IMG/VR virus record: IMGVR_UViG_3300009183_000059
Coordinates: 1 to 64,000 of that record
Reading direction: 5' to 3' (one strand)
Length of the DNA: 64,000 nucleotides
Origin: a virus
Shown: positions 1 to 64,000 of the stretch, in pieces
How the letters are laid out: each line of letters starts with the position of its first letter
Numbering within the stretch: position 1 is the stretch's first letter
Translations under genes and position numbers: made by a program
Notes under the pieces: model-generated
Told to the model about the DNA's origin: nothing
Seen by the model: only the letters and a program-made list of their open reading frames with translations
Databases searched by the model: none

Positions 1-123
1 AATATCACCCATACCAAATGTTTCTTGTGCTAATGTAAATGGCTTATTCAATCTATCTTTAATCATATCTACCTCAGACTTAGGTCCTTGTATAGTTAAT
101 GTGTTATATACCCAGTTTGGCAT
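1..123 (-). CDS. Partial ORF (runs off window), MPNW-type N-terminus, DUF1281/YubB-like phage protein
   Basis: Hand translation MPNWVYNTLTIQGPKSEVDMIKDRLNKPF...; GAAAGG RBS; TTGACT-N18-TAAGAT promoter at 159-188. Confidence 0.6.
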   Translation of the reverse strand, partial: MPNWVYNTLTIQGPKSEVDMIKDRLNKPFTLAQETFGMGDI

Positions 124-295
124 ATTGTTCCTTTCGGGTTGGAAATTGTTTATATCCAATCTTAGCATTGCCGTAATGGGGAAGTCAAGTCCAAATTCCC
201 ACGATTTCTGGGATATCTGCGTAATGCCCGTAATGTGATCAAAATCATACCGCAGCGGCGAATTTTTATGCAATGCGTTGCATATTTATTTATTG

Positions 296-369
296 CGATC
301 TGTAACGGACTTGAACCGTCGACCTCTACCGTGACAGGGTAGCGCTCTAACCAACTGAGCTAACAGACC
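296..369 (-). tRNA. trnD: tRNA-Asp(GTC), CCA not encoded
   Basis: Reverse complement GGTCTGTTAGCTCAGTTGGTTAGAGCGCTACCCTGTCACGGTAGAGGTCGACGGTTCAAGTCCGTTACAGATCG folds as a cloverleaf with GTC anticodon, TTCAA T-loop and G73 discriminator. Confidence 0.95.
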
Positions 370-375
370 AAATGG

Positions 376-403
376 TGAGCAGTTTTTATTCTTGCTCAGG
401 AAT
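376..403 (-). ncRNA. Repeated H-type pseudoknot motif, copy 1 (ATTC-CTGAGCA-A-GAAT-AAAAAC-TGCTCA)
   Basis: One of five copies with compensatory P1 changes; lies between the DUF932 stop codon and the tRNA 5' end. Confidence 0.6.
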
Positions 404-409
404 TTTTAT

Positions 410-1423
410 TTATGCGATTGCTAAAACTGTTTTCACAATTTTTGCTAAGCGATTTTTTTCTGCGTTGATTTGTGCGTCAAATCCACTTGCAGCAGCGAGC
501 AGACTTTCTGTCTTTCCACCACGAGCAGTGCGAGCCCAATCAAGGCGTTCGGTGAGTGCATTTAGTGCGCCCCAACCAGTGCCAGCAATCATTCCGTTGA
601 ATTCACCAGTGTATAAATCGTTGATTGTATCCACTTTTGTTTCCCACTTTTTGATTGCGCCTTTTGTATCCTTCTCAGGCTTTGGATAAGCCGCAAGAAT
701 GATGTCGTTGAATTGCTTAGCATTGACTGACTTCTCATAGAGAGCGTTAGCCAACTTTGAGAATTCGTCCATATAGAAATCTGCCATTCCTAGTGCTTGA
801 CGAGCAATAGCAATCTTTCCTTCTGCAGTTTGTGTGTGGCGAATTTTGAATGATTGCTTTACGCCACCCTTTTTCTTAGCACCCAATGCAAGATTGAGAG
901 TGTTAGCGCACACAACACGAACAGGTGTAATGCTTGCTTGAATAGCAATAGAGCCATCGTGTGATGTGTTGATGAGCAAATAAGTTTTTACAACATCATT
1001 GACACCAGTAGGGTCTAGAACAACTTCACGCTCTAGAGCAAGAGAGCCGAATACAACACGACCACCCTTGATTGAACCAGCAGTTTCCCAGCGACCACCG
1101 CCGTCTAGAATGTTATCGCCAAATGCAAATAAATCTTCATTTTGCAATGGAACATAACGCTGACCAACTACACCAAGAATATCGGTTTGTGTGTTGTCGG
1201 TAGGATTAGTGCGTAGGACATACTGATAATCCTTATCAGATGTTAGGTGATTTGGAACTTCCAAATCTTCTAAGCGGACATTCCATCCATTTAGATTTGC
1301 AAGAGATAGCATTTCAGATGTATTTACTTCATTAGTAAATACGGTTCCTAAACCGTGCCAAGCAGGTTCACGGAATGAGGCAAAAGATGTTTTGCCGTTT
1401 TGACTTTCGAGGTCGTGCGCCAT
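410..1423 (-). CDS. DUF932 / TIGR03299-like phage-plasmid protein
   Basis: Motifs REPAWHGLG, WETAGSIKGGRVVF, YLLINTSHDGS, TPVRVVCANTL, IRHT, GTGWGALNALTE. Confidence 0.9.
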   Translation of the reverse strand: MAHDLESQNGKTSFASFREPAWHGLGTVFTNEVNTSEMLSLANLNGWNVRLEDLEVPNHLTSDKDYQYVLRTNPTDNTQTDILGVVGQRYVPLQNEDLFAFGDNILDGGGRWETAGSIKGGRVVFGSLALEREVVLDPTGVNDVVKTYLLINTSHDGSIAIQASITPVRVVCANTLNLALGAKKKGGVKQSFKIRHTQTAEGKIAIARQALGMADFYMDEFSKLANALYEKSVNAKQFNDIILAAYPKPEKDTKGAIKKWETKVDTINDLYTGEFNGMIAGTGWGALNALTERLDWARTARGGKTESLLAAASGFDAQINAEKNRLAKIVKTVLAIA

Positions 1424-1452
1424 ATTTTCCTTCTTTCTTTGTTGTTATTTCA

Positions 1453-1482
1453 AGTATAACAGGATGAACTGACAGATGTCAA
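1453..1482 (-). promoter_or_regulatory. Early promoter with TTGACA -35, TGTCAG (-26 type) element and extended -10 TGtTATACT
   Basis: Minus strand TTGACATCTGTCAGTTCATCCTGTTATACT upstream of the DUF932 gene. Confidence 0.75.
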
Positions 1483-1512
1483 TTCGTATAGGTAAAAATG
1501 TCCAATTTTCGG

Positions 1513-1558
1513 TGTGATCAAATTCACACCCGTAAGCCTGTGGATAAGCTGTGGATAA
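1513..1558. promoter_or_regulatory. CRP-type box (TGTGA-N6-TCACA, 1513-1528) and two DnaA boxes (TGTGGATAA, 1539-1547 and 1550-1558)
   Basis: Exact consensus matches in an intergenic region. Confidence 0.65.
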
Positions 1559-1590
1559 CCCGCCTCGCATTTCTGCGGGATTGTCAAGTC

Positions 1591-1776
1591 CTATTTCATT
1601 TTAGTAATTGACTCCCAAAAAGTGGGAGGGTCTTCATTTGCTTGCGCCTTAACATCATTGTAAGTTTTATCATTTAGTAATGCGGTGATAATAAAAAACG
1701 GCGCAATAAAGAAGAACATAAGTAGTAGCACAAAACCAATGCCAATTACATAGCCAAGAAAGTCATAGAACCGCAT
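1591..1776 (-). CDS. Small membrane protein
   Basis: 61 aa ORF with long hydrophobic N-terminal segment, co-oriented with neighbours. Confidence 0.65.
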   Translation of the reverse strand: MRFYDFLGYVIGIGFVLLLMFFFIAPFFIITALLNDKTYNDVKAQANEDPPTFWESITKMK

Positions 1777-1787
1777 AATCTATTGTC

Positions 1788-2258
1788 TCACGCTTCTACT
1801 AGATTTGGCAAATCGTATCTATTTTCAGTTATCTTTGTTTGGTCAATGTCAGACATTTTAGATTGCCATAATGATAAATTGGATTCAAGACGGTCACCAA
1901 AAACTCTTACAAAATCTGCAAGGTCTACGGTCTCACCAGTCAAACAAGATTTAAGTACATCGATACCAAGGTACACTCGACTATCCCCGCTCCACCCAAT
2001 TGAAACAGGTACCAGGCACGTACGGTACTCATCTTGAATCCAACCTACCCCCTCTCCACAAATAACAGCGTGTTTAGCACATCCATATGCATCAGGGTCA
2101 TTAATCATAACTAGTACTAGATCTTCTACAGAATGATTCTTCATATATTCAACGGGGTCCATATCATAAGTGGCAACCTGGATATCCCGTGCACGTTCCA
2201 ATAGCTTAGCTTGATCAAGCTTATAGCCAATAAATCCTCGTGTGCGTTCTCTTGACAT
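1788..2258 (-). CDS. Hypothetical phage protein
   Basis: 156 aa ORF, AGGAGA RBS, operon context. Confidence 0.7.
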   Translation of the reverse strand: MSRERTRGFIGYKLDQAKLLERARDIQVATYDMDPVEYMKNHSVEDLVLVMINDPDAYGCAKHAVICGEGVGWIQDEYRTCLVPVSIGWSGDSRVYLGIDVLKSCLTGETVDLADFVRVFGDRLESNLSLWQSKMSDIDQTKITENRYDLPNLVEA

Positions 2259-2267
2259 ATATATCTC

Positions 2268-3017
2268 CTATTTCTTAGTAGCGCTAAATCGAATGTCGGC
2301 CTTACCATAAACGCATAGGCCACAAGATACGCAGGCGGACCCATTGCTTGAGATTAATGGAATTGCTTTTAAATTCTCAGGACATTTAGCCCCGACTTTA
2401 CCAGTCAACTCTTTCATCTTATCAGCGGTTACGGCAAAAGTTTTTCCAAGGTATGCAAGGCGGACCTCATAATCCTTTTTTAACTCTTCTCCAATTGTAG
2501 CATTTTCATCATCGGTTGAAAAGTATAGGGAAAGATTAGTAATCTTATTTAGAATTAGAGCGGCAGGCTTCACACGTGTGTATACCCAAAATTGAATGTC
2601 GGGATGATTAGTGATAACAGTCTTCCAGGCATAAGTGTAAGTATCATTAAAAAAGTCCCCGTCCCAGTGAATGCGGAATAACTTAGGGGCAGATTTCTTA
2701 TCACAATCAGCAATAAATTCTACAATCATCTCATCTAATAGTCTAACCATAGTTTCGCTATCGGCGTCTTTTAGTAGGGCCCAGTTATGAAGAAGATTAG
2801 TCTTTACTCCCTTGAATAATTTTTCAAGTTTCCCAGCGTAGCAAACAGTCTCACAGATAGACGTTGCACCAGGACAAGAAAAATCTTTTCCTGCAGGTAG
2901 CCCGAACGTGTTCGCAATTGCGGCTTGCTTTCCATTTTTTGTGACAAGGTTAGCCACCTTTCTGTCATTAGAACGTTTTAGTTTCATAGGAATAATTGTA
3001 TCGGAGGCCACTGACAT
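2268..3017 (-). CDS. Gp88-like (radical-SAM-related, Cys-rich) phage protein; alternative start at 2987
   Basis: CPGATSICETVCYA, FRIHWDGDFF, FWVYTR, NLSLYFSTD and C-terminal CPE...CVSCGLC motifs typical of Gp88-like proteins. Confidence 0.7.
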   Translation of the reverse strand: MSVASDTIIPMKLKRSNDRKVANLVTKNGKQAAIANTFGLPAGKDFSCPGATSICETVCYAGKLEKLFKGVKTNLLHNWALLKDADSETMVRLLDEMIVEFIADCDKKSAPKLFRIHWDGDFFNDTYTYAWKTVITNHPDIQFWVYTRVKPAALILNKITNLSLYFSTDDENATIGEELKKDYEVRLAYLGKTFAVTADKMKELTGKVGAKCPENLKAIPLISSNGSACVSCGLCVYGKADIRFSATKK

Positions 3018-3160
3018 TATAGGTCTCCCATTTCAGCGTCGGCCATACGTGTTTCCATATAGTCATCACGATACCAAATTGGATCGGATGAAGAATAGCC
3101 TTTCATACAGATAGTGCAGATAGAGTAGTTCGTGCAGTAACAAGAATTAATATCGTTCAT
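3017..3160 (-). CDS. Unannotated 47-aa Cys-rich microprotein
   Basis: Hand translation MNDINSCYCTNYSICTICMKGYSSSDPIWYRDDYMETRMADAEMGDL; GAAAGG RBS; TAATG overlap with next gene. Confidence 0.7.
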   Translation of the reverse strand: MNDINSCYCTNYSICTICMKGYSSSDPIWYRDDYMETRMADAEMGDL

Positions 3161-3304
3161 TAATTCGCCTTTCGTTCGGGTGTATAACAATACTAGCAGA
3201 TATTTCAGTGGATATCAATTTCTACTCGTAAGTAGCGTGTGATGTTGATCACATGCCGCCTCGCATTTTCAGCGATTTTGTCAAGCAGCTCGTATGTGGT
3301 GTGT

Positions 3305-3465
3305 TGAGCAGTTTTGGCACTTGCTCAGGTGGTCTGCGTCTTTAGGTCGGCAGTAACCTTGCTCTATAGTATTTCTGTGATCGCCCTAATCAGCCTGGCG
3401 AAAGCAGTTTTAACACTTGCTCAGGTGCTTCGCAATTTATCGTTATGCGAGAACGATTGCGCTTT
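3305..3465 (-). ncRNA. Tandem array of H-type pseudoknots, including copies 2 and 3 of the CTGAGCA motif
   Basis: ATCGTT/AACGAT with TCGCA/TGCGA; GCAC/GTGT with AGCA/TGCT; AGGT/ACCT with CTGC/GCAG; CAC/GTG with TGAGCA/TGCTCA; no credible ORF. Confidence 0.55.
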
Positions 3466-3467
3466 AG

Positions 3468-3650
3468 TTATGCGCCAATTTTTACCATTGCCCACCGCAT
3501 ACCATTTTCGGTTTGCAGAGATAACTTAGTTAGGTTTGGTCGGACAGAAACTATTTCACGAATAGAACCTGTAACGCCTGACTTACCAGTTGTGAAAGTA
3601 TCTCCTAAGCGGTAGAACTTTCCTTTTGTAACATCTAGAATTGGTGACAT
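3468..3650 (-). CDS. Small beta-rich protein, paralogue of 4290-4436
   Basis: Shared GxTFTTxKSGVxGxIxExV...RW motif. Confidence 0.75.
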   Translation of the reverse strand: MSPILDVTKGKFYRLGDTFTTGKSGVTGSIREIVSVRPNLTKLSLQTENGMRWAMVKIGA

Positions 3651-3680
3651 TTTATTTCCTTCTTTCGGGTAGTTGTTGTG

Positions 3681-3770
3681 TTGAGCCTTTTCACAACTTG
3701 CTCAGGTTGTAAGAGTTCTTACTTACGACATTGGACTAGAAACTCTTAGAAACTGTCCCTGTTTCGATTA
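3681..3770 (-). ncRNA. Structured intergenic element plus pseudoknot copy 4
   Basis: GAAAC/GTTTC stem, GGAC/GTCC pseudoknot, TAAGAGTT/AACTCTTA stem, then ACAAC-CTGAGCA-A-GTTGT-GAAAAG-GCTCA. Confidence 0.5.
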
Positions 3771-3775
3771 TCTAA

Positions 3776-4198
3776 TTACAGATAACGAGCAATAGCATTG
3801 TAAGTGCTTGTGCTAACCAATTCCTCATCTGTCATTTTCAGAATACGGATTGCGTTTGACATTTCCTCTTTCATCTCACGATACTGATGAGAGTGAATAA
3901 CCTCGAAATCCTTTTCAGGTTCAGCAGGGAAGTTGCCTTCCTTTGTGATGATGTCGAAATCAACATTGAGGGTGTTGTTCCATTGACGATAGTTTGTGCG
4001 TAGGTTTTCAGCCTTTGAGAAGTTCTCAATAGCCCACTTAGCAATTTCCTTTTTCCAAGCCTCTTGCTTCTTACCGAACTTTGCTTCCTTTTCGGTTTGT
4101 GTAGCATAGTCTTGCTCTAGTTCTGCTAACTTTGCCTCTAGTGCCTTGATAACTCTAGCAGTAGGGATTTTTACATTTATAGATTTGCCTCTTGACAT
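3776..4198 (-). CDS. Hypothetical helical phage protein
   Basis: 140 aa ORF, AAAGGA RBS, own TGTCAG-N10-TAGAAT promoter at 4243-4264. Confidence 0.8.
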   Translation of the reverse strand: MSRGKSINVKIPTARVIKALEAKLAELEQDYATQTEKEAKFGKKQEAWKKEIAKWAIENFSKAENLRTNYRQWNNTLNVDFDIITKEGNFPAEPEKDFEVIHSHQYREMKEEMSNAIRILKMTDEELVSTSTYNAIARYL

Positions 4199-4289
4199 TT
4201 GTTTCCTTTGTTAGTTGGGTGGTTTGGGTTTCTTACTATCTAATTCTAGCAGGGGCTACTGACATTTTGCCAATAGCCCCCGATTAGGA

Positions 4290-4436
4290 TTACTTCGCTG
4301 TTGTCCAGCGAGTTTGACCTGCGACATCAAGTTTGATACGATAAGAGCCATTATCGTTCTTGACTACTTCTGTGATTGTTCCTTCTACGCCAGACTTTGC
4401 TGTCGTAAAAGTTTCACCGATTTTTGGTGTTGTCAT
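4290..4436 (-). CDS. Small beta-rich protein (start revised to MTTPKIG), paralogue of 3468-3650
   Basis: GAAAGG RBS precedes ATG at 4436; the longer ORF call runs through the promoter at 4468-4489. Confidence 0.75.
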   Translation of the reverse strand: MTTPKIGETFTTAKSGVEGTITEVVKNDNGSYRIKLDVAGQTRWTTAK

Positions 4437-4628
4437 TTTTGCTTCCTTTCCGTTTGTTGTTATTACAAGTCTAGCAAATCCTACTGACATTATCAAATCG
4501 TAAATCGGTCAAATCGGACATTTTTTCCACAAATTCTGTGATAAATGTCATAATGTCGTAACTTGACAAAGCCCTGGAAATGCGCCCCGCATTTTTATGC
4601 AGTCAGCTGAATATTTATTCAGAAATAT

Positions 4629-4748
4629 TTATTCAGAATATTTATTTTTATATTTTTGTTTTCGTGAATAAACTTTTTTTGATTGCACATAAGTTGCAGC
4701 GTTTGATCTCCGCAATTCTTGAATGCGTGTAACTTTTTCTTTTATCAT
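4629..4748 (-). CDS. Unannotated 39-aa basic microprotein
   Basis: Hand translation MIKEKVTRIQELRRSNAATYVQSKKVYSRKQKYKNKYSE; follows 4754-5026 in operon. Confidence 0.6.
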   Translation of the reverse strand: MIKEKVTRIQELRRSNAATYVQSKKVYSRKQKYKNKYSE

Positions 4749-4753
4749 TTTTC

Positions 4754-5026
4754 CTAATCCCATTCTGGTAGCCAAGCGTCTAAGTGGTGTTGTTCTGCAA
4801 TTGCGTGTGCGGGTGCAGTTGTTTTATTTTTATACAATACGCCTTCAGGCAATTCAATTTCAGTATTGCCATCGCCTGCGTGAATTGCATCTATTGCGTC
4901 AATGCAAGGTTGCACCATAGTAAGTGGAACGGGCGGGTAGTGATTACCCTGTAAGTGATAACCAATAGCCTGTTCAAGTGATAGGTCAAAGTTAGTTGCT
5001 AAGTCAATTGCTGTATTGTTTCCCAT
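4754..5026 (-). CDS. Hypothetical phage protein (HLQGNHYPPVP motif)
   Basis: 90 aa ORF, coupled to upstream ORF. Confidence 0.75.
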   Translation of the reverse strand: MGNNTAIDLATNFDLSLEQAIGYHLQGNHYPPVPLTMVQPCIDAIDAIHAGDGNTEIELPEGVLYKNKTTAPAHAIAEQHHLDAWLPEWD

Positions 5027-5238
5027 TATGCATTTTCCATTTCTTTTAGTAGTTTAGAGTTTCCCATACTATCAGACTTGACTGACAATTCACAATCACG
5101 GCACTGGTATTCATAGCGAATAGTGCCTTTTCTATACATACCGCCAAGAGTAGCAATACACATATGAGTCATTTTTTCTGAGCATACTGGGCAAGGGAAT
5201 GAAATCTGATCCCCTAGCCCACCAATAGTAATTGTCAT
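5026..5238 (-). CDS. Zinc-ribbon protein
   Basis: CPVC...CRDC; overlapping start/stop with neighbours. Confidence 0.7.
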   Translation of the reverse strand: MTITIGGLGDQISFPCPVCSEKMTHMCIATLGGMYRKGTIRYEYQCRDCELSVKSDSMGNSKLLKEMENA

Positions 5239-5450
5239 CTAGTTACCACCATTCCACTACGATAGAAAACTTTTGTATAGCATTTGCCAGTTGGCGTGTA
5301 TAGATTTACAGTTGAATACTCGTTAGCCATTCCCCAGTCTGTAAAACTGAAGAAAGATTTCCAAGCGTCAAATTCGCTTTCATAGCGTTGCTTCCAATGA
5401 GGGCTTTCCTCATAGTCATACTGACAAGATACTAGATACTCATAGTCCAT
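5235..5450 (-). CDS. Hypothetical protein (start revised to MDYEYLV)
   Basis: GAAGGAG RBS before ATG at 5450; the longer call overlaps another ORF. Confidence 0.7.
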   Translation of the reverse strand: MDYEYLVSCQYDYEESPHWKQRYESEFDAWKSFFSFTDWGMANEYSTVNLYTPTGKCYTKVFYRSGMVVTR

Positions 5451-5452
5451 AG

Positions 5453-5593
5453 TTATGCTCCTTCGGGTGTTGTAAATAATTTTACCTCTTGGCACTGACA
5501 AGTTTCGACATCGTAGTCTAACTCGTTGCCCCAGAAAATAAGTCCTTCTCCGTGGCATTCATCGCAAGCAAATCGCATTACTGAGTTTATCAT
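5453..5593 (-). CDS. Unannotated 46-aa Zn-finger-like microprotein
   Basis: MINSVMRFACDECHGEGLIFWGNELDYDVETCQCQEVKLFTTPEGA; TAATG coupling. Confidence 0.7.
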   Translation of the reverse strand: MINSVMRFACDECHGEGLIFWGNELDYDVETCQCQEVKLFTTPEGA

Positions 5594-5715
5594 TAGATAG
5601 CACCTTCCTGAAATAATCCAATTTCAATGTCTAGTAATTCTGCGGGTGTCGCATTATCCAAGTTTATCCAACCCGCACCCTCGTTGTCAATTCTAAAAAT
5701 TTCAATGTATCCCAT
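5593..5715 (-). CDS. Unannotated 40-aa acidic microprotein
   Basis: MGYIEIFRIDNEGAGWINLDNATPAELLDIEIGLFQEGAI; GGAGG RBS. Confidence 0.7.
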   Translation of the reverse strand: MGYIEIFRIDNEGAGWINLDNATPAELLDIEIGLFQEGAI

Positions 5716-5718
5716 TAT

Positions 5719-5934
5719 TTATTCCTCCGTCTTTACTGCTACAGTTCGGTAAGTTCTGCGACCAAAATTATTGTATCCGCTATTAGGTGCAACCTCTACA
5801 AGATAAGTTTCGCAACCTTCATACCAAATACCTTTAGGGTGTTTTTCGGCAGATACGATTTCACCTTGCAAGGTGCGTGAGTAGTAGTTTTTTCCTACAA
5901 GTAGGTTTTCGATTGTGTATACATTTGCTGACAT
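5719..5934 (-). CDS. Hypothetical protein
   Basis: 71 aa ORF, GAGG RBS, tandem TGTCAG promoters at 5964-5985 and 6040-6061. Confidence 0.75.
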   Translation of the reverse strand: MSANVYTIENLLVGKNYYSRTLQGEIVSAEKHPKGIWYEGCETYLVEVAPNSGYNNFGRRTYRTVAVKTEE

Positions 5935-6168
5935 TTGCCAACCTCTTTCTTTTTGTTGTTACAAGTCTATCATTTGCTACTGACATTTTCGGGAAGCCAC
6001 GCCGTAAATGATAAACTATTTTGTTTTTCTTACTCTGTAAGTCTATCAGAACCGACTGACATTTTTCTACCTACTAGCCAGTAAGTTCATAATGTGAGAC
6101 GCTCAAGCCGTGTGATAAATCTCACAAAAATTTCCAGGTTATCCACAGACACTCCGTAAGTTATCCCC

Positions 6169-6216
6169 AGACACGCCCGAGTGCGGGGCGCTGTCGGGCG
6201 TGTTGCATTTAGTTGA
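6169..6216. repeat. 48-bp exact direct repeat, copy 1 (contains 10-bp inverted repeat ACACGCCCGA/TCGGGCGTGT)
   Basis: AGACACGCCCGAGTGCGGGGCGCTGTCGGGCGTGTTGCATTTAGTTGA, identical to 7303-7350. Confidence 0.9.
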
Positions 6217-6221
6217 AAGCT

Positions 6222-6248
6222 TGAGCAGTTTTAGATCGTGCTCAGGAT
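6222..6248 (-). ncRNA. Pseudoknot motif copy 5 (ATC-CTGAGCA-C-GAT-CTAAAAC-TGCTCA)
   Basis: Directly after the stop codon of 6256-6471; compensatory P1. Confidence 0.55.
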
Positions 6249-6255
6249 TTTTATT

Positions 6256-6471
6256 TTATTTTAGCAGAGCGTGTAATTCTGGCAGTTGGCAAATTTCTTT
6301 TACACCGCAAGCATTTTGAAATTTTGCAAAATCAAAATTAGGATTATCAGCAGAAAACATTTCGCCGAATTCAAAAACCAAATCTTCAAAAGTAAATTGG
6401 TCAATCAAATCAGAAAAAGATTCTAGAACGCTTGAAACTTCAATAAAAGTTTTACGAGTATAACGAGACAT
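6256..6471 (-). CDS. Small phage protein, TRK...DNxxF...KF..AC family; paralogue of 8607-8765
   Basis: Motif shared with the hand-translated ORF at 8607-8765. Confidence 0.75.
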   Translation of the reverse strand: MSRYTRKTFIEVSSVLESFSDLIDQFTFEDLVFEFGEMFSADNPNFDFAKFQNACGVKEICQLPELHALLK

Positions 6472-6683
6472 TAATTTTTACCCCATTTCAAAGTGGCATA
6501 AGAATTATTTTTATTTATTTCTTCCATTGCATTTAGAGAGTCAATAGAACCAATAAAACTTCCAGCAAAAAGTTTTTGAATAAAACTTTCAGGCATTGTT
6601 GCAAGAGCGGAAATTACATAGTCGGGAGCCTTGTGCTCGTCAATCTCTGCAATTAGATTTACAGTGTGTGAAATTGTTATCAT
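6471..6683 (-). CDS. Hypothetical protein (start revised to MITISHT)
   Basis: TAATG coupling with 6683-6868. Confidence 0.7.
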   Translation of the reverse strand: MITISHTVNLIAEIDEHKAPDYVISALATMPESFIQKLFAGSFIGSIDSLNAMEEINKNNSYATLKWGKN

Positions 6684-6868
6684 TACTTTACCGCCTTTCC
6701 TTTTAGAACACCACGAACACCGAGCAAGTCGCAATCGAACTTGACGGAAATACCAACAGGGAGTTGTGTTGGATAAGTGTTGATGAATTGGGCAACCGCA
6801 CCTTTAGAAGGAAGGTTGATTTTTGATACTGAACCTGAGAAGGTTTCTAGTCTGATAGTGTAAGTCAT
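6683..6868 (-). CDS. Hypothetical protein
   Basis: 61 aa, AAAGGTGG RBS, promoter at 6905-6926. Confidence 0.75.
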   Translation of the reverse strand: MTYTIRLETFSGSVSKINLPSKGAVAQFINTYPTQLPVGISVKFDCDLLGVRGVLKGKAVK

Positions 6869-6965
6869 TTCTGACCACCTTTCTGTTGTTTGTTTATAGG
6901 AATAAGTCTAGCATAGGGGGCTGACATTTTGAGGCATTTAGCCCCAAAAGTCGGTGTGAGATACC

Positions 6966-7121
6966 TCACAGGCAGTTGATACAATTACAACCTTTAGAGG
7001 AGAATAAATACTTTAGCAATTCCTTGCGAGTATAAGCATCCAAGCCATAAGAGGATTTTACTCCGCCATTATGGTATTCGTGAACGATAGTAGAGAATAG
7101 AGTTTCATTTAGTGTAGTCAT
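6966..7121 (-). CDS. Unannotated 51-aa microprotein, paralogue of 7941-8096
   Basis: MTTLNETLFSTIVHEYHNGGVKSSYGLDAYTRKELLKYLFSSKGCNCINCL; AAAGGTGG RBS. Confidence 0.75.
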   Translation of the reverse strand: MTTLNETLFSTIVHEYHNGGVKSSYGLDAYTRKELLKYLFSSKGCNCINCL

Positions 7122-7302
7122 TTGAGACCACCTTTCTTTTTAGAGATTTACTTCTTTTTCAATCTTTATACTAGTAAGTATAGCAGGGGGGTCTGACATT
7201 TACTGACCAGTAATCGGTCAAATCGGACATTTTGAAATGTGAGTAATCTCACATTATCTTTTTACGCTCAAAATTCCAGTGTGTTCATAATCACACCTGT
7301 AA

Positions 7303-7350
7303 AGACACGCCCGAGTGCGGGGCGCTGTCGGGCGTGTTGCATTTAGTTGA
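7303..7350. repeat. 48-bp exact direct repeat, copy 2
   Basis: Identical to 6169-6216. Confidence 0.9.
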
Positions 7351-7389
7351 TCGTTGTCAAGTGCAACACGAAATTATTTTATTTTATTT

Positions 7390-7482
7390 TTAGTAACACT
7401 CGCTACACATTGCATAATAATATTCACCATCATCAGTTACAAACTGAGTAGTGTCTTGATTACAAGATGAACATTTATTCAT
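7390..7482 (-). CDS. Unannotated 30-aa CxxC...CxxC microprotein
   Basis: MNKCSSCNQDTTQFVTDDGEYYYAMCSECY; GAAAGG RBS. Confidence 0.65.
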   Translation of the reverse strand: MNKCSSCNQDTTQFVTDDGEYYYAMCSECY

Positions 7483-7603
7483 TAGTATTCCTTTCATCAG
7501 TTACACATTTACATTGTGTTACAAGTATTGTATCAGTTTCCACTGACACAATAGCAAGAGTATTGCAATTATCGCAAATCCACATTCCAGCAATCTGATT
7601 CAT
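7475..7603 (-). CDS. Unannotated 42-aa CxxC...CxC microprotein
   Basis: MNQIAGMWICDNCNTLAIVSVETDTILVTQCKCVTDERNTNE; GAAAGG RBS. Confidence 0.65.
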   Translation of the reverse strand: MNQIAGMWICDNCNTLAIVSVETDTILVTQCKCVTDERNTNE

Positions 7604-7605
7604 TA

Positions 7606-7704
7606 TTACCAACACCTTTCGCATAAAGCAGTTATAAATTCTGAATCTTCAATTGACATTTCCATTACGAATTCATCGCAACCTTTACAATTTATAGTTA
7701 TCAT
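7606..7704 (-). CDS. Unannotated 32-aa CxxC...CxxC microprotein
   Basis: MITINCKGCDEFVMEMSIEDSEFITALCERCW; GGAG RBS. Confidence 0.65.
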   Translation of the reverse strand: MITINCKGCDEFVMEMSIEDSEFITALCERCW

Positions 7705-7941
7705 TTATTCACTCCAACCATTTAGATTTTGAAATTCGGAATAAGGTAATTCAATTGTGAATACATTATTATTTTTATACACATTAGCATTTCTGCCTAT
7801 TGTGTATTTTTCTAGGATTACAGTAGCGATACCGCTATCCTCATTTAGAGATACAATTTCCACAACCTTGTGGTTTATGTATTTTGAAGGGGGCTGAAAG
7901 AATTTATCTTTAGCGATTTTATTAGCAAGAGATAGTGACAT
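7705..7941 (-). CDS. Hypothetical protein (start revised to MSLSLANK)
   Basis: TAATG coupling with 7941-8096. Confidence 0.7.
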   Translation of the reverse strand: MSLSLANKIAKDKFFQPPSKYINHKVVEIVSLNEDSGIATVILEKYTIGRNANVYKNNNVFTIELPYSEFQNLNGWSE

Positions 7942-8096
7942 TATTTTGCACACTCGCAATCTTTATGAGTAGGGATAGAGAACAGATACTTTAGCAAAGC
8001 TTTACGCTCTGCAAAAGAAATTTCGGGGTGAAAGTTTTTCACTCCTCCGTGTTGGTATTCAAACACGATTTTATTTAGTGTATTTTCTGATAACAT
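7941..8096 (-). CDS. Unannotated 51-aa microprotein, paralogue of 6966-7121
   Basis: MLSENTLNKIVFEYQHGGVKNFHPEISFAERKALLKYLFSIPTHKDCECAK; AAGGAG RBS. Confidence 0.75.
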   Translation of the reverse strand: MLSENTLNKIVFEYQHGGVKNFHPEISFAERKALLKYLFSIPTHKDCECAK

Positions 8097-8329
8097 TAGG
8101 CATACACTCCTTTTGCAATTAGAGAATCTAATTTAGCAGATAATTCATCTGCTTCATCAGCAACCCACTCTGAAATTTCATAGTGGGACATAAATTCTGC
8201 AAGAGTCATTAGACCCTTGTATTCATTACAGGATACGCAGAAACTTTCGTTAGCGTATTGTGAACAGAAGGCGCAAACAATTTTGTTTGCATACTCTACA
8301 GGGAGAGTGTTTATTGTAAATGTAGTCAT
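8096..8329 (-). CDS. Zn-binding small protein (start revised to MTTFTIN)
   Basis: CAFC...CVSCNEYKG; AAAGGTGG RBS. Confidence 0.7.
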   Translation of the reverse strand: MTTFTINTLPVEYANKIVCAFCSQYANESFCVSCNEYKGLMTLAEFMSHYEISEWVADEADELSAKLDSLIAKGVYA

Positions 8330-8606
8330 TTTAGACCACCTTTCTAGTTTGAGAACCTTTCTCAACTTTCTTTATACTAGAAGTATAACACCTACCACTG
8401 ACATTTTGGGGGGTTACTCGCCAGTATTTTCAAAGTATTTTTGTGATTTGCACCACATAGACTTATCCACAGACACGCCCGACGCCGCCCCGCATTTTTT
8501 GCGATCTGTCAAGTAGACACACCGCAAAAAACTTTTTATTTTAGATTAATAAAAGATAACCAAATAAAGTTACGCAGATTATTAAGAAAATAAATTCTTT
8601 CACGAA

Positions 8607-8765
8607 TTAATTCTCCAAACAAGCTTCAAAAAACTTTTCTTCGTTAAACCTTTCGTTATCTTTTTTAAACATATTAGAAAAATCTAATAGCAAACCAGCG
8701 GGAGCATTTTCAAAATGCTTATTTAGAATTTCAGCGGTAGCGATGTAGTCTTTACGTGTCATCAT
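8607..8765 (-). CDS. Unannotated 52-aa protein, paralogue of 6256-6471
   Basis: MMTRKDYIATAEILNKHFENAPAGLLLDFSNMFKKDNERFNEEKFFEACLEN. Confidence 0.75.
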   Translation of the reverse strand: MMTRKDYIATAEILNKHFENAPAGLLLDFSNMFKKDNERFNEEKFFEACLEN

Positions 8766-8875
8766 TAGTTTAGTCCATTCTCTTTTAGGTCTTTGATTAC
8801 GGCAATGATTAGGGGGATAGTAACGCCAAGCATTACTAATTGGACGGCGGTAGTTAGTAGACGATTACTTGACAT
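8765..8875 (-). CDS. Unannotated 36-aa membrane microprotein
   Basis: MSSNRLLTTAVQLVMLGVTIPLIIAVIKDLKENGLN; TAATG coupling. Confidence 0.6.
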   Translation of the reverse strand: MSSNRLLTTAVQLVMLGVTIPLIIAVIKDLKENGLN

Positions 8876-9011
8876 TCTTAGTTTTCCATTTCTTATAATA
8901 CTTATAACCTACCGCTAATAGGGCGGTGGTAATTAGTAACTGCCAAGAAAGCGCAATATAGCACCATTCTGTGTCGAGCATAAAGCCGTAGTTATCTAGT
9001 TCAATAGTCAT
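8865..9011 (-). CDS. Unannotated 48-aa membrane microprotein
   Basis: MTIELDNYGFMLDTEWCYIALSWQLLITTALLAVGYKYYKKWKTKNVK. Confidence 0.6.
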   Translation of the reverse strand: MTIELDNYGFMLDTEWCYIALSWQLLITTALLAVGYKYYKKWKTKNVK

Positions 9012-9163
9012 TAGTTCTGTTCTACCTTTCGCATATGGGCTACTACATTTTTAGAAACCTTTTGTAATTCGGATACTGTCTTATTCATTTCATCTGCTGA
9101 TGAAGCCTTGAAATCAACGCCCAAGAGTTGAGCGCCGTCCCATAGTGAGTATGTTATTGTCAT
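9011..9163 (-). CDS. Unannotated 50-aa protein
   Basis: MTITYSLWDGAQLLGVDFKASSADEMNKTVSELQKVSKNVVAHMRKVEQN; promoter at 9201-9222. Confidence 0.7.
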   Translation of the reverse strand: MTITYSLWDGAQLLGVDFKASSADEMNKTVSELQKVSKNVVAHMRKVEQN

Positions 9164-9246
9164 TTACTGTTCTTCTTTCTGTTAGTTTGTTTATATGATA
9201 ATACTAGTGGATAGGGGTGACAAATGTCAAGATTAGATCGTGTGAG

Positions 9247-9459
9247 TTACGCCACACGATTAGCGAATACCCACTTACTTTCGTTAGGGGTAAGGTAGCG
9301 GTGAGAGATAAGACCCTCAGAGGCTACCATATGGACATATGCCATACGGCTAATGTAGTTACCATTAGCAAGGCGGAAGAGTTCATTACTCTTAGTGTTA
9401 GAGGAAGCCATAGAGTGGTTAGGCTCTACTACTACTGATAATGTATTTAGTGAATTCAT
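9247..9459 (-). CDS. Hypothetical protein
   Basis: 70 aa, GAAAGGA RBS, long structured leader. Confidence 0.7.
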   Translation of the reverse strand: MNSLNTLSVVVEPNHSMASSNTKSNELFRLANGNYISRMAYVHMVASEGLISHRYLTPNESKWVFANRVA

Positions 9460-9634
9460 TTTAGAATTCCTTTCTTTTTTATTCGGTTAGTATTTCTAAC
9501 CTTTTTGCTGACCTAGTTTATTTGCTCTTTCGGGAGGCTCACCTAGGATTTTCTTTTATTTAGTTTTTCTTATGTAGTAAGACTATCAGACCAAACCCTG
9601 AAAGTCAAGGCTATTTGGTGTGATGTCTACCACA

Positions 9635-9793
9635 CTAGGGCTTAGTGTATCCCTTACCCTGTGGGCAGTGGATGTCAAACTGACCTCCACACATTACACA
9701 GCGTGTCCACGCTGTGAGTCCCCCGCAGGTATCGCAAGGGGTAAGGGGGAAGGAGAAGCCTCCCGCATTTCTATTTTCATACAGTGAATTCAT
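9635..9793 (-). CDS. Unannotated 52-aa CxxC...CxxC microprotein
   Basis: MNSLYENRNAGGFSFPLTPCDTCGGLTAWTRCVMCGGQFDIHCPQGKGYTKP; GAAAGGA RBS; promoter at 9844-9865. Confidence 0.7.
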   Translation of the reverse strand: MNSLYENRNAGGFSFPLTPCDTCGGLTAWTRCVMCGGQFDIHCPQGKGYTKP

Positions 9794-10047
9794 TTGGAAT
9801 TCCTTTCTTTATTGTTAATCACCTTGATTAACTTGATACTAGTATCCTATCAGACCCCACTGACATTTTCTACTCAAAAAACGCCCAAATCGGACATTTT
9901 AAATGTGAGATACACCACATTAGGGCTATGGGCGCACTATTTGTCCGTTTTGTGCTACTCAGAGTATGAATCATACAAATTAAATGGATATTAACATTTT
10001 AGAAAAGCTAATATTGTAGTTGACTAGAAATATGATATAATTGTTTC

Positions 10048-10194
10048 ATGAATGATCACGAAGATATGATATTAACAGCAGGCGGCGGAGTAAGTGAAAT
10101 GACCATTATGTGGATTATTATGGGAGCTATGGCTATACATCACTTGTGGATGTGGTATAAAATGAAAAACCAAAAGTGTAAGTGTAAAAAATGA
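10048..10194 (+). CDS. Unannotated 48-aa membrane protein, probably leaderless
   Basis: MNDHEDMILTAGGGVSEMTIMWIIMGAMAIHHLWMWYKMKNQKCKCKK; TGaTATAAT ends 6 nt before ATG. Confidence 0.6.
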   Translation: MNDHEDMILTAGGGVSEMTIMWIIMGAMAIHHLWMWYKMKNQKCKCKK

Positions 10195-10268
10195 ATTGGT
10201 TACAAGCTAGTATAATCTTTGGACCTGTATTGGTAATTTTGATTACAGGTTGGAAAGACATATTCTAA
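10191..10268 (+). CDS. Unannotated 25-aa hydrophobic peptide
   Basis: MNWLQASIIFGPVLVILITGWKDIF; ATGA overlap with the previous ORF. Confidence 0.5.
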   Translation: MNWLQASIIFGPVLVILITGWKDIF

Positions 10269-10923
10269 AAAAAATATTTTATTAACATTTAGATAGATCT
10301 AATATTCTAGTTGACTAAGATTTATACTACTATTCAAATGAAATTTGGGTGGAGTAGAAATCTTCATCTACTTCTTTTACGATATGACAATATCGACAGG
10401 TAACTTCCCCATCATTATCTAAGTGAAAATCGTGATCACAGCTCATTTATGCTCTTTCCTTATATGATTATTGAGTGTGAAATGTGCAAAACCTGATCGA
10501 ACTTCGATTTCTTTTTTGCACAGATCACAGATAACTAATCTCATATATATCCTAGTCGACTAAGATATTATCGTCTTTTACAGGTACAAACCTTGTTTTC
10601 ATATCTTCAGTATACATCATTAGGAACGGAACGGCAACTTAAGAGCTTTAGCTCTTCTTGGCTTAAATAGGCGTATAAGGCTTAATATAGGTATAGTGAT
10701 AAAAATGCCACATACGCCAACTGCCAGAATACCCCTAATTCGTCCAATAGAGTCCAAATCAGGCAGTTTTAGCCCTATAGGGTAGTTGGGTATCGGATCG
10801 ATACACTTTTAACCCTTAAATTGGCTGCTATGGATTTTTTGATCTATATTACGCTCTATAGTGTATATGCTATAAAGGGGTTCTGGTTTCGGCTCACTCA
10901 ATTCCGCCGCTTCCCGATTTTAT

Positions 10924-11745
10924 TTAAGGTAGTGCACCAGTTTTAGCTAAGAACAAGCCATACTCGTTTCCGTTAGTAAGACCAGATGAAATAGCATTGT
11001 AAGCAGTTTGATTATAATCTAAGCACCAAACTTCTCTACCTACAGCAACGTTTGGATAAGGAACACCTAGTGTTAATGTAAAGCTTGCATGCTCTCCAAA
11101 GGATTTAAATTTCCAAGACTGTGCTACACCTGCTGTTGCAGCATAATTCATATAAGCATCTACTTGTGGAGTTCTTGCAATTCCAATTGATGCTCCCATT
11201 GTAGCGTGATTAAAGTATCCGTAGTCAAGGTTATAATTGCTTGCCTCTTGAAATGATTTTAATGGCAAGTATGCAGGAAGACCTGCAACTACAAGTCCAT
11301 TTGTATACTCTGTCCAAGATGGGGTTCCTGGCGGATAGCCTGGGTTTCCTGGATTACTAGACCTTATAAATAGTTGTCCTGGATTTCCATAAGGACTTCC
11401 AGCTGGGATACTTACAATTCCGCCGATTGGATATGAAGCACCGTTGTTATATTCTCCTAGGTAGTTTGGGTATTGTCCATCTTGTCCTGTGTAAAAAACA
11501 AGGTGCTCATTATCATCGATAACCCAACCAGTTGCAGAATTAGGATCTTCACGAACTACATAAACTTTATTTGGGTTAGTATTATCTTTTACAAAAGCCC
11601 ACCAGTCAGCATCTGCTAAACCTACTGGACCTCCCTGATAAACTGCAAGAAATGCTGTTACGCTACTCCATGTTCCAAGGAACCTAGAATCTTTTCCTGG
11701 CAATCCATTACCAGATCCACCTGTTGATGTAAATGAAAATGGCAT
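10924..11745 (-). CDS. Hypothetical protein, virion-accessory/fibre-like
   Basis: GLPGKD...FLGTW and YLGEYNNGASYPIGGIV segments resemble fibre/carbohydrate-binding repeats. Confidence 0.55.
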   Translation of the reverse strand: MPFSFTSTGGSGNGLPGKDSRFLGTWSSVTAFLAVYQGGPVGLADADWWAFVKDNTNPNKVYVVREDPNSATGWVIDDNEHLVFYTGQDGQYPNYLGEYNNGASYPIGGIVSIPAGSPYGNPGQLFIRSSNPGNPGYPPGTPSWTEYTNGLVVAGLPAYLPLKSFQEASNYNLDYGYFNHATMGASIGIARTPQVDAYMNYAATAGVAQSWKFKSFGEHASFTLTLGVPYPNVAVGREVWCLDYNQTAYNAISSGLTNGNEYGLFLAKTGALP

Positions 11746-11746
11746 T

Positions 11747-12007
11747 TTATCTCTCCAAGATTAGTACAGAAACCGTACCTGATCCAGTTGCATAGATATC
11801 ATCATAAGCACCAAGGTCTGCGCTCCAGATAACTCCAGGCTCAAGCTTAACTCCATAAGAAGATGTAGTAACTGTTGGTCCACCTAGATATATTGTTGAG
11901 GAGGCATGTGTATTTTGTACAGATATTGTATTGGGTGTACTAACCTGATCGGTAATTGTTAGTTGAACCGCAGTACCAGTTAAAGTTATGTTTCTAGTTC
12001 TTAGCAT
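11747..12007 (-). CDS. Small beta-sandwich virion-accessory-like protein
   Basis: ISVQNT...IYLGGPTVTTSSYGVKL; beta-rich. Confidence 0.6.
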   Translation of the reverse strand: MLRTRNITLTGTAVQLTITDQVSTPNTISVQNTHASSTIYLGGPTVTTSSYGVKLEPGVIWSADLGAYDDIYATGSGTVSVLILER

Positions 12008-12075
12008 TTAATTTCCTTTATGAGTGGAAGGAATAAAATTTCCAACATGTATTAATTATAGATTAATTTACGCTA

Positions 12076-12153
12076 AAAAGCGAAAATCCCCAGATCTGCG
12101 GATATCTGAGGATTCTCTAATATTCAGGAACTTAAAGCTCAACCGAATACTTC
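12076..12153 (-). ncRNA. Candidate ~75-nt small RNA
   Basis: TTGACG-N17-TATAAT promoter (12159-12187), stem-loop TATTCGG...CTGAATA, terminator hairpin AATCCTCAGAT...ATCTGGGGATT plus T tract; no ORF. Confidence 0.55.
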
Positions 12154-12164
12154 TGTTAATTATA

Positions 12165-12320
12165 CTAGAAAAGGTCGTCTTCGTCAACTTCTTCTTTTAG
12201 ATCTACTTCATAATTCTCTAGCATTTGGGTTACCGCTCCAAAAGCATATATAGCAAAAGCAACGGCGCCTGCACCCATACCTAGAGCAACTGTACCAAGG
12301 AAGAAAGTTCTCTTCTTCAC
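12165..12320 (-). CDS. Unannotated 51-aa membrane protein with acidic tail
   Basis: MKKRTFFLGTVALGMGAGAVAFAIYAFGAVTQMLENYEVDLKEEVDEDDLF; GTGA overlap with 12317-12529. Confidence 0.65.
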   Translation of the reverse strand: MKKRTFFLGTVALGMGAGAVAFAIYAFGAVTQMLENYEVDLKEEVDEDDLF

Positions 12321-12529
12321 TCCGCCTCACTACCTAACGCTGGAAGTGGACCAAGTAGTTCACCATTACGATGAGCTTCGATCATTTTTAAAACTTCTTC
12401 GCCTTTACCGACACCATCTGCTATCAAGCAGAGAACGTCGTATATGCGAGAGAGCGTGATGTATGTGACAATATCGATATTATCATCAATTGTCTCAGAT
12501 GGCTTTTCTTCTGCGGCGAAATCACTCAT
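12317..12529 (-). CDS. Hypothetical protein
   Basis: 70 aa, coupled operon. Confidence 0.7.
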   Translation of the reverse strand: MSDFAAEEKPSETIDDNIDIVTYITLSRIYDVLCLIADGVGKGEEVLKMIEAHRNGELLGPLPALGSEAE

Positions 12530-12719
12530 TAACGGCTAACACTCTTTTCATTCTGTCATAGGAGTTATATCCTATTTCTATAGTATCATTGCATTCAAGG
12601 CAATATAGATAGATTGTATCATCATGTCTTAAATTTGGCAATAGTGGACGATTGTCCTTCTCGCAAAAAAGTTCACTAGGGTAACGCTTTATAAATTCAC
12701 GGACAATTTTGATGTCCAT
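12522..12719 (-). CDS. Zn-ribbon-like protein
   Basis: CEKD...LYCLECN. Confidence 0.7.
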   Translation of the reverse strand: MDIKIVREFIKRYPSELFCEKDNRPLLPNLRHDDTIYLYCLECNDTIEIGYNSYDRMKRVLAVNE

Positions 12720-13279
12720 TATTTATTGCTTTCTGGATTGTCCCATTTACATTGCAATGGCTTAAAGGTATCTGGGTATTTAGACATCCACTCTTTAGTC
12801 CTTGGAGTAAGTCCATGCCATGACGACCAGTTTTCTCCTCCAGCACTCATGTGAAATGCAATCGTTGCATTAGTCCATGGATCCAACAGGTCTTTATCAT
12901 AAGTCAAATTAAATTTCTCTCTTCGATCTGCTCCCATAGATCCAAGCATATTGATCTGGAAAACTCCATAGGAGCTGTCTCCAGTTTTTCTGTTACCGTT
13001 GTATGCCAGTGGTCGGCCATTAGATTCTTTCTTTGCAACTGCCCATGCTTCAATAAGGTCACGGCCCTTGAAACCAGCGCAGTATAATAGTTGAGATAAG
13101 TCTTCATCACTAAGTGATTTAACGCTCTTAAAGTCCTCTATAAAGGCGTATTGTGCTTGTGGTACATCATTTGATATACTTGTTTGAGCAACAGCGTTGT
13201 TAAATCCTGGAAAGCTAGCACATACTAGTGCAATCATTCCCAATTTAAGGGCTGTGTCTCTTATGGTTTTATTTTTCAT
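12719..13279 (-). CDS. Secreted lysozyme-like / lytic transglycosylase (SLT-type)
   Basis: Signal-peptide-like N-terminus; AVAKKESNG catalytic Glu motif, SYGVFQIN, LLDPWTNA, NWSSW; TTGACA-N18-TATGAT promoter. Confidence 0.8.
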   Translation of the reverse strand: MKNKTIRDTALKLGMIALVCASFPGFNNAVAQTSISNDVPQAQYAFIEDFKSVKSLSDEDLSQLLYCAGFKGRDLIEAWAVAKKESNGRPLAYNGNRKTGDSSYGVFQINMLGSMGADRREKFNLTYDKDLLDPWTNATIAFHMSAGGENWSSWHGLTPRTKEWMSKYPDTFKPLQCKWDNPESNK

Positions 13280-13321
13280 AAGGTATTAATCATAACCTAT
13301 TAGTAGAAAGGCTGTCAAGTC

Positions 13322-14311
13322 GTGATTTTAAGTTTTAACACTAATCCAGGAAATTTAAATATTTCTACAGGTTATGGATATGCGGGATATCATATTGTAA
13401 CAAGTCTACAGAAACTAGGATACAAAGTTCCTTTTAAATACAAGGGTGCTAAAGTTCAATTAAATTTTAGTCAACCACAATTTTTTGATTTAAATAAAGA
13501 TCAATATCAAATTGGATATATGCCATGGGAATCGACTCAATTACAAGAGGGTTGGCTAGAAGCATTAAATGAATGTGACGAAGTATGGGCGACATCTCCT
13601 TGGGTAAAACAAGTTTATGAAAAATGTGGAGTAACTCCACCAGTACATGTTTACGAACATGGAATTGAAAATATTTGGCAACCAATTAAAAGATATAGAA
13701 AAGATGGACCATTAAGGTTTTTACATGTTGGAGAACCAGCACCTAGAAAATCAGGACAGATGACTTTCGAAGCTTTTGTTGATGTTTTTGGAAATGATCC
13801 AGATTATCGTTTAACTATTAAATCTTATAAATATAATACTATAAGAGTATATAATAAATATAATAATATTATAGATAGTACTTTAACTAAAACATATAAT
13901 AATATTTCAATTATACCTGAAGAAGTTTCTACAAGTCAAATGGTAGGCATTTTTAACTCTCATCACTGTTTAATCTATCCATCTTGGGGAGAAGGTTTTG
14001 GTTTCATACCGCTTCAAGCTCTTGCAAGTGGAATGCCAGTAATTTGTACTGAAGAGTGGGCACCATATAAAAAATTCTTAGGACCGCTAGCACTTAAATC
14101 TCAATATGTAGAATCTCCTTGGCAACACCCTCACCCTGGACTAATGGTTGAGCCTTCATACGAAGATCTTTGCGATTTGCTAAGAAAGACTGCTAACGAG
14201 TATAATACTATTGCGGACTATTATTATGAGCAGGCTGCGGAAGTTGGTAAAGCATACGATTGGTTGCAGTTGACTGATAATGCTTTCTCAAGATTAAAAG
14301 AAAAATTTTAA
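13322..14311 (+). CDS. Glycosyltransferase family 4 (GT-B)
   Basis: FLHVGEPAPRKS, IYPSWGEGFGFIPLQALASGMPVI, PWEST motif. Confidence 0.9.
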   Translation: MILSFNTNPGNLNISTGYGYAGYHIVTSLQKLGYKVPFKYKGAKVQLNFSQPQFFDLNKDQYQIGYMPWESTQLQEGWLEALNECDEVWATSPWVKQVYEKCGVTPPVHVYEHGIENIWQPIKRYRKDGPLRFLHVGEPAPRKSGQMTFEAFVDVFGNDPDYRLTIKSYKYNTIRVYNKYNNIIDSTLTKTYNNISIIPEEVSTSQMVGIFNSHHCLIYPSWGEGFGFIPLQALASGMPVICTEEWAPYKKFLGPLALKSQYVESPWQHPHPGLMVEPSYEDLCDLLRKTANEYNTIADYYYEQAAEVGKAYDWLQLTDNAFSRLKEKF

Positions 14312-14399
14312 AAGTTTTAGTTCTTTAAAAAAAAGTCACTATACTTAGTATTACCAATAAAATTAAACCCAACATGTGGGACTAGAGGAGTATTCTAAA

Positions 14400-16331
14400 A
14401 TGCAAGATGTAATTAAAAATCCATACGAGAACTTTATCGCTCTGAGCCGTTATGCAAGATGGCTACCAGATCAAAACCGTCGTGAAACTTGGGGAGAGAC
14501 AGTAGATCGATTTGTTTTGTATATGACAAATCACCTTAAGAACGATTATAACTATGAACCTTCTGCTAGCCTAACTCTAGAGATTCGTGATGCAATTTTT
14601 AATAGAAACATCATGCCTTCTATGAGAGCTGTGATGACAGCAGGTCAAGCTTTAGATAGAGATAATGTTGCTGGATACAATTGTTCTTTCTTGCCAGTCG
14701 ATTCAATGCGTTCTTTTGACGAAGCAATGTATATCTTGATGTGCGGAACAGGTGTTGGATTTTCAGTAGAGTCAGTTTACATTGACAAGTTACCAATTGT
14801 TAACGAACACTTTGAAAAAACAGATACAACAATTATAGTTGAAGATTCTAAAGCTGGTTGGGCAAAAGCACTTCGTGAACTTCTTGCTTTGTTATGGCAA
14901 GGACAAATTCCTACATGGGATGTTTCGCAGGTACGTCCTGCAGGTGCAAGACTAAAGACATTTGGTGGACGTGCATCTGGTCCAGAACCATTGGTAAATC
15001 TTTTTGAATTTTGTATTACAACAGTTAAGCATGCGGCAGGAAGAAGATTACGTTCGGTAGAAGCACATGACATTATGTGTAAGATTGGTGAAGTAGTTGT
15101 AGTTGGTGGCGTTCGTCGTTCTGCATTAATTTCACTTTCTGATCTTCGTGATACAGACATGGCAAAAGCAAAGTCTGGTGCTTGGTGGGAGGCAACTGGG
15201 CATCGTGCACTTGCAAATAACTCTGTTGCTTATCAAGAGCGTCCATCAATGGCTGATTTTATTGCTGAGTGGAAAAATCTTTATGATTCAAAATCTGGAG
15301 AGCGTGGCATTTACAATGTTAAGGCTGCACAAAAGCAAGCAGCTAAATATGGTCGTAGAGATGAAACAATTCGTTACGGAACTAATCCTTGTTCTGAAAT
15401 TATTTTGCGTCCGTATCAATTTTGCAATCTTTCAGAAATTATTGTCCGTGAAGAGGATGATGAAAAAACATTAACTCGTAAAGTAGAGCTAGCAACCATT
15501 CTTGGGACATGGCAATCAACACTTACTAACTTTAAGTACCTTCGCAAAATCTGGAGAGAAAATACAGAAGAAGAAAGACTACTTGGCGTTTCTATTACTG
15601 GGCAATTTGGAAATCAACTAATGTCTGGCAAGAAAGGCATGGACAAACTTTCTAAGGTTTTGAATTCACTAAGAGAGATTGCTGTATCTACAAACGTTGA
15701 AGAGGCTGGAAAGATTGGTATTAATCCTTCTGCAGCAGTTACTTGCGTTAAGCCTTCAGGAACTGTTTCACAGCTCACTGGAGTATCTTCTGGTATGCAC
15801 CCATGGCACAACGAATATTACATCCGTACAGTCCGTGGAGACAAGAAAGATCCGCTAACTCAATTTTTAATGGAGGCAGGAGTTCCAGCAGAAGATGACT
15901 TTATGAATCCTACTCAAACAAAAGTATTTTCATTCCCTATCAAAGCTCCAAAGGGTGCTGTATTAAGAAATGATCTTACTGCTATTGAACACTTGAATAT
16001 TTGGCTAACATATCAAAGAGATTGGTGTGAGCATAAGCCTTCTATTACTGTTTCAGTTCGTGATGAAGAGTGGATGGAAGTTGGTTCTTGGGTTTGGGAT
16101 CACTTTGACGAAGTTTCAGGAATTTCGTTCTTGCCATACTCTGACCACACTTACAAGCAAGCCCCTTATCAGGATGCTACAGAGCAGGAATACTTAGACG
16201 CCGTTGCAAAGATGCCAGAAGAAATTCATTGGTCAATGCTAACTCTTTATGAGACAGAAGACTCAACTACTGGAAGTCAAAATCTGGCATGTTCAGCTGA
16301 TGCTGGATGCGAAGTGGTAGACATTAACTAG
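14400..16331 (+). CDS. nrdJ: Class II adenosylcobalamin-dependent ribonucleotide reductase
   Basis: RRETWGETVDR, YNCSF, GTGVGFS, TNPCSEI, FCNLSE, CVKPSGT, C-terminal Cys pair; GAGGAG RBS before ATG 14400. Confidence 0.92.
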   Translation: MQDVIKNPYENFIALSRYARWLPDQNRRETWGETVDRFVLYMTNHLKNDYNYEPSASLTLEIRDAIFNRNIMPSMRAVMTAGQALDRDNVAGYNCSFLPVDSMRSFDEAMYILMCGTGVGFSVESVYIDKLPIVNEHFEKTDTTIIVEDSKAGWAKALRELLALLWQGQIPTWDVSQVRPAGARLKTFGGRASGPEPLVNLFEFCITTVKHAAGRRLRSVEAHDIMCKIGEVVVVGGVRRSALISLSDLRDTDMAKAKSGAWWEATGHRALANNSVAYQERPSMADFIAEWKNLYDSKSGERGIYNVKAAQKQAAKYGRRDETIRYGTNPCSEIILRPYQFCNLSEIIVREEDDEKTLTRKVELATILGTWQSTLTNFKYLRKIWRENTEEERLLGVSITGQFGNQLMSGKKGMDKLSKVLNSLREIAVSTNVEEAGKIGINPSAAVTCVKPSGTVSQLTGVSSGMHPWHNEYYIRTVRGDKKDPLTQFLMEAGVPAEDDFMNPTQTKVFSFPIKAPKGAVLRNDLTAIEHLNIWLTYQRDWCEHKPSITVSVRDEEWMEVGSWVWDHFDEVSGISFLPYSDHTYKQAPYQDATEQEYLDAVAKMPEEIHWSMLTLYETEDSTTGSQNLACSADAGCEVVDIN

Positions 16332-16385
16332 TCTGCCTTTAGCGTTTATATATGCTAAAATTAGATTAATACCACTGGAGCGTAA

Positions 16386-16736
16386 ATGCCATTTTTAACT
16401 AAGAATTTTAATGTAGACGAAGGCGCTACACTGACTTTCACTATCTTTTGGAAAGATCCAAATGATATTCCAATTAATATAACTGGTTATTCCGCAAAAA
16501 TGCAGGCAAGAGATAAGCAAGGCGGAAAGATACTTTGCTTTACTTTAACCCATACAGATGGAATAGCTATAAATGGCCCACTCGGAAGAATTAGCGTAAC
16601 AGTATCTGCAGAAAGAACTACTAAGCTAGTTTATCCAAAGTCATTCTATGATCTAGTTCTCACCGCCCCAGATGGAGTTACCAAGACACGAATTCTTGAA
16701 GGAACACTTAGTGTTTCAAAGGCGGTTACAGTCTAA
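16386..16736 (+). CDS. Ig-like virion/fibre attachment protein (BppU/LtfC N-terminal-like)
   Basis: GATLTFTIFWKD...INITGYSAKMQAR...YDLVL...RILEG pattern; TGcTAAAAT promoter upstream. Confidence 0.65.
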   Translation: MPFLTKNFNVDEGATLTFTIFWKDPNDIPINITGYSAKMQARDKQGGKILCFTLTHTDGIAINGPLGRISVTVSAERTTKLVYPKSFYDLVLTAPDGVTKTRILEGTLSVSKAVTV

Positions 16737-17212
16737 TGGCTGAAATTACGGTTGTAGACAACTCAAACATTATTAATGTCACACAGGTTGACAATCAAGT
16801 AATCCTTTCAGACTCTGGAATTCAAGGTCCATCTGGAAGAACTATTCTTAATGGCTCTGGAGCTCCCGCTGACGGAGTTGGAGTAACTGGAGACTTCTAT
16901 TTTGACGTAGTTTCAAATAAGTTCTACGGACCTAAGCTCACAGACAACTCTTGGCTTAACGCCAAATCTATAATTCTTACACAAGAGGTTTCAGAAAAGA
17001 TTTCCTGGAGCCTTGCCCAAGTTAGTTCTACCCCTGATGCAGATGGCTATTACACAGTCACTCTTACTACATCTTTAGTTTTCCAGCCAAATGTTACAGT
17101 TATTGATAGCGGCGGCAATGCATTCGAAACTGGAGTACAGTATAATGAGAGTAATAAAACTGTGAAGCTTTTCATGACTTCTAGGTTTTCTGGGACAGCC
17201 TACCTGTCCTAA
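16736..17212 (+). CDS. Virion structural/fibre protein
   Basis: ILNGSGAP...GVTGDFYFD...FYGPK motif; C-terminal FSGTAYL. Confidence 0.7.
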   Translation: MAEITVVDNSNIINVTQVDNQVILSDSGIQGPSGRTILNGSGAPADGVGVTGDFYFDVVSNKFYGPKLTDNSWLNAKSIILTQEVSEKISWSLAQVSSTPDADGYYTVTLTTSLVFQPNVTVIDSGGNAFETGVQYNESNKTVKLFMTSRFSGTAYLS

Positions 17213-17225
17213 AGGGAGATAAAAA

Positions 17226-18521
17226 ATGGCTAGACAGTTTCTTATAGACATTGATTTAAAGCAAAATGAATTACGCAATGCCGTAATCCATAACCTAGGC
17301 ACAGCCCCACTAAGCGGAAAAGCTGGACAGGTTTATTACAACACTGCATCAAATCAACTATTCTTCCACAATGGAACTAGCTGGCAATCAGCTGGTCAGA
17401 TTAGTATCACACTCGGCGGAGATTTAAGTGGTACAGCTTCTACAAACGCATCAGGTCAAATAACTCTTAATGCAACAATTGAACCAAACTCCGTTGCTCT
17501 CGGCACAGATACTTCTGGAAATTATGTTGCAACACTTTCTTCAACAGACTCACATTTAACTATTGCAAACTCTGGAACAGAGACTGCAGCTGTAACAATT
17601 GTTACAAACGCAACAGCGCTAAATACAGCTTCAGCAATAGTATCTAGAAATTCAAATGGCGATTTTGCTGCTGGAACAATTACAGCTAACTTAACTGGTA
17701 ATGTAACTGGAAATCTAACTGGAGACGTTAAGAATACAGATGGCACAACCATCTTGGATTCTGGAAACTCTAATGCTAGAGCAGTATTTACTGGAGATGT
17801 TTCTGGAAATGCTTCTACAGCAGATACCTTATTAGTAGCACGTAAAATTGAACTTGATGGTGACGTCAAGGGAGAAGTTAATTTTAATGGATCTCAGAAT
17901 GTAGTAATTACAACCGCAATTCAACCAAACTCAGTAGCACTTGGAACTGATACAACTGGAAATTATGTAGCTGGAATTTCTGGAACTACTAACCAGATTT
18001 CAGTAACTGGCTCAGGTTCTGAGTCTGCAGCAGTAACAATAGGTTTACCAGATAACGTAGAAGTTGTTGGAAACTTACAGGTTGGCGGAAACTTAAATGT
18101 TGTTGGAACAGTTAACTCAGTTAATACAACTCAAGTCAACATTGTCGATAACAAGATTAATCTTAATACATCTTTCACTGGAGTTCCTACAACAGATGCT
18201 GGAATTCGTGTAGAGCGTGGAGATGCCGCTGATGTTGAAGTTTTATGGAATGAAACTGATGACAAGTGGACACTTACAAATGATGGATCTAACTACCACC
18301 ATATTGTTAGAAAATATGCAGAGACACTTTCAACCTCACTTGCTACCTACACTATTTCACACATGTTAGGTTCACAAGATGTTGTAGTTCAAGTATTTGA
18401 AACAGGCGGTTCTAAAGAGCAAGTAGAAGTTGGAGTAGAGCATTTTTCTCCGACACAAGTTAAACTACAGTTTGCTACCGCACCAACAGCTGGAGCTTAT
18501 AGAGTCGTAATCACTGGATAA
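17226..18521 (+). CDS. Tail fibre protein
   Basis: Repeated PNSVALGTDT(S/T)GNYVA, ARKIELDGDVKG, AGIRVERG motifs. Confidence 0.75.
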   Translation: MARQFLIDIDLKQNELRNAVIHNLGTAPLSGKAGQVYYNTASNQLFFHNGTSWQSAGQISITLGGDLSGTASTNASGQITLNATIEPNSVALGTDTSGNYVATLSSTDSHLTIANSGTETAAVTIVTNATALNTASAIVSRNSNGDFAAGTITANLTGNVTGNLTGDVKNTDGTTILDSGNSNARAVFTGDVSGNASTADTLLVARKIELDGDVKGEVNFNGSQNVVITTAIQPNSVALGTDTTGNYVAGISGTTNQISVTGSGSESAAVTIGLPDNVEVVGNLQVGGNLNVVGTVNSVNTTQVNIVDNKINLNTSFTGVPTTDAGIRVERGDAADVEVLWNETDDKWTLTNDGSNYHHIVRKYAETLSTSLATYTISHMLGSQDVVVQVFETGGSKEQVEVGVEHFSPTQVKLQFATAPTAGAYRVVITG

Positions 18522-18532
18522 GGAGTTAGTAT

Positions 18533-18787
18533 ATGTCATCTATAAAAAGACTAGTACCACTTCATGCAGTTGAATTATCAACAGACCCAGCCAATGGAAG
18601 AATTGGCGATATTTATTATAATAGTGCTGTAAAAGAATTAAGATTTTATGATGGAAGCTCATGGCAACCTGCTGGTGGAGCACTTAGTGGTATTTTAGAT
18701 CACGTACACACTTATGATGGAGAAATTTATTCTGTAGAAAATGTTCAAATTCCAAATCCAGGATTTATTGATGGCGGAGATGCATAA
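18533..18787 (+). CDS. Small fibre-associated protein
   Basis: GDIYYNS...LRFYDGSSW, IDGG end motif. Confidence 0.65.
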   Translation: MSSIKRLVPLHAVELSTDPANGRIGDIYYNSAVKELRFYDGSSWQPAGGALSGILDHVHTYDGEIYSVENVQIPNPGFIDGGDA

Positions 18788-19989
18788 TGTCATCAGTTAT
18801 AAGATTACGAAGAGGAACATCTGCTCAATGGGCAACATCAACAATAGTTCTTGCTACCGCTGAACTTGGTTTAGATACAACTTTAAATAAATTAAAAGTT
18901 GGAAATGGCATGTATACATGGCCAAATCTTCCTTTTATAAATGTTCTACCTTCAGAGCTTGCTGAACTATCTCAAGATGCTATAAATAGCGCTTTAGTCA
19001 TGGGACTACATATGTCAAAGACATATGACGATGCTGCAAATACAATAACAATTGCCTCTACTCTTACAAATGTAGATAATACATCTGATGCAAATAAGCC
19101 TATATCTACAGCCACCGCAACCGCATTAAATCTTAAAGCACCATTAGCAAATCCAGCATTAACGGGAATACCAACTGCTCCAACTGCAACGGATACAACT
19201 AATACAACACAGATTGCAACAACAGAGTTTGTTAAAACTGCCGTCGCAAATCTTGTTAACTCAGCGCCAGAAGCATTAAATACTCTTAAAGAATTATCAG
19301 ATGCACTGGGTGCCGATTCAAATTATGCAAGCACAATATCTACTGCTTTAGGACTAAAAGCTCCTTTAGCTTCACCAACATTTAGCGGAACAGTATCTTT
19401 ACCATCGAATACATCTATTGGGACAGTTAGCTCAACAGAAATTGGATATGTATATGGTGTTACATCATCAATTCAGAATCAAATAAATTTAAAATCTCCA
19501 CTAGCAAATCCAACATTTACTGGAACAGTAAATGGTATTACAAAAACAATGGTTGGCCTAGGAAATGTAGATAATACTTCAGATTTAGATAAACCAGTAT
19601 CATCTGCAGCTTCACTTTTGCTTGGACAACTACAAACATCACTAACGGATGGACTTGCAGCTAAAGTTGATAAGGCAACTATCCCATCAATTAAATCTGA
19701 TACAGCATATACAATTAGCAATCAAACAGATAGATATAATAGACTTGAATTTGATTCTTCATCACCAATTACTGTAACTATTCCAACAAATTTAAATGAT
19801 CCTTGGCCAGTAGGTTCAAGCTGTGAAATTATGCAGGCTGGAACTGGGAAAATTACTGTAGTTGGTCAATCTGGTGTAACTTTAAATGCACCAGACAATC
19901 AATTTAAAACCAGAGTTCAGTGGAGCACACTTATCCTTGAAAAAAGAAGCCAAAATAGTTGGCTAGTATCGGGAGACTCTGATCTATAA
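18787..19989 (+). CDS. Tail fibre with Mtd/hyaluronidase-type N-terminal domain
   Basis: IRLRRGTSAQW...ELGLDTTLNKLKVGNG; NVDNTSDxxKP, KAPLASPTF, LNTLKELSDALG repeats; C-terminal QAGTGKITV...WLVSGD. Confidence 0.8.
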   Translation: MSSVIRLRRGTSAQWATSTIVLATAELGLDTTLNKLKVGNGMYTWPNLPFINVLPSELAELSQDAINSALVMGLHMSKTYDDAANTITIASTLTNVDNTSDANKPISTATATALNLKAPLANPALTGIPTAPTATDTTNTTQIATTEFVKTAVANLVNSAPEALNTLKELSDALGADSNYASTISTALGLKAPLASPTFSGTVSLPSNTSIGTVSSTEIGYVYGVTSSIQNQINLKSPLANPTFTGTVNGITKTMVGLGNVDNTSDLDKPVSSAASLLLGQLQTSLTDGLAAKVDKATIPSIKSDTAYTISNQTDRYNRLEFDSSSPITVTIPTNLNDPWPVGSSCEIMQAGTGKITVVGQSGVTLNAPDNQFKTRVQWSTLILEKRSQNSWLVSGDSDL

Positions 19990-21392
19990 TGGGATTATCA
20001 AGAAAAAAAAGAAACATTGTATCTTCAAGGTTAAAAGCTTTTGTATTCTTTCAAGATAGTTTTAATAATTATTTTAAAGGCGGATGGAAATTTAGAAGAG
20101 GTGAATGGGTAGCCCAGACATCTAAAGCAAGCACTGCATATAGCTCTTCTCTTTATCCAATGGCTTCAGTCCCAATGAAAGATACAAATGTAACTATTTC
20201 TATTAAAGACCCAGGCGTTGGTGCAGGTGCCGCTCTTTGGGTTACAGACGATGGAAACTGGTATGGACTAGTATCTTCACAAACATTAAGTTCTGGAACT
20301 GGTGGATGTGTTTCTGCAAACCCATACAATCCTTGTGGATCTACAAATCCATGCCAACCAACTGGAGGTAATTGCGTCTCATCTGGTGGAAATTGTATTG
20401 CTACTGGAGGATGCTCTGGAACTGGCGGAAACTGCGTGGCAACTGGTGGTGAGTATTGTTGTGAATATCCAGAGTGCGTAGCAACTGGAGGAACCTGTAA
20501 TCAAACTGGCGGAAACTGCATAAGCTCAGGAGGTAATTGTAATACTGGTGGTGGTAATTGTAATACAGGAGGCGGTAACTGTCGCTCTGCTACTGGCGGA
20601 AACTGTAATGCAGGAACTGGAGGAAATTGTAGAACCTTTGGTAACTGCCTGATTTACGGTAGCTATTATATATCTTGTTGTAAATCATACAATCCATATA
20701 ACCCATGTCCTAGCGTTAATCCATATAATCCATGTCCTAGCGTTAATCCATACAACCCTTGTGTAAGTATAAATCCATATAACCCATGCGTAAGTATTAA
20801 TCCCTATCAGGCTTGTAATGGACTTAACCCATATAATCCATGTGCAAACGTCAACCCATATAATCCATGTGGGGCTACTAGATATGTTCAAGTTTATTAT
20901 GCAATAGATCCATGTGGAGCAACAAACCCATATAATCCATGTGGATCTTCAAACCCATATAATCCATGTGCTGGAACAAACCCATATAATCCATGTGCTG
21001 GAACAAACCCATATAATCCATGTGGGGCTGGTGGAAATTGTTCTGGAACTGGCGGAAGTTGTAATTCTTATGCAAATACATATCCAAGATACCTACAATT
21101 TATTAAATTTACATCAAATGTAGCAACTACACTTTTTACAATGACACTAGACGCTGTAACAAGCTATACTCAGATGAGAGGGTTAAAAGTACAAGTTTCA
21201 AATTCAACAAAAGGCGGAACCACAGCCACTATTACGGCTAAAGCATACTCTGATACCGCCATGGTTACGCAGATTGGTCCTGACTTGATATATAACGCAA
21301 CAGGTGTTAATATTATAGCTAACTACGGAATAGTTGTTTCTCCAAGCAGCTATAACGAAGATAAGTCACTTGGGGAAATTACAATATCGTAA
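19989..21392 (+). CDS. Fibre-associated protein with mirror-symmetric 34-Cys GGNC/NPYNPC insert in a beta-rich scaffold
   Basis: Direct reading of the translation; coupled (TAATG) to the fibre gene. Confidence 0.85.
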   Translation: MGLSRKKRNIVSSRLKAFVFFQDSFNNYFKGGWKFRRGEWVAQTSKASTAYSSSLYPMASVPMKDTNVTISIKDPGVGAGAALWVTDDGNWYGLVSSQTLSSGTGGCVSANPYNPCGSTNPCQPTGGNCVSSGGNCIATGGCSGTGGNCVATGGEYCCEYPECVATGGTCNQTGGNCISSGGNCNTGGGNCNTGGGNCRSATGGNCNAGTGGNCRTFGNCLIYGSYYISCCKSYNPYNPCPSVNPYNPCPSVNPYNPCVSINPYNPCVSINPYQACNGLNPYNPCANVNPYNPCGATRYVQVYYAIDPCGATNPYNPCGSSNPYNPCAGTNPYNPCAGTNPYNPCGAGGNCSGTGGSCNSYANTYPRYLQFIKFTSNVATTLFTMTLDAVTSYTQMRGLKVQVSNSTKGGTTATITAKAYSDTAMVTQIGPDLIYNATGVNIIANYGIVVSPSSYNEDKSLGEITIS

Positions 21393-21402
21393 GGAGTATA
21401 CT

Positions 21403-21621
21403 ATGACAATTGATATCCCAGCATGGGACAGGGTTTCAGTAGGAGAACCTGCACCAACAATCCCATTTGCATTAATTTTAGATGGAGTCGTACAGCAAGT
21501 AATGAATACAAACGTAACAACAGCATCTCTTCTTTTAGAAAACCCACAAATTATTAGAACTAATGATTACACTGTTGTTGGCGATACAGCTGATTCAGCA
21601 GTTTTTGTACAGCCAGCTTAA
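21403..21621 (+). CDS. Small protein, paralogue of 22327-22635 (start revised)
   Basis: AAGGAG RBS before ATG 21403; ALILDGVVQQVM...LLLENPQII. Confidence 0.75.
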   Translation: MTIDIPAWDRVSVGEPAPTIPFALILDGVVQQVMNTNVTTASLLLENPQIIRTNDYTVVGDTADSAVFVQPA

Positions 21622-21652
21622 TTAGCAAAACTTTAATAGAATAGAGCAGTAA

Positions 21653-22330
21653 ATGAAAATAATAAAGTTCATTCCTTTTGGCGGGAGGAAAAAACTTATG
21701 CCACCATCTGTTTCAAAAATACCACAATGGTGGAGAGATGGGGAGTTAGTTTTATCCCAAGGTGAACCTGGACTAAAATCGTGTGTTCCTTTTATGGAAG
21801 TTATGATGTCTGGATATACAATAAATCTGCCGTTTGATTTGTTTGTTTCTAAAAATGAAGAAGGAAACACTAGCATAAAATGGAATGCTCCAGGTCATAA
21901 TGGCTGGCCAAATTTTATTGAAGAAAGACCAAAAGAACTTGGAGAGACTATTCCAAGGCCAGCAGGTCATTTACCAAATGGTTTTATTTGGGCTGGTCAG
22001 TGGTCGTGGAAAACTCCAAAAGGATATAGTGCTTTAGTTACTCATCCATTTAATAGGTTTGATTTACCATTCACCACTTTGTCAGCTACAATGGACGCCG
22101 ATAAATTTTATGGCAATGGAAATGTTCCGTTTTTCCTTAAAGAAGATTTTCAAGGAGTAATTCCTGCTGGAACACCAATAATTCAAATTTTCCCTTACAA
22201 AAGAGATAAATGGAAGTCTTGGGTAGATGATTCTGAGCTAGAACGTATAAACGAAAAACAATTAATAAATCTAAGAACTCCTGAAGGATCATATAAAAAA
22301 AGATTTTGGGTAAAAAAGGTGTATGAATGA
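21653..22330 (+). CDS. DUF6065-related (dUTPase-like fold) protein 1
   Basis: KSCVPF...GY, TPKGYSALVTHPFNR, LSATMDAD, IPAGTPIIQIFPYKR. Confidence 0.65.
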   Translation: MKIIKFIPFGGRKKLMPPSVSKIPQWWRDGELVLSQGEPGLKSCVPFMEVMMSGYTINLPFDLFVSKNEEGNTSIKWNAPGHNGWPNFIEERPKELGETIPRPAGHLPNGFIWAGQWSWKTPKGYSALVTHPFNRFDLPFTTLSATMDADKFYGNGNVPFFLKEDFQGVIPAGTPIIQIFPYKRDKWKSWVDDSELERINEKQLINLRTPEGSYKKRFWVKKVYE

Positions 22331-22635
22331 TATTTAGAAAAAAAAATAAGATTGAAAAAATCAACCCAAAAATAGATGATTTTAAACAGCCAAAAAATTA
22401 TCATAGCCCCATAAAAACATATTCTATTGCTTTAGTTCTGGACAATGAGGTCCAGGATATAATTAGAACAGAGGAAAGACTTTGGGCAATGCTAATGAGC
22501 AACCCACTGATAATAGATATAACAGACCTTGAAACAAGACCAGGTTTAAACTGGGAATACAATGAAGAAACAGGAGAGTTTACAAATCCAAATGCGATTC
22601 AGCCCAACAACAAAGAAGATCAAAGCCTTATCTGA
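22327..22635 (+). CDS. Small protein, paralogue of 21403-21621, fibre-chaperone-like
   Basis: ALVLDNEVQDII...MLMSNPLII...GLNWEYNEETGEFTNP. Confidence 0.75.
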   Translation: MIFRKKNKIEKINPKIDDFKQPKNYHSPIKTYSIALVLDNEVQDIIRTEERLWAMLMSNPLIIDITDLETRPGLNWEYNEETGEFTNPNAIQPNNKEDQSLI

Positions 22636-23272
22636 AGATATTTATGTAGACTGGGAAAAACCAAGTCCATCATCAAAAGAAATACCAGACTGGTTTAAAA
22701 AAATTCAATCAGTAGATGATGAACATCATGATATGACTATTAAAAAGTGTATACCAGTTTTGGATACGCTTACAATAGGATATGTATTTAAAACTTCTGC
22801 AGATGTGATATATGATGACAGATATAAGAGATTTCTTGACAACGGTGTTGGTGATGTTGTTACTCATCATCCATCATTTCAAATAGAAAATATGGAGATA
22901 GACAGTAATCTTGACCCAATTCCATTTAAATGGATAAATAAATTTTTTTGGCAAACCCCAAAAGGATACAGCACTCTTTTTACACATCCTTTAAATAGAA
23001 CAGATTTGCCGTTTCAGACTCTTTCTGGAGTAGTAGATACAGATGATTTTCCTTTATCTGTCCAGTTTCCGTTTTTTATAAAAAAGGGATTTTCTGGATT
23101 AATTCCTGCTGGTACTCCAATAATTCAAGCAATACCTTTTAAAAGAGATAATTGGGAGCTAGAATTTCCAGATCAAGATAGATCTTATGAGTATGAAGAA
23201 TTTTGGAATTGGTTTAATCCACCAATGGCTAAGTATAAAAAACAGTTCTGGAAGAGAAAGACTTATAAATGA
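22592..23272 (+). CDS. DUF6065-related protein 2 (start 22562 or 22592)
   Basis: KKCIPV...GY, TPKGYSTLFTHPLNR, LSGVVDTD, IPAGTPIIQAIPFKR. Confidence 0.65.
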   Translation: MRFSPTTKKIKALSEDIYVDWEKPSPSSKEIPDWFKKIQSVDDEHHDMTIKKCIPVLDTLTIGYVFKTSADVIYDDRYKRFLDNGVGDVVTHHPSFQIENMEIDSNLDPIPFKWINKFFWQTPKGYSTLFTHPLNRTDLPFQTLSGVVDTDDFPLSVQFPFFIKKGFSGLIPAGTPIIQAIPFKRDNWELEFPDQDRSYEYEEFWNWFNPPMAKYKKQFWKRKTYK

Positions 23273-24117
23273 AAAATGGGTCAAAAAGTCCATGGGAAAT
23301 CTTTAAATCTAAAAAGATTGAAAAAATATCTTTAGAGGATGAGATAAAAAAAGATTATATCAACGACGATAATTTTCTTGTCCCAGAAAAAACTTTGGCT
23401 TTCTATGCAACTAAAGATACTAGGCATAATCTTTCTGACGTAATAGAAAGTCTGGTAGGCCATCCAAATAGAGATTGGTTTTCAATAACAGCATTTTCTT
23501 TTTGTCTGCCTTTAACAATAGCAAATCAGTATGGTTTTGTTGTAAAATCAAATTGGGATGCAGAGATATTTTGGGATGGCAATATAGAAAATCCACCAGA
23601 AATTAAATCTGAAGGATGGCAAAATCATGAATCTATACAGCCTTTATTAGGAGATTTTGCAAATGGAATAATTACACTAGAAAATAAATTTATTGTAAGG
23701 ACCCCAAGGGATACAAATTTAATGATAATGCAGCCACCAAATTATTTTATTCCAGGGCTACATACTATGAGCGCTGTTGTCGAATCAGATAATCTTAGAA
23801 GAAATTTTACCTTTAATATAAAAGTAACTGAGCCAAATAAGACCATAAATATTAAAAAGGGTGACTGGCTTGCAGCCTTTATACCAATCCCAAGATTCTA
23901 TGTAGATATGTTTAAGATGAAGGATGCCTTTGATTTGTTTGGTGAAGAGGTTATAAAAAATGAGCTAGAATCCATGCATAAGCTTGGATGGGAAAGAAAT
24001 AATCAAGATTATGATAAAATTAATGGTTCAGGAAGAAGATATTTTAAAGGTAAGCATGTAAATGAAACAATGTATAGAAATCATCAAAAGAGGGCGGGTT
24101 CAATAAATGGACAATAA
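23269..24117 (+). CDS. DUF6065 family protein 3
   Basis: FCLPLTIANQYGF, RTP...PPNY, SAVVESD, FTFNIK, KKGDWLAAFIPIPR. Confidence 0.7.
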   Translation: MKNGSKSPWEIFKSKKIEKISLEDEIKKDYINDDNFLVPEKTLAFYATKDTRHNLSDVIESLVGHPNRDWFSITAFSFCLPLTIANQYGFVVKSNWDAEIFWDGNIENPPEIKSEGWQNHESIQPLLGDFANGIITLENKFIVRTPRDTNLMIMQPPNYFIPGLHTMSAVVESDNLRRNFTFNIKVTEPNKTINIKKGDWLAAFIPIPRFYVDMFKMKDAFDLFGEEVIKNELESMHKLGWERNNQDYDKINGSGRRYFKGKHVNETMYRNHQKRAGSINGQ

Positions 24118-24376
24118 TGATATTCCTAAATGGAAAAATGTTCCAGCTAGACCGTGGGACCTATTTAATAAAAAAATAGGTAGAGTCTCTGTAGAGGTTG
24201 CGGCTGAGAGATTTGAGATATGTAAGGCATGCCCAAGATATGTTAAATCTACCCATCAGTGCTTAGAATGCGGATGTATTATGAATTTAAAAGTTAAGCT
24301 TCCAAATGCAGAATGCCCATTAGGTCATTGGGGACAAGTTGACCTAGAAGAAGACTTAGACACAAAAGAAGAGTAG
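24107..24376 (+). CDS. Small Cys-rich metal-binding protein (DUF6171-like)
   Basis: RFEICKACP...QCLECGCIM..K......CPLGHW. Confidence 0.75.
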   Translation: MDNNDIPKWKNVPARPWDLFNKKIGRVSVEVAAERFEICKACPRYVKSTHQCLECGCIMNLKVKLPNAECPLGHWGQVDLEEDLDTKEE

Positions 24377-24409
24377 CGATTTATGCTTTATCTAAGGTAT
24401 AATTAAATC

Positions 24410-27160
24410 ATGGCTACGTCATTTCCAACCTCAAAAGACACTCTGATTAATCCACAACCTACGGATTCACCAGAATTAGTCTCACATGCCGCCCAGCATG
24501 CTAATGCCAATGACGCAATAGAAGCCCTTGAAACTAAAGTCGGAGTTAATAATTCTGCTGATGCTACATCCCATGATTATAAGATCAGAACCCTTGAGTC
24601 CTATGCAATTAGCTATGAGACTGCTCAGGATGCCGCAGGAGCCCTTTTAGGACATACAAACCATACAAACCTTATAGCCACCTATGATGACGTTTTAAAT
24701 GAAGTTAGATTATCAGTAGCCGCTCCAGATGTTGCAAGAACAATTTATCAAACAGCAAAAAATGAAACAGGTGCAACCTTAGCAAAAGGTAAGCCAGTAT
24801 ATGTAACTGGATCAGTAGGAGCATCAGGTAAAATTAAGGTTGGATTAGCTTCAAACGTAGCAGAAGCACAATCAAGCAAAACATTTGGATTTACGGCAGA
24901 GTCTATTTCTAATAATGGCGAAGGTCAAATAATTACTGAAGGTCTTCTTTCTGATATTAATACAGTTGGCGGAGCTGACGGAGATCCAGTATGGTTAGGA
25001 GCAAGCGGCAGTTTAATATTTGGTCTTGCTAATAAGCCAGTAGCGCCAGCACACCTAGTATTTATTGGAATTGTTGTTCGTGGAGGGAATGCAAACAATG
25101 GTTCTATCTTTGTTAAAATTCAAAATGGGTTTGAGCTACAAGAGCTACATAATGTATTAATACAGTCTCCAGCAAATAACAACGCCTTGGTCTATGACTC
25201 TGCAACTAGTTTATGGAAAAACTATGACCTTAGTAACTTTTTGGCAACTAAGACTTATGCAGATACATCTGCAACAACAGCGCTAAATACAGCAAAAACA
25301 TATACAGATACTTCTATATCAAATCTTATAGATGCTGCTCCTGGAGCCTTAGACACACTTAATGAGCTAGCAGCGGCAATTAATGACGATTCCTCATATG
25401 CCGCAACAGTAACAACAGCATTAGGAACTAAACTAAATATAACTGATGCTGCATCCACATATCTATCGCTTGCAAATACAGACGAAAGGATTCAGGATGT
25501 TGTTGGCGGAATGGTATCTACAAATACAGAGGGTGGAATTGAGGTTACATATGACGATCCAACAGGAAAGTTAAACTTCAGCGTTACACCAGCACTTATA
25601 ACAGAGTTTGTAGAGTCTGCCCAAGACGCTTCAGCATCATTATTAAATCACTCTGATCATAATAAGATAACCGCTACATACAATGATGAGACAAATAAAG
25701 TAATTTTAAATGTTGATGAACCAATTAAGGTTAGCGTATCAGCTCCAGCAAATCCATTAAATGGGGATAGCTGGTTTGATCATCAGACTGGAGTTTTGTA
25801 TGTTTATGACGGATCATATTGGATTGAAGTCTCAGGTGGAACTGGATTTACCGCAAGCGGAGTAAATGATCTACCAGATACGATTGCATATTTAACTGGA
25901 GTAACAAGTAATATACAACCACAGCTGAATGCTAAAGCACCACTTTCATCTCCTTCTCTTACAGGCATACCAATAGCTCCAACAGCATTAGTAGATACAA
26001 ATACTACACAAATTGCAACAACTGCTTATGTTGTAGGTCAAGGTTATTCAAAGATAGCTTCTCCAACATTTACTGGAACAGTAGTTCTTCCAGCAACCAC
26101 TTCAATTGGAACAATAACTTCAACAGAATTAGGGTACCTTGATGGAGTAACATCAGCAATTCAAACACAGATTAATACTAAATCTCCATCTGCTTCTCCA
26201 ACATTTACTGGAACAGTAGTCTTGCCAGGAACTACATCAATAGGTACAGTTGATTCAACAGAATTAGGGTACCTTGATGGAGTAACATCAGCAATTCAAA
26301 CACAAATAAACTCTAAACTTGCAACAACAGCATTTACATATGCTGGAATTACAAAAGCATCTTATGCAAACGTAGGCTCACTTCCAGCAGCAGCATCAAA
26401 TACTGGCAAAGTTATGTATGTTACAGCTGATGGATATATGTACTATTCAACAGGAGCAACCTGGGTAAAAGTTGCAAAATTTAATGATACAACATCATTA
26501 ACATATAATATTAATGCTTTAACAGATGTTGATACTTCAACTACAGCCCCATTAATTAATCAGGTTTTAGGTTGGAACGGAACCAACTGGATTCCAGTAA
26601 ATCAAAATTCAGCAACCCCACAAATAACACTTGACGATATTACAAATGTTAATTTAACTGTGGCGCCAGAAATTGATGATGTTCTTACATATGATGGAAC
26701 AAACTGGGTTGCCTTACCTGCAGGAAGTACAACTCCAACAACCACAGCTTTTTCAGACTTAACAGATATATTTAAGACAGCAGATATGATTGCATATCCA
26801 GCTATAACAAGATTAAATGTTACTGCCTCTGGATCATCAGGATATCTTTTTACAAATCAATATAACAATACAGTTAATCCAACAATATATGCTATTTCTG
26901 GAACAACAATTGCGTTTAATCTAAATGTGCCAGGACATCCATTTTTAATTCAAACAACTGGAGGAGTCAATAGTAATTTAGGGCTAATTCACGTAGATAT
27001 AGATGGAACTGAAGGTATTGGTGGCGCAGCTCAGGCAAAGACTAGTGGAACTGTCTATTGGCAAATACCAGTTAATGTTACTGGAAATTATAAATACCAG
27101 TGTGCTGCACATACAGTAATGAATGGCATTATTACAATTAAGGATATATCAGCAATATGA
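24410..27160 (+). CDS. Long tail fibre protein, probably leaderless
   Basis: Fibre repeats (TYDD, LDTLNELAAA, SPTFTGTV, TELGYLDGVTSAIQTQ); C-terminal cupredoxin-like HPF...YQCAAHTVMNG; TATAAT ends 6 nt before ATG. Confidence 0.8.
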   Translation: MATSFPTSKDTLINPQPTDSPELVSHAAQHANANDAIEALETKVGVNNSADATSHDYKIRTLESYAISYETAQDAAGALLGHTNHTNLIATYDDVLNEVRLSVAAPDVARTIYQTAKNETGATLAKGKPVYVTGSVGASGKIKVGLASNVAEAQSSKTFGFTAESISNNGEGQIITEGLLSDINTVGGADGDPVWLGASGSLIFGLANKPVAPAHLVFIGIVVRGGNANNGSIFVKIQNGFELQELHNVLIQSPANNNALVYDSATSLWKNYDLSNFLATKTYADTSATTALNTAKTYTDTSISNLIDAAPGALDTLNELAAAINDDSSYAATVTTALGTKLNITDAASTYLSLANTDERIQDVVGGMVSTNTEGGIEVTYDDPTGKLNFSVTPALITEFVESAQDASASLLNHSDHNKITATYNDETNKVILNVDEPIKVSVSAPANPLNGDSWFDHQTGVLYVYDGSYWIEVSGGTGFTASGVNDLPDTIAYLTGVTSNIQPQLNAKAPLSSPSLTGIPIAPTALVDTNTTQIATTAYVVGQGYSKIASPTFTGTVVLPATTSIGTITSTELGYLDGVTSAIQTQINTKSPSASPTFTGTVVLPGTTSIGTVDSTELGYLDGVTSAIQTQINSKLATTAFTYAGITKASYANVGSLPAAASNTGKVMYVTADGYMYYSTGATWVKVAKFNDTTSLTYNINALTDVDTSTTAPLINQVLGWNGTNWIPVNQNSATPQITLDDITNVNLTVAPEIDDVLTYDGTNWVALPAGSTTPTTTAFSDLTDIFKTADMIAYPAITRLNVTASGSSGYLFTNQYNNTVNPTIYAISGTTIAFNLNVPGHPFLIQTTGGVNSNLGLIHVDIDGTEGIGGAAQAKTSGTVYWQIPVNVTGNYKYQCAAHTVMNGIITIKDISAI
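26057..26310 (+). repeat. Intragenic tandem repeat, 135-bp period (45 aa)
   Basis: GCTTCTCCAACATTTACTGGAACAGTAGT at 26057 and 26192; TCAACAGAATTAGGGTACCTTGATGGAGTAACATCAGCAATTCAAACACA occurs twice. Confidence 0.8.
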
Positions 27161-27396
27161 TAATGGAAACAGTAGGAAACTTTAAGTGGAAAATGGAAAA
27201 CAGTGAAAATGTTCCACTTTTTGATATAACCATAAAAAACATATCTGATAACAAAACAGTGTTAATAACAGATATTGTGTGGGCAACTGGTCGTGAAGAT
27301 CTACTTGCAGAATTTTATAGGTCAGCAATTGAAACTTTAAATGGTGAAGATATCTGCTGCTATGATGGCAAGGTTTCATTAGTAGAGGAGATCTAG
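27157..27396 (+). CDS. Hypothetical protein
   Basis: 79 aa, ATGA overlap. Confidence 0.65.
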   Translation: MIMETVGNFKWKMENSENVPLFDITIKNISDNKTVLITDIVWATGREDLLAEFYRSAIETLNGEDICCYDGKVSLVEEI

Positions 27397-27397
27397 T

Positions 27398-28597
27398 ATG
27401 GCAACATTTTTCCCAGCAAATCCAACGATAAACCAAGAATATAATGGCTACAAATGGAATGGCGAAGCTTGGCGTATTATAAATGTTGAAAGAGAAACAG
27501 CTCAAGATGACGTTGCAGCAATGCTTACTCATGCAAGCCATCAGAACATTACGGTAACATATGATGACGCTAATAATAAGGTAATATTTACTGGCTTTCC
27601 ACAACTAACCCAAGAACAGATACAAGATTTCCTTGCCCCAATGTTTACTCATGGGACAAACTCAAATATAACTGCAACATATGATGATGAAGCAAACAAG
27701 ATGATGCTTGAGGCAACAATTCCTCCATCTAAAGCTTATATGTCTGTTATGGCACCAGCCAGCCCAATTGATGGACAGATATGGTTTGATACAGATGAGG
27801 CAAGAGCTGGAGTAACGGGTGCATTAAAAATATGGAATGCTTTAACAAGCCAATGGGTATTTTTAAATCCTAATTTATCTCAATCAACAACAAATACCTG
27901 GACATCAAATAATACATTTAATAATGGTGTAATCATTGGATTGGGCGCCGCTCCAACTTCACCAGTCGCAGGTCAAATTTATTATAACTTAACTTTAAAA
28001 AAACTTAAAATATTTGATGGAGAGCTTTGGCAAGATGTTCAAGGATCTGGCGGCGGCGGAGGCCTTAGTTTAACAGCTACAGATTTAACAGTTCCACCAA
28101 GTACATTTTTTGTTGGATTAATTGCTCCTCCAAGCGGAGCTACAAATACTGGTGATTTGTGGATTGATATTGATGATGATGCTGGCGAAACAGAATTTAT
28201 TTATGCTGGACCAGAAGCTCCAACAAACTACGGTACAGACACTCTTTGGATTGATACAGATGAACCAATTACAGAATTAATATATAGTGCAAATGAACCA
28301 GCAAACCCATCATATACTGGAGAGCTTTGGATAGATTTAGATGATACTTCAGGACAATCAATATTATCTTCAACTACTGCACCATCCCCATCAGAAACAG
28401 AATTTTGGTTAGATTTAACGTCAGAAGAAGGCTCTATATCTTATACAAACGTATCAGATCTGCCTTTAGCATCAGCATCTCTAGGTGTCTTAGCTTATGT
28501 TACTTCAAATCAATCTTTATATATTGGAACAAGTCAAGGCTGGAAGAAATTTTATCCTAACTATGATTCGGAAGCATTAGTCTGGATGGGCTTTTGA
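27398..28597 (+). CDS. Fibre protein with acidic G(D/E)LWID repeats
   Basis: TYDD repeats, GQIWFD, several LWIDxD repeats. Confidence 0.75.
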   Translation: MATFFPANPTINQEYNGYKWNGEAWRIINVERETAQDDVAAMLTHASHQNITVTYDDANNKVIFTGFPQLTQEQIQDFLAPMFTHGTNSNITATYDDEANKMMLEATIPPSKAYMSVMAPASPIDGQIWFDTDEARAGVTGALKIWNALTSQWVFLNPNLSQSTTNTWTSNNTFNNGVIIGLGAAPTSPVAGQIYYNLTLKKLKIFDGELWQDVQGSGGGGGLSLTATDLTVPPSTFFVGLIAPPSGATNTGDLWIDIDDDAGETEFIYAGPEAPTNYGTDTLWIDTDEPITELIYSANEPANPSYTGELWIDLDDTSGQSILSSTTAPSPSETEFWLDLTSEEGSISYTNVSDLPLASASLGVLAYVTSNQSLYIGTSQGWKKFYPNYDSEALVWMGF

Positions 28598-28634
28598 TAA
28601 CTAATTATAGTATAATTAAGGCGAGGTATCAAAC

Positions 28635-29255
28635 ATGTCATTAAAACGTTGGAACGGCTCAGCTTGGGTTGTAGTCGCAGGATCACGTCCTGGAGCACAA
28701 GGTCCTCAAGGACTTCCTGGTGCTGCAGCAACTGTTTCTGTTGGTACAGTAACAACACTACCTTCAGGATCAACACCAACTGTTGTAAATAGCGGAACAT
28801 CCTCAGCAGCAGTATTAAATTTTAGTCTCCCAACTGGCACAGCAGGCCCAGCAGGTACTCCAGGAGCCGCAGGACCTCAAGGAACGGCAGGACAAAGAGG
28901 TTCCTATAACTATACTGGAATTGCTAATCCAACAGCCTTAAATCCAGCAAATAAACTAGGTTTAGATAATTATTTAAATACAACAACAGGCGATTGGTTC
29001 CAATATAATTCATCTACATCTCAGTGGACATTGCAAGGAAATATTCGTGGAACTCAAGGTATACAAGGTATCAAGGGTGATACTGGAGCGGTAGGTCCTT
29101 CTGGTAATGAACTAGCAAATGCTATACTAGAGGAGACTACAGTGGCTAGAGTTGATGCTATGCTCAATCTTGGCTTGTATTATCCAAAATATACAAGTAC
29201 CGTTACACAAACACAGCTTAACAGTAGATTCGCAGCATCAAGTTATTTATTTTAG
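28635..29255 (+). CDS. Collagen-repeat fibre protein
   Basis: G-X-Y stretches; ATVSVGTVTTL...VVNSGTSSAAVLNF. Confidence 0.8.
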   Translation: MSLKRWNGSAWVVVAGSRPGAQGPQGLPGAAATVSVGTVTTLPSGSTPTVVNSGTSSAAVLNFSLPTGTAGPAGTPGAAGPQGTAGQRGSYNYTGIANPTALNPANKLGLDNYLNTTTGDWFQYNSSTSQWTLQGNIRGTQGIQGIKGDTGAVGPSGNELANAILEETTVARVDAMLNLGLYYPKYTSTVTQTQLNSRFAASSYLF

Positions 29256-29264
29256 GGAGAAAAA

Positions 29265-32200
29265 ATGGCAAGAAGACAAATAGAAGAAACATACTATACG
29301 TTTAACCCAGCAACAAATACTGTTGTTGTCCCTAGAATTATTCTTCAAGACCGCTTAATGCTTATTACAAATACCACTAAGGGTACAGTAATTTATAATT
29401 TTTCAGATCCAACAATTAATGCTTATAGCTTTTCAGTAGATAATGAAGTTGGATACGATCCAAAAACAACAATTGTTTTAAAGTATAATTGCAGCGGAAT
29501 GAATGCTAATGATAAGTTAGCAATTATTGTTGATGAAGTAGCAGAAACAATGACATTTACAGAGCCACTATTAGATGCAGTAAATAAGCTTCGTGTGGCA
29601 CCACCACAATCACTTATTGATACAGACTTTGAGTATGGCGTTCAGGGATCTAAATGGGAAGCATTAGTTCTTACAGCAAACTATCCATCATTCTTTTCAA
29701 GAGCAACAGGCGGTAACTCTTTTGACCTTGCATCTATGGTTGGCGACGGCACCTCACCAAGATCATTAGTTACGGTTAATGTTGTTTCACCAGCCACAGA
29801 CCTTGCTGCGGGAGATGTTATATCAGTTCAAGATTCATTAAATCCACTTTCAGAAGGAACATATCCAATTGAAACAGTTTCTGCTGATGGATTTACATTT
29901 ACATTTAGAGCTTCTGGAGTCGTAAGCGGAAACCTAAGAGACGGTACTCTTACAGCAGTAACAGGTGGAGGAATCTATGACAATGCTCATATTCCAGGAG
30001 GAAATGCAGCATCTGGTCTAAATGGATGGTCTGCATACTCTGATGAAGCAACACTATCTACTATTACAGTAACAACAAGCAATCCACATGGATTGCTTCC
30101 AGGAACACCAATTCTTATTGGAAATCAAAATGCTGCTTGTCCTATAGCTGGTACTTGGAGAATATTTAATGTATCTACTCCAAACCAATTTAAATTTAAA
30201 ATGACATCAACAGTAACAAATTCTTCAATGGTTACATCTGGAGTTGGACTTTATGCTAAGCCAAACGGATATGTTCAGCATCGTCCATTTGACGGAGGTG
30301 TTATTCTTTCTACAACAGATAACGTTTGCGGAGTTAGAGTAGTTAGACAGACACGTAGATATTTTAGATATCAATCTGGTAAGGCTATGCAGTTCTCAAC
30401 AGGTGTTAAGTTCACACCAACATTTGATATTGATGGAATTACAGTTGCTGGAGTTCTTCCAGGTAGCCAAACAGTTACAGTTCAAACAATTCAAGACCAT
30501 GGTTTACAACCAGGTGCCAAGATTAAGGTTGAAGGTGTAGTAACTGCTGGTTCGTATAATCCATGGAATGGAAAGTTTGTCGTAACTAACATTCTTGGAA
30601 CCAACTCTTTCCAATACAACATGGTATTAACACAAGGACTTCAAGCAACAGATCAGTTCCCAGGTGGTATTGATGTAAAGGCAACTGTTTATGAATGGGA
30701 TGGAGCCGCAACACGCTGTGGACTTTATAATGATCAAAACGGATTCTTCTTTGAATATGATGGAACATATCTATATGCAGTAAGAAGATTTACTAAAAAA
30801 GAATTATTTGGAAGACTTTCTGTAACACAAAATTCAAATATTATTACAGGAATAGGTACAAGATTTAGAAAGCAATTATTAGTTGGAGATCACGTTGTTA
30901 TTAAGGGTGCTAACTATACAGTAGCTGAAATTTCAAGCGATACAAGAATGGCAGTTACACCTGCTTATAAGGGTGCAACAAATGCAACTTCAAGATATCT
31001 TATAACTCAAGAAATTCGTGTTCCTCAAACTGAGTGGAGCATGGATAGAATGGATGGCACAGGCCCTTCAGGATACACACTTGATACAACTCAAATGCAG
31101 ATGGCCTATATTGACTATACTTGGTATGGCGCAGGATTTATTAGATTTGGATTTAGAACTACTGAAGGTAATATTGCATATTGCCATAGAATGCCAAATA
31201 ATAATACAAATACTGAAGCATACATGCGTTCTGGTAACCTTCCAGCTAGATATGAAGCAATTAACTCTCCATTCTTTAATACAAAGCTTAAGGCTGGTGG
31301 AAATGGAATTGTTGGATCTACATTAGCATCATCAGAAATTCTTATGTATGTTGATAGCATCAAGTTTTGGCCAACAGAAGGCTGGCTAATCATTAAAGAT
31401 AGCTCAGCTGTTGAGATTTGCTCATATACAATCACAAACCCTGTATACAATCCAACAGCTCAAGGATATGCAGTAAATATTAATCGTAGACAACCTATGA
31501 CGTCATTCTTTGGCGGAACTCCATGGCAATTAAGTGGAACTGCTAACTCAGCAACATTTACACCAGATTCAACAATTACAAATGGTTCAGGAACATCTCA
31601 AGTATCAGTTCAAACAATTACAAATACATGTGCGCCAGTTATTTCACACTGGGGATCATCAGTAATTATGGACGGACGATTTGATGATGATAAGAACTTT
31701 ATCTTTACAGCAGGTATGCAGAGATTTATGAATATTGCAGGTTCTGGTACAGTTACAGCTAAGGTTGCAACTAAGTCAGCAACAGGTGGAGTAGCAACAC
31801 TTACTACAACATCACCACACGGATTACAGCCAGGATATGTAGCAACAATTTCAGATGTTAATACTAAAGCAGTTATTACATCAGTTCAAAGAACTTCTCC
31901 TACTAGCTTAACATTTACTACAGCTGGACCACACAACTTCTTAGCAGGATTTAACTTAACAATTGCAAACGTTACATTATCAAATACTGGATCCACAGGA
32001 CTTGTAGTTACAAATGCTATTTTAAATGTTGCAAATGGAACAAGAACAATTGATACAGTTCCTACAACAAATTCATTTACAATTACTTTGGCTGGAGCAT
32101 ATGGTTACCTATTAGCAAGTCAACCATCAACTGCTCTAGCAACAGAAAGCTCAATATTTAATGGTTCATATACAGTATCTGCAGTTACTGGAAATACAAT

Positions 32201-32828
32201 TCAATATAGTATTGCAAATACACAAACAATTCCATCATCTATTGTTACTCCAAATGGTAACGTACAGCAATCATTTGGTTCTGCAGCAGTTGCTAGACCA
32301 CTGATTTCAATCAGAATTGCTCCTTCAGCAGATAATGGTATTGGAAGAAACTACGGTATTCGTGAGATTATTAATACAATGCAGCTACAACTTCAGTCAC
32401 TAGGAATCTTGGCTCAAGGAACATTCCTTATTCAGGGTCTTTACAACGTAGCTAAGTTCCCAACTGGAGTTAATATTCCATCAGACTGGGAGCTTAAGAG
32501 AGTTCCAGGTGGATCACTAGCACAGGTAATCTACCATGATAATACTGGAATTACTGGAACAACAGTAACAACACCACTTAGTACAGTTCAAGGCGGAGAC
32601 CAGGCATTTGCGTTCTACGTATCTGGTACAGGTACAGAATATAATACAACAACATTCGATCTTTCAAAGGTCAGAGATCTTGGAACATCTATTCTTTCTG
32701 GAAATGGTAACTTTACAGCACCAGGATTTCCAAATGGTCCAGACATTTTAACAATTGTTGCAACTAACTTAGGTTTAACATCTTCAGATATTTCAGCTCG
32801 TCTTTCATGGACTGAAGCTCAGGCTTAA
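29265..32828 (+). CDS. Large virion structural protein
   Basis: 1187 aa, beta-rich, repeated T..PHGL.PG modules, IDTDFEYG, YFRYQSGK, WYGAG. Confidence 0.7.
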   Translation: MARRQIEETYYTFNPATNTVVVPRIILQDRLMLITNTTKGTVIYNFSDPTINAYSFSVDNEVGYDPKTTIVLKYNCSGMNANDKLAIIVDEVAETMTFTEPLLDAVNKLRVAPPQSLIDTDFEYGVQGSKWEALVLTANYPSFFSRATGGNSFDLASMVGDGTSPRSLVTVNVVSPATDLAAGDVISVQDSLNPLSEGTYPIETVSADGFTFTFRASGVVSGNLRDGTLTAVTGGGIYDNAHIPGGNAASGLNGWSAYSDEATLSTITVTTSNPHGLLPGTPILIGNQNAACPIAGTWRIFNVSTPNQFKFKMTSTVTNSSMVTSGVGLYAKPNGYVQHRPFDGGVILSTTDNVCGVRVVRQTRRYFRYQSGKAMQFSTGVKFTPTFDIDGITVAGVLPGSQTVTVQTIQDHGLQPGAKIKVEGVVTAGSYNPWNGKFVVTNILGTNSFQYNMVLTQGLQATDQFPGGIDVKATVYEWDGAATRCGLYNDQNGFFFEYDGTYLYAVRRFTKKELFGRLSVTQNSNIITGIGTRFRKQLLVGDHVVIKGANYTVAEISSDTRMAVTPAYKGATNATSRYLITQEIRVPQTEWSMDRMDGTGPSGYTLDTTQMQMAYIDYTWYGAGFIRFGFRTTEGNIAYCHRMPNNNTNTEAYMRSGNLPARYEAINSPFFNTKLKAGGNGIVGSTLASSEILMYVDSIKFWPTEGWLIIKDSSAVEICSYTITNPVYNPTAQGYAVNINRRQPMTSFFGGTPWQLSGTANSATFTPDSTITNGSGTSQVSVQTITNTCAPVISHWGSSVIMDGRFDDDKNFIFTAGMQRFMNIAGSGTVTAKVATKSATGGVATLTTTSPHGLQPGYVATISDVNTKAVITSVQRTSPTSLTFTTAGPHNFLAGFNLTIANVTLSNTGSTGLVVTNAILNVANGTRTIDTVPTTNSFTITLAGAYGYLLASQPSTALATESSIFNGSYTVSAVTGNTIQYSIANTQTIPSSIVTPNGNVQQSFGSAAVARPLISIRIAPSADNGIGRNYGIREIINTMQLQLQSLGILAQGTFLIQGLYNVAKFPTGVNIPSDWELKRVPGGSLAQVIYHDNTGITGTTVTTPLSTVQGGDQAFAFYVSGTGTEYNTTTFDLSKVRDLGTSILSGNGNFTAPGFPNGPDILTIVATNLGLTSSDISARLSWTEAQA

Positions 32829-32840
32829 AAGGGAGAAAAA

Positions 32841-33509
32841 GTGCCAGACTATAGCACACTCAATGATGAAATCGCAGTCTTAAAAACTAAGATTGATGGG
32901 TTAACGTCTCAGACTCTTACAGCAGAAAGCATAATGTATGTTGCTGAGTCCCTTACAATTCTTGGAGAGCTTTTAGGTGTAAAGGATATTGTTGGTGCAA
33001 CTGCAGCAGCAATAACACAATTGAATACGGCAAGAGACGCAGCCATAACAGTAGTTCAAGGAACTGCTAATGGTACTGCTGTTTCTAATCTTCAATCTTC
33101 ATATACCACACTTAATGCAGCATATAATAATATTGCTCCTAGAACTACTTCACTTGAAGCACAGATAAACTCTCAAACTTCAGCAATTGCAACCGCTTCT
33201 GCTCAAGCAGCAGCAGCATCATATAATCCTTGGCAAATAATTACAGGAACATCATATCAAGCTTTTGCAAAAGATAGACTAATGGTAGTTCCAGTTGCAT
33301 CACAAGTAATTACACTTCCACCTGGACCAGCAATTGGAGATGTTATTGAGATTATTGATATTGCAGGAACGGCAGGAACAACAAACTTTACAATAAATAG
33401 ATCTGGAGAAAGAATTCAGGGTCTAGTAGAGAACCTAGTGTTTAACGTAAATGGAAAGAGAATTAAATTGTTATACTCAAATATTACATATGGTTGGAGG
33501 ATCATCTAA
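32841..33509 (+). CDS. Fibre adaptor protein, paralogue of 34865-35197
   Basis: DYSTL...KIDxLTSxTL...LGxLLGV N-terminus; ITLPPGPAIGD...GW C-terminal domain. Confidence 0.7.
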   Translation: MPDYSTLNDEIAVLKTKIDGLTSQTLTAESIMYVAESLTILGELLGVKDIVGATAAAITQLNTARDAAITVVQGTANGTAVSNLQSSYTTLNAAYNNIAPRTTSLEAQINSQTSAIATASAQAAAASYNPWQIITGTSYQAFAKDRLMVVPVASQVITLPPGPAIGDVIEIIDIAGTAGTTNFTINRSGERIQGLVENLVFNVNGKRIKLLYSNITYGWRII

Positions 33510-34444
33510 TGCCAGATTTAAATTCCGTTCTTACTTTAGGGTCAGGACTTAAAGCAGCAGATCTAGCAACTATTGGTGTTACTGGCACATCCCTTGGCAT
33601 TACACCAGCGTCGCTTGGCGTTAAGTCAATGCTTGATAATGAATTTCAAGAGGTAACTGATGGTTCAAGATTCCCATATCATATTCCAACAATCTATACA
33701 ATTAACAACAGAAACCCTACTTGGCAGGGAGCCTGGGGTTCAGGTGATGGATGGGGAGCATATTACAACTATATGAACTCAACATCAGACCATGAAAGAA
33801 ACTTTCATATGTCTCATGGAAAGCACAATCGTCAGCAGACTAACAGCTACTCATCAGTAGAAAATAGAGCTCACAACGTTATCCAGTATGCAAAGGGTAA
33901 CGTAGTTGGAGGCGGACAGGTACACAATATTATGGAAGATTCAGCGTATCAGGGATTCTCAATGAGATCTATGTATATTAGAAACTTTCACCCAACACTA
34001 TCTAAAACAATTACAGTTTATGGCTGGTATGCAAATTACTGGGCGCAAGGTTATGAAGGCTCCGCAATGTATTATGGAATACCAACTGGAGCAGGCAAGC
34101 TATACTCACAAGCTACTGGAATGACATGGACAACTATGGCAAACAGATCTTCTGGTAACTCAACATATACATGGTCTGGAACAATGACAATTCCAGCACT
34201 ACAGACAGCGTTTCTTTGCCAGACATCAACTTATTACTGGTGGCAGGGTGGCTATGGCGGAAAGGCATTAGAAGTAAATAAATTCTATGACCTACATACT
34301 ACATTTGCAGACAAGTGGATTCAGCCAGATATGAGAATGACTATGACAGCACATAACTACGCAGATCTTGATGATACCGCATATAATGGATATTCTTCTC
34401 ATAGACTATGGAATAGATGTGCTACTATTTATGGAGATAGATAA
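33509..34444 (+). CDS. Putative receptor-binding/adhesin protein (start revised)
   Basis: GGAGG RBS and TAATG coupling; aromatic/Gly-rich. Confidence 0.6.
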   Translation: MPDLNSVLTLGSGLKAADLATIGVTGTSLGITPASLGVKSMLDNEFQEVTDGSRFPYHIPTIYTINNRNPTWQGAWGSGDGWGAYYNYMNSTSDHERNFHMSHGKHNRQQTNSYSSVENRAHNVIQYAKGNVVGGGQVHNIMEDSAYQGFSMRSMYIRNFHPTLSKTITVYGWYANYWAQGYEGSAMYYGIPTGAGKLYSQATGMTWTTMANRSSGNSTYTWSGTMTIPALQTAFLCQTSTYYWWQGGYGGKALEVNKFYDLHTTFADKWIQPDMRMTMTAHNYADLDDTAYNGYSSHRLWNRCATIYGDR

Positions 34445-34818
34445 TGATTTATATTAAATTTGATGAAAACGGTATTCAAGAAGAAACTAGATACGCAGAA
34501 GAGTCTCCTGGTGCAGATTGGCATCCAGTAAATTCTGATATAGACGGTAAGTTCTATAAGTTATCAAATGGTGCTCCCGTTGCAATGACAAAAAAACAAC
34601 TAGAAGATTATAGACTGGGATTAAGAAAAACTTGGGTCATTATGGATGCAAGAGTTAAAAGAGACAGAGCTTTAATGGAGTCAGACTGGACGCAACTTCC
34701 TTCATCTCCATTATCTGATGCAAAAAAGGCAGAGTGGGAAACTTATAGACAAGCCCTACGTGACTTTCCATCAGTAGTAGAAAACGACTTAGAAGCAGTA
34801 TTTCCAGCACAACCGTAA
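34444..34818 (+). CDS. Tail fibre assembly chaperone
   Basis: RDRALMESDWTQL...WETYRQALRD...FP motif. Confidence 0.85.
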   Translation: MIYIKFDENGIQEETRYAEESPGADWHPVNSDIDGKFYKLSNGAPVAMTKKQLEDYRLGLRKTWVIMDARVKRDRALMESDWTQLPSSPLSDAKKAEWETYRQALRDFPSVVENDLEAVFPAQP

Positions 34819-34864
34819 TAATTACGGGCATGCTATAATTAAGACAAAGAGGTGGTAGTAAAAA

Positions 34865-35197
34865 ATGACTGACTATTCAACACTTGGCACCCAAGTAACA
34901 CTGGCCAAAAATAAGATTGATGCTTTAACAAGCTCAACTCTTGATGCCCAGGATCTAGTATTTTTAGCAAAAGCTTTAGAGACACTAGGAAACTTGCTCG
35001 GAGTCAATGATATTCTTGGAGTAACAAATAGCTCTATTCTAAGCGTTCAAAGCGCTGCAGCAGGTCAGGTCAACCTTGTTACTGCCGCTGGAGCAACACA
35101 GATTGCAGCAGTAAACACATCTGGTACAACACAGATCGCACTCGTCGCAGCAGCAATTAGCAATTATACTTTATACGCAAACATGGGAGTAATATAA
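34865..35197 (+). CDS. Fibre adaptor protein, paralogue of 32841-33509
   Basis: Shared N-terminal motif; own TGcTATAAT promoter. Confidence 0.7.
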   Translation: MTDYSTLGTQVTLAKNKIDALTSSTLDAQDLVFLAKALETLGNLLGVNDILGVTNSSILSVQSAAAGQVNLVTAAGATQIAAVNTSGTTQIALVAAAISNYTLYANMGVI

Positions 35198-35198
35198 A

Positions 35199-35516
35199 AT
35201 GGCTACAATTAGCTTACCAGCAAGACTATACAGCGGCGTAGTACCAAACACATCAACACAGATTTGGACATGCCCAGCAGGTGAAACAGATGTTATTACA
35301 TCAGTTACAGTTGCTAACTTAACAAACGTTGCAAACCAGTGCACACTGAGCTTTGCAGGAACAGAATTCTTCAAGAACCTTGACTTGGCACCACGCCAGA
35401 TCACAGTCCTTGATTTCAAGCAAGTTTTAAACGCAGGAGATGCAATCTCAGTATCAGCATCGGTAGCAAGCGCAGTAAGCTTGTTCATCTCTGGCGTAAA
35501 AGTAACAAATATCTAA
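35199..35516 (+). CDS. Small beta-sandwich structural protein, paralogue of 40363-40698
   Basis: PxR...V(A/T)N...V(L/V)NxGD...ISGV motif. Confidence 0.7.
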   Translation: MATISLPARLYSGVVPNTSTQIWTCPAGETDVITSVTVANLTNVANQCTLSFAGTEFFKNLDLAPRQITVLDFKQVLNAGDAISVSASVASAVSLFISGVKVTNI

Positions 35517-35541
35517 TAATAGAAATTTAGGAGAAATTTAA

Positions 35542-37044
35542 ATGGCAGTAGCAAATAGTACGATACAGCTAATCATTCCAGGTATTGATAAACTTATCGC
35601 TGACAGCTTTACAACAACTTTAGCTTCTAACGCTACTATTGCTGCTATTCAAACTAACCTACAAAATGCTGGCTCATTAACAGATATTAATGCGGCACTA
35701 ACATTACTTACAGCAGATATAGATACTATTCCAGGTAAAGAGCCACTTCCTTACTTTGCAACATTCTCAAACTTTAACAATGATCCTAGAGCATCTATTT
35801 ACAATAGCGATATGCGTGAAGTCTATAATGGTAAGCCAGATACAAACGCTGAAATGTGGTCAACTTGGACTGGAAACAATTATACAAATGGTAACATTGG
35901 TGGAAATGGCTGGACATCATATTGGATGGGATCAACATCATTCTATCAAGCAGACACACATTGGTATTTTAGAGTCTCTGAAGGATATAACAATCCAGGA
36001 TTTGCAATGAATCCAGATGGACAAGATTCATTTATACCTTACTGGGGTGTAATTGTTGGAAATACTGGTAAGAGACAAAAGATTTCGTTATTTACAAGCA
36101 ATAGCACAATGCGTGTGTATCCAAGAGGCGTACAAAATGGCTGGCTTGAAGGTTTAGACTTAAACTCAACAACGTATGCAACATGGTTTGGCGGAACAAA
36201 CTACGGAATGAACTCTTATAACGAAAGAACTGGAACCATGGTTGTAATTGAAGCTAAAGATGGCTCTAATAACTACCGTCTACATAGATGGATAAATACT
36301 GGTACAGGCAGATCAATTAATCAGTCAAACTATAAGGCTGGAATGCTTCATAGATTCCTTTCAGAGGCTAAAGCAGGAATAACAACTGGTGGAACTGCTT
36401 CATATAACTTCTATGATTTCCAGTGGCAGGCATCAGCTTCTCAGAACTATAATGAGTCAAGATACCGTATGCGTATTGTAGTTGGGGATAATGGAATTAT
36501 CGGAATGCAAAGATTCGTTCCTTCTAATATTACTCACTATGCTACATACACTCCTTCATCTGGAACTCTAAATACATCATTTAATACTATTTCAAACACA
36601 ACATCATATGGAATCGAGCAGGGCGGAAAGTATGGTGCCAGACATATGATTACCTGGGACAATTATTGGGTAGCAGCATTTAACGTATACTACTACTATG
36701 GTTGCGGAATGAACGTATTCTTTATTGATACTAGAGATCCAAGAAACTACTTTATTGGTCAGTACGGAGATACAACCAATGGATGTGCACTTGTACCGTT
36801 TGATAGAAACAAGTTTATGTGGTCTTATCACGTATCAAACTCAGATGGAACATCTGGACAAAGACTTGCAATTGTTGATCTTGAAGGTCCATTAAAGTAT
36901 GGAAGAACACTTTCTGGTACAATTGGTAATGGTGGTAATATTGATCTTTCAAAGAACATAATGAATGGTATTTTCGATACAAAGTACACAAGCACAAACT
37001 ATACATGGCTAATGCCAGTACAACGCTGGCCTAGAAATATTTAA
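35542..37044 (+). CDS. Putative receptor-binding protein A, paralogue of 37808-39331
   Basis: Blocks shared with paralogue: TYATWFGGT, IEAKDxSNNYR, DFQWQ, ITWDN, DTRDPRN, YTSTNY. Confidence 0.65.
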   Translation: MAVANSTIQLIIPGIDKLIADSFTTTLASNATIAAIQTNLQNAGSLTDINAALTLLTADIDTIPGKEPLPYFATFSNFNNDPRASIYNSDMREVYNGKPDTNAEMWSTWTGNNYTNGNIGGNGWTSYWMGSTSFYQADTHWYFRVSEGYNNPGFAMNPDGQDSFIPYWGVIVGNTGKRQKISLFTSNSTMRVYPRGVQNGWLEGLDLNSTTYATWFGGTNYGMNSYNERTGTMVVIEAKDGSNNYRLHRWINTGTGRSINQSNYKAGMLHRFLSEAKAGITTGGTASYNFYDFQWQASASQNYNESRYRMRIVVGDNGIIGMQRFVPSNITHYATYTPSSGTLNTSFNTISNTTSYGIEQGGKYGARHMITWDNYWVAAFNVYYYYGCGMNVFFIDTRDPRNYFIGQYGDTTNGCALVPFDRNKFMWSYHVSNSDGTSGQRLAIVDLEGPLKYGRTLSGTIGNGGNIDLSKNIMNGIFDTKYTSTNYTWLMPVQRWPRNI

Positions 37045-37062
37045 AGGAATAAGGAGAAGAAT

Positions 37063-37356
37063 ATGAAAATAAGCTTTATGGGTGAAGGTTTTGCAGGACA
37101 GTTTCTTGAAAATGGTGAGTACGACTTGCCAATTGAGTCTGACCTCCCACACCGCTTTGAGCTAAAAGATGGCGTAGTACTAGATAAGTACAACGGCGTA
37201 TCTGATGACGAAGTAAAAAGAATTGATCATGAAGCAGCTATCGCTGCTCGTGAAGCAATAATCGCTGCAGTAGAAGCAGGAGATGAAGTAGAAGCAAATA
37301 TTCCAGCAGAACTTCCTTCTTTAGACTATGTAGCCCCAGCAGAGGATAACGAGTAA
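37063..37356 (+). CDS. Small acidic protein, chaperone-like
   Basis: 97 aa, AAGGAG RBS, follows RBP-like gene. Confidence 0.65.
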   Translation: MKISFMGEGFAGQFLENGEYDLPIESDLPHRFELKDGVVLDKYNGVSDDEVKRIDHEAAIAAREAIIAAVEAGDEVEANIPAELPSLDYVAPAEDNE

Positions 37357-37357
37357 T

Positions 37358-37795
37358 ATGCCAATAACACAGACACCTTCGTCTATAGTTCCAGCTTTAT
37401 GGACATATACATATGTTCAGGCTCCTATTGATGGTCAAGGTAACCCATACTTTAATATTCCTTCACAGTTTACAGACCTTGGAACAAAGACCTCTGGAAC
37501 TCTTACACTTGATCTAAAAACATCAAATGTGTTTAAAGTAATTGCAGGCGGAGCATTTACAGTAGCATTTTCAAATATTGCTGCAACAGCCAATACAGCA
37601 CAGTTTTGGCAATTAGAAATTAAATCTGGTGGAAGTTATGTTCAGACATGGCCAGCATCAGTTATCTGGGACGGCGGAGGAGCTTCAAACATCTCTCCAG
37701 TACTCTCACTTGATACAACAGTACTAAACTTTTACACAAGAAATAACGGAACAACCGTTTACGGATCATACGCATATTCTGATTTAAAGATATAA
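37358..37795 (+). CDS. Fibre C-terminal-type domain protein
   Basis: TLTLDL...NVF...TVAFSN...TWPASVIW motif. Confidence 0.7.
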   Translation: MPITQTPSSIVPALWTYTYVQAPIDGQGNPYFNIPSQFTDLGTKTSGTLTLDLKTSNVFKVIAGGAFTVAFSNIAATANTAQFWQLEIKSGGSYVQTWPASVIWDGGGASNISPVLSLDTTVLNFYTRNNGTTVYGSYAYSDLKI

Positions 37796-37807
37796 GAGGA
37801 GCAATAA

Positions 37808-39331
37808 ATGGCAATTTCAACTAGCAGCACATCAATAGACCTTCCTGGCATTGGAGCCACAATGGTATCCAATTTGGATGCCGCTCTAAACGCTAGTCCA
37901 ACAATGCTAAATATTCTTTTAAATTCAAGCCTTTCAACAGGATTAAATTCAGTAAACACAACAATTACTTCTATCAGAGCAAAAGTTACAGACTTGCCAA
38001 CCAACCGACCTTTACCTACATTTGCAACATTTTCAAATTATCAAAATACTCCAGGATGGACTATCTATGATAGTGAAATGCAGCCAATTGGTGGAGCAAA
38101 TGGATCTACAGATTTTGAAATTCAAAACGATTATACTGGACAGAACTATACAACAAATAACTGGTCATCAAACGGCGTAACAAATAGCTGGTCTGGAGCA
38201 ACTCCAATGCACCAGCAAGATGGTGACTGGTACTGTAATATCCCAGGAAGAGGATTTGGTCCAGAAGGAATTTGGGCACGTAACCGTGGAACAATGGATT
38301 CATATATGCCGTACTTTGGTACAGTAATTGGAACTCGTGGTTTAAGACAGCAAATGTCTTTAAGATCAGCAGATGCTGGACTTCAGATTATGCCAAGAGG
38401 TGCATCAAACTACCTTGAGGCTTTAAACTTAAATACATCAACATACGCTACATGGTTTGGAGGAACAACATACGGATCAGCTTCTTATAACCAAAGACAG
38501 AAGAAGCTAATTGTTATTGAAGCTAAAGATACATCTAATAATTACCGTATGCACATATGGCGCAATACAAACACAGGAAGAGACCTAAACTCAGAAACAC
38601 ACGATGTCGGAACTCTTCACTTATTCTTATCAGAAGCTAAGACTGCTGGAACACCAGCGGCCACAACAACTGGCGTATACTACTACTACAATGATTTCCA
38701 ATGGCAGCAAGATAGCTCACAGAGCTATACAGAGTCACGTTATAGACTACGTGTAACTGCTGCAGATAATGAGCATGTTGGTATAGCAAGATTTGTGCCA
38801 TCAACCATTACACACTATGCAACATTCTTACCTAATATTGCAGGAACATCTGGAACTCTAACAACTAGAGGCGGAATTGGAAATACAACATCATATGGTT
38901 GGGATCAGGGCGTACAGTACGGAATTAGAAGCAATATAACATGGGATAATAACTGGTTAGTTTCATACTCTCCATATTATTACTATGGCTCAGGAATGTG
39001 TGCAGTATTCAATGACACAAGAGACCCACGTAACTTCTACTTTGCAAGATATGCAGATACAAACAATGGATGTCAGATAATGCCATTGAATGAGGATAAG
39101 TTTGTATTCAACGCATCAGTTGAAAATGCTGACGGAAACGTTGGGATGAGATTGTCTGTTGTTGACCTAGGCGGAATCTTTGAGTTCGGTAGAGATGCAA
39201 CTACATCTGGAATTACAAATGGTGCAACGATTAACCTTCGTCCAACTACTATGCTTTACAGCTTTGATACTAGATACACATCTACAAACTATCCAGGATT
39301 AATGCAACCTACATCTTGGACGAATGGATAA
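37808..39331 (+). CDS. Putative receptor-binding protein B, paralogue of 35542-37044
   Basis: Shares the same sequence blocks as 35542-37044. Confidence 0.65.
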   Translation: MAISTSSTSIDLPGIGATMVSNLDAALNASPTMLNILLNSSLSTGLNSVNTTITSIRAKVTDLPTNRPLPTFATFSNYQNTPGWTIYDSEMQPIGGANGSTDFEIQNDYTGQNYTTNNWSSNGVTNSWSGATPMHQQDGDWYCNIPGRGFGPEGIWARNRGTMDSYMPYFGTVIGTRGLRQQMSLRSADAGLQIMPRGASNYLEALNLNTSTYATWFGGTTYGSASYNQRQKKLIVIEAKDTSNNYRMHIWRNTNTGRDLNSETHDVGTLHLFLSEAKTAGTPAATTTGVYYYYNDFQWQQDSSQSYTESRYRLRVTAADNEHVGIARFVPSTITHYATFLPNIAGTSGTLTTRGGIGNTTSYGWDQGVQYGIRSNITWDNNWLVSYSPYYYYGSGMCAVFNDTRDPRNFYFARYADTNNGCQIMPLNEDKFVFNASVENADGNVGMRLSVVDLGGIFEFGRDATTSGITNGATINLRPTTMLYSFDTRYTSTNYPGLMQPTSWTNG

Positions 39332-39334
39332 CAG

Positions 39335-39631
39335 ATGTATTATGCAATTATTAAAGCCAATAAGATAGACAAGTTTGGCACTCTAAAAGACTTATTTCCT
39401 ACATCTGGATTTCCACCAACTGGACCAGATGAAGATTTTATGAGAGACAACGATATGCACGTTGCACTAGAGTATATTGATCACAAATCCACAACTCATA
39501 AGTTAGTATATTGTGACCCATACATCTTAGAAGATAAAGTTTACTGCGTTGTGGCAGAAAAGTTTACTAAGGCGGAGGCCTCAGAAAATAAAGATGCACT
39601 AGCTGCATTTGAAGCATTACAGGGGGAGTAG
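39335..39631 (+). CDS. Small fibre chaperone-like protein
   Basis: LFPTSGFP...HKLVYCDPY motif. Confidence 0.65.
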   Translation: MYYAIIKANKIDKFGTLKDLFPTSGFPPTGPDEDFMRDNDMHVALEYIDHKSTTHKLVYCDPYILEDKVYCVVAEKFTKAEASENKDALAAFEALQGE

Positions 39632-39632
39632 C

Positions 39633-40352
39633 ATGTTAAGCAATCAAAGATCTATTTACAAGAGAGCTAGATATAGCCAATATGGATTAAGTCTCTGGAT
39701 TGATGCAACAGCTATTGATAATATTACAAGGGATGCTAATCAAAAGATTTCATTAGTAGAAGACAGATCTCAATACATAAGACATCTATCTCAGCCTACA
39801 TTAGCCAATCGCCCAACATTTGTGGCATCAGGAATTAACTCTCTTCCTTGCATCAGATTTAATGGAATTGACCAGTTCTTACTTATGTCTGATCAAACAT
39901 TATCATGGTTAACAGCTTCATCATTTACAGTTTTTTACGTAGCAACAAAAACTGCTCAAACATCTAACTCATTTGTTCTCGGCGGACAATCTGCTGGAAC
40001 AAGAGCGAATCTAGCTTCTGGATACTTAGCAGCAAATACACACAGAATTATTTTTGGTGGAGATGACGCAAGTACAATTGTTCCACTTAAGACACCTGGA
40101 CAGCCAGAGCTTTATGGAATATCTTTTAGTGCAACAACCCTAGAAAGAGTTGTAAGACGTAATGGTAAGGTTGTAGGACTTGGATCTTCTGCTGGCTCAT
40201 TAGCTGGAATGACAGGCCAGGCAGTAGGAAGATATTTAACTTCATACGGTCAGTTTGATCTTGGAGAGATGATTATTTATAACAGAACACTTAGTGATTA
40301 TGAGACAGGCCAAGTAGAGCGTGACTTAATCTCCAAGTGGACAATTAGCTAG
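39633..40352 (+). CDS. LamG/concanavalin-A-like domain protein (start revised)
   Basis: LSLWIDA...DRS...INSLPCIRFNG...GEMIIYNRTLS...KW. Confidence 0.75.
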   Translation: MLSNQRSIYKRARYSQYGLSLWIDATAIDNITRDANQKISLVEDRSQYIRHLSQPTLANRPTFVASGINSLPCIRFNGIDQFLLMSDQTLSWLTASSFTVFYVATKTAQTSNSFVLGGQSAGTRANLASGYLAANTHRIIFGGDDASTIVPLKTPGQPELYGISFSATTLERVVRRNGKVVGLGSSAGSLAGMTGQAVGRYLTSYGQFDLGEMIIYNRTLSDYETGQVERDLISKWTIS

Positions 40353-40362
40353 GAAATTAAAG

Positions 40363-40698
40363 ATGGCATATACACCAACAAGATTTGCTGGTCCTGTAGC
40401 ATTAACTACAGTTCCAATGTTACTTTCAACATTTTCTACACCAGGATTAATAAAAGAGTTTATTGTTACAAATACTAGTAGCGGAGTTTTATACTTCTCG
40501 TTTGCTGTTGTTCCAAACGGAACAGAATACGGCTTAGATTCTCAAAAAATATATACTCTTAACTCTATTGAAGGAAATGAAACAATTACTCTTTCGCACT
40601 CCCTAGTTGTAAATTCAGGAGATAAAATCTATGGTTTTGGCAGCATACCTAATCTGATTAATGCAACAATCAGCGGTGTGTCAATTACTGCTAACTAA
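40363..40698 (+). CDS. Small beta-sandwich structural protein
   Basis: Paralogue of 35199-35516. Confidence 0.7.
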   Translation: MAYTPTRFAGPVALTTVPMLLSTFSTPGLIKEFIVTNTSSGVLYFSFAVVPNGTEYGLDSQKIYTLNSIEGNETITLSHSLVVNSGDKIYGFGSIPNLINATISGVSITAN

Positions 40699-40726
40699 TC
40701 AAGATAAACTATGTAAGGGGAGAATA

Positions 40727-42370
40727 ATGAAAATCGCACAGGTACTGTTTGATCAGTCCCAGCAATCATTTTCTGACATCTCTGGAAAAAATTTAGTATT
40801 ACCAAAAACTGGAACATTCATATCTACACCACCACTTACCTCAAGAACAAAGAATTCAATCCCATTTACGGGAACTAATTCTTTAACAATACAGGATGTT
40901 CCAATAGCAAAAAGAACCCACGAAGAAGAAGAATTTTCAATATCCTTCTATATGAAGGCAGGAAACACATTTGATTCTTTAACTAATGTTATTTATGACT
41001 CTTCTAACAATATAGGTATAAGCATATTTAAATCAAATATTACTTTTACTATATCAGACTCATCTAATACTTTAAGTTCTATTTCATACAAAATTCCAGA
41101 AATAGGAAACGCATACCATATTGCAGCTGTTTACTCTAAAAGAACAATGCAACTTTTTGTTGATGGTATAGCAAGATCTAGCAAAACACTCTCAGAGGCA
41201 TTTGAGTTTAAAGCCATATCAAACCTAAACCTATTACTTGGTGGTAATGGTTATTACATATTAATAGATAAACTAGAGGTATTTAATGAGGCAATTTCTA
41301 CTAAATATATAGATTCAGAAATGCTATTAGATTTAGTCTATCAAAATCCAGGACAAATAATGAGCCTTGACGATGCATCATATTTTAGTTTTTCTAAAAA
41401 CTTAAAGCCAATTAAAACTGGATTTTCTTATGGCGCCAACAAATCATTGTCTACTGCAGCCATGGTAAATGTAAGTGAAGCTTTTAAAAATTATTTAATC
41501 TTAAATGACGGACAAAACTCTGGATACTTTACAGACTCTGCTTTTATAACAACAATTGATAACAATCAAATAGATTGGTATGGAGATTCTGGCGGAATAC
41601 AAGTTTCTTGGAATATGGACGGCAGCAATACCTATATCCCTTTAATTAATCATTCTGATATTCCAGGATTTACTGGAGGAATGCTTTATTACAAGGTTAC
41701 TCTAACAAGAGACTCAGCTAGCTTGGCAAGTCCTGTGTTTACTGGCCTAGATTTTATATCTTATGACAGTAAAGAATTTAGATCAGATAATACCCTGTAT
41801 GCCTTAGATACAGATTTTAATTACCATGTGGGTAAATACTCAAACTCTATTTTATCTCAGTCTTTAGAAAACGGAATTAAGACCTTATCTGGCGGAGTTA
41901 AGGTATTAGGCACAACAGCTAGGTCCGTAGAGTTTATGTTCAACCCTTCTGGACTTGGGCAAACATGCCTATTAGATTTGGGCGGAGCAAGATACTCATG
42001 GTCAGGAGCTGGTAGTATAACAAAGACTGGAATATCGTCTATATACGTAAATGGAGTTAACCTATATAGCCAGACATCCATATCAAATGTATTTAATTCT
42101 GGCATATGGCATCATGTTGTCATAACACTATCTCAAGATCAGACAGACACCCTATATTTAAATCAATCAAAGACGGGAACATTAATAGGTTCAGATAATA
42201 GCTTTGCACACTTAGGAATATATAATTATGATATGTCTGCAAAGGCTATTTCACATTATAAATACCTTACATCTAGAGTATCAGAGGCAACATCTTCTGA
42301 TTCCATATCTATAGGCTCAGACTCATATTCTGGCTATAATCTGGACAAAGTAGTTCTTTCAACACAATAA
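40727..42370 (+). CDS. Minor tail protein with LamG-like domains (start revised)
   Basis: YHIAAVY...LFVDG and IYVNG...WHHVVI; GGGGAG RBS before ATG 40727. Confidence 0.7.
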   Translation: MKIAQVLFDQSQQSFSDISGKNLVLPKTGTFISTPPLTSRTKNSIPFTGTNSLTIQDVPIAKRTHEEEEFSISFYMKAGNTFDSLTNVIYDSSNNIGISIFKSNITFTISDSSNTLSSISYKIPEIGNAYHIAAVYSKRTMQLFVDGIARSSKTLSEAFEFKAISNLNLLLGGNGYYILIDKLEVFNEAISTKYIDSEMLLDLVYQNPGQIMSLDDASYFSFSKNLKPIKTGFSYGANKSLSTAAMVNVSEAFKNYLILNDGQNSGYFTDSAFITTIDNNQIDWYGDSGGIQVSWNMDGSNTYIPLINHSDIPGFTGGMLYYKVTLTRDSASLASPVFTGLDFISYDSKEFRSDNTLYALDTDFNYHVGKYSNSILSQSLENGIKTLSGGVKVLGTTARSVEFMFNPSGLGQTCLLDLGGARYSWSGAGSITKTGISSIYVNGVNLYSQTSISNVFNSGIWHHVVITLSQDQTDTLYLNQSKTGTLIGSDNSFAHLGIYNYDMSAKAISHYKYLTSRVSEATSSDSISIGSDSYSGYNLDKVVLSTQ

Positions 42371-42428
42371 TTAGGCCATACCAAATACAGTTATGGACTT
42401 ATATGATAGAAAATGGTAGAATATATAT

Positions 42429-42773
42429 ATGCTAAATAAATTAGGTAAAGCCAAGGTAGTTGCAGACAAGACCAAGTATGGAGTCTATGTTTGGGAAATG
42501 CCAGATGGCAAATGGGTAGGAGACGATGAAGGTCACTACATGTTGATCCCAGCAGTCTTTGGTGATGCGGAAAAAATTAAGATTTTAAAAGAAGCAGCAG
42601 AGGGATATGGAGTTACTGAGGGTGCACCAAAGTTTCTTCCAGGTCGTAGAAAAGTTTCTGATGAAGAGTATGCAGCACAAGAAGCAAGACTGCATGCTGG
42701 TTTGACACCAGATCCGTGGGATCTTGGAGAAGGTTTAGACGCCGCAAAAAGGATGGTACAAAATGGCCGCTGA
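42429..42773 (+). CDS. Hypothetical pre-portal protein, probably leaderless
   Basis: YGVYVWEMPDG...GRRKVSDEEY; TGgTAGAAT ends 6 nt before ATG. Confidence 0.75.
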   Translation: MLNKLGKAKVVADKTKYGVYVWEMPDGKWVGDDEGHYMLIPAVFGDAEKIKILKEAAEGYGVTEGAPKFLPGRRKVSDEEYAAQEARLHAGLTPDPWDLGEGLDAAKRMVQNGR

Positions 42774-44331
42774 GTTCATTGAAGATACAGAGACGATTGA
42801 GATAAGTGGATCTGGCGATATGTTCGCTGGTGTTCGTGGAAACGAATATGGAGATCCGTTTAGTCGTGGTTTAGATGAAGTAAAAAAGATGAGTGGGTTT
42901 AGCACCAACTTTAAAAAGAAGGTTGCTAGAACAGATTTTTCAAAGTTCCTTCGTGGAGATGGTTCACAGAGCACAGCAATTGTAGAACCATTTATGATTA
43001 CTGGATACAGCATACTTGATGTTGTTATGCCTCCATACAACCTAGACTACCTTGCAAAGATTTATGAAATTTCTTCACCACATTATGCTGCAGTCAATGC
43101 AAAGATTGCAAACATCGTTGGTTTAGGCTATGATTTTGTTGAGAGTGAAGCAACTAAAGAGCGCCTCTCAGATATAGAAGATGAAAAAGGTTTAGAGAGA
43201 GCACGTAGAAAGCTTGAAAGATTAAAGCTTCAAATGCATACTTGGCTAGAGAACACAAACGAAGAAGAAACATTTGTAGAGACTCTTGCTAGAGTTTGGA
43301 AAGACTATGAGACAACTGGAAACGGTTACCTTGAAGTAGGAAGAAAAAATACTGGAGAGATTGGCTACATTGGCCATGTTCCATCAGCATCAATGCGTAT
43401 TCGCAGAATGAGAGATGGATTTGTCCAGATCATTGGAAACCAAACTGTATTCTTTAGAAATTACGGAGATACTGAAACTCCAAACCCTATAACTTCAGAC
43501 GTAGTGCCAAATGAAGTTATTCACTTTAAGAATTACACTCCAACAAACGGCTTCTACGGAGTGCCAGATATTATTTCCTCAAAGAATGCTATGGCAGGAA
43601 ATGAATTTGCGGCAAGATTTAATCTAGACTATTTTGAGAACAAGGCCGTCCCTAGATACATTATTACAGTCAAGGGTGCAAAGTTGTCTAACGATGCAGA
43701 AAGAAAGCTCCTAGAGTTCTTCCAGACAGGTTTAAAGGGCAAGAATCATCGCTCCTTATACATACCTTTACCTTCAGATAATTCTGACTCAAAGGTTGAG
43801 TTTAAAATGGAAGCAGTTGAGGCTGGAGTTCAAGACTCCTCATTTGATAAATATAAGTCAGCCAACAGAGATGAAATATTAATGTCTCACCGTGTCCCTA
43901 TTAGCAAGATCGGAACTCCTCAAGGAGTATCCCTTGCAAATGCCAAGGATGCCGATAAGACATTCAAAGAGCAGGTATGTAGACCATCACAAAGAACTCT
44001 TGAAAAGAGACTAGGCAAGATTATTGCTGAAAAGACAGACATGTTCTTGATCAAGTTCAATGAATTAACATTGACAGATGAAGATACTCAATCCAAGATT
44101 GATGAGAGATACCTAAGAATGAAGGTCATTGTTCCGAATGAAATTCGTGCTAGAATGGGACTACAAGGTTTATCGGGTGGAGATGTACCTGTTGAATTGA
44201 ACGCAAAAACAGCCGCTGAGTTAACAACTCAAGCCACAGGCAATAGACAGCGAGATCAAGAAAGACAGGCAAATCAAGCAGACAACGGTGGAAGCAGAAA
44301 TGCTCAAGGCGACGGACGTCAAACTCAATAG
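42763..44331 (+). CDS. Portal protein
   Basis: GNGYLEV, NEVIHFK...FYGVP, YFENKAVP, EILMSHRVP, PNEIR. Confidence 0.93.
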   Translation: MAAEFIEDTETIEISGSGDMFAGVRGNEYGDPFSRGLDEVKKMSGFSTNFKKKVARTDFSKFLRGDGSQSTAIVEPFMITGYSILDVVMPPYNLDYLAKIYEISSPHYAAVNAKIANIVGLGYDFVESEATKERLSDIEDEKGLERARRKLERLKLQMHTWLENTNEEETFVETLARVWKDYETTGNGYLEVGRKNTGEIGYIGHVPSASMRIRRMRDGFVQIIGNQTVFFRNYGDTETPNPITSDVVPNEVIHFKNYTPTNGFYGVPDIISSKNAMAGNEFAARFNLDYFENKAVPRYIITVKGAKLSNDAERKLLEFFQTGLKGKNHRSLYIPLPSDNSDSKVEFKMEAVEAGVQDSSFDKYKSANRDEILMSHRVPISKIGTPQGVSLANAKDADKTFKEQVCRPSQRTLEKRLGKIIAEKTDMFLIKFNELTLTDEDTQSKIDERYLRMKVIVPNEIRARMGLQGLSGGDVPVELNAKTAAELTTQATGNRQRDQERQANQADNGGSRNAQGDGRQTQ

Positions 44332-44377
44332 ACTGGTATTTGCGTTTTAATCTACTAAGAGATATTATAATAACACT

Positions 44378-45721
44378 ATGGAAATAACTAAGTCTAATTG
44401 GACCACTAGCGGAAACAACATTAAGTTGAGCATTCCGTTCTCAAAGGTCGATCAAAACAAGCGAACAGTCTCTGGCTACGCAACACTAGACAATGTAGAC
44501 TCACACGGAGATATTGTTTCTTCTGAAGCCTCACTCGGAGCATTCATGAGATTCCGTGGAAATGTTAGAGAAATGCACCAGCCTATGGCGGTAGGAAAAG
44601 TTGTAGCATTTGAACCTAAAAGTTATTACGATCCAAAAGAAGGTAAAGTTTATAATGGTGTTTACGTGACATCATATGTTTCAAAGGGTGCACAAGATAC
44701 TTGGGAAAAAGTTCTTGATGGCACTCTTTCTGGTTTCTCAATTGGCGGATCAATTAAGAAGTCAGACAATGAGTTTATTGACGGTCAAGAAGAGCCAATA
44801 AGAGTAATCAAAGATTACGACCTAGTAGAGTTGTCCCTTGTAGATAATCCAGCCAATCAGTTAGCAAATATTTTTTCTATTGAAAAAGTTAATGGAGCTA
44901 TGGTTATGAAGGGAATTGCAACAGGCATTACACCAGAGAATATTTTTTGGTGCGGTCAAGATTCAATTGCAATAACATCAGAAAATGATACAGCAACTTG
45001 TGATAACTGCTCATGCAATATGGAACAAATTGGATGGGTAGAATCATCTGACGTTTCCAAAGCAGAATCAATTAAATTAATTGTTGATTCATTTGTACAA
45101 AAGAATTCTGAGATTGAAAATATCGCAGAAGAACGTCGTGAAGCTAACGACGGCGTTGATTTAAATAAAAACACAGCCAATGTAGGAGGTACAGAAGTGG
45201 CAGAAAATACAGAACTTCAGTCTGAAGTTGTAGACGCACCAGCAGCTGAAGCAGTTGTTGAAGCACCAGCAGCTGAGGAAGTAGTTGAGGCAGCAGAAGT
45301 TGCCGCAGAAGCTCCAAAGGGCGATGAAGAAGTTGTCGAAAAGGCAGCAGATATTCAAGAGATCGCCGTAGAAGAGTTAGATTTCGCAAAGAAGCTTGAT
45401 GAACTCAAGTCGTTCTTCGCCGATAACTTTGCAAAGAATGCATCTGAGAATGCAACAGGTCTAGAGTCAGTACGTAACAATGTTGAGGAACTAGTTAAGG
45501 GTACAGAATCAAAGATCGAAGATCTTGCAAAGAAGTACGATGAAATTTCTGGCATCGTAAAGGGCATCACAGATGCTCTTACAGCAACAGAAAAAAGAAT
45601 TGATTCAGTTGAAACTTCAACTGCTATCAAAAAGTCAGCAGACCTTGGCGGGTCTAATGATGAACCAATTAAGAAAAGCAAGTGGAACGGCACTTTCCTC
45701 GGTGTTCGTGAAATTCTCTAA
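44378..45721 (+). CDS. HK97-type prohead protease fused to scaffold-like domain, probably leaderless
   Basis: VSGYAT...DSHGD, VREMH, LSGFSIGG, LVELSLVDNPAN; acidic coiled-coil C-terminus. Confidence 0.9.
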   Translation: MEITKSNWTTSGNNIKLSIPFSKVDQNKRTVSGYATLDNVDSHGDIVSSEASLGAFMRFRGNVREMHQPMAVGKVVAFEPKSYYDPKEGKVYNGVYVTSYVSKGAQDTWEKVLDGTLSGFSIGGSIKKSDNEFIDGQEEPIRVIKDYDLVELSLVDNPANQLANIFSIEKVNGAMVMKGIATGITPENIFWCGQDSIAITSENDTATCDNCSCNMEQIGWVESSDVSKAESIKLIVDSFVQKNSEIENIAEERREANDGVDLNKNTANVGGTEVAENTELQSEVVDAPAAEAVVEAPAAEEVVEAAEVAAEAPKGDEEVVEKAADIQEIAVEELDFAKKLDELKSFFADNFAKNASENATGLESVRNNVEELVKGTESKIEDLAKKYDEISGIVKGITDALTATEKRIDSVETSTAIKKSADLGGSNDEPIKKSKWNGTFLGVREIL

Positions 45722-45744
45722 AGACAAGGCAGGTGAAAAAACAA

Positions 45745-46830
45745 ATGAGTAATGAACTATTAGAAAAAGCAGTAGTTACAGCGCAGACAGGAGCCAACGC
45801 TCTTGGCGTATCAGGCGATGATTCAGCTCGTGGTGGCTTACTAAAGCCAGATCAAGCTAATCGTTTCATCGACTATATGTTTGATGCAACAGTTGTAACA
45901 AAGTTTGCTAGAACCATTCGTATGCGTTCTGACATTCAAGAAATCGACAAGATCGGTGTAGGCGAAAGAATCCTTAAGGTTGCTACAGAAGCATCTGATA
46001 CAGGAGCAGCACAATCAGTTGTGTTCGCTAAGATCTCTCTTGCAACAAAGAAGCTCCGTTTAGATTGGGAGCTTTCAACTGAATCTTTAGAAGACGGCAT
46101 TGAGGGCCAAGACCTAGAAGACCACATCGCAAGATTGATGGCTACTCAGGTTGGTAACGATGTTGAGGATCTTATCCTTAACGGAGTTGGAACAGGCTCA
46201 GATACACTTCTAAAAGCATTCAAGGGTGTTACAACCATCGCAAAGACAGAAGCAAATGTTGTTGATGCAGCAGGTGCAACAATTTCTAAGAGCATCTTTA
46301 ATGACGCTCTTAAGAAGATGCCACGTCGCTACAAGCAACGTCGCAACCAACTACGTTTCCTTACAGGAAGCAATTTGGTACAGGACTACTTATACAGCCT
46401 AACATCACTTCCAGGATCACCAGAAGATATCGCATCTTCTATCGTTCGTGGAGATGTTGCAGCTAATAATGGTGCTCCAGGAGGCGTAATCCCTTACGCA
46501 TACGGTATCCCAGTACTAGAAGTTCCACTTCTAGATGAGAACCAAACTGGAACATACACAAGTCCATCAGGTGCACACGGAGACGTACACCTCACATTCC
46601 CAGACAACATTATTGTTGGTGTGAAGCGTGACATTACAGTACACCGTGAGTTCAAGCCAAAGAAGGATACAACAGAATATACTCTGTTCCTTCGTGTTGG
46701 TACAGCAATCGAAAATCCTGACGCATTCGTTGTCGTCAAGAACGTAAAGGTTGCAGCAGGATACGATACACGTGACTTCGCAGCCTCAACTGGCGGAAGC
46801 TACACAAATCTTCCAGCATCACGTCCATAA
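45745..46830 (+). CDS. Major capsid protein
   Basis: GGLLKPDQANRFID, LEDGIEG, position after protease, strong codon bias, terminator downstream. Confidence 0.92.
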   Translation: MSNELLEKAVVTAQTGANALGVSGDDSARGGLLKPDQANRFIDYMFDATVVTKFARTIRMRSDIQEIDKIGVGERILKVATEASDTGAAQSVVFAKISLATKKLRLDWELSTESLEDGIEGQDLEDHIARLMATQVGNDVEDLILNGVGTGSDTLLKAFKGVTTIAKTEANVVDAAGATISKSIFNDALKKMPRRYKQRRNQLRFLTGSNLVQDYLYSLTSLPGSPEDIASSIVRGDVAANNGAPGGVIPYAYGIPVLEVPLLDENQTGTYTSPSGAHGDVHLTFPDNIIVGVKRDITVHREFKPKKDTTEYTLFLRVGTAIENPDAFVVVKNVKVAAGYDTRDFAASTGGSYTNLPASRP

Positions 46831-46856
46831 TTATAAATTAGGACAAAATCTGTGAG

Positions 46857-46890
46857 AAGGACCCCTTTCTTTAAAGGGGTCCTTTTCCTT
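46857..46890 (+). terminator. Intrinsic terminator
   Basis: AAGGACCCCTTT-CTTT-AAAGGGGTCCTT followed by T-rich tail. Confidence 0.85.
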
Positions 46891-46937
46891 TATAGTGTGT
46901 AAAATGCTATAATTAAAACAAAGAAATGGAGAAATAA

Positions 46938-47330
46938 ATGTCATTAGAGTCAATGAAATTGGCAGAACTAAAAAAGGTAGCAGAAGAATTTGCTGTAGAT
47001 CTAGAATCTGCAAAGACTAAAGCCGAGGTTCTTGCAGCCCTAGCGGAAGAGGGGGTAACATCAGACCTAATTAATAATTTGAAAAAGGTGGAAAGAGAAG
47101 AGATGCCACCACCACCAGTGTTTGCTAATGCGGAAGAATTTAATCAAGATCCAGGTTCAGCGCTGGTAAAGATGGAAAGGCTAAATAGAAGCTTTCATAC
47201 CCGTGGGTATAGTTTTAGCCAAGAGCACCCATTTGTAGCAATGAGAATGGAAGATGCACTAGAAATTTTGGATACAGAAGAAGGTTTTAGATTAGCTTCA
47301 CCTAGAGAAGTTAACGAATACTACTCATAA
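46938..47330 (+). CDS. Hypothetical protein with Rho-N/SAP-like N-terminus
   Basis: LESMKLAELKKVAEEF...KTKAEVLAAL. Confidence 0.7.
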   Translation: MSLESMKLAELKKVAEEFAVDLESAKTKAEVLAALAEEGVTSDLINNLKKVEREEMPPPPVFANAEEFNQDPGSALVKMERLNRSFHTRGYSFSQEHPFVAMRMEDALEILDTEEGFRLASPREVNEYYS

Positions 47331-47341
47331 GGAGATAACAA

Positions 47342-48271
47342 ATGGCAGAGATACACGCTGGAACTAATGGTCCTATAAACTTTAAGACTTACTATAATGG
47401 TATAGCCAAGGATCCAGATGTTGGTCCAACAGTTACTATATTTTATGAGGATGCTACAACTGGCACAGTTCTAACTGCCAATAACACTGATGTTGATGCA
47501 GGAAGCTATTTTACATATGTTCCTATATCAGCTACAACAACCTATAAATATTTTTATTTAAAGATTGACTATACAATTTCTGGAACAGTATTTTCTGATC
47601 GAAAGCACTACCTTGTAACACGACCATATGCAACAGTTGCAGACATTGTAGATTATTCTGGATACGGCGTAGACACAGTAGATACCAACTACAAAACATA
47701 TGATGAAATTATGTCTGCTGAAAGATATGCTAGATTTAAGATTAATGCCTTTACTGGACAAAAATTTGATTATGTTCAAAAGACTATATCAGTACTTGGC
47801 GACGGAGTAGATGTACTATTACTACCAGAAAGAATTCAATCTATATCTAAGGTATATGAGAACGATGTTTTAGTATACGATTCAACATCTGCAAATAATC
47901 AAGTTACATTAAAGGTTACAGATACCAACTATGCAATTGCAATAGACAAAGGCGCAGGCTTAGAAGTATTTGAGTCATACCCTTACCAAGCAGATAGACC
48001 AAATGCTGGATATTTTAATAACGGATCAAAGTATAGTGTTGAAGGAATGTTTGGATACAAGAATGTTCCAATTGAAATCTATGACTGCACAATAAGACTG
48101 GCAAATGACTTTTTCCACCAAGACACTATATGGAAGGAGAAGTATGTTAAGTCTATGCAGACTGGTGACTGGAACGTTGATATTTCTCCAGCAGCATTTA
48201 CTGGAACAGGCAACTCTGCAGTAGACAGAATGCTTGAGCCATTCGTTGCTAACCGTATGGTGGTTATTTAA
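47342..48271 (+). CDS. Head-tail adaptor
   Basis: PYAT...INAFTGQKF...GMFGY..VP...TGNSAVDRML; synteny. Confidence 0.75.
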   Translation: MAEIHAGTNGPINFKTYYNGIAKDPDVGPTVTIFYEDATTGTVLTANNTDVDAGSYFTYVPISATTTYKYFYLKIDYTISGTVFSDRKHYLVTRPYATVADIVDYSGYGVDTVDTNYKTYDEIMSAERYARFKINAFTGQKFDYVQKTISVLGDGVDVLLLPERIQSISKVYENDVLVYDSTSANNQVTLKVTDTNYAIAIDKGAGLEVFESYPYQADRPNAGYFNNGSKYSVEGMFGYKNVPIEIYDCTIRLANDFFHQDTIWKEKYVKSMQTGDWNVDISPAAFTGTGNSAVDRMLEPFVANRMVVI

Positions 48272-48702
48272 TGTCAAGAGGCCTTATAGAATCTACCCTA
48301 AACATGAAAATGGATGTTTATGAGGTCATTGTTTCACAGGATGAAAATACTGGAGCACTTGTAAAGAAATGGGGATATAAGAGCACAGAGCCATGCTTGG
48401 CTAGAGGTTATATATCTGAAACTGGAAGAACTGGCGGAAGCTCAGAAAAGACTGGCGAAAGATACGAAAATACTGAAAGAATAATTATTGAGACAAAGTA
48501 TAAGACATCAAAGACACAAAGACTTACTAACATTAGAAACGACAGAGATGAAGTAATCTGGTTTGAATTAATTAGCAATAACTACGATACCCCAACTATA
48601 TTTGACGTAATGGGAGTTACCCCAGTCCTTGATCCATTTGGCCAAATACTATCATTTAATATAACCGCTAAACGCTCAGAGGTACAAAAGCTTGAAGTCT
48701 AA
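48271..48702 (+). CDS. Head closure/stopper protein
   Basis: Size, synteny, QDENTGA motif. Confidence 0.65.
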   Translation: MSRGLIESTLNMKMDVYEVIVSQDENTGALVKKWGYKSTEPCLARGYISETGRTGGSSEKTGERYENTERIIIETKYKTSKTQRLTNIRNDRDEVIWFELISNNYDTPTIFDVMGVTPVLDPFGQILSFNITAKRSEVQKLEV

Positions 48703-49483
48703 CATAATCTCACAAATTAAATCTGCTGAGCAAGTTATGTCAATGGGCGGAAGCAAAGGCATGATCAAAGATAATGGCTCAATAGCTAAGATAGCATCAG
48801 CACTATATTATAAAGCAGCGGCATTAGACTATTTAGTTAATTCTTCATTAACACAAAAAGCAGTAAAAACAAAGATTTTTAATCAGATAAACAAAGACTT
48901 TTCATTTTATACAGATGCACAGGCTAGGAGCTACACATCTAGGCTACACCACGTATATGAGTGGAGAAGACCTGGAGACCCGTCAGCGAGGCTGTGGAGC
49001 CTTGATATGACCCCTTCTACGGGATACAACATGTCTTTGTCATATTCATTTAAGCAGTCCAGATCAAATGTTCCTAATACAAGATCATTAAAGAAATATG
49101 TATTTAAAGAGAAAGCAAGAATTATGGAATATAGAATTCCAGTAACTATTAGGCCTAAAGCGGCATCAATAAGACTAGCCTTTGAAGGAAGAGATGGGAA
49201 GCTGGTTGTCCTTCCAAAAGGCCAAAGCGTTAGAGTTAAAAATCCAGGCGGAAACAATGTATATAACGGATTTGGAAGAACCTATGAAAGATTCTTTAAG
49301 GGCAATATGGTTAAAACTAGCATTGAAGATTCTGGAGTTAAGGGTGCAGTTACCAGAGCAACAAAAACTTCTACTAAGGTTCCAGCCATGATTTCAAGCA
49401 AATTGTCTATTGGAAGAATATCTCCAGAGGCTGTAAGATCACTTGCTAAGGCAAGTGCATTGAGGGAGGCTAACAAAATATAA
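48692..49483 (+). CDS. Neck/tail completion protein
   Basis: Basic, LHHVYEW motif, synteny. Confidence 0.6.
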   Translation: MKSNIISQIKSAEQVMSMGGSKGMIKDNGSIAKIASALYYKAAALDYLVNSSLTQKAVKTKIFNQINKDFSFYTDAQARSYTSRLHHVYEWRRPGDPSARLWSLDMTPSTGYNMSLSYSFKQSRSNVPNTRSLKKYVFKEKARIMEYRIPVTIRPKAASIRLAFEGRDGKLVVLPKGQSVRVKNPGGNNVYNGFGRTYERFFKGNMVKTSIEDSGVKGAVTRATKTSTKVPAMISSKLSIGRISPEAVRSLAKASALREANKI

Positions 49484-50028
49484 TGGCAAACTATTCATTA
49501 AATGCTGCAGGAGCCGTAAGAGACTTCTTGTGGAGTAAGCTAAGCACAACAGATTCAAATGTTAAATCTGGTCAAAAGATGTTTGAACCATCAGACTATC
49601 AGATTGATCTATTGAGCGGAACCGAATTCACAATGATACCTATCATTCCATCACAGCAGGATGCCTTGTTAGACGGAGCCCTAGCAGATAGAAATCATAT
49701 TATTTATGATTATGTAGCAGATGGATATGAGGACAATTGGATGATCTGCAGAGATTCAATGATGTTCACAATATACTCCAAGTCATATGCTGAGATTGCA
49801 GAGGTTCAAAACTTAATGCTAGATCTATTCAGAAGAATGGATGATACAGCGGAAGACATAAACAACTTTATAGGCTCAAATTCACCATTTATCTTCTTTT
49901 CGGTCTCACTGATCGACCTTCTTTCTCCAGAACCAGAACGTGAAAAGGTTGGATGGCAGGCAGGACAGGTCGTAATCAGATATAAGTATGGAAGACAGAT
50001 ATCAGCAACTACAGGTAGATTCTCGTAG
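49483..50028 (+). CDS. Tail terminator
   Basis: Synteny immediately before the tail tube gene. Confidence 0.6.
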   Translation: MANYSLNAAGAVRDFLWSKLSTTDSNVKSGQKMFEPSDYQIDLLSGTEFTMIPIIPSQQDALLDGALADRNHIIYDYVADGYEDNWMICRDSMMFTIYSKSYAEIAEVQNLMLDLFRRMDDTAEDINNFIGSNSPFIFFSVSLIDLLSPEPEREKVGWQAGQVVIRYKYGRQISATTGRFS

Positions 50029-50161
50029 GCCTTGCTTTTTAATATGTTAGGCTGTATTATTTAACTATCGAGGATTTGTCAGCCTAGCCAGCTGTTCGTT
50101 TTAATTGGTAAGATTTTAAGCAAGAACTATATCCACAAAAAAGATGGAGGTGGAAACAAAA

Positions 50162-50839
50162 ATGGCAAATGTAAATAATATTATCGTTGGTGCCGCTAAC
50201 GTTTGGGTTTCAAAGAAAGACTCAACACAGGTAGCAGCATGGCCAACATACGCATTACCAACATTCACAGCTAACACAACAGCAGCGACAGCAATGGACG
50301 CAGCTACAGGCGCAACAGGTTGGAGAAACGTTGGTTTTACATCAGAAGGAATTGAAGTACAATACTCACCAGATTACGGTGACATTCAGGTAGATCAGCT
50401 ACTTGATACAGCTAAGCTTTTCAAGCAAGCAATGACAGTTTCAGTAAACACAACATTAGCAGAAGCAACTCTAGAGAACCTATTGTTCTCATTCGCACAA
50501 GCGAATGATACAAAGGATGCTACAACAGGTGCAGGAGCAGATACAGCTTACGTAAAAGGAACTGGCGGAGAGTCACTAGGACTTGAGGCAGGAGCACTTG
50601 GAGCAGAACCAGTAGAAAGAGCACTTGTGTTCATTGGTAACGCACCACGTTCGACAGCAGGTGTTAAGAGAGAGCGTCTATATCATGCACGTCGTGTATT
50701 GAACGTAGAAGCTTCTTCACACTCATACCGTCGTAATGAAGCAACAGTATTCCCAGTATCATTTAGATTGTTACCAGACCCAGCATTTTCAGGCGCTGAG
50801 TACGGAATGATCGTTGATCGTCAAATTGCAGCTTCTTAA
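50162..50839 (+). CDS. Major tail (tube) protein
   Basis: NIIVGAA...VGFTSEG...VDQL...TTLAEATLENL...FRLLPD; GGAGG RBS; terminator downstream. Confidence 0.88.
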   Translation: MANVNNIIVGAANVWVSKKDSTQVAAWPTYALPTFTANTTAATAMDAATGATGWRNVGFTSEGIEVQYSPDYGDIQVDQLLDTAKLFKQAMTVSVNTTLAEATLENLLFSFAQANDTKDATTGAGADTAYVKGTGGESLGLEAGALGAEPVERALVFIGNAPRSTAGVKRERLYHARRVLNVEASSHSYRRNEATVFPVSFRLLPDPAFSGAEYGMIVDRQIAAS

Positions 50840-50864
50840 TAACTAAATTTATTTAGTCTCAATT

Positions 50865-50895
50865 AAATGGCCCCTATTCGTAGGGGCCATTTCTT
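50865..50895 (+). terminator. Intrinsic terminator
   Basis: AAATGGCCCCTA-TTCG-TAGGGGCCATTT. Confidence 0.85.
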
Positions 50896-50955
50896 GTCTT
50901 AATACCTAGTGTCTGGTAAAATTGTACAGAGACTAACAGAAATAGGAGGAGTACT

Positions 50956-51288
50956 TTGGCTACCAAGGTATACGAAACGTACGAAATCGAACTACAAAAT
51001 GGAACAGTGGTTACACTTAGACCATTACCAATTGCACAATTAAGAGAGTTTATGACTCATATGGCAAAGCTTGACGGGTCCCTCAACGAAAACGAAGCAG
51101 TAGATACACTGCTCGCTGCATCAGCAGTTGCATTAAAAACATCAGCTCCAGAATTAGCTGCTAACAAGGGTGAACTAGAGAATGCTCTAGACATGCCAAC
51201 AATTATGAAAATTGTTGAAGTGTGTGGAGGTATCAAGATGGACGACCCAAACCTCTTGGCGGCAGCTCTACTAGCTGGTCAGAACTAG
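50956..51288 (+). CDS. Tail assembly chaperone (gpG equivalent)
   Basis: Between tail tube and tape measure; TTG start with GGAGGAG RBS. Confidence 0.85.
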   Translation: MATKVYETYEIELQNGTVVTLRPLPIAQLREFMTHMAKLDGSLNENEAVDTLLAASAVALKTSAPELAANKGELENALDMPTIMKIVEVCGGIKMDDPNLLAAALLAGQN

Positions 51289-51608
51289 ATTTAGTTGCCG
51301 TAGAATCAGAGGCCTTTTTGTTAGGTCTCTGGAAAAATTTTCAAGACCTGGAGGAGTCAATATCAATGCCTGAACTGCTAGCAATTCTTGAAGCATCAAG
51401 AAAAAACAAGAATGAAGAACGCAAGTTCTCTGCTGCTTTGCAGGGTGTTAAGATTGACGATCCTGAAACAACAAAGTCGTTTGATGATATCAAGCGACGT
51501 GCAATGGGCTACGATACAGAAACAAATGACGTAGCATCATTAAGAGGCTCACTCGCAGAACAGGAAGGTTTCGGAGTAGGTCAAGGCCTAGGTTATAAGG
51601 AAGAATAA
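51246..51608 (+). CDS. Tail assembly chaperone -1 frameshift extension (gpGT equivalent)
   Basis: Slippery heptamer C CCA AAC at 51246-51252 shifts into the 51222-51608 frame, which lacks a good start. Confidence 0.8.
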   Translation, partial: PKPLGGSSTSWSELDLVAVESEAFLLGLWKNFQDLEESISMPELLAILEASRKNKNEERKFSAALQGVKIDDPETTKSFDDIKRRAMGYDTETNDVASLRGSLAEQEGFGVGQGLGYKEE

Positions 51609-51611
51609 CAA

Positions 51612-54600
51612 ATGGCTGATATTTTAAATGTAAAGTTCACCGCCAATGCTGATTTTGGACAGTTAATATCTGAAGCCAATAGAGCAATGGCGGTGCTTTC
51701 TAAATTTAGAAATCAGGCCCTTTCAGAGAACATAGGTTTAAATAAAAAAGATTTTGATGTTGCAGTCGGTGAATTTAGAAAAGCAGTTACTGCAGCAGGA
51801 TATTACAATGCATCAATAGTTGACGTTACATCATCAACACAAAAATTTGGTAAAGAATTAGCTGGTCAAAGATTAAAGCTAAAGGACTACTACAGCGCTT
51901 GGTCTGAATATAGCAGGGGCGCACAGGGACAAATAAGAAAGCTTGCACAAGAGCAAGTTAGAATGAACTCTTCTATTGTTAAATCATTAGGAAGAGATGT
52001 CAGTGGTGCTCAGAAAGCAATGGTTATTACCCCTACTGGAATTGACGCAGTAGCAAGTGCCTCTAAAATTGCAGCAGCAGAATTATCAATTTATCATAAA
52101 GTCTTAAGAGATGGATCAACATCTTTAATTAACTGGGGTAAAAATACTCAATGGGCAGGACGTCAGTTAACAGTTGGTCTTACATTACCATTAGCAATTT
52201 TTGGTAAGACAGCATCAGAAGCATTTAGAGCAGCAGACATGGAGCTCACAAGACTTGCAAAAGTTTATGGTGGTATTGGTGGAGTTTCATCTGAACAATT
52301 AACTAAGGTTAAAAAAGATGTAACTGAGCTTTCAACAGTATTAGCAAAAACATATGGAGCATCATTTCAGGATACACTTGGATTAGCTGCAGATATTGCT
52401 GCAACTGGTAAAGAAGGAAATGATTTACTAGGATCAGTTGCTGAAACAACAAGACTAGCAACGCTTGGCGATGTTGATAGACAAGAGGCTATGAAGGCAA
52501 CATTAGCACTTCAAAGTGCATTCTCAATGAATACAAAAGAGCTTGCAGAATCAATTAACTTTCTTAACGCAGTTGAAAACCAGACATCAACAACACTTTC
52601 AGATTTAGTAGAAGCAATTCCTAAAGCTGGACCAGTTATCCAAGGTCTTGGCGGAACCGTAAAAGATTTAGCAGTTCTTCTTACAGCAATGAAAGAAGGT
52701 GGGGTTAATGCAGCAGAAGGTGCTAACGCATTAAAGTCTGGATTAGCATCTATGATTAACCCAACAAAGGTTTCCAGAGATTTGCTTATGAGCTGGGGAG
52801 TTTCAATTGATGATATTGTAACTGGAAACGCTGGCGATATTGTTGGAATGATGCAAGAGCTAAAAAAAGCACTTGATCAATTAGATCCACTACAAAAACA
52901 AAAAGCTATCGAACAATTATTTGGTAAATATCAGTTTGCAAGAATTAATGCATTACTTGAAAACTTAGGTAAAGAGGGAAGCCAGACACTACAAGTATTT
53001 GATTTAATGAAAGCATCGACATCAGATCTTGGATCTATTGCTGATCGAGAATTAAAATCATTAACAGAATCTGCATCTGGAAGATATAAAAGAGCGCTAG
53101 AAACATTTAAAGCTGCAATTGCAGATATCGGTGAGCCATTCTTAAATATTATGGCAAAAGTCCTTGATGTTGGCGGAAAAGTTTTGGGTGTATTTGGCAA
53201 AATGCCAGCACCATTAAAAGCATTCGTAACTGGCATGGGTGTCTTAACAGCATTAGCTGGCCCATTGATTATGCTTACTGGTCTTATGGCTAACTTCTTT
53301 GGATATATTGTAAAAGGCGTAAATGCACTAAGACAATTTAGAAGCGGGGCTGACTCATTTAAACTTGTAACAACAGAAACAATTGCAGCAGATCAAGTTG
53401 CAGATGCATATACACAAAGTATTTATTCGCAAAAAGATGCCGCAACAATTCTTAGAGTAGAGCTAGAAAGACTTGCACAGGCATATAGAGATGTTGCTGG
53501 AAGTCAGCAGGGAGGAGCTCCAGGTCCTAATTCTGGTGGAGTAATGCCACCTACTATTATTGGCCCAGGCGGAGGAACACCAACCTCAACAAGAAAAGAT
53601 CCAGAGCTTACACAATATCAACAGACTATTGATGACATCATTAATGACCCAGAAATGGAGCAGGCCAAATTAAGAGCAAGAGAAAAAGCTAAAGCATCAG
53701 GATCATTCAAGAGTGTTGTTGAACAACAGCAGGCAATGCTAGCTGAAACAAAAAGTTCTGGCGGACATGATTTCCAGGCACCAATACATGCGGCAGTTGC
53801 AAAGCAAGCTGGACTTGGTGATGGAACAAGATTTACATATGGTAAAGATACAATTGATGTTGCAAGCGGAAATTATGAGAGTGCTCATTTAGATCCATCT
53901 ACAAAAGTTGATAAAACATATGGATCAACAGTACAATCTAAAAGCGCTAATCAAACAATTGCAGCTAGAGGTATTAAAGATCAGGGAGAATTTCTTCAAT
54001 ATACAGAGTCAGACTACGAAAGAATGGCTATTGCAAATGAATATACTCAATCAAAAACTAGAGCTGGTGGAAGAAAAGGATCTGTTTCTCAAAAAAGAAT
54101 TAAAGACGCAGTTGCTCCATTTAAAAAAAGATTTGGTGGAGATCTAGGATCTGCAGCACTTCAAGAACAACTTCAATCATCTGTACCAGTTTCTACTATG
54201 GCACCAACTTCACCAGTAGTATCAAATACTAGAAAAGCAACAGCTGTATATAATGATCCAAATACAGATATGGCTACAAGAAAGTCTATTGATAGAAATA
54301 GAAAGAAGACAGGGCAAGCACCTTTAGGCGGAGTTCCAGACACACGAAAAGTTGAAAAGGGAATGGTTAACTCTGCAAAAGCAGCAAAAATGTTTAATAA
54401 TAATATAATGATGTCTGTAGGTTCACTTGGAATGGCAGCATCAATGTTAAATCAAGTTACTGGATTACAAAGTGGTTTAGTCTCAAAGGCATCAGAGTTT
54501 GCAATGGCTCTAGGTTTTGGTTTACCAGCCGTCAAAGCTTTGGGCGGAGGACTTAAATCAGTAGGAGGCTCTTTAGCTAAGAGTGGTGGATTAGTTGGAG

Positions 54601-56990
54601 GATTAGGAAGAGGCCTTGCAATGATAGGCGGCCCATACGGTGCAGCAGCAGTAGCTGGAATTGTTGCAATAACTATGGCAATTAAGTTTATGCAAAAACA
54701 ACATGCGGAGGCACTTGCTAAGGCAAAAGCTGATATTGATGTATCTGCAGCAGCAGTAGAAAAATTTGGTGGAAATGCACTAAATGCTCAAACAGCATTT
54801 AAAGCACTATCAGAAAATGCTGGCGCACTTAGATCTAAAATGGCTTCAAGTACTGAAGACTTTTCATTACTTCCAAATCAAAAAGAAATCGATGCTGTTA
54901 GCAAAGATGTAAAAACATTAATGCAAGACCAGATTAAAGCAGCTGGTGGGCTCAAAGATCGTGGTGCAGCAGAAGAATTTGCAAGAAACCTTAAAGCAAC
55001 ATTAGTTTCACAGGGTGTTGGGGAACAACAGGCAAACGCAATTCTGGGTTCTATACTTCAGCAAGCAAAAAAAGAAGAATTTACAGTTCCAGTTATGATG
55101 GCAATTAAAGGCATTAGTACAAAAGAATCAGCTTTAGATGCTTTAAAGACTGCAGCAGAAAAAACATTTAATGAAATTCAAGATAAGCTGAATGCTGGTC
55201 TATTTATTACTGAAGCAACACAAGGAAGATTTGCTACACAGATAAGTAACCTTGCAGGTCTTGCTGTAAATCAGGTAGGCAAGTTTGAAGACATAAATAA
55301 AATTGTAAGCTCATTACCAGATGGAATGGAAAATTTAAACTTCCAACAGCTTCAAGCTACATATAGTGGACAACAGTTATTAGCAAAACTTAAAGAAACT
55401 AATGCTCCTTTATATGAAGCATTTATGACAGCAGGCTCACTTGGAGACGCAATAACCCAAGCGGCAGCTAATACCCTTGGATTAGTAAGCGCTTTATCTG
55501 GAGTAGAAGCTTCATTTGATATTGCTGCACAGCAAGCACAGAAACTTGCAATTTCAGAATCTTATGGCGCATCTGGAATACAGAAAAAATATGATGCGAA
55601 AATTAAAGCAGAAAATGCAGCAATTGCTGCAGTTCGCAAAAGAGCTCAGGCAGAAAAAGATGCTGCAGATAATGAAAAAAATGCTATTGATGAAAAAATA
55701 TCTAAGCTTAAAGATGAGATTGATGTAATACAAGAAGCAACAGATAAGCGTAAAGATCAACTTCGTGTTCAAGAAGAAGCAGCTAACTTTGAAAAGGAAA
55801 TAGCTACATCTAGAGCAGAGCAAAATGTAGCTATGTTAACTGGTAACTTTGCAGAAGCTGCAATTATTGGATTACAGATAGATAAAAAGATGAATTCAAG
55901 ATCAGTAGATCTTGCAGAAAAATCTATTGATGATAAATCTAAAGCAGAAGTTAAAGCTCGTGAAGATGAAATTAAACGTCATGAAGATAGAAAGAAAGAA
56001 ATACAAGATCTTACTGACGCACAAATTCAAGCAATTGATGCTCGTGCAGCAAAAGAAATTGCAAAGCATCAGGATGTAATCAAGGCTACTCAAGCTGCAG
56101 CTGCACAAACTGCTTCTGATTTTAGAAAGCTTTATCAAGAAGCAGCACAGGGTAATCAGAAATCATATAAAGATCTACAGGTTCTGCTTGGAAAAACTGG
56201 CGGAGATCTTGGAGTTCTTCAGGGCTCATTTACTAAATTTGCTGAAAAGGCTACTTCTGATTTTAAAAAGTTTTTCTCAAACACAATAAAAGCTCTACTA
56301 GGTAGCAAGTATCAACTAGATGATGCTACTGGCAAAATATATGAAAATGGTGCAGATGGAAAACGTGGCAAACAAGTAGGAGACATGGGATCTGGATTCC
56401 TACAGATGTTTGGATTTACTGGTGGAGCATCAGGCGGAGTTGGGTATTTCCCAGCTCCTGCAGATATTATTAAGAGGGGCGGACTAGTTGAAGGAATGGC
56501 TTCATATGTAGCAACTATGAAGTTTAGAGATAAAGATGGTAAAGAATACTCTAAGAATGCAATTGATGGAATGTGGGATGGAGCAAGCATGGATGAAGAG
56601 ACATCTGCTCTATATGCTAAAGAAACTGGAAAGGGATCAGTATTCCTTGGATATGCACAAAGATATATGGGTGGACCAGTAAAAGGGAATTACAGAATAA
56701 AAGCTCAGGCATTTGATGGTGCAAGAACTATGTCGTCAACTATGCCATACATGGTTGGAGAAAAAGGACCAGAATTATTTATACCAAATATGAACGGAAA
56801 TGTGGTACCATCAGATAGGTTATTTAATGCGGTAAGACAAATGAATCTATCAGGCTCTGCAGGCGGAAACGAGTATAATATTAATGTAAGCGTTATGAAT
56901 TCAGGCGCTAGCGCAGATCAAATTGCTAATGCAATCCAGTCTAAGATGAAGCTTATGGATCAAAGAGTAGGGGTATCAAGGAGTGTATAA
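51612..56990 (+). CDS. Tape measure protein
   Basis: 1792 aa, TP901-type core, Ala/Gly-rich helical, VGEKGPELFIP C-terminal motif. Confidence 0.95.
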   Translation: MADILNVKFTANADFGQLISEANRAMAVLSKFRNQALSENIGLNKKDFDVAVGEFRKAVTAAGYYNASIVDVTSSTQKFGKELAGQRLKLKDYYSAWSEYSRGAQGQIRKLAQEQVRMNSSIVKSLGRDVSGAQKAMVITPTGIDAVASASKIAAAELSIYHKVLRDGSTSLINWGKNTQWAGRQLTVGLTLPLAIFGKTASEAFRAADMELTRLAKVYGGIGGVSSEQLTKVKKDVTELSTVLAKTYGASFQDTLGLAADIAATGKEGNDLLGSVAETTRLATLGDVDRQEAMKATLALQSAFSMNTKELAESINFLNAVENQTSTTLSDLVEAIPKAGPVIQGLGGTVKDLAVLLTAMKEGGVNAAEGANALKSGLASMINPTKVSRDLLMSWGVSIDDIVTGNAGDIVGMMQELKKALDQLDPLQKQKAIEQLFGKYQFARINALLENLGKEGSQTLQVFDLMKASTSDLGSIADRELKSLTESASGRYKRALETFKAAIADIGEPFLNIMAKVLDVGGKVLGVFGKMPAPLKAFVTGMGVLTALAGPLIMLTGLMANFFGYIVKGVNALRQFRSGADSFKLVTTETIAADQVADAYTQSIYSQKDAATILRVELERLAQAYRDVAGSQQGGAPGPNSGGVMPPTIIGPGGGTPTSTRKDPELTQYQQTIDDIINDPEMEQAKLRAREKAKASGSFKSVVEQQQAMLAETKSSGGHDFQAPIHAAVAKQAGLGDGTRFTYGKDTIDVASGNYESAHLDPSTKVDKTYGSTVQSKSANQTIAARGIKDQGEFLQYTESDYERMAIANEYTQSKTRAGGRKGSVSQKRIKDAVAPFKKRFGGDLGSAALQEQLQSSVPVSTMAPTSPVVSNTRKATAVYNDPNTDMATRKSIDRNRKKTGQAPLGGVPDTRKVEKGMVNSAKAAKMFNNNIMMSVGSLGMAASMLNQVTGLQSGLVSKASEFAMALGFGLPAVKALGGGLKSVGGSLAKSGGLVGGLGRGLAMIGGPYGAAAVAGIVAITMAIKFMQKQHAEALAKAKADIDVSAAAVEKFGGNALNAQTAFKALSENAGALRSKMASSTEDFSLLPNQKEIDAVSKDVKTLMQDQIKAAGGLKDRGAAEEFARNLKATLVSQGVGEQQANAILGSILQQAKKEEFTVPVMMAIKGISTKESALDALKTAAEKTFNEIQDKLNAGLFITEATQGRFATQISNLAGLAVNQVGKFEDINKIVSSLPDGMENLNFQQLQATYSGQQLLAKLKETNAPLYEAFMTAGSLGDAITQAAANTLGLVSALSGVEASFDIAAQQAQKLAISESYGASGIQKKYDAKIKAENAAIAAVRKRAQAEKDAADNEKNAIDEKISKLKDEIDVIQEATDKRKDQLRVQEEAANFEKEIATSRAEQNVAMLTGNFAEAAIIGLQIDKKMNSRSVDLAEKSIDDKSKAEVKAREDEIKRHEDRKKEIQDLTDAQIQAIDARAAKEIAKHQDVIKATQAAAAQTASDFRKLYQEAAQGNQKSYKDLQVLLGKTGGDLGVLQGSFTKFAEKATSDFKKFFSNTIKALLGSKYQLDDATGKIYENGADGKRGKQVGDMGSGFLQMFGFTGGASGGVGYFPAPADIIKRGGLVEGMASYVATMKFRDKDGKEYSKNAIDGMWDGASMDEETSALYAKETGKGSVFLGYAQRYMGGPVKGNYRIKAQAFDGARTMSSTMPYMVGEKGPELFIPNMNGNVVPSDRLFNAVRQMNLSGSAGGNEYNINVSVMNSGASADQIANAIQSKMKLMDQRVGVSRSV

Positions 56991-56992
56991 CA

Positions 56993-57424
56993 ATGCCATT
57001 TAAAATATCCCTACCTAAAAGTTCCCTTGTTGAGATAGAGTCTACCACCGATACTTGGAATAAGCTTACTGAGCATAATCGTGGTGCGCTGGAAATGTCT
57101 ACAGAAAGAATTGAAGATACAAAGCGTATGGCAAATGGAACTTTAAGAAAATACTATGTTGCTGATAAAAAGTCATTCTCAATGTCTTGGGATTTTGTTC
57201 CAGGGGCACAAACTCACCTAGTAGATACAGCATGGTCAGTAAATGATCTACAAACATTCTACAACTCAGCAACTGGAAAAGCATCATTTAGAATTAGAAT
57301 CAAAAAAGCGGATGGCACATATGAGGGTCCATATACTGTCATATTCTCAGGTTTTTCACCCACTATTGTAAAACGTGGAGTAGATACTTTCTATAATCTG
57401 TCAATAGAAATGCAGGAGGTTTAG
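56993..57424 (+). CDS. Distal tail protein-like
   Basis: RMANGTLRKYYVADK; directly follows the tape measure gene. Confidence 0.7.
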   Translation: MPFKISLPKSSLVEIESTTDTWNKLTEHNRGALEMSTERIEDTKRMANGTLRKYYVADKKSFSMSWDFVPGAQTHLVDTAWSVNDLQTFYNSATGKASFRIRIKKADGTYEGPYTVIFSGFSPTIVKRGVDTFYNLSIEMQEV

Positions 57425-60397
57425 TTGATAAGCATTCCAGCATTAACACAGATCCTGTCAGAAAATACATCAGTAAAGGCTCTGCCTAAAGTCATATTTG
57501 AATACAATATGAACGAGATGGCAGGCACCGTTGAGGTAACAACTTCCTCAACTCAATCAGATATTATAAAAGAATTGTTCCCAGCAAAGTCTATAGTTCA
57601 GTCATTTAGACCATCAAAGGCAGGAGTAAGATACGCAATTCTAGGTACAGGCTTGACCCTAGGCACATATAAAACAAAGGTCATCCCTACAACAAGAACA
57701 TATATGGTTGATAAAAATATACCTTACACCTATTTCTTGGCTCAAGGAAGCGCAGTTGCCGTTGTATCATATAAAAATAAATCTGGAAGTGCTGCACAAA
57801 ATATATTAACAAATAAAATATCTGTTCGTGTAGAAACTGGCCATGGCTCAAATACAATATCTATAGGCTCACTATATACTGGATCAGTTCCTTCATCTGG
57901 AATTGTAGACATTTGGTATAACGGAACTGCTTGGACAACTACAGAGCCAGCAACTTATGCAACTCCACAATCAATATCAACATTAACAGTAACCGTATCA
58001 GGAGGGACATTTAATTCAATCATTGAGGTATCTCCAAAATATGTTTTAGATGTCACAAACAGAGTTATATCTGTTAATATTGATAAAGATGATTCAATGA
58101 ATGATGACAAACTTCCAGTTGGAATGCTTACAGCAAATGCGGCATCACTTAATCTGTCAACCATAATTCAAGACGATATAGTTCAGTTTCTTCGTGGTGA
58201 CACCATTGTCTCAAATAAAGTGATGATAACTAATAACATAAAATGCATAGTCAAGTTTATTATTGAAGATACACATTCTGTTCAGCAGGGAGTATTTTAT
58301 ATAAATGACTACAGCTCTGATGAGTATGGAAACTATTCAATTAAAGCACTAGATGTTGCAAAGTTTCTTCAAGAGATACCGTGTCCCGAAATAATGCTAA
58401 AGGATTCATCCTTCCAAGCAATTATGTGGAGAGTTCTTGATGCAGTTGGATTTGTGGACTATGATTTTTCAAAATGCACAGCAGACGTTTTAACTTGTAG
58501 ATATTGGTGGGGCGATTCAAACAAATCAGTATGGCAGGTAATACAAGAAATTTGTAGAGAAAGCCAAACAGTAGCTTATGTAAACGAATCTGGAACATTG
58601 GTGTTTATAGATAGAGACACATTCTACAGCTCAATACCAAACTACACATGGACTTTTAGATCCACCCCACTTGCAAATATGAAGCCAGATATTATTCAGT
58701 TGTCATCTTCATCTAGACCAACAACTAATGCTGTAAGAATTAAATATAATGTTCCAACAACAAGTTCCCAAGAAGCATCTTCTCAACCACTGTGGACCGA
58801 ACAATCACCATCAACTTTATTTGCGGCTCCTTATAAAGGAATATCTTCAGGTTACATCTTATATCCAGAAAGAGGAGTGTTCTCAGATGTTATCCCAACG
58901 AGATTTAACTCCTACATTCTTGTAGGCGGAGAAATTATAGAATATGATGCTATAAGATTTCAATCTCCAGATGGAGAAGTTGATGTATCTTCTGCTGGGC
59001 AGTATCTTGAATTAAGAGCAAAGCATAATAATAACTTGAGTCCCGTAGGAAAACTAAAGATAAAAGCTAGAAATGTATTTGGAACCCCAAATACAACAGC
59101 AAATCCCGTTCAGTCACCATCTTTAATTCTAGATGGATACAGTGCAAGACAAATTAAACTAGGAACAACAACAAATAATTCTGTTGATATATCAAAAGTT
59201 TGCGCTATGAATCAATCTGGAAATAACATGTCTGCCTTATCTATAAGTGCATCTGGCTCTAAAGATGATTTATATTTAGTTAGTAAGACATTTCCATATA
59301 CATCAGACTCTGAATTTTTCCAAATAGGTACAGCAATTGGATTTGAATTAGCCTCAGCATCCCAGATAGGAATTCAACAGACTTCTGGAATGACATTCTT
59401 CTGGAATAATTCTACTAATAGTGGATACCTACTTCTACTATACTCAACAAGATCTGCACAGAATGTTAAGCAGAAATCGGAAGCTGCTTTGTATAAAGTT
59501 ACTAATGGGTCAGCCAAACTTCTTGAGAGCGTAACCTCAAATATATTTGAAGAGTCTTTTTATGGATTAGATATCTTAGTGCACAAAGAATCAACTAAGA
59601 ATACTATTTTTATAAGTGTTAATGGAAGTACAATCGAATATGAAGACGCAACAAGCCCAATCGCTGCAACATCAACCATAGGTCTTGTGGCTGGAGGTCA
59701 ATCAACTGCATACTTTGATTATCTATACTCATTAAAGAGAGACGCATTTGTACTAGATATATCTGCATCAAGAACTAGCGGTAGGCTGTTATCCAATTCA
59801 TTTTTCCAGAAGTTTACATATGATTCTGCCACAGCATCTAATTTAAAATATGATGAATTTGGAGATGTGATTAGAGAGCTATATAAGGCTGAGGCTCAAT
59901 ATGAATCTGCATATGCTATTGCAGCCCAACCATCAGACGGTCTTGCCCAGGTGGTAGGACAAAGGCTTGGATACTATAAGGGTGAGTTTTATGTATTTAA
60001 TACTTCATCTTCTACAATTGCCCTAGCTGGCGGAGACGGCAAAGACTTATTTGTGTATGGTGTATCTGTAGCAAATGCTGGTCAAAATTTTTACAACTCA
60101 GATGACAAAATTACGGATGTAAAGCAAATAACCTCATTTGACTCTCAGTGGATACAAAGCAAGGAAGCGGCCAAAAGCCTATCAGACTTCCTTACAAAGC
60201 AATGGTCTAAGTCAACAGTAGACATTGATATGGAAGTTTTTGGAAATCCTGTACTTCAGGTGGGGGATATTGTTACAATTAATTATCCAGAAAGAGGTTT
60301 TGACGGATCTGGCAAGTTTGTTATCAGATCTATATCACATTCTATGGATATTGGAATAAGCACCAGGCTAAAACTACGTTCGATTTATTCGGCTTAG
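57425..60397 (+). CDS. Baseplate hub / tail tip protein
   Basis: 990 aa; C-terminal GNPVLQVGDIVTI motif; synteny. Confidence 0.75.
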   Translation: MISIPALTQILSENTSVKALPKVIFEYNMNEMAGTVEVTTSSTQSDIIKELFPAKSIVQSFRPSKAGVRYAILGTGLTLGTYKTKVIPTTRTYMVDKNIPYTYFLAQGSAVAVVSYKNKSGSAAQNILTNKISVRVETGHGSNTISIGSLYTGSVPSSGIVDIWYNGTAWTTTEPATYATPQSISTLTVTVSGGTFNSIIEVSPKYVLDVTNRVISVNIDKDDSMNDDKLPVGMLTANAASLNLSTIIQDDIVQFLRGDTIVSNKVMITNNIKCIVKFIIEDTHSVQQGVFYINDYSSDEYGNYSIKALDVAKFLQEIPCPEIMLKDSSFQAIMWRVLDAVGFVDYDFSKCTADVLTCRYWWGDSNKSVWQVIQEICRESQTVAYVNESGTLVFIDRDTFYSSIPNYTWTFRSTPLANMKPDIIQLSSSSRPTTNAVRIKYNVPTTSSQEASSQPLWTEQSPSTLFAAPYKGISSGYILYPERGVFSDVIPTRFNSYILVGGEIIEYDAIRFQSPDGEVDVSSAGQYLELRAKHNNNLSPVGKLKIKARNVFGTPNTTANPVQSPSLILDGYSARQIKLGTTTNNSVDISKVCAMNQSGNNMSALSISASGSKDDLYLVSKTFPYTSDSEFFQIGTAIGFELASASQIGIQQTSGMTFFWNNSTNSGYLLLLYSTRSAQNVKQKSEAALYKVTNGSAKLLESVTSNIFEESFYGLDILVHKESTKNTIFISVNGSTIEYEDATSPIAATSTIGLVAGGQSTAYFDYLYSLKRDAFVLDISASRTSGRLLSNSFFQKFTYDSATASNLKYDEFGDVIRELYKAEAQYESAYAIAAQPSDGLAQVVGQRLGYYKGEFYVFNTSSSTIALAGGDGKDLFVYGVSVANAGQNFYNSDDKITDVKQITSFDSQWIQSKEAAKSLSDFLTKQWSKSTVDIDMEVFGNPVLQVGDIVTINYPERGFDGSGKFVIRSISHSMDIGISTRLKLRSIYSA

Positions 60398-60417
60398 ATT
60401 GGTATAATGGAGATATA

Positions 60418-60849
60418 ATGACAAAAAAGACGGTAACAATTCATGAGGTCAAAGACAAGCCAAAGATTGTCGTAGACAAAAACTCTCCTGCCGCATACCT
60501 AGTAGCCTCAAAATTTATTGATCCTCAAGAAACCTATAAAATATATGGAAGATCGTCTGTAGACGCAGAAGGTGAAGAAAACGACGGAAGGTCTGACGAT
60601 GATGACTCAAGCTCAGAATCAGAGGGTACAGTACTTCAAGCACCAGAATTTACTGATATCTTTTTAAAAAGAAACGGTTCATTTGAAAACCTTAACCCAT
60701 CAAATAAATATGGAGTCCTGTACAATGTTTCTGGAACTTCAAGAGCTTTAGTAGAATTAGAATTCAAGGTAATGATACCGCTTGATCTGGTAGATGTAGT
60801 TACTGGAATTGAAATATTATCTGATAACGAGGTGGTTGCTGAACTATGA
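60418..60849 (+). CDS. Minor tail protein
   Basis: 143 aa, operon context. Confidence 0.6.
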   Translation: MTKKTVTIHEVKDKPKIVVDKNSPAAYLVASKFIDPQETYKIYGRSSVDAEGEENDGRSDDDDSSSESEGTVLQAPEFTDIFLKRNGSFENLNPSNKYGVLYNVSGTSRALVELEFKVMIPLDLVDVVTGIEILSDNEVVAEL

Positions 60850-61739
60850 TAACTGGATACTATGTAATTAAAGACGGAGACAAAGAGCTTTGCCGATCAA
60901 AAAACATAATTACAAACATTGGTAAAAGACATATTCTTAACTATCTTGCGGACAAGGTTACCGATAGATCTAGATACATTGGAATTGGTATTGGGTCTGC
61001 AACGCCAACTTCTACAGACTATAAGCTTCAGTTTGAAATTAATAAGTATCAAGTATACACTTCAACTATAGACTATTCAAGCAATGTCATTATAATGAAA
61101 GCTCAGTTGCCCCTACAACTTGCAGCAACTATTAGCGAACTTGCTTTATTCCCAGGAGTCTCTACTTCAAGAGCTGCCGAAGATAGAGTAATAACATTTT
61201 TTAACAACGATGCATCTTGGACAAATGGTTCATACATATCAGAATCCGCAAATTCTAAAATAAATAATACATCTTTTCAGATTCAATCATCTAATGGAGC
61301 TATAGTCACAGCAGCTTCTACAGACATTCCATTTGATGTATCTGGGTATTCTACAGATGATTCTATATCAGTAGCATTTAAGCAAAATGATGCAAATCTT
61401 CAATACATAGATATATCTTTTTCTTCATCAGATACAGATTACTATAAATACAGAATAAACGGAACCTCAGTCATAGGACACAGAATTGTAGAGGTGCCAC
61501 TAGTAGATTTCTTTGCTAATCCAGTGGGTGATCCAAAAGACTCTATAAGCAAGATTTCTATAACTGTAAAAGCAAATGCATCAACCTCAACATCCGTAGA
61601 CTTTGATGGAATGAGAATAAATGATAATGATACTTATGTTCAAGAGACGGGAGCAATTAGTAGAGCTGCTTTGATTAACCCAATCGTAAAAGAGTTTGGA
61701 AGAATATTAGATTTAGAGTATAGGCTGGTGATTGCGTAG
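60846..61739 (+). CDS. Minor tail protein
   Basis: NIITNIGK...IGIGIG...L.FEI motif. Confidence 0.7.
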   Translation: MITGYYVIKDGDKELCRSKNIITNIGKRHILNYLADKVTDRSRYIGIGIGSATPTSTDYKLQFEINKYQVYTSTIDYSSNVIIMKAQLPLQLAATISELALFPGVSTSRAAEDRVITFFNNDASWTNGSYISESANSKINNTSFQIQSSNGAIVTAASTDIPFDVSGYSTDDSISVAFKQNDANLQYIDISFSSSDTDYYKYRINGTSVIGHRIVEVPLVDFFANPVGDPKDSISKISITVKANASTSTSVDFDGMRINDNDTYVQETGAISRAALINPIVKEFGRILDLEYRLVIA

Positions 61740-64000
61740 TGGGACTACAATCAGATAACTCATTATTTGCTGCACAAAAATCACAATCATTTAAAACTGC
61801 AAAGCTCACAGAAAGATCTCCTGGAAATGAGGAGAGATTATTTGTAAGATATATTGGTAAAGATGAGAATGGTAACAAGGTAGTTGGTAATGTCTCTCCA
61901 GCTTTAGTGTTTACAAATATTGGAATTGAAACATTCAAATATGCAGTGGTGCCAACACTTACAGTAACCCCACAAGCATTTGGATACCTTGTTTCTTGGC
62001 CAGTTCCAAGCACAACTGATTATCCTAACTATAGATATACTCAGATATATGAATCAAAAACACTTAATAATTTTGGCGTAAACGATTTATCAAACCCTGC
62101 TGTAGTATTAAAAGCAACAAGTTCTACAAACTCATACGTAGTTCCTACACTAGATCTTGATTTAAGATATATAAAAATTAGACATGCTGGTATATCGGGG
62201 TCACAAACTGCGTATAGTCCTTTGTCAGCAGCAGCCTCTGCAACACCAACAGATCCAGTCGCAGCAGCCTCTGATGGAGTACCTCCAGGTAATGTAACGG
62301 TTACGTCGGCGGTATGGTCTGGAGATAATGTGCTTATTTATCTTACAATGCCATCAAATGATCTTTCTAAAAGATTTATTATAAGACTAACAAACGGATC
62401 TACATCTGGATATTTTTACAAATTTGCAAATGGAACATCAACATCTCAAATACTAACTATAACAGCAGAAGAACTTTACACTGTTATGGGTCAGAGATTT
62501 ACATCCTTTACTGGATTGTTACAGAGTGCTGATTCTGCAGACAACATAAATACTGGAACTTCGTTTTCGGTTGCAGAAAAATCAAATCCTTTATCTGGGG
62601 TAGTTCCAACATTTACAGCGGCACCAATTGCAAATGGGTATGCAGTTAATTACACTCTTCCTTCTGGAGCAACATCAGCAAAAGTATATGCAAGTGCAAC
62701 ATCTGGTTTTACTCCAAATGATTCTACAAACTTAGTATACTCTGGAATTAGTCCAGCAGTAATTATTAATACATCGTTTACAACGCTATATATTAAGATT
62801 AAATATTTTGGTCTATCTTTAAACTCCTCTTCTGATTCAGCGCAGGTTGCAGTAAATGCTGTAGATGCAGGAGCTCTTTCATTAATTGATAACGAAGTTA
62901 AAATAAGCACCACAGGATCACTACTTGCTGGCGACTCAGCAATATCTGGTGGAAGAGCTATCTTTAATAAGACTGGTACATATTTCTACGATGCTGGCGG
63001 AAACCTAACATCACAATTATTAGCAGGAGCAGCAAACGGCTCACCAACATTTATAACTACAAATGCAAAAATAGCTAATTGGATGATATACGCAAATAAA
63101 ATAGAAAATTCACTTATTCCTGGAGTAGTTAATCAGTATGCAGGACTTTCTCCAAATGGAACGTATGCGTTCTGGGCTGGATCTAATGTTGCTGGCGGAG
63201 ATGCAAATGCAGATTTCTCTGTAACACAATCTGGAGCGGTAGTTGCTAAGAATATAAGTATTAGTGGTGGATCTCTAAATGTAGGTACAACAAATATTAG
63301 TGCAGTTAGCGGTAAGCTTACAGCAAGTGATGCAGAAATTACTGGAAAAATAACAGCTTCATCTGGATCAATTACTGGAAACCTTGCACTTGGCGGCTCA
63401 TTACATACTGGATCTTCTCCTTCTTCTGGAGACAGAGTTGTCTTTAACTCTGCAGGAATAGGAAGCTATGCCAATGGCGTATCATCACCACTATTTGAAC
63501 TTACTGGAAATACTGGAAAAATCGGTGGATTCACAATTAATTCCACTTCCCTTGCTACAAGTAGACTTACTATAGACTCAGCTAATCAAAAGATTGTATT
63601 CAATGGAGGGTTTACCCTCGATCAAGACAATGTTGCCTCTAGAACATTTACTGTTACAGATAGTTCTGGTTCTTCTAGCACAGAGCTTGATTCAGCAAAC
63701 TCATTATACTCATCATCATCAGGAACTGGATCATCTACAAGTGCCTCTACAATATCATTAAAGCTTGATTCTGCAAATACAACAAATAGCCCTAAGATAT
63801 CATTGAGTTCTGATTCATCAATTGGTGCTACAATATTATTAGAAAATTATGGAAACTCTTCTAAATCATCCATACAGCTTGCAGACGGAGGAATTGAATT
63901 TAATGTTGGTAAGACTGGTGCCGTAAAACTTACTGGCTTTACAAATAGAGCACACTATTCTTATGGTTCTGGGTATTATGGAAGCGGAACTGAAGTAGCA
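61739..64000 (+). CDS. Partial large tail fibre / central spike protein (not in ORF track, runs off window)
   Basis: GTG overlaps the previous TAG; frame reads MGLQSDNSLFAAQK... and is in frame at the window end (...YGSGYYGSGTEVA); FN3-like and Gly/Ser/Thr-rich segments. Start and end were translated by hand, not every internal codon. Confidence 0.75.
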   Translation, partial: MGLQSDNSLFAAQKSQSFKTAKLTERSPGNEERLFVRYIGKDENGNKVVGNVSPALVFTNIGIETFKYAVVPTLTVTPQAFGYLVSWPVPSTTDYPNYRYTQIYESKTLNNFGVNDLSNPAVVLKATSSTNSYVVPTLDLDLRYIKIRHAGISGSQTAYSPLSAAASATPTDPVAAASDGVPPGNVTVTSAVWSGDNVLIYLTMPSNDLSKRFIIRLTNGSTSGYFYKFANGTSTSQILTITAEELYTVMGQRFTSFTGLLQSADSADNINTGTSFSVAEKSNPLSGVVPTFTAAPIANGYAVNYTLPSGATSAKVYASATSGFTPNDSTNLVYSGISPAVIINTSFTTLYIKIKYFGLSLNSSSDSAQVAVNAVDAGALSLIDNEVKISTTGSLLAGDSAISGGRAIFNKTGTYFYDAGGNLTSQLLAGAANGSPTFITTNAKIANWMIYANKIENSLIPGVVNQYAGLSPNGTYAFWAGSNVAGGDANADFSVTQSGAVVAKNISISGGSLNVGTTNISAVSGKLTASDAEITGKITASSGSITGNLALGGSLHTGSSPSSGDRVVFNSAGIGSYANGVSSPLFELTGNTGKIGGFTINSTSLATSRLTIDSANQKIVFNGGFTLDQDNVASRTFTVTDSSGSSSTELDSANSLYSSSSGTGSSTSASTISLKLDSANTTNSPKISLSSDSSIGATILLENYGNSSKSSIQLADGGIEFNVGKTGAVKLTGFTNRAHYSYGSGYYGSGTEVA

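Follow-up and report, generated by a model that had tools for sequence, protein, structure and literature searches.

A compact RNA pseudoknot repeated at gene ends in phage genomes

The −1 frameshift pseudoknots of luteovirids (BWYV and PLRV type) are compact H-type knots of ~28 nt, the T4-type gene 32 mRNA carries a single-copy autoregulatory pseudoknot in its 5′ leader where gp32 nucleates, and the preQ1-I riboswitch aptamer (RF00522) occupies the 5′ leaders of queuosine genes. Intrinsic terminators and REP-type 3′ stabilisers are gene-end stem-loops. Among RNA viruses, the coremin motif (xrRNA-C) and its Watson-Crick variant xrRNA-WCC are described in beny-, cucumo-, and picorna-like viruses (Dilweg et al.; PMC6546385, PMC10520033, PMC10321173), with coremin-type knots blocking scanning ribosomes and stimulating frameshifting (PMC10520033, PMC10321173); the luteovirid knots have been cited as coremin look-alikes (PMC10321173). 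The gene 32 pseudoknot has been mentioned as absent from Rfam (PMC10690425), and the PeSL elements of T4-like phages, composite promoter-terminator cassettes, are thought to mediate module shuffling (PMC2839356, PMC4122927). Here, we describe a pseudoknot of similar size at gene ends in a 64,000-nt stretch (the window) of a 94-kb phage genome, IMG/VR record IMGVR_UViG_3300009183_000059.

Copies in the window and their fold

The initial annotation had placed five copies of the element on the minus strand of the window, and a pattern search, a covariance model built from copies in other phages, and an independent repeat finder all agree on these places (Table 1). The pattern CTGAGCA-N4-9-AAAASKGCT gave 4 matches against 0 in 100 shuffles, with the fifth copy being the GGCUCA variant; the covariance model gave each of the five an E-value between 1e-8 and 1e-12, and the repeat finder returned the identical five as its family D4. 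A covariance-model search of the remainder of the window and the rest of the genome gave no further credible copy. A weak match at 39926-39960, missing the CUGAGCA core, was discarded.

Table 1. Pseudoknot copies and the adjacent tRNA gene in the window.
Feature	Position	Strand	Support	Parts	Distance from co-oriented ORF stop	Neighbours
Copy 1	376..403	minus	covariance model 50 bits, E=1.6e-12; pattern match; repeat finder	P1 403-400 with 391-388 (AUUC/GAAU); L1 C399; P2 398-393 with 381-376 (UGAGCA/UGCUCA); L2 A392; L3 387-382 (AAAAAC)	6 nt	DUF932 gene (410-1423) upstream; tRNA-Asp 6 nt downstream
Copy 2	3305..3331	minus	covariance model 41.3 bits; pattern match; repeat finder	P1 CAC/GUG; L1 C3328; P2 UGAGCA/UGCUCA	~136 nt (97 nt after copy 3)	70 nt past the end of copy 3; then CA-rich tail and TTGACA-type promoter region
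Copy 3	3401..3428	minus	covariance model 37 bits; pattern match; repeat finder	P1 GCAC/GUGU; L1 C3424; P2 UGAGCA/UGCUUU (one G.U pair)	39 nt	60-aa ORF 3468-3650 upstream; hairpin UCGCC...GGCGA next
Copy 4	3682..3710	minus	covariance model 37.3 bits; repeat finder	P1 ACAAC/GUUGU; L1 C3705; P2 UGAGCA/GGCUCA (A.G variant, 5 pairs)	65 nt	140-aa ORF 3776-4198 upstream; next start codon at 3650
Copy 5	6222..6248	minus	covariance model 44.4 bits; pattern match; repeat finder	P1 AUC/GAU; L1 C6245; L2 C; P2 UGAGCA/UGCUCA	7 nt	71-aa ORF 6256-6471 upstream; then 48-nt repeat holding GC hairpin
tRNA-Asp (GUC)	296..369	minus			5′ end is the RNase P site, 6 nt past copy 1

The first stem, P1, differs between the copies yet pairs in each, as had been proposed. 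The second stem, P2, had been described as conserved, which does not hold strictly, given the G.U pair and lost outer end pair of copy 3 and the lost inner end pair of copy 4. Each copy does lie on the transcribed strand downstream of the stop codon of a co-oriented ORF, and the reported spacing of 6 nt from tRNA-Asp was reproduced, with copy 1 ending at 376 and the tRNA beginning at 369.

Covariation shows a compact H-type RNA pseudoknot of ~28 bases. P1 (3-6 pairs of any sequence) ends in a closing C-G pair and is followed by an invariant C-U, while P2 has the core GAGC/GCUC and comprises 4-6 pairs, two of them G-C. The 5′ strand of P2 is joined to the 3′ arm of P1 by an A that never varies and a second base. 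Most often, this arm and the A-rich linker ending AAAC together measure exactly 10 nt, and 186 of 221 copies have precisely this distance between CUGAGCAH and the 3′ strand of P2. The larger alignment that the initial annotation named as a check of its compensatory changes (~220 copies on >120 viral contigs) showed covariation in both stems, with all four Watson-Crick pair types present at two positions. P1 was able to pair in 144 of 156 unselected pattern matches and, among 80 copies picked by a model blind to P2, double changes occurred at 8 of 10 pairs (4.2 ± 0.8 in shuffles; 0 of 500 reached this level). The single broken pair at the central P2 positions of this set was C.A. Central P2 pairs showed G.U 28 times and A.C twice, indicating that the sense-strand RNA is under selection; with the shared orientation of knot and upstream gene (171 copies to 8), this bears out the earlier reading of an RNA-level element.

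G is depleted (3-5%) at the two positions following P2, where a G would lengthen P2 at the expense of L1 and P1. Nested folds reach -5.5 to -9.2 kcal/mol and either helix by itself is weak. The C of L1, U10, A15, and A23-25 are invariant while the partners of U10 and A15 vary, and these residues, including three linker adenines, may form groove contacts of the kind that strengthens small luteovirus-type pseudoknots. With a sequence-agnostic descriptor search, only P2 sequences of the URRRYA type rose above background.

Distribution and placement at gene ends

The cultured phages carrying the motif infect Mycobacterium, Arthrobacter, Bacillus, Lactobacillus, Synechococcus, and Paracoccus, mostly lineages having RNase J, and include Labelle (M. 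smegmatis), Amigo (Arthrobacter), and Page (B. megaterium). A faecal metagenome supplied a further carrier, the genome of a crAss-like phage. The motif is widespread in phages of many bacterial phyla. Neither this spread nor the covariation of P2 had been known to the initial annotation. Among bacterial genomes, 10 of 381 in the class Clostridia had a match and 381 Gammaproteobacteria were at background level, a small comparison confounded by prophage content and GC; one query of 5,426 E. coli genomes gave no match. The initial annotation had not recognised a named family, and none was found in Rfam 15: in the 64-kb window, the gathering score was reached by the tRNA alone, and at E <= 10, no hit for positions 1-7000 or a 51-nt slice (365-415) overlapped any copy on its strand. 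The knotted fold is thus absent from this catalogue.

The knot lies a median of 11 nt from the stop codon and 74 nt from the next start. The distance from the stop has a near-hard floor at 4 nt (a single copy is at 3) and a mode of 5 nt, with 86 of 203 copies sitting 4-9 nt past the stop and ~40% more than 15 nt away, including three of the five in the window (39-136 nt). The stops preceding the knot are TAA (72%), TAG (19%), and TGA (9%), compared to 57%, 19%, and 24.5% for all ORFs at the same loci, a bias confounded by sequence relatedness and an A-rich setting. The upstream genes are unrelated to each other, and we found no phage protein common to all loci. In head modules of the Lactobacillus type, the knot has low-copy head genes on one side and the genes for scaffold and capsid on the other.

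Three kinds of 3′ flank were observed. A same-strand tRNA begins 3-13 nt past 37 of 226 copies (16%), tRNA-Asp in 31 of these, and none of the 226 lies within 60 nt after a tRNA. The unit of DUF932 gene, pseudoknot, and tRNA-Asp is kept in related phages, with the motif directly following 42 of 44 DUF932 genes. A U-tract directly follows 51 of 219 copies (23%; 8 of 219 at a control offset), as with U5-U8 in L. salivarius prophages and Lactobacillus phage AQ113, and none of the five in the window. The third kind, with neither tRNA nor U-tract, comprises 139 of 221 copies. Directly after P2, ACCA occurs in 18 of 221 copies, mostly from one related group, and ACC in 30 of 221, with AAC, ACU, and AUU similarly common. 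The 30 nt downstream of the knot show no extra structure compared to shuffles (median z +0.29; 6% with z < -2).

The knot and a strong GC hairpin alternate at orthologous gene ends. In three gene families normally followed by the knot, 19 of 30 knot-less members have a strong hairpin instead, compared to 9.3% of 2002 other gene ends. At the position of copy 4, metatranscriptome contigs of relatives carry a UUCG-loop hairpin directly before a promoter. Some metatranscriptome contigs run through copies 3 and 4; being assembled, such contigs cannot show RNA ends. Mosaic joints in relatives coincide exactly with the motif edges. The window holds eight early promoters of one type, one of them inside a hairpin (4243-4285), and a terminator scan of the sense strand at 1-8000 found no canonical terminator.

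Candidate functions

Reasoning from context, we tentatively favour, at somewhat less than even confidence, a gene-end structure that would fix and shield the 3′ end of the upstream message and sometimes act as a terminator stem. The knot would be transcribed as the last part of the message, as near the stop as a terminating ribosome permits without unwinding it. The 3′ end would arise by intrinsic termination where a U-tract follows, with P2 as the terminator stem, by RNase P where a tRNA follows, and elsewhere by an endonuclease cut and 3′-5′ trimming; the knot would then halt 3′-5′ exonucleases, leaving the end fixed and protected. Covariation establishes the fold, and where the knot sits, what follows it, and its exchange with hairpins were observed; the exonuclease block, termination, and tertiary contacts are inferred. 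Orientation and spacing tied to the upstream gene, the tRNA and U-tract flanks, the hairpin interchange, and the lack of a canonical sense-strand terminator at 1-8000 all support this reading. Against it, conservation of the sequence across phyla exceeds what a roadblock alone should require, some metatranscriptome contigs run through copies 3 and 4, the helices are individually weak, most copies have neither tRNA nor U-tract downstream, and in the Lactobacillus-type head modules, stabilising the upstream part is not an obvious need. Of the functions initially listed, the context best matches a nuclease roadblock or processing signal, judging from the position at gene ends, the RNase P sites and U-tracts that follow, and the exchange with hairpins, whereas a small ribozyme or ligand aptamer gained no support, given the many copies per genome at 3′ ends and no expression-platform logic.

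The apparent bias to RNase J lineages (present in Clostridia, background in Gammaproteobacteria, no E. coli match) would better suit a directional 5′-3′ roadblock, a bacterial counterpart of viral xrRNAs stopping RNase J, or 5′-end-dependent scanning by RNase E, from the upstream cistron and keeping the decay of one message out of the next gene or tRNA. We consider this unlikely, as the spacing follows the upstream stop and not the downstream start, no copy comes after a tRNA, the place where a new 5′ end left by cutting would want shielding, a U-tract follows nearly a quarter of copies, and the taxon comparison is small and confounded as noted above. While the layout is like that of coremin and xrRNA-WCC (PMC10321173, PMC10520033), there is no counterpart of the second hairpin on which coremin strictly depends, with the downstream 30 nt shuffle-like, and an H-type knot with a short L1 makes no ring around the 5′ end. 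The Lactobacillus-type head modules, where the genes next after the knot encode scaffold and capsid, needed in abundance, do agree with a 5′-3′ roadblock.

A role in translation, with the knot at the mRNA entry channel of a ribosome on the stop codon, would mean either blocking post-termination sliding into the next cistron (uncoupling) or tuning termination and recycling. The 4-nt floor and 5-nt mode place the first P1 pair at ~+11 from the P-site, where the ribosome helicase reportedly begins its work (a 2005 observation of Takyar et al.), and the spacing is that of -1 frameshift and readthrough signals; however, tight packing of a folded 3′ structure in a compact genome predicts the same pile-up, and the ~40% of copies beyond 15 nt, three of the five here among them, do not share it. 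Stops rich in TAA and poor in TGA would fit avoidance of leaky stops, although this bias carries the confounding by relatedness and A-rich context. Coremin-type knots do act on ribosomes (PMC10520033, PMC10321173). Where a tRNA or promoter comes next, there is no following cistron to uncouple and, given stops in two frames inside the motif, no useful recoding product would result; we therefore regard a translational role as improbable.

Slightly less probable still is a specific binding site, conserved in sequence because of its partner, for a cellular factor or small ligand, candidates being RNA polymerase or NusA, Hfq, RNase P, the CCA-adding enzyme, or a metabolite. Since no phage protein is common to all loci, such a partner could only come from the cell. 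The residues invariant across phages of many phyla, with U10 and A15 keeping their identity against varying partners, would be accounted for, but tertiary contacts within the fold explain them equally well. The confinement of the descriptor signal to URRRYA-type P2 and an architecture resembling the preQ1-I and other pseudoknot aptamers are also in its favour; opposed to these are the 3′-end location, copy numbers reaching five or more per genome with no expression platform, the lack of any Rfam aptamer match to the 51-nt slice at E <= 10, and the rarity of an ACCA tail mimicking a tRNA end. A DNA-level element, either a protein-binding palindrome (TGAGCA-N11-TGCTCA, given P2 is an inverted repeat) or a short homology patch promoting module shuffling between phages, as the mosaic joints and the PeSL precedent might suggest (PMC2839356, PMC4122927), is very improbable and largely refuted by the strand-asymmetric pair statistics (G.U tolerated, A.C not); in addition, P1 covaries outside the palindrome, orientation tracks the gene strand, the floor between stop and knot is ribosome-sized, and joints at gene ends are expected in any case.

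Comparison with described elements

The preQ1-I aptamer has its parts in the order of the phage knot: a small P1, a loop, and a 3′ tail to which the loop pairs, A-rich and ending AAAC-U; the phage element differs in its longer P2, a single A, U, or C as L2, and no expression platform. We rejected identity with this riboswitch given no match to RF00522 and copies at the 3′ ends of unrelated genes. The counts of ACCA and ACC after P2 do not correspond to a tRNA-like 3′ end mimicking the acceptor arm, in which a discriminator base and CCA would come after the helix. The gene 32 pseudoknot, also compact, H-type, and encoded by phages, has a first loop of one base crossing a stem of 6-7 pairs, as the phage knot does, but differs from the gene-end knot in its single copy, 5′ leader position, nucleation of gp32, and sequence.

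On its sequence, the phage knot resembles the coremin xrRNA but lacks defining features of it in the loop and downstream. Both are ~20-30 nt, often repeated, and lie just past an ORF (8 nt downstream in SPlV5). In both, a C-G pair closes the short first hairpin, whose first loop base is a pyrimidine and not freely changeable; the spacer is A-rich, ends AAAC-U, and pairs with the loop (GGAG/CUCA in SPlV5, GAGC/GCUC in the phage knot). The phage loop, CUGAGCAH, has 8 nt compared to the YGAD (4 nt) or YGNNAD (6 nt) of coremin (PMC10520033), and while its first base, C, fits Y, it misfits both because its second base is U and not the required G. The spacer reads N-AAAAC followed by UGCUCA, compared to the conserved 8-10 nt GUUAAACUAC of coremin, with AAAC-U shared and the CUAC end not (PMC10520033). 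P2 has 4-6 Watson-Crick pairs where coremin has 0-3, the second hairpin required for Xrn1 resistance is absent from the downstream 30 nt, and the hosts are bacteria, without Xrn1. A further defining property of coremin and xrRNA-WCC is the stalling of a 5′-3′ exoribonuclease at the foot of the first hairpin.

The luteovirid knots are alike in their very short L1 with an essential cytosine, an adenine-rich last loop along stem 1, and a position 5-9 nt behind the codon in the ribosomal A site. The phage knot differs in following a stop codon and not a slippery heptamer, with no extended frame beyond, in its many copies per genome, and in that its tertiary contacts are predicted ones.

With gene-end stem-loops, the phage knot shares repetition, co-orientation, and location at the 3′ ends of small early genes, in many cases with the next promoter directly after, and at module joints, in addition to the U-tract at 23% of copies and the interchange with GC hairpins at orthologous ends. 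An intrinsic terminator's single stable G+C-rich hairpin is not what the copies form, given P2 has only two G-C pairs within a pseudoknot. The knot is AU-tolerant, only 28 nt long, and mostly without a U-tract. PeSL cassettes consist of a simple stem-loop joined to an early promoter and recur in the hyperplastic regions of T4-like phages; in the phage knot there is no simple stem-loop and no promoter fusion, yet the pseudoknot replaces the stem-loop at some gene ends; and whereas PeSL and REP sequences are lineage-specific, the sequence of the phage knot recurs across the phages of many phyla.

Five pseudoknot copies in the early region

The first 7000 nucleotides of the window contain, on the minus strand, five copies of one short motif (see table). 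In each copy, a variable arm of 3–5 bases with C at its end leads into a loop of CUGAGCA and one more base, and the complementary arm starts with G. Next comes a linker ending in AAAAC (AAAAG in copy 4). The last element reads UGCUCA in copies 1, 2, and 5, UGCUUU in copy 3, and GGCUCA in copy 4. This layout corresponds to an H-type RNA pseudoknot (hereafter, the knot) with a variable stem, P1, and a conserved stem, P2. The core pattern occurs four times, versus none in 100 shuffles, a repeat finder grouped the identical five places as one family (D4), and a covariance model whose training copies came from other phages scored the five at 37–50 bits. The five-copy pseudoknot described in the initial annotation was correct in every particular. 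The covariance model detected no further credible copies in the rest of the window or in the remaining 30 kb of the 94-kb record; a weak match at 39926–39960 was rejected as a sixth copy given its missing loop core. The tRNA-Asp begins 6 nt past copy 1. No match to cultured phages was found for positions 1–8000 by megablast.

The initial annotation had also assigned the motif to no named family, and a search of Rfam 15 agreed: there was no match to the motif at the gathering score, and at E ≤ 10 none on 7 kb or on a 51-nt slice in the right strand orientation. The motif is likewise without description in the searchable literature and in the text of both the catalogues of phage structured RNAs and the 2026 language-model preprints. 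It could be related to one csRNA of PMC10690425, which sometimes overlaps a tRNA-Asp.

Positions of the knot copies and of other features in the window, with two knots from other viral loci
Feature	Position	Strand	Remark
Knot copy 1	376–403	minus	
Knot copy 2	3305–3331	minus	
Knot copy 3	3401–3428	minus	
Knot copy 4	3682–3710	minus	
Knot copy 5	6222–6248	minus	
tRNA-Asp	296–369	minus	downstream of copy 1
DUF932 gene	410–1423		upstream of copy 1
Early-promoter-like motif AATGTCAG-N8-TGNTANNNT	4243–9867, also 2994–3020	minus	8–9 copies; 0.06 expected by chance
GC hairpin GGGGCUA...UAGCCCC	4243–4285	minus	directly after 68-aa ORF
Paralogous small ORFs (60 and 68 aa)	3468–3650 and 4290–4496	minus	shared G-E/D-T-F-T-T-x-K-S-G-V
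Hairpin UCGCC-aggcugauuag-GGCGA	3350–3400	minus	right after copy 3
Exact 48-nt direct repeat	6169–6216 and 7303–7350		contains GC-rich hairpin ACACGCCCGA...UCGGGCGUGU, no U-tract
Exact DnaA-box-like nonamers TTATCCACA	1539–1558; 6139–6169; 8463–8471	minus; plus; plus	
GT4 'conflict-system' glycosyltransferase and class II (B12-dependent) ribonucleotide reductase	13322–16331	plus	
400-aa protein with Mtd_N (major tropism determinant N-terminal) domain	18787–19989	plus	
Portal, prohead protease and HK97-type capsid genes	42763–46830		
Knot with U5–U8 tract, AQ113 and L. salivarius megaplasmid prophages	L254 696–735; L258 1500–1540		

The sense strand of positions 1–8000 has eight promoters of the AATGTCAG-N8-TGNTANNNT type, where 0.06 would be expected, and no canonical terminator. 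The early-promoter-like motif combines an extended −10 with a conserved upstream box, and all copies precede small ORFs. The GC hairpin after the 68-aa ORF holds the AATGTCAG box and abuts the −10, a PeSL-like terminator–promoter composite, and this arrangement was also noted in several related loci. The 60/68-aa ORF family, with no Pfam match, comprises 32 members in 24 loci, 13 of which are directly followed by the knot. The UCGCC...GGCGA hairpin recurs after knots or gene ends elsewhere (e.g., loci L038 and L019), and one copy of the 48-nt repeat lies 6 nt past copy 5. The DnaA-box-like nonamers are intergenic and in the early region, two of them in tandem at the minus-strand site, with no overall enrichment in the window when one mismatch is allowed; 'ttatccaca'-like tails follow the knot in several other loci. 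Further along, the glycosyltransferase and reductase genes lie where the minus-strand early genes give way to genes on the plus strand. The Mtd_N protein could bind receptors, as do the proteins on which diversity-generating retroelements act.

Fold, covariation and distribution

An exact-pattern scan of IMG/VR, in which P2 was fixed and the flanking arms were left free, returned at least 119 contigs. Among the matches listed, the P1 arms formed at least three contiguous pairs in 144 of 156 instances (chance ~5%), and in 100 aligned copies, two P1 positions were paired in every sequence using all four Watson–Crick types, with a C-G closing pair throughout. As the initial scan had fixed P2, this stem was instead tested on 80 additional copies from the same loci, found by a model treating P2 as plain sequence. 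Here, 8/10 pairs changed on both sides, versus 4.2 ± 0.8 in shuffles (0/500), with switches from G-C to A-U (seven times), A-U to G-C, G-C to A-U, and C-G to U-A. Wobble intermediates were common and only one central pair was broken; in slid-partner controls the paired fraction fell to 24–37%. The compensatory P1 changes first claimed from the five copies are therefore borne out by these larger alignments, which show covariation in both stems. The further proposal of an RNA-level element is upheld by the central P2 pairs of 180 copies with standard spacing, where G.U outnumbers A.C by 28 to 2, an asymmetry indicating that selection acts on the sense-strand RNA and not on duplex DNA or the antisense strand.

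Three features look like design. C is the first loop base in 226/232 copies; exactly 10 nt separate the loop from the P2 3′ strand in 186/221; and G is all but missing at the two positions following P2, where it would lengthen that stem into the first loop (L1) and compete with P1. Motif positions U10 and A15 and three linker adenines are invariant. Since U10 and A15 have varying 'partners', the P2 core comes down in effect to GAGC/GCUC. By analogy with small luteovirus-type knots, the invariant unpaired bases probably make tertiary contacts, a C triple and adenine–minor-groove contacts being the ones proposed. When any P2 was permitted in a descriptor search, only the URRRYA type exceeded the reversed-sequence background.

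The ~28-base fold, with key residues near-invariant, occurs in phages of at least six bacterial phyla, and its copies fall into at least 22 locus groups without a shared protein (G+C 32–64%). A shared protein partner was rejected, as no neighbour is universal; DUF932, the commonest and most widespread neighbour family, is found at only 44/120 loci, which are partial and make this a weak test. Model-confirmed copies are present in the cultured Mycobacterium phage Labelle, Arthrobacter phage Amigo, Bacillus megaterium phage poppyseed, Lactobacillus phage AQ113, cyanophages S-RIM4 and S-EIVl, and Paracoccus phage ParKuw1, and in the uncultured crAss-like phage cr7_1 (a human faeces genome), while a Pasteurella phage carries a degenerate copy. 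The Labelle knot comes after gp85, and that of Amigo sits between SSB and tRNA-Gly. Ligilactobacillus and Vagococcus 'plasmids' gave sequence-level matches in prophage head modules (by BLAST and reading of the DNA, not model-scored). P1 was present in 41 of 121 pattern matches in GTDB genomes, mostly on small MAG contigs next to ORFan genes, from Saccharibacteria and other CPR MAGs, Eubacteriales, Aminicenantes, and others; the other 80 lack P1, are as numerous as expected for 596 Gb, and were set aside as chance. In the class Clostridia, 10/381 genomes matched versus a background level in 381 Gammaproteobacteria (a small sample and a degenerate pattern, with P1 unchecked), which suggests a host bias. 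One query with a single P1 variant had no match in 5,426 E. coli genomes, which is no proof of absence. The motif represents a real family of phage RNAs, undescribed so far and widely distributed.

Placement at gene ends and possible function

The gene upstream of the knot lies on the same strand in 171 cases versus the opposite strand in 8, with median distances of 11 nt from the stop to the motif and 74 nt from the motif to the next start. Many copies (86/203) sit 4–9 nt past the stop, with a sharp floor to the spacing (3 nt, n = 1; 4 nt, n = 11; 5 nt, n = 22). With a 4-base spacer, pairing starts at about +11 from the P-site; in ribosome helicase mapping, ~+11 is the first position that needs no unwinding with the stop codon in the A site. 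Downstream, a U-tract directly follows the motif in 51/219 copies (8/219 at a control offset), reaching U5–U8 in the Lactobacillus examples; in AQ113 and the L. salivarius prophages the site is conserved, with the scaffold gene on one side and, on the other, a small ORF that follows the minor head gene. The five copies in the window carry no U-tract. A same-strand tRNA begins 3–13 nt beyond 37/226 copies (tRNA-Asp in 31), and no copy lies within 60 nt after a tRNA. Copies with neither tRNA nor U-tract lead either into a promoter or into the next gene's CA-rich leader and Shine-Dalgarno, and no unusual structure was found in the 30 nt downstream of the knot. A tRNA-acceptor mimic with an ACCA tail was rejected as not general among copies, and a rut-like C>G tail because G depletion is limited to ~8 nt.

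The knot is also interchangeable with plain hairpins. In three gene families usually followed by a knot, knot-less members have a strong hairpin within 50 nt in 2/2, 8/10, and 9/18 cases, compared to 9.3% of 2002 other gene ends. In lake metatranscriptome contigs of relatives, the 3′ UTR before copy 4 is joined to a hairpin with a UUCG loop, immediately followed by the promoter found at 7200, and the base after copy 1 is joined directly to this same promoter; both joints are no more than hints. Together, these gene ends and contig joints indicate that the knot and plain GC hairpins share the slot at the end of gene cassettes. Metatranscriptome runs X15–X18 cover the region as assembled contigs. 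Depth was highest over the gene at 3776–4198 and lower after copy 4 in three runs, and the tRNA that follows copy 1 had low depth. Nothing is concluded from these depths, since contig depth can neither rank genes nor show ends, copies 3 and 4 are bridged by some contigs, and carry-over of DNA may have contributed.

Tentatively, the best-supported reading is that of a boundary structure at the gene end that forms part of the upstream message. The knot would be packed as near to the stop as a terminating ribosome tolerates and placed where the 3′ end is made, whether at a U-tract, by RNase P, or by cutting and trimming; there it would stop 3′-5′ exonucleases and, in a quarter of cases, would itself serve as the terminator stem. 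The fold, its placement, the classes of flanking sequence, and the exchange with hairpins are demonstrated; nuclease blocking and termination are inferences from them. A roadblock to 5′-3′ degradation in the manner of xrRNAs seems unlikely: its likeness to coremin, the apparent bias to RNase J-bearing lineages, and the site ahead of scaffold and capsid genes speak for it, but the anchoring to the stop, absence after tRNAs, U-tracts after knots, and missing second hairpin speak against it. Less likely again is a role at the level of the ribosome, to which the spacing floor would be suited, as would the stops ahead of the knot (UAA 72%, UAG 19%, UGA 9% in loci L001–L119, compared to 57%, 19%, and 24.5% for all ORFs in the same loci; chi-square p ~3e-6, uncorrected for relatedness), yet many copies lie far from a stop. 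Recoding by readthrough or a −1 shift was rejected, with UGA in one motif frame, usually UAA in another, and no slippery heptamers before the stops. We consider a binding site for a conserved cellular factor or ligand slightly less probable still, and a DNA-level element highly improbable, being largely excluded by the strand-asymmetric pair statistics.

Beyond the gene-end boundary reading, it is possible, if doubtful, that the knot is a sequence-specific and mechanically directional RNA device that acts on some bacterial machine conserved in all bacteria, and that it has passed horizontally between phages of Actinomycetota, Bacillota, Cyanobacteria, Pseudomonadota, Bacteroidota, and CPR bacteria. 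Such a device would be the first class of exoribonuclease-resistant RNA from DNA phages (a prokaryotic xrRNA counterpart) or else a pseudoknot-type transcription terminator and ribosome stop. If the knot fixes or shields message ends, it would be a new and very small solution to bacterial mRNA 3′-end formation, and a portable part with which genes in AT-rich contexts could be stabilised or insulated. Blocking of RNase J or ribosomes would connect bacterial viruses with the xrRNAs and frameshift knots known from eukaryotic RNA viruses. In both cases, two questions become directly testable: how phages set boundaries within dense arrays of small early genes that have no canonical terminators, and why a structured leader stands ahead of a phage tRNA. 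Phages with the motif include laboratory-tractable ones of Mycobacterium, Bacillus, Arthrobacter, Lactobacillus, and Synechococcus, and knot function can be tested in cultured phage–host pairs.

Comparison with known systems

The motif is a variation on two known kinds of element, the compact H-type pseudoknot and the gene-end structure. The nearest in structure are the luteovirus-type frameshift knots, while terminator/stabiliser stem-loops and the PeSL cassettes of T4-like phages (PMC4122927) are nearest in genome role. In coremin, GUCCGAAGACGUUAAACUAC, the loop is YGAD or YGNNAD and a second hairpin is required (PMC10520033, PMC10321173). A short hairpin closed by C-G, a leading loop pyrimidine, and an AAAC-U spacer are common to coremin and the knot, and the GAG/CUC pairing of the coremin WCC variant also occurs in the knot. 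However, the knot fails the loop consensus and is without the second hairpin, and for these reasons it is not a member of coremin; at most, by analogy, it may work like one.

Follow-up and report, generated by a model that had tools for sequence, protein, structure and literature searches.

The middle promoters of bacteriophage T4 define a temporal gene class through "sigma appropriation", in which a MotA box at -30 acts together with the AsiA protein. Another link between viral and host transcription is seen in lambdoid prophage induction and at LexA-controlled phage promoters, where phage transcription is tied to the host DNA-damage signal; such LexA/RecA-coupled systems work by relief of repression and occur mostly in temperate phages. 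The sigma adaptation exerted by PafBC has, to our knowledge, been described only in the response of the host to DNA damage. Promoters of this class have the published form tGTCgg(N10)tA(N3)T; the -26 element occupies -28 to -23 and a -35 element is lacking (PMC8635444). They are read by "sigma adaptation" (PMC8635444; PMC11804915), a process that has been compared with T4 sigma appropriation (PMC8635444), and PafBC is active only with single-stranded DNA (ssDNA) (PMC11804915).

The DNA considered here, a window of 64,000 nucleotides, belongs to the 94 kb, 38% GC contig of an uncultured phage. Because the phage encodes WhiB and its relatives are Stanwilliamsviridae, it is, judging from its genes, a distant Stanwilliamsviridae-like actinophage; a Firmicutes host, at which the 38% GC and strong ribosome-binding sites had first hinted, was ruled out on the same two grounds. 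IMG/VR holds more than 566 related contigs. Six genomes of the family, of which five are complete, encode neither a tyrosine nor a serine integrase, and a prophage-induction switch was therefore rejected; the lifestyle is probably lytic. The LexA/RecA-coupled phages are unlike this family, which lacks an integrase and carries a putative activator box.

Within the window, the pattern TGTCAG/C-N10-TAnnnT occurs 14 times, always on the minus strand and between positions 1453 and 9865, against a chance expectation of 1.63 (standard deviation 1.33, maximum 6 in 100 shuffles, none of which reached 14). The original prediction had listed 13 minus-strand sites, and all 13 are present where it placed them, but its count fell one short, a further site at 5066-5087 having been overlooked. 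Thirteen of the hexamers are TGTCAG and one is TGTCAC. The proposed invariance of the 10-nt spacing was borne out when TGTCAG-Nx-TAnnnT was scanned over the whole contig with x from 6 to 15: 15 matches, all on the minus strand, fall at x = 10, and 0-2 at any other value. Outside the block there are just three weak extra matches (69104, 77845 and 77866), antisense to plus-strand genes.

The sites serve a block of about 28 mostly tiny minus-strand genes (410..9793), and 12 of the 14 end 29-56 nt 5' of an ATG with a ribosome-binding site. Leftmost is 1453..1474, separated by 30 nt from the ATG of a DUF932 gene (410-1423). The promoter of a GP88-family gene (2268-2987) follows at 2995..3016 and is leaderless, its -10 being followed after 7-8 nt by the in-frame ATG at 2987. 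Further sites lie at 4243..4264 (45 nt to the ATG of a 140-aa gene), 4468..4489 (32 nt, 48-aa gene), 5066..5087 (within the end of a 70-aa ORF, 40 nt from the next ATG) and 5479..5500 (29 nt, 71-aa gene). A tandem pair precedes a 71-aa gene, with 5964..5985 placed 30 nt and 6040..6061 placed 106 nt from the same ATG. Beyond these come 6905..6926 (37 nt, 61-aa gene), 7177..7198 (of the TGTCAGACC sub-type and shared without change by several relatives; 56 nt to an ATG), 7527..7548 (inside a doubtful 42-aa ORF), 8382..8403 (53 nt, 77-aa gene), the TGTCAC variant at 9201..9222 and, last, 9844..9865 (51 nt, 52-aa gene). Most sites lack a -35, as had been claimed: TTGACA is found only at 1453 and 9201, in each case 2 nt upstream of the site and with 18-nt spacing, and the 9201..9222 site is possibly an ordinary -35/-10 promoter.

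The 14 sites are a distinct promoter class whose only targets are the small genes of this left-arm block. An ordinary promoter, TTGACG-N17-TATAAT (12159..12187, minus strand), stands at the head of the minus-strand block and precedes genes of 86 and 273 aa; promoters of this usual -35/-10 kind, independent of any activator, are found both there and in the right arm. Their presence weakens the original description of the block genes as first-expressed, and the ssDNA requirement of PafBC would likewise be awkward for genes expressed first.

The motif is a property of the whole family. All 80 of the related contigs fetched for counting contain it, with 1054 matches on the gene strand and 39 on the opposite strand, and 917 TGTCAG matches at spacing 10 were counted over these 80 loci. 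Five complete genomes have it only in one block of 11-12 kb, with 11-24 sites each. The consensus of 782 unique sites, built from TGTCRS matches, reads AA-TGTC(A.89/G.11)G-T-S-S ... TG-n-TAtAAT, and positions -36 to -31 carry no information (<0.2 bit), which is to say that there is no -35. The unique GTC-N12-TAnnnT contexts of the family include 694 with TGTCAG and 85 with TGTCGG. A TG at -15/-14 is present in 84% of the 782 sites, together with a TAtAAT-like -10. From site to site the spacers and flanks vary while the boxes and their spacing are constant; the orthologous GP88 promoter, whose -10 ends exactly 7 nt 5' of the ATG, keeps both boxes in 28 of 39 loci around a spacer of variable sequence. 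Viral contigs scanned with an overly strict DNA pattern gave no matches, and no publication was found that describes TGTC(A/G)G-N10-TAnnnT in this phage family.

The likeness to PafBC promoters noted in the original prediction holds: sequence, a spacing of 10 nt and the lack of a -35 all agree with the published form (PMC8635444). With the PafBC promoters of Mycobacterium and other Actinobacteria (the RecA-NDp or recA P1 type), the phage sites share a 22-nt bipartite motif: tGTC(g/a)g at -28 to -23, with an invariant GTC, is separated from a TAnnnT -10 by exactly 10 nt, and a -35 is absent. The flanking TGG or ACC and the upstream A run are likewise those of actinobacterial recA boxes. That said, position -29 is mostly A in the phage and t in the mycobacterial consensus (the recA boxes of large genomes also have AAA), and the phage -10 is much nearer consensus than that of PafBC promoters and usually extended. 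The genes served also differ, since PafBC promoters drive repair genes and the phage sites precede small genes of no assigned function.

Candidate hosts show the same arrangement. One TGTC(A/G)G-N10-TAnnnT lies upstream of recA in each of the 32 actinobacterial genomes examined, all of them candidate hosts only, which comprise 24 small genomes (1.3-1.5 Mb, 44-49% GC) and 8 large Actinomycetes (about 71% GC). Both the TGG and the ACC sub-type occur among these recA boxes, as does the upstream AAA seen in the phage, and the boxes too have TG at -15/-14. When spacers alone were scored, on positions that the search pattern leaves free, 17 of the 24 small-genome recA sites fell within the best 0.2% of the 10-mers of the host. 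Genome-wide, a candidate host has 9-16 loose matches, the same as a reversed-pattern control, which rules out the motif as a general host promoter type; the phage, in contrast, packs 11-24 copies into 11-12 kb. The PafC HTH is encoded by 372 of 401 sampled Actinomycetes genomes, including all 24 small low-GC ones, which are no more than plausible host candidates. The PafB of one such small low-GC candidate keeps R46, R50, K5, R8, K52, R56 and Y76, of which R46 and R50 are the arginines that read GTC. A WhiB search of genome contigs gave matches of only 38-48% spread over the Actinomycetota and did not resolve the host; M. smegmatis is unlikely given the 38% GC of the phage. The cultured phages of Planktophila are 39-kb and unrelated to this one.

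These comparisons make it probable that host PafBC reads the phage promoters by sigma adaptation. The near-consensus and mostly extended -10 would be recognized by the host housekeeping sigma factor, while the TGTC(A/G)G hexamer at -28 to -23 would take the place of a -35 box, its presumed reader being the PafBC heterodimer of the host. On activation by ssDNA, PafBC would insert itself between sigma region 4 and the promoter, and the left-arm block would thereby be tied to the DNA-damage/ssDNA alarm of the host. Such an alarm is likely during infection, whether raised by injected or replicating phage DNA or by nucleases that degrade host DNA. PafBC binding, timing, trigger and host identity are what we infer from the sequences.

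A promoter class defined by an upstream box may of course be served by a factor of the phage itself. T4 middle promoters offer the precedent, since there as here the -35 is replaced by a box slightly downstream of its position, paired with a normal host-sigma -10. A phage activator of this kind, like MotA with AsiA, would be brought in with the virion or expressed from ordinary promoters and would make the block a middle class, with the likeness to PafBC promoters reduced to convergence or mimicry. The phage genome does have ordinary -35/-10 promoters elsewhere that could express such a factor first, and most of its genes have no known function, so a novel reader is conceivable. There are also three conserved proteins of the DNA-binding or transcription kind, namely WhiB, a 53-aa HTH protein and a 172-aa MerR-like HTH protein. 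All three, however, have orthologues in the box-less phages Wakanda, Ankus, Yaboi or Coruscant. Considered as a MotA-like activator, the 273-aa and 86-aa genes that adjoin the head-of-block promoter were rejected, as they are not conserved in the family. Nor do the six genomes, five of them complete, encode a WYL domain, a PafC-type HTH or a sigma factor (sigma region 2), which gives no support to the suggestion that a PafBC mimic is encoded elsewhere in the phage. In T4 both the reader and its co-factor are phage-encoded, whereas no activator with a sigma-remodelling co-factor was found among the recognizable proteins of these six genomes, and the box is that of a host activator. A phage reader would also demand coincidence with the host box in hexamer, flanks, spacing and the missing -35, and we consider it unlikely.

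Evidence on the phage lineage comes from the NootNoot/Coruscant-type phages of Streptomyces cluster BE, with which this phage has capsid, WhiB and HTH orthologues in common. Their terminal blocks, in the long terminal repeat region, likewise consist of tiny minus-strand genes with promoters a few hundred bases apart, and they share the GP88-family gene and a TAGACT-type -10. Their upstream elements differ: NootNoot promoters have a -35-like TTG plus tGTCCy, those of Coruscant have other elements, and in neither phage do TGTCRG boxes exceed the control level. An ancestral box fails as a general account, GTC being in register in 8 of 17 NootNoot promoters and 0 of 8 in Coruscant. The tGTC in the same register in NootNoot, a cultured relative, could nonetheless be a phage-lineage feature unrelated to PafBC, and to that extent favors a phage activator.

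The -10 itself raises a different objection to PafBC, as extended -10 promoters can work without a -35. The TG at -15/-14 so common in the family is found in 11 of the 14 window sites, where an extended -10 goes with a near-consensus hexamer and an activator may be dispensable. The host holoenzyme alone would then suffice, and TGTCRG would be a non-activating site for another factor, such as a shut-off repressor, or a decoy that titrates PafBC. Against this, the box is an asymmetric 6-nt element held in single-nucleotide register with the -10 over some 1000 sites, as expected of a polymerase-associated element and not of an operator; the other extended -10 promoters of the phage (for example, after terminators near 46.9 and 50.9 kb) have no box, and the recA boxes of candidate hosts carry the same TG. 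Self-sufficient promoters are improbable. Still less probable is an origin of the sites as copies of a duplicated cassette, or as a compositional accident, with no shared function. Some promoters are nearly identical between genomes and three have a repeat element beside them, as copying would predict, but the divergence of spacers and flanks around fixed boxes, the strand bias of 1054 to 39 and the failure of all 100 shuffles to reach 14 already contradict this last reading, which is extremely improbable.

If PafBC does read these promoters, this would be the first phage known to exploit it, with a whole gene class wired to the host factor in a very abundant uncultured family, and would mirror T4 sigma appropriation with a borrowed component. 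The boxes would provide a sequence-based handle for assigning hosts to lake actinophages and a compact, strong and possibly ssDNA-inducible promoter set for Actinobacteria, and would connect, in a testable way, the infection alarm with host defence islands and phage counter-measures. Tentatively, PafBC might serve this lytic family twice over, as a gene-class switch and as a target of titration, although we would not rate this as likely. With 11-24 strong boxes per genome copy and a constant amount of PafBC, a replicating phage would soak up the activator, and the damage-inducible and defence-island promoters of the host would be starved.

Another feature of the block is a TGTCCG direct-repeat element that accompanies some of the promoters on the same strand. 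Upstream of the 4468..4489 promoter it consists of two 9-nt units (4503..4520, minus strand) about 14 nt from the -26 box; a second copy (7212-7229, minus strand) lies upstream of the 7177..7198 promoter, and a degenerate one (9879-9896, minus strand) upstream of 9844..9865.

The TGTCA(G/C)-N10-TAnnnT motif occurs 14 times in the window, always on the minus strand and within 1453-9865, against a mean of 1.63 and a maximum of 6 in dinucleotide-preserving shuffles. All 13 promoter coordinates of the original prediction were right, and one further site, at 5066-5087, had been overlooked. On the 94,140-bp contig (the whole record), TGTCAG is followed by TAnnnT 15 times at 10-nt spacing, compared with 0-2 times at each other spacing from 6 to 15. 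Outside the block of small left-arm genes served by these sites, the whole contig holds only three weak matches, antisense to plus-strand genes. In a simple gene map, 12 of the 14 sites lie 29-56 nt 5' of an ATG with a good ribosome-binding site. The site at 2995-3016 has an in-frame ATG 7 nt past its -10, and the Pfam GP88 profile aligns with the resulting shorter protein from residue 1, which together indicate that this transcript would be a leaderless mRNA, a type common in Actinobacteria. A minus-strand direct-repeat element of two 9-nt units, TGTCCGATT and TGACCGATT, is found about 14 nt 5' of three of the -26 boxes (at 4503-4520, 7212-7229 and 9879-9896). A CRP-like palindrome, TGTGG-N6-TCACA, lies 5' of a TTGACA at the 9201 site (9201-9260, minus strand).

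The motif observation is confirmed and extends to a very large phage family. More than 566 related contigs were retrieved from IMG/VR with the GP88-family protein encoded inside the block, and 80 fetched loci (1.23 Mb) carry the motif 1054 times on the gene strand versus 39 times on the other. TGTCAG matches in these loci number 917 at N10, 183 at the runner-up N5 (probably overlaps within the same motif) and 3-80 at the remaining spacings. Each of five complete relatives (110-116 kb, CheckV 100%) has 11-24 sites in a single orientation, all inside one 11-12 kb block. The consensus of 782 unique family sites, in which TGTC at -28 to -25 is fixed by the search pattern, shows A at -30 and -29, A (0.89) or G (0.11) at -24, G at -23, T (0.66) at -22 followed by two G/C positions, TG at -15/-14 (G 0.84) and a TAtAAT-like -10; positions -36 to -31 carry practically zero information. 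At the orthologous GP88 promoter both boxes are kept in 28 of 39 loci, with the spacer sequence free to vary and exactly 7 nt from the -10 end to the ATG in those 28, the conservation pattern of a working bipartite promoter.

In M. smegmatis, the consensus established in vivo across the genome for PafBC, an activator that serves as a single-stranded-DNA alarm, is tGTCgg(N10)tA(N3)T; its upstream element spans -28 to -23, where the PafB winged HTH reads a GTC triplet, nearly invariant over Actinobacteria, via R46 and R50, and the promoters lack a -35 and use holoenzyme with the housekeeping SigA (PMC8635444). PafBC is activated by short single-stranded DNA on its WYL domains, its level staying constant (PMC11804915). 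The phage motif agrees with such a promoter in every sequence-level criterion, so the proposed match, in box, spacing and absence of a -35, holds at that level, and there the assignment of the sites as PafBC-type promoters is solid. No account of phage promoters carrying a PafBC-type box turned up in the literature searched. Work on PafBC and mycobacteriophage resistance reportedly exists, cited in one paper.

The contig is 77% complete, with 37.9% G+C (IMG/VR record). By major capsid protein, its closest cultured relatives are large Stanwilliamsviridae phages of Streptomyces (54-58% identity) and Rhodococcus phage Trina (41%). It encodes a WhiB above the Pfam cut-off that is orthologous to the WhiB of Stanwilliamsviridae (full-length identity 50-57%). 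Since this protein is characteristic of Actinobacteria and the phages that infect them (PMC10202952), an actinobacterial host is well supported, low G+C notwithstanding. The right arm encodes DnaB, primase, Pol III alpha, RecA, a Cas4-like nuclease, a pyrimidine-dimer glycosylase, an SNase-like nuclease and several tRNAs; integrase is absent from the contig and the five complete relatives, and the family therefore looks lytic. Five tRNA genes (Met, Arg, Asn, Gly, Leu) are interspersed with repair genes at contig 87.5-90.3 kb, where tRNA-Leu overlaps the listed GTG of the SNase-like ORF, whose start is thus probably further downstream.

Candidate hosts encode a putative reader of the box. Of 401 genomes sampled from the class Actinomycetes, 372 have PafC-type HTH genes, a tally that counts nine flagged unpublished (G382, G052, G016, G024, G033, G045, G041, G039 and G313), on which no specific claim depends. 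The 372 include all 24 single-contig genomes of 1.3-1.5 Mb; 60 kb sampled from each of six of these gave 44-49% G+C, a combination typical of streamlined low-GC freshwater lineages. In one small genome, PafB can be aligned with its counterpart in the solved PafBC-RNAP complexes 7P5X and 9FND (E about 2e-36) and retains R46, R50, K5, R8, K52, R56 and Y76, with W70 replaced by F. Each of the 24 has one TGTC(A/G)G-N10-TAnnnT 5' of recA on the coding strand, in most cases TGTCAGTGG, with TG at -15/-14 and then a LexA-box half-site. Eight large genomes (~71% G+C) likewise have a single recA box, followed by TGG or ACC and often preceded by AAA, exactly the sub-types and the flank found in the phage. 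By a spacer-only score, trained on phage spacer positions left free by the search pattern, 17 of the 24 small genomes have recA boxes in the top 0.2% of host 10-mers, above the phage median, though the genomes are closely related and count as just a few independent observations.

Loose matches number 9-16 per genome in five small genomes, not above a reversed-pattern control, so the motif is not the kind of promoter that the host uses in general; a single phage block has as many boxes as an entire candidate host genome. Candidate host G274 has seven TGTCRG-N10-TAnnnT sites inside 21 kb (contig 409-436 kb), four of them 7-8 nt 5' of gene starts, in leaderless geometry. The genes behind the sites encode an Rce1/Abi-like protease, a trypsin-like peptidase, an N6/N4 DNA methylase and a GHKL ATPase, the last 18 nt 3' of a fifth site, and four further small genomes have comparable clusters at about 400-460 kb. 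The G274 cluster resembles a variable or defence island with putative PafBC-type promoters.

The phage block resembles early "host-takeover" arrays, and homologues of GP88 are located in the terminal region in cluster BE Streptomyces phages and close to the right end in L5-like mycobacteriophages. In the BE phage NootNoot, the corresponding terminal block (1-10.2 kb) has repeated promoters with a -35-like TTGnnn, then tGTCCy, then a TAGACT -10, the GTC being in identical register to the phage box in 8 of 17; TGTCCGG..CCGGACA palindromes lie 5' of promoters, after terminators, and the TGTCCG of the window's direct repeat is the reverse complement of the CGGACA repeats there. Coruscant (1-11.2 kb) has its own repeated promoters, with CTAGACAAGCC or GCGCCCGGCGCC elements 5' of TAGACT/TATACT, and GTC is in register in none of 8.

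The original prediction also allowed for a PafBC mimic encoded by the phage, which finds no counterpart in the genes: neither the contig nor the five complete relatives have a detectable WYL domain, PafC-type HTH or sigma region 2. A novel phage protein may nevertheless read the box. Three phage regulators can be recognised, namely WhiB, a 53-aa HTH protein and a 172-aa MerR-like HTH protein, each with orthologues in cultured relatives, where TGTCRG-N10-TAnnnT is at control level only; the 86-aa and 273-aa genes that follow ordinary promoters at the block's head show no conservation within the family. That the upstream element differs among lineages sharing these regulators argues against a conserved phage factor, and, of the lineages compared, the lake lineage alone has a box equal to the full host box. 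Use of the host's PafBC is the best explanation, one we hold moderately probable.

Ordinary promoters are present as well, with perfect TTGACA-N17-TATAAT examples at contig 67456 and 88788 in the right arm, several near-consensus ones besides, and others at the head of the block. Being activator-independent, these may fire first, ahead of the block genes that the original prediction took to be the first expressed. In one possible order of events, nucleases and replication genes would be expressed from ordinary promoters, single-stranded DNA would build up, PafBC would become active and the block would be turned on. Most sites have an extended, near-consensus -10, so some basal activity without PafBC is plausible. 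The ordinary promoter at 12187-12159 (minus strand) is followed directly by a strong 14-bp terminator-like hairpin at 12117-12082, then by the 86-aa gene; the hairpin might serve as an attenuator or belong to a small RNA.

Follow-up and report, generated by a model that had tools for sequence, protein, structure and literature searches.

The window, that is, the whole stretch of viral DNA that we analysed (64,000 nt; positions 1 to 64,000 of IMG/VR record IMGVR_UViG_3300009183_000059), carries directly downstream of a tail-fibre gene an open frame whose product, P0001, has 34 cysteines crowded into its middle. What fold would such a pattern specify, and what could it do for a phage? An initial annotation, made from the sequence alone, had proposed a long antiparallel hairpin in which cysteines pair from the outside in. 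The features of the locus, all on the + strand, are as follows.

18787..19989, + strand: tail-fibre gene, 400 aa, with Mtd_N at the N-terminus, fibre repeats and a conserved C-terminal domain
19642-19986, + strand: C-terminal domain of the fibre, ~85-115 aa
19989..21392, + strand: proposed Cys-ladder adhesin gene (P0001), 467 aa, open frame
19989..20306, + strand: N-terminal part, residues 1-106, conserved N-terminal peptide and predicted first half of a concanavalin-A-like beta-sandwich
20307..20648, + strand: outbound arm, residues 107-220, Cys 1-18
20436-20477, + strand: irregular segment of the outbound arm, residues 150-163, with vicinal Cys 8/9
20649..20675, + strand: aromatic tip LIYGSYYIS, residues 221-229
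20676..21062, + strand: return arm, residues 230-358, Cys 19-34
20871-20915, + strand: irregular segment of the return arm, residues 295-309
21063..21392, + strand: residues 359-467 and stop codon, predicted second half of the concanavalin-A-like beta-sandwich
21403-21621 and 22327-22635, + strand: small paralogous ORFs
21653-22330, 22562-23272 and 23269-24117, + strand: DUF6065-type paralogues, within the block 21653..24117
24107..24376, + strand: DUF6171-like small Cys protein, 89 aa, 6 Cys

All 34 cysteines of P0001 were found within residues 107-358 (nt 20307-21062), with 0 elsewhere in the protein. Cysteine makes up 13.5% of this insert vs 0.48% of the window's other 32 ORFs pooled, and its pattern is far from chance. 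As the initial annotation had described, 7-residue GG-type and 9-residue NP-type spacers follow each other in mirror order. The outbound arm consists mainly of 7-residue units, each closing with GGNC, and the return arm mainly of 9-residue units, each closing with NPYNPC. At the outer end the types swap, so that the first two outbound units are NP-type and lie opposite two GG-type units of the return arm. The two 6-residue spacers also lie opposite each other, and each arm has one irregular segment. The tip LIYGSYYIS is followed by CC; Cys 19/20 are thus vicinal as well, a point not stressed earlier, and near the tip a 6-residue spacer lies opposite a 1-residue spacer. The DNA of the gene contains direct tandem repeats of 21 nt and 27 nt, but no inverted repeats were found in it, which rules out a DNA palindrome as the source of the mirror order.

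The initial annotation had proposed to test its hairpin by the co-variation of repeat counts in homologues. Searches with P0001 gave 108 homologues and, at E<=0.001, 286 cluster representatives, each standing for one 50%-identity cluster. The hairpin passed the test in subsets of these relatives: the Cys counts of the arms, the positions of landmarks and the lengths of facing spacers all co-vary in the outside-in register of an antiparallel hairpin. The arm Cys counts of homologues move together from 13/13 to 19/19, the latter in homologue L007. Among 33 homologues with a recognisable tip, 20 have equal arms (13/13, 14/14, 15/15, 16/16), 11 differ by 2, one by 4 and one, with an odd total, by 1; most of those that differ by 2 or 4 have additional vicinal or short-spacer cysteines on one arm. 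Counted from the outer end, the long irregular spacer falls on equal rungs of the two arms (6/6, 7/7, 10/10). The inner blocks (8/8, 9/9) are also equal between arms, and so is the outer block of swapped types (2/2, 3/3).

Facing spacer lengths were correlated in the mirror register with a Spearman coefficient of 0.66 for 110 representatives, each of a different 50%-identity cluster, vs 0.15-0.32 in shifted registers, and of 0.50 for 131 sequences; over both sets the shifted registers gave -0.13 to 0.32. Exactly equal facing spacers accounted for 46% in the mirror register vs 27% in shifted ones. Length differences were even in 66% vs 55-57% of cases, but this excess stems from exact equality, so the parity rule of a strict beta-ribbon does not decide. 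The claim that GG-type spacers always face NP-type spacers held in this lineage and failed as a general rule, since in most of the family the facing spacers are merely equal in length.

The number of cysteines argues for pairwise cross-linking, as had been proposed. Of 120 diverged cluster representatives that bear Cys, 118 have an even number, although this number has changed at least 94 times on their tree; among representatives with at least 6 Cys, 115 counts are even vs 2 odd, and in one odd case the surplus Cys lies beyond the insert. A clade of 22 representatives forms a mirrored insert that lacks Cys altogether, which indicates that cross-links are dispensable for the hairpin as such.

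We modelled full-length P0001 with AlphaFold2 from a 40-sequence alignment. The termini were modelled at pLDDT 73-90, and residues ~29-111 and 357-467 together form one predicted concanavalin-A-like lectin/CBM sandwich. The best fold match of the termini was CBM66 (4b1m_A, Z 15.9, rmsd 3.0, 154/165 residues aligned), followed by the mycobacteriophage Douge baseplate protein (8zdo, Z 13.8), the receptor-binding domain of TM4 gp23 (9n6a, Z 12.5), CBM2 of J-1 Dit (5ly8, Z 11.6) and dozens more lectin/CBM/GH43-C folds at Z 9-14. The proposed insertion into a lectin-like beta-sandwich is therefore backed by the fold search, which includes phage receptor-binding domains. Residues 1-28 are a conserved N-terminal peptide of low pLDDT and a candidate docking segment. 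The insert itself had pLDDT 20-40, below 50 throughout, so neither its geometry nor its Cys contacts can be read and Cys pairs are visible in no model. A beta-hairpin at 214-222/226-234 appeared with low confidence.

Searches for relatives agreed with the initial annotation that no equivalent of the insert has been described. None was found in Pfam, PHROG, NCBIfam (no curated family for P0001 at E<=0.01-0.1), the PDB sequences or the literature searched, where nothing comparable was found on cysteine-rich phage fibres or receptor-binding proteins. A tblastn search of P0001 against 50,697 phage records returned solely collagen-like, low-complexity matches on mycobacteriophages, and a megablast of 12 kb of the window against INPHARED gave no match.

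The insert evolves fast, judging from sequence comparison. Homologue P0002 is 100/93/100% identical to P0001 in the N-terminal part, insert and C-terminal part, respectively, and homologue P0004 is 99/71/99% identical. Within the insert, conserved scaffold motifs alternate with hypervariable segments: over 194 seven-residue and 221 nine-residue units, the three positions that follow a Cys had an entropy of 2.2-2.7 bits, the scaffold motifs one of 0.3-1.4. The LIYGSYYIS tip is kept across subfamilies whose arms differ; close relatives have a GIP-type tip in its place.

The upstream gene product matches Pfam Mtd_N (1.9e-12) and many PHROG tail-fibre families, and resembles the solved tail collar fibre gp4 and upper fibre gp68. 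Fibres of 148-950 aa in related loci have its C-terminal domain in common; it is conserved across 40 loci, and nearly all related loci have it ahead of the Cys-ladder gene. In the window the fibre stop and the Cys-ladder start overlap as TAATG; in most related loci the fibre stop is 0-4 nt from the next start, three have a 30-nt overlap, and one has a glycosyltransferase gene between the fibre and adhesin genes. The order fibre, adhesin, DUF6065 / DUF6171-like genes is conserved in 40 IMG/VR loci. This gene order and the stop/start overlap suggest that P0001 may be displayed on the upstream fibre. A predicted complex of three fibre C-terminal domains with the adhesin had a median score of 0.31 vs a mark of 0.32, and controls scored 0.00-0.02; this result counts neither for nor against attachment. 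Homologues came from freshwater metagenomes (14 studies), and the portal of this phage resembles Streptomyces phage portals.

Downstream, a DUF6065-type gene lies 3' of the adhesin gene in all related loci with enough downstream flank, and the small ORF in about 2/3 of them. The DUF6065 D1 model reached pLDDT 81, and its fold resembles that of dUTPase (Z 8.8). The idea that DUF6065 is a 2-oxoglutarate oxygenase with Asn or Pro as its target found no support, given this fold and no invariant His/Asp triad. The paralogues gave only noise against PDB sequences, and a literature search for DUF6065 and DUF6171 found nothing. The DUF6171-like protein has invariant motifs RPWD, C..C, C..CGC and CP..W. 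Its gene is present downstream in each of the 29 Cys-bearing loci whose flank is long enough, and in none of the 3 Cys-free loci. All Cys-free proteins belong to one single clade, so this absence represents a single evolutionary event, which weakens it as independent support for a thiol role.

Taken together, we consider it fairly probable that P0001 is a fibre-tip adhesin of an uncultured freshwater phage and that its hypervariable insert forms an antiparallel hairpin, locked in register and held by disulfide cross-links. About 105 residues from each terminus of this tail-fibre-associated protein would make one concanavalin-A-like lectin/CBM sandwich. The 252-residue insert would leave one loop of the sandwich, run ~114 residues out to the conserved aromatic tip and come back antiparallel, with Cys k opposite Cys N+1-k. 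Facing cysteines would form ~16-17 intramolecular disulfides after the virion reaches oxic water, giving a covalently stapled two-stranded ladder; a loop of 250 residues is probably stapled by ~17 Cys pairs, in an extended or a compact shape. Scaffold motifs are conserved, GGN-C in one arm and NPYNP-C in the opposite one. The fast-evolving residues, three after each Cys plus the tip, would be displayed as a surface that may bind the receptor, much as hypervariable loops are held by glycine-rich motifs in T-even Gp38.

Some points weigh against a simple ladder. The arms of P0001 have unlike spacers, of 7 vs 9 residues, so a plain beta-ladder cannot fit without bulges; spacers of 6 and 1 residues face each other at the tip; the Cys-free clade forms its mirrored insert without cross-links; and phages assemble in a reducing cytoplasm, which leaves folding ahead of oxidation unexplained. 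More tentatively, and with less confidence than in the hairpin itself, we propose for a large family of freshwater phage adhesins a new protein architecture, a register-locked hairpin with a heterotypic cystine ladder (2 to 23 rungs) that gains and loses paired repeats on both arms and serves as a braced, hypervariable display scaffold. Its maturation might be helped by the DUF6171-like Cys protein, through thiol oxidation or templating, and by the dUTPase-fold DUF6065 proteins.

The same nested Cys pairing could instead hold a compact two-layer lattice of short polyproline-II/polyglycine-II (PPII/PGII) helices, in which the GG arm makes one layer and the NP arm the other, folded against each other with staples down the two edges. 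The co-variation data would fit it equally well, the Gly-Gly and Asn-Pro-x-Asn-Pro motifs favour PPII/PGII over beta structure, and DSSP assigned no strands to the repeats, in a low-confidence model. It would recall the Pam3 fibre with its glycine-rich lattice, or the polyglycine-II sandwich found in S16 Gp38; lattices of glycine-rich motifs are known in phage adhesins, one of them from a freshwater phage (PMC12032242, PMC9942802). However, with a period of 7 residues each helix would have just ~4 besides a turn, subfamilies whose spacers measure 4-5 residues cannot turn back at each unit, and there is no Gly-x-x periodicity. We rate a compact lattice as unlikely, though likelier than the two readings that follow.

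Axial metal ions occur in T4 gp37 and phage spike tips, and this precedent, together with the co-occurrence of the conserved CxxC-rich DUF6171-like protein with Cys-bearing forms, would suit a hairpin of the same register whose facing cysteines hold Zn, Fe or Cu, perhaps shared between oligomer subunits, rather than disulfides. Metal binding would also be compatible with the reducing cytoplasm. We regard this as quite improbable: the repeats lack conserved His, Asp or Glu partners, two-Cys sites are weak metal binders unless shared, and common Cys counts among representatives (10, 14, 18, 22, 26, 30, 34) are not multiples of 4 and fit Cys4 sites poorly. These counts and a main spacing of 7-9 residues do not match metallothionein-like repeats, with their CxC/CxxC clusters, or Cys4 zinc repeats.

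It is very improbable that the disulfides are local, between neighbouring cysteines of an arm, or intermolecular, hardening or cross-linking the fibre while the arms co-vary merely by packing side by side: many homologues do have vicinal CC, C-x-C or C-xx-C clusters and intermolecular disulfides join the Pam3 fibre and baseplate (PMC9942802), but several have odd Cys numbers per arm (15/15, 13/13, 19/19), which require at least one cross-arm link and make an all-local scheme impossible, and local pairing does not require the strict mirror-register correlation of spacer lengths.

We compared the disulfide-laddered hairpin with known systems. In disulfide-braced repeat proteins such as the beetle antifreeze beta-helix, as in P0001, short repeats each have a Cys at a fixed position; there, consecutive repeats stack and are locally bridged, whereas the partner of a P0001 repeat lies on the opposite arm, ~30-250 residues away. 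The phage receptor-binding lectin domains (8zdo, 9n6a, 5ly8) and CBM66 (4b1m) share the fold of the P0001 termini at Z 15.9 to 11.6 over 154-170 aligned residues, and the P0001 gene, as with phage lectin domains, sits in a tail-fibre gene block; yet sequence identity is just 6-16% and a comparable insert was found in none of the matches.

In theta-defensins and the ladder-like loop of Chlamydomonas HAP2, the strands of an antiparallel hairpin are joined by parallel nested disulfides (PMC6327110). P0001 would resemble them in an antiparallel hairpin with nested Cys pairing, whose register is backed by the co-variation of the arms and the even Cys number. Those ladders have 3 rungs at 1-2-residue spacing within 18-37 residues, while P0001 would have ~16-17 rungs at 7- and 9-residue spacing on unlike arms within a 467-aa virion protein, and relatives with 46 Cys up to 23. 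Regular strands, a Cys at each second or third residue and the cyclic backbone of theta-defensins were not found in the insert, which is an open loop in a larger protein with Gly/Pro-rich spacers of 6-15 residues.

In T-even/S16 Gp38, hypervariable residues presumed to contact the receptor are interspersed with conserved scaffold motifs rich in Gly (PMC12032242). As with Gp38, the P0001 gene lies directly 3' of a distal fibre gene, and conserved ends surround a region of scaffold motifs and hypervariable residues, as also in the glycine-rich domain of Pam3 gp24. Pfam and PHROG searches gave no Gp38 homology of P0001. The conserved ends of P0001 are a predicted concanavalin-A-like sandwich, whereas those of Gp38 are an attachment domain and a beta-helix, and Gp38 has neither a cysteine ladder nor mirror symmetry. 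In Pam3, a freshwater cyanophage, mass spectrometry and treatment with DTT have documented disulfides in the virion (PMC9942802).

To judge from the searches above, a disulfide-laddered hairpin has so far not been described for any phage protein. If real, the ladder would be the longest regular cystine ladder known and the first in a virion protein, and it would exemplify two distant repeat arrays bound to expand and contract together, a model of how long-range structural coupling constrains repeat evolution. Such a scaffold would be very stable and presumably protease-resistant, showing ~30 variable tripeptides, with possible use for engineered binders. For the phages themselves, it would identify the host-range determinant of a widespread uncultured freshwater group and would give DUF6065 and DUF6171, two domains of unknown function, a testable context.

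P0001, the Cys-ladder adhesin of the window, contains 34 Cys, every one within residues 107-358 (the insert). The Cys content of the insert is 13.5%, versus 0.48% for the other 32 window ORFs pooled, and each of the fibre proteins next to it contains 0-1 Cys. When the Cys are paired from the outside in (mirror register, each facing pair forming a rung), the features are as follows, where the GG-type spacer is a 7-residue unit ending GGNC and the NP-type a 9-residue unit ending NPYNPC.

19989-21392, + strand: Cys-ladder adhesin ORF, open frame of 467 codons
Residues 107-220: outbound arm, 18 Cys; two NP-type spacers, then 7-residue spacers ending GGNC
Residues 221-229 (window 20649-20675): aromatic tip, LIYGSYYIS
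Residues 230-358: return arm, 16 Cys; 9-residue spacers ending NPYNPC, the last two of GG type
Residues 150-163 (with vicinal Cys 8/9) and 295-309: irregular segments

The two irregular segments lie opposite each other in this register, as the initial annotation had claimed. Direct tandem repeats of 21 nt and 27 nt were found in the DNA, and inverted repeats were not; the mirror symmetry is confined to the protein level.

No Pfam, PHROG or NCBIfam model matched P0001. We ran AlphaFold2 with a 40-sequence alignment, and residues ~29-111 and 357-467 were confidently modeled as a single beta-sandwich, with pLDDT <50 across residues 112-356. Compared with 48,161 solved chains by a search independent of Foldseek, the sandwich fell into the concanavalin-A-like lectin/CBM fold, with the following matches.

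CBM66, 4b1m: Z 15.9, rmsd 3.0, 154 residues aligned
Mycobacteriophage Douge baseplate protein, 8zdo: Z 13.8
TM4 gp23 receptor-binding domain, 9n6a: Z 12.5
J-1 Dit CBM2, 5ly8: Z 11.6
G7C gp63.1, 4qnl: Z 9.4

Taking the model of the termini and these matches together, the insert is a loop excursion out of a domain of receptor-binding type. Clear relatives in BFVD were limited to six uncharacterised proteins from uncultured Caudovirales phages.

One search returned 108 homologues of P0001, and an exhaustive profile search (E<=0.001) returned 286 cluster representatives, with clustering at 50% identity. About 105 N-terminal and 108 C-terminal residues are conserved, and the insert ranges from about 60 to about 300 residues. 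Among the 33 homologues with a recognisable tip, 20 have equal Cys numbers on both arms (13/13, 14/14, 15/15, 16/16), while the arms differ by 2 in 11, by 4 in one and by 1 in one, the last with an odd Cys total. Most arms unequal by 2 or 4 carry additional vicinal or short-spacer Cys on one side. The arms of locus L007 hold 19/19 Cys and those of L008 22/20, with a local C-xx-C-xx-C cluster at the L008 start. Numbering the rungs inwards places the long irregular spacer at rung 7/7 in the group of homologue P0003, 6/6 in P0007, P0008, P0009 and L004-L006, and 10/10 in L007. The inner blocks are equal across the arms (8/8, 9/9), and so is the swapped outer block (2/2, 3/3), NP-type outbound and GG-type on the return; from these landmark matches, outer and inner blocks therefore co-vary separately. 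In another subfamily, whose repeats are very different (9-residue opposite 11-residue units), repeat numbers are 4/4, 5/5 and 6/6.

We also paired the Cys of all proteins blindly, purely from the outside in. The Spearman correlation of facing spacer lengths was 0.50 (131 sequences) or 0.66 (110 representatives) at the mirror register, versus -0.13 to 0.32 at shifted registers. The mirror register was the best of seven in 56 of 89 proteins, and 46% of facing spacers were exactly equal, compared with 27% after shifting. Independence of the repeat types, set beforehand as the refuting outcome, was checked in the homologues, and the arrays do not vary independently. An antiparallel, register-locked hairpin is thus well supported by the sequence comparisons. 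The claim that GG-type faces NP-type spacers applies to this lineage and does not extend to the whole family, where facing spacers are elsewhere alike and of equal length.

We then considered how the arms might be linked. The insert holds 97% of the Cys in 137 full-length representatives, whose counts are 4, 6, 8 and so on up to 46. Those with at least 6 Cys comprise 115 even and 2 odd cases (binomial p about 1e-31); one odd case has an additional Cys at residue 9, outside the insert, and in the other the last unit is seemingly absent. A tree of only the terminal domains showed at least 94 changes of Cys number among its 120 Cys-bearing rows, so the even parity is not inherited by descent. The simplest reading of this Cys pattern is that nested intramolecular disulfides would join the arms, which is consistent with an oxic freshwater habitat and with the virion disulfides experimentally shown in the freshwater cyanophage Pam3 (PMC9942802). 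Many of the representatives have a Cys count that is not divisible by four, which argues against Cys4 metal sites. Purely local pairing is ruled out by arms with odd Cys numbers (13, 15, 19).

As for geometry, we lean towards an extended ladder of about 16 rungs x 7 residues, with a possible length of 25-35 nm, since a chain with 4-5-residue spacers, as in some subfamilies, cannot turn back at every unit. The alternative, somewhat less favoured, is a compact PPII/PGII lattice of two layers that keeps this pairing and would be about 8 nm long.

Close relatives share the same sandwich and differ in the insert: identities of the N-terminal part, insert and C-terminal part are 100/93/100% for P0002 and 99/71/99% for P0004. 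Within the repeats, the three positions that follow each Cys vary (2.2-2.7 bits), and GGN-C and NPYNP-C hardly change (0.3-1.4 bits). Subfamilies with unrelated arms share a conserved tip. Two tip cassettes, LIYGSYYIS-type and GIPxxxxYW-type, are swapped between otherwise similar proteins, e.g. P0007 and P0009, which suggests recombination at the hairpin tip. Gp38, a host-range determinant, combines a fixed scaffold with variable displayed residues and cassette exchange (PMC12032242), and the variation seen here follows the pattern of such determinants.

The window, with a GC of 38%, belongs to a 94-kb IMG/VR virus record. Its portal (42763-44331) is 60% identical to portals of ~130-kb Streptomyces phages, and metagenomes of 14 studies, from fresh water and in some cases labelled marine, contain the stretch; a low-GC freshwater actinobacterium is a plausible guess for the host. 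A single tRNA-Asp (GTC) lies at 295-369 on the minus strand. The adhesin gene sits within the tail-fibre block, its ATG overlapping the TAA of a 400-aa fibre gene. Across 40 related IMG/VR loci, the upstream fibres are 148-950 aa long and in nearly all loci share a C-terminal domain of ~85 residues; the fibre end and adhesin start are 0-4 nt apart in most loci and overlap by 30 nt in three. The order of the two genes, their translational coupling and the fibre C-terminal domain conserved with them make the adhesin a candidate for attachment to the fibre. Directly upstream of the fibre block are an LtfC-like beta-sandwich protein (16386-16736), of the T5 L-shaped fibre assembly type, and a class II ribonucleotide reductase (14376-16331), an order kept in the closest loci. 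In L028 (6887-7911) and L030 (7031-8040), the adhesin homologue occupies two ORFs (about 174 and 160 aa), which may reflect a frameshift, a sequencing error or a truly split gene.

Downstream of the adhesin gene are 1-4 DUF6065-type genes and, in Cys-bearing loci, also a DUF6171-like Cys protein, an order kept even at 33-49% identity of the adhesin termini. About two thirds of the loci also had a detectable small ORF lying between the DUF6065-type genes. The relevant features are as follows.

21653-24117: three DUF6065-type paralogues in tandem (1-4 in related loci)
24107-24376: DUF6171-like Cys protein with invariant RPWD, C..C, C..CGC and CP..W
L022:9742-11181, L025:9718-11148, L034:5903-7195: DUF6171-like domain fused to the C-terminus of a PF11397 GlcNAc-transferase
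L039:4217-5779, L040:2437-3504, L041:6971-8035: Cys-free adhesin members with mirrored GSNYG-type repeats; their loci have two DUF6065 genes and no DUF6171-like gene

For D1, one of the DUF6065-type paralogues (model pLDDT 81), the best 22 structural matches (Z 8.8-5.3) consisted entirely of dUTPases and dCTP deaminases, and the next score fell to 4.2. The DUF6065 family alignment contains no invariant metal triad; an enzymatic role and a trimeric one, structural or as a chaperone, are equally likely, and the number of tandem paralogues hints at a hetero-trimer. The DUF6171-like gene is present downstream in 29/29 Cys-bearing loci with enough flank and absent from 3/3 Cys-free loci, also by six-frame motif search; these retain the DUF6065 genes. 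The Cys-free forms make up one clade, so the absence counts as one event and is no more than a lead. The domain is stand-alone in most loci; given its fusion to a GlcNAc-transferase in three, it could also serve in a different modification. L022, L034 and L039 have GT2 glycosyltransferase genes close by, accompanied by TPR repeats in L039, which suggests glycosylation of the fibre or adhesin in some lineages. A second DUF6171-like copy lies several kb off in L019, L028, L030 and L034, and L034 has a second partial adhesin-like match (9221-9670); from the second copies, some genomes may carry two adhesin/DUF6171-like modules. Synteny supports a functional link between the adhesin and these neighbours.

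Among known systems, P0001 would work most like a Gp38-type adhesin, whose gene also follows the fibre gene and which has a conserved scaffold with hypervariable residues; the lack of sequence relation and the different end domains place it outside that family. The cystine ladder of theta-defensins and the HAP2 loop (PMC6327110) shares the bracing principle, if the disulfides deduced here form, but has 3 rungs versus about 17, whereas P0001 has long Gly/Pro-rich spacers and unlike arms. We found no description of such a module in curated families, solved structures or the literature. We filed P0001 as a lectin-fold phage receptor-binding protein combined with a putative cystine ladder, with a considerable probability of the insert being a novel architecture by itself. 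The Cys-free forms (22 representatives, clade support 99) carry 7-residue GSNYG-type repeats flanking a non-repetitive centre. As these repeats are mirrored too, the mirrored hairpin is the older principle, and the Cys ladder one means of bracing it.
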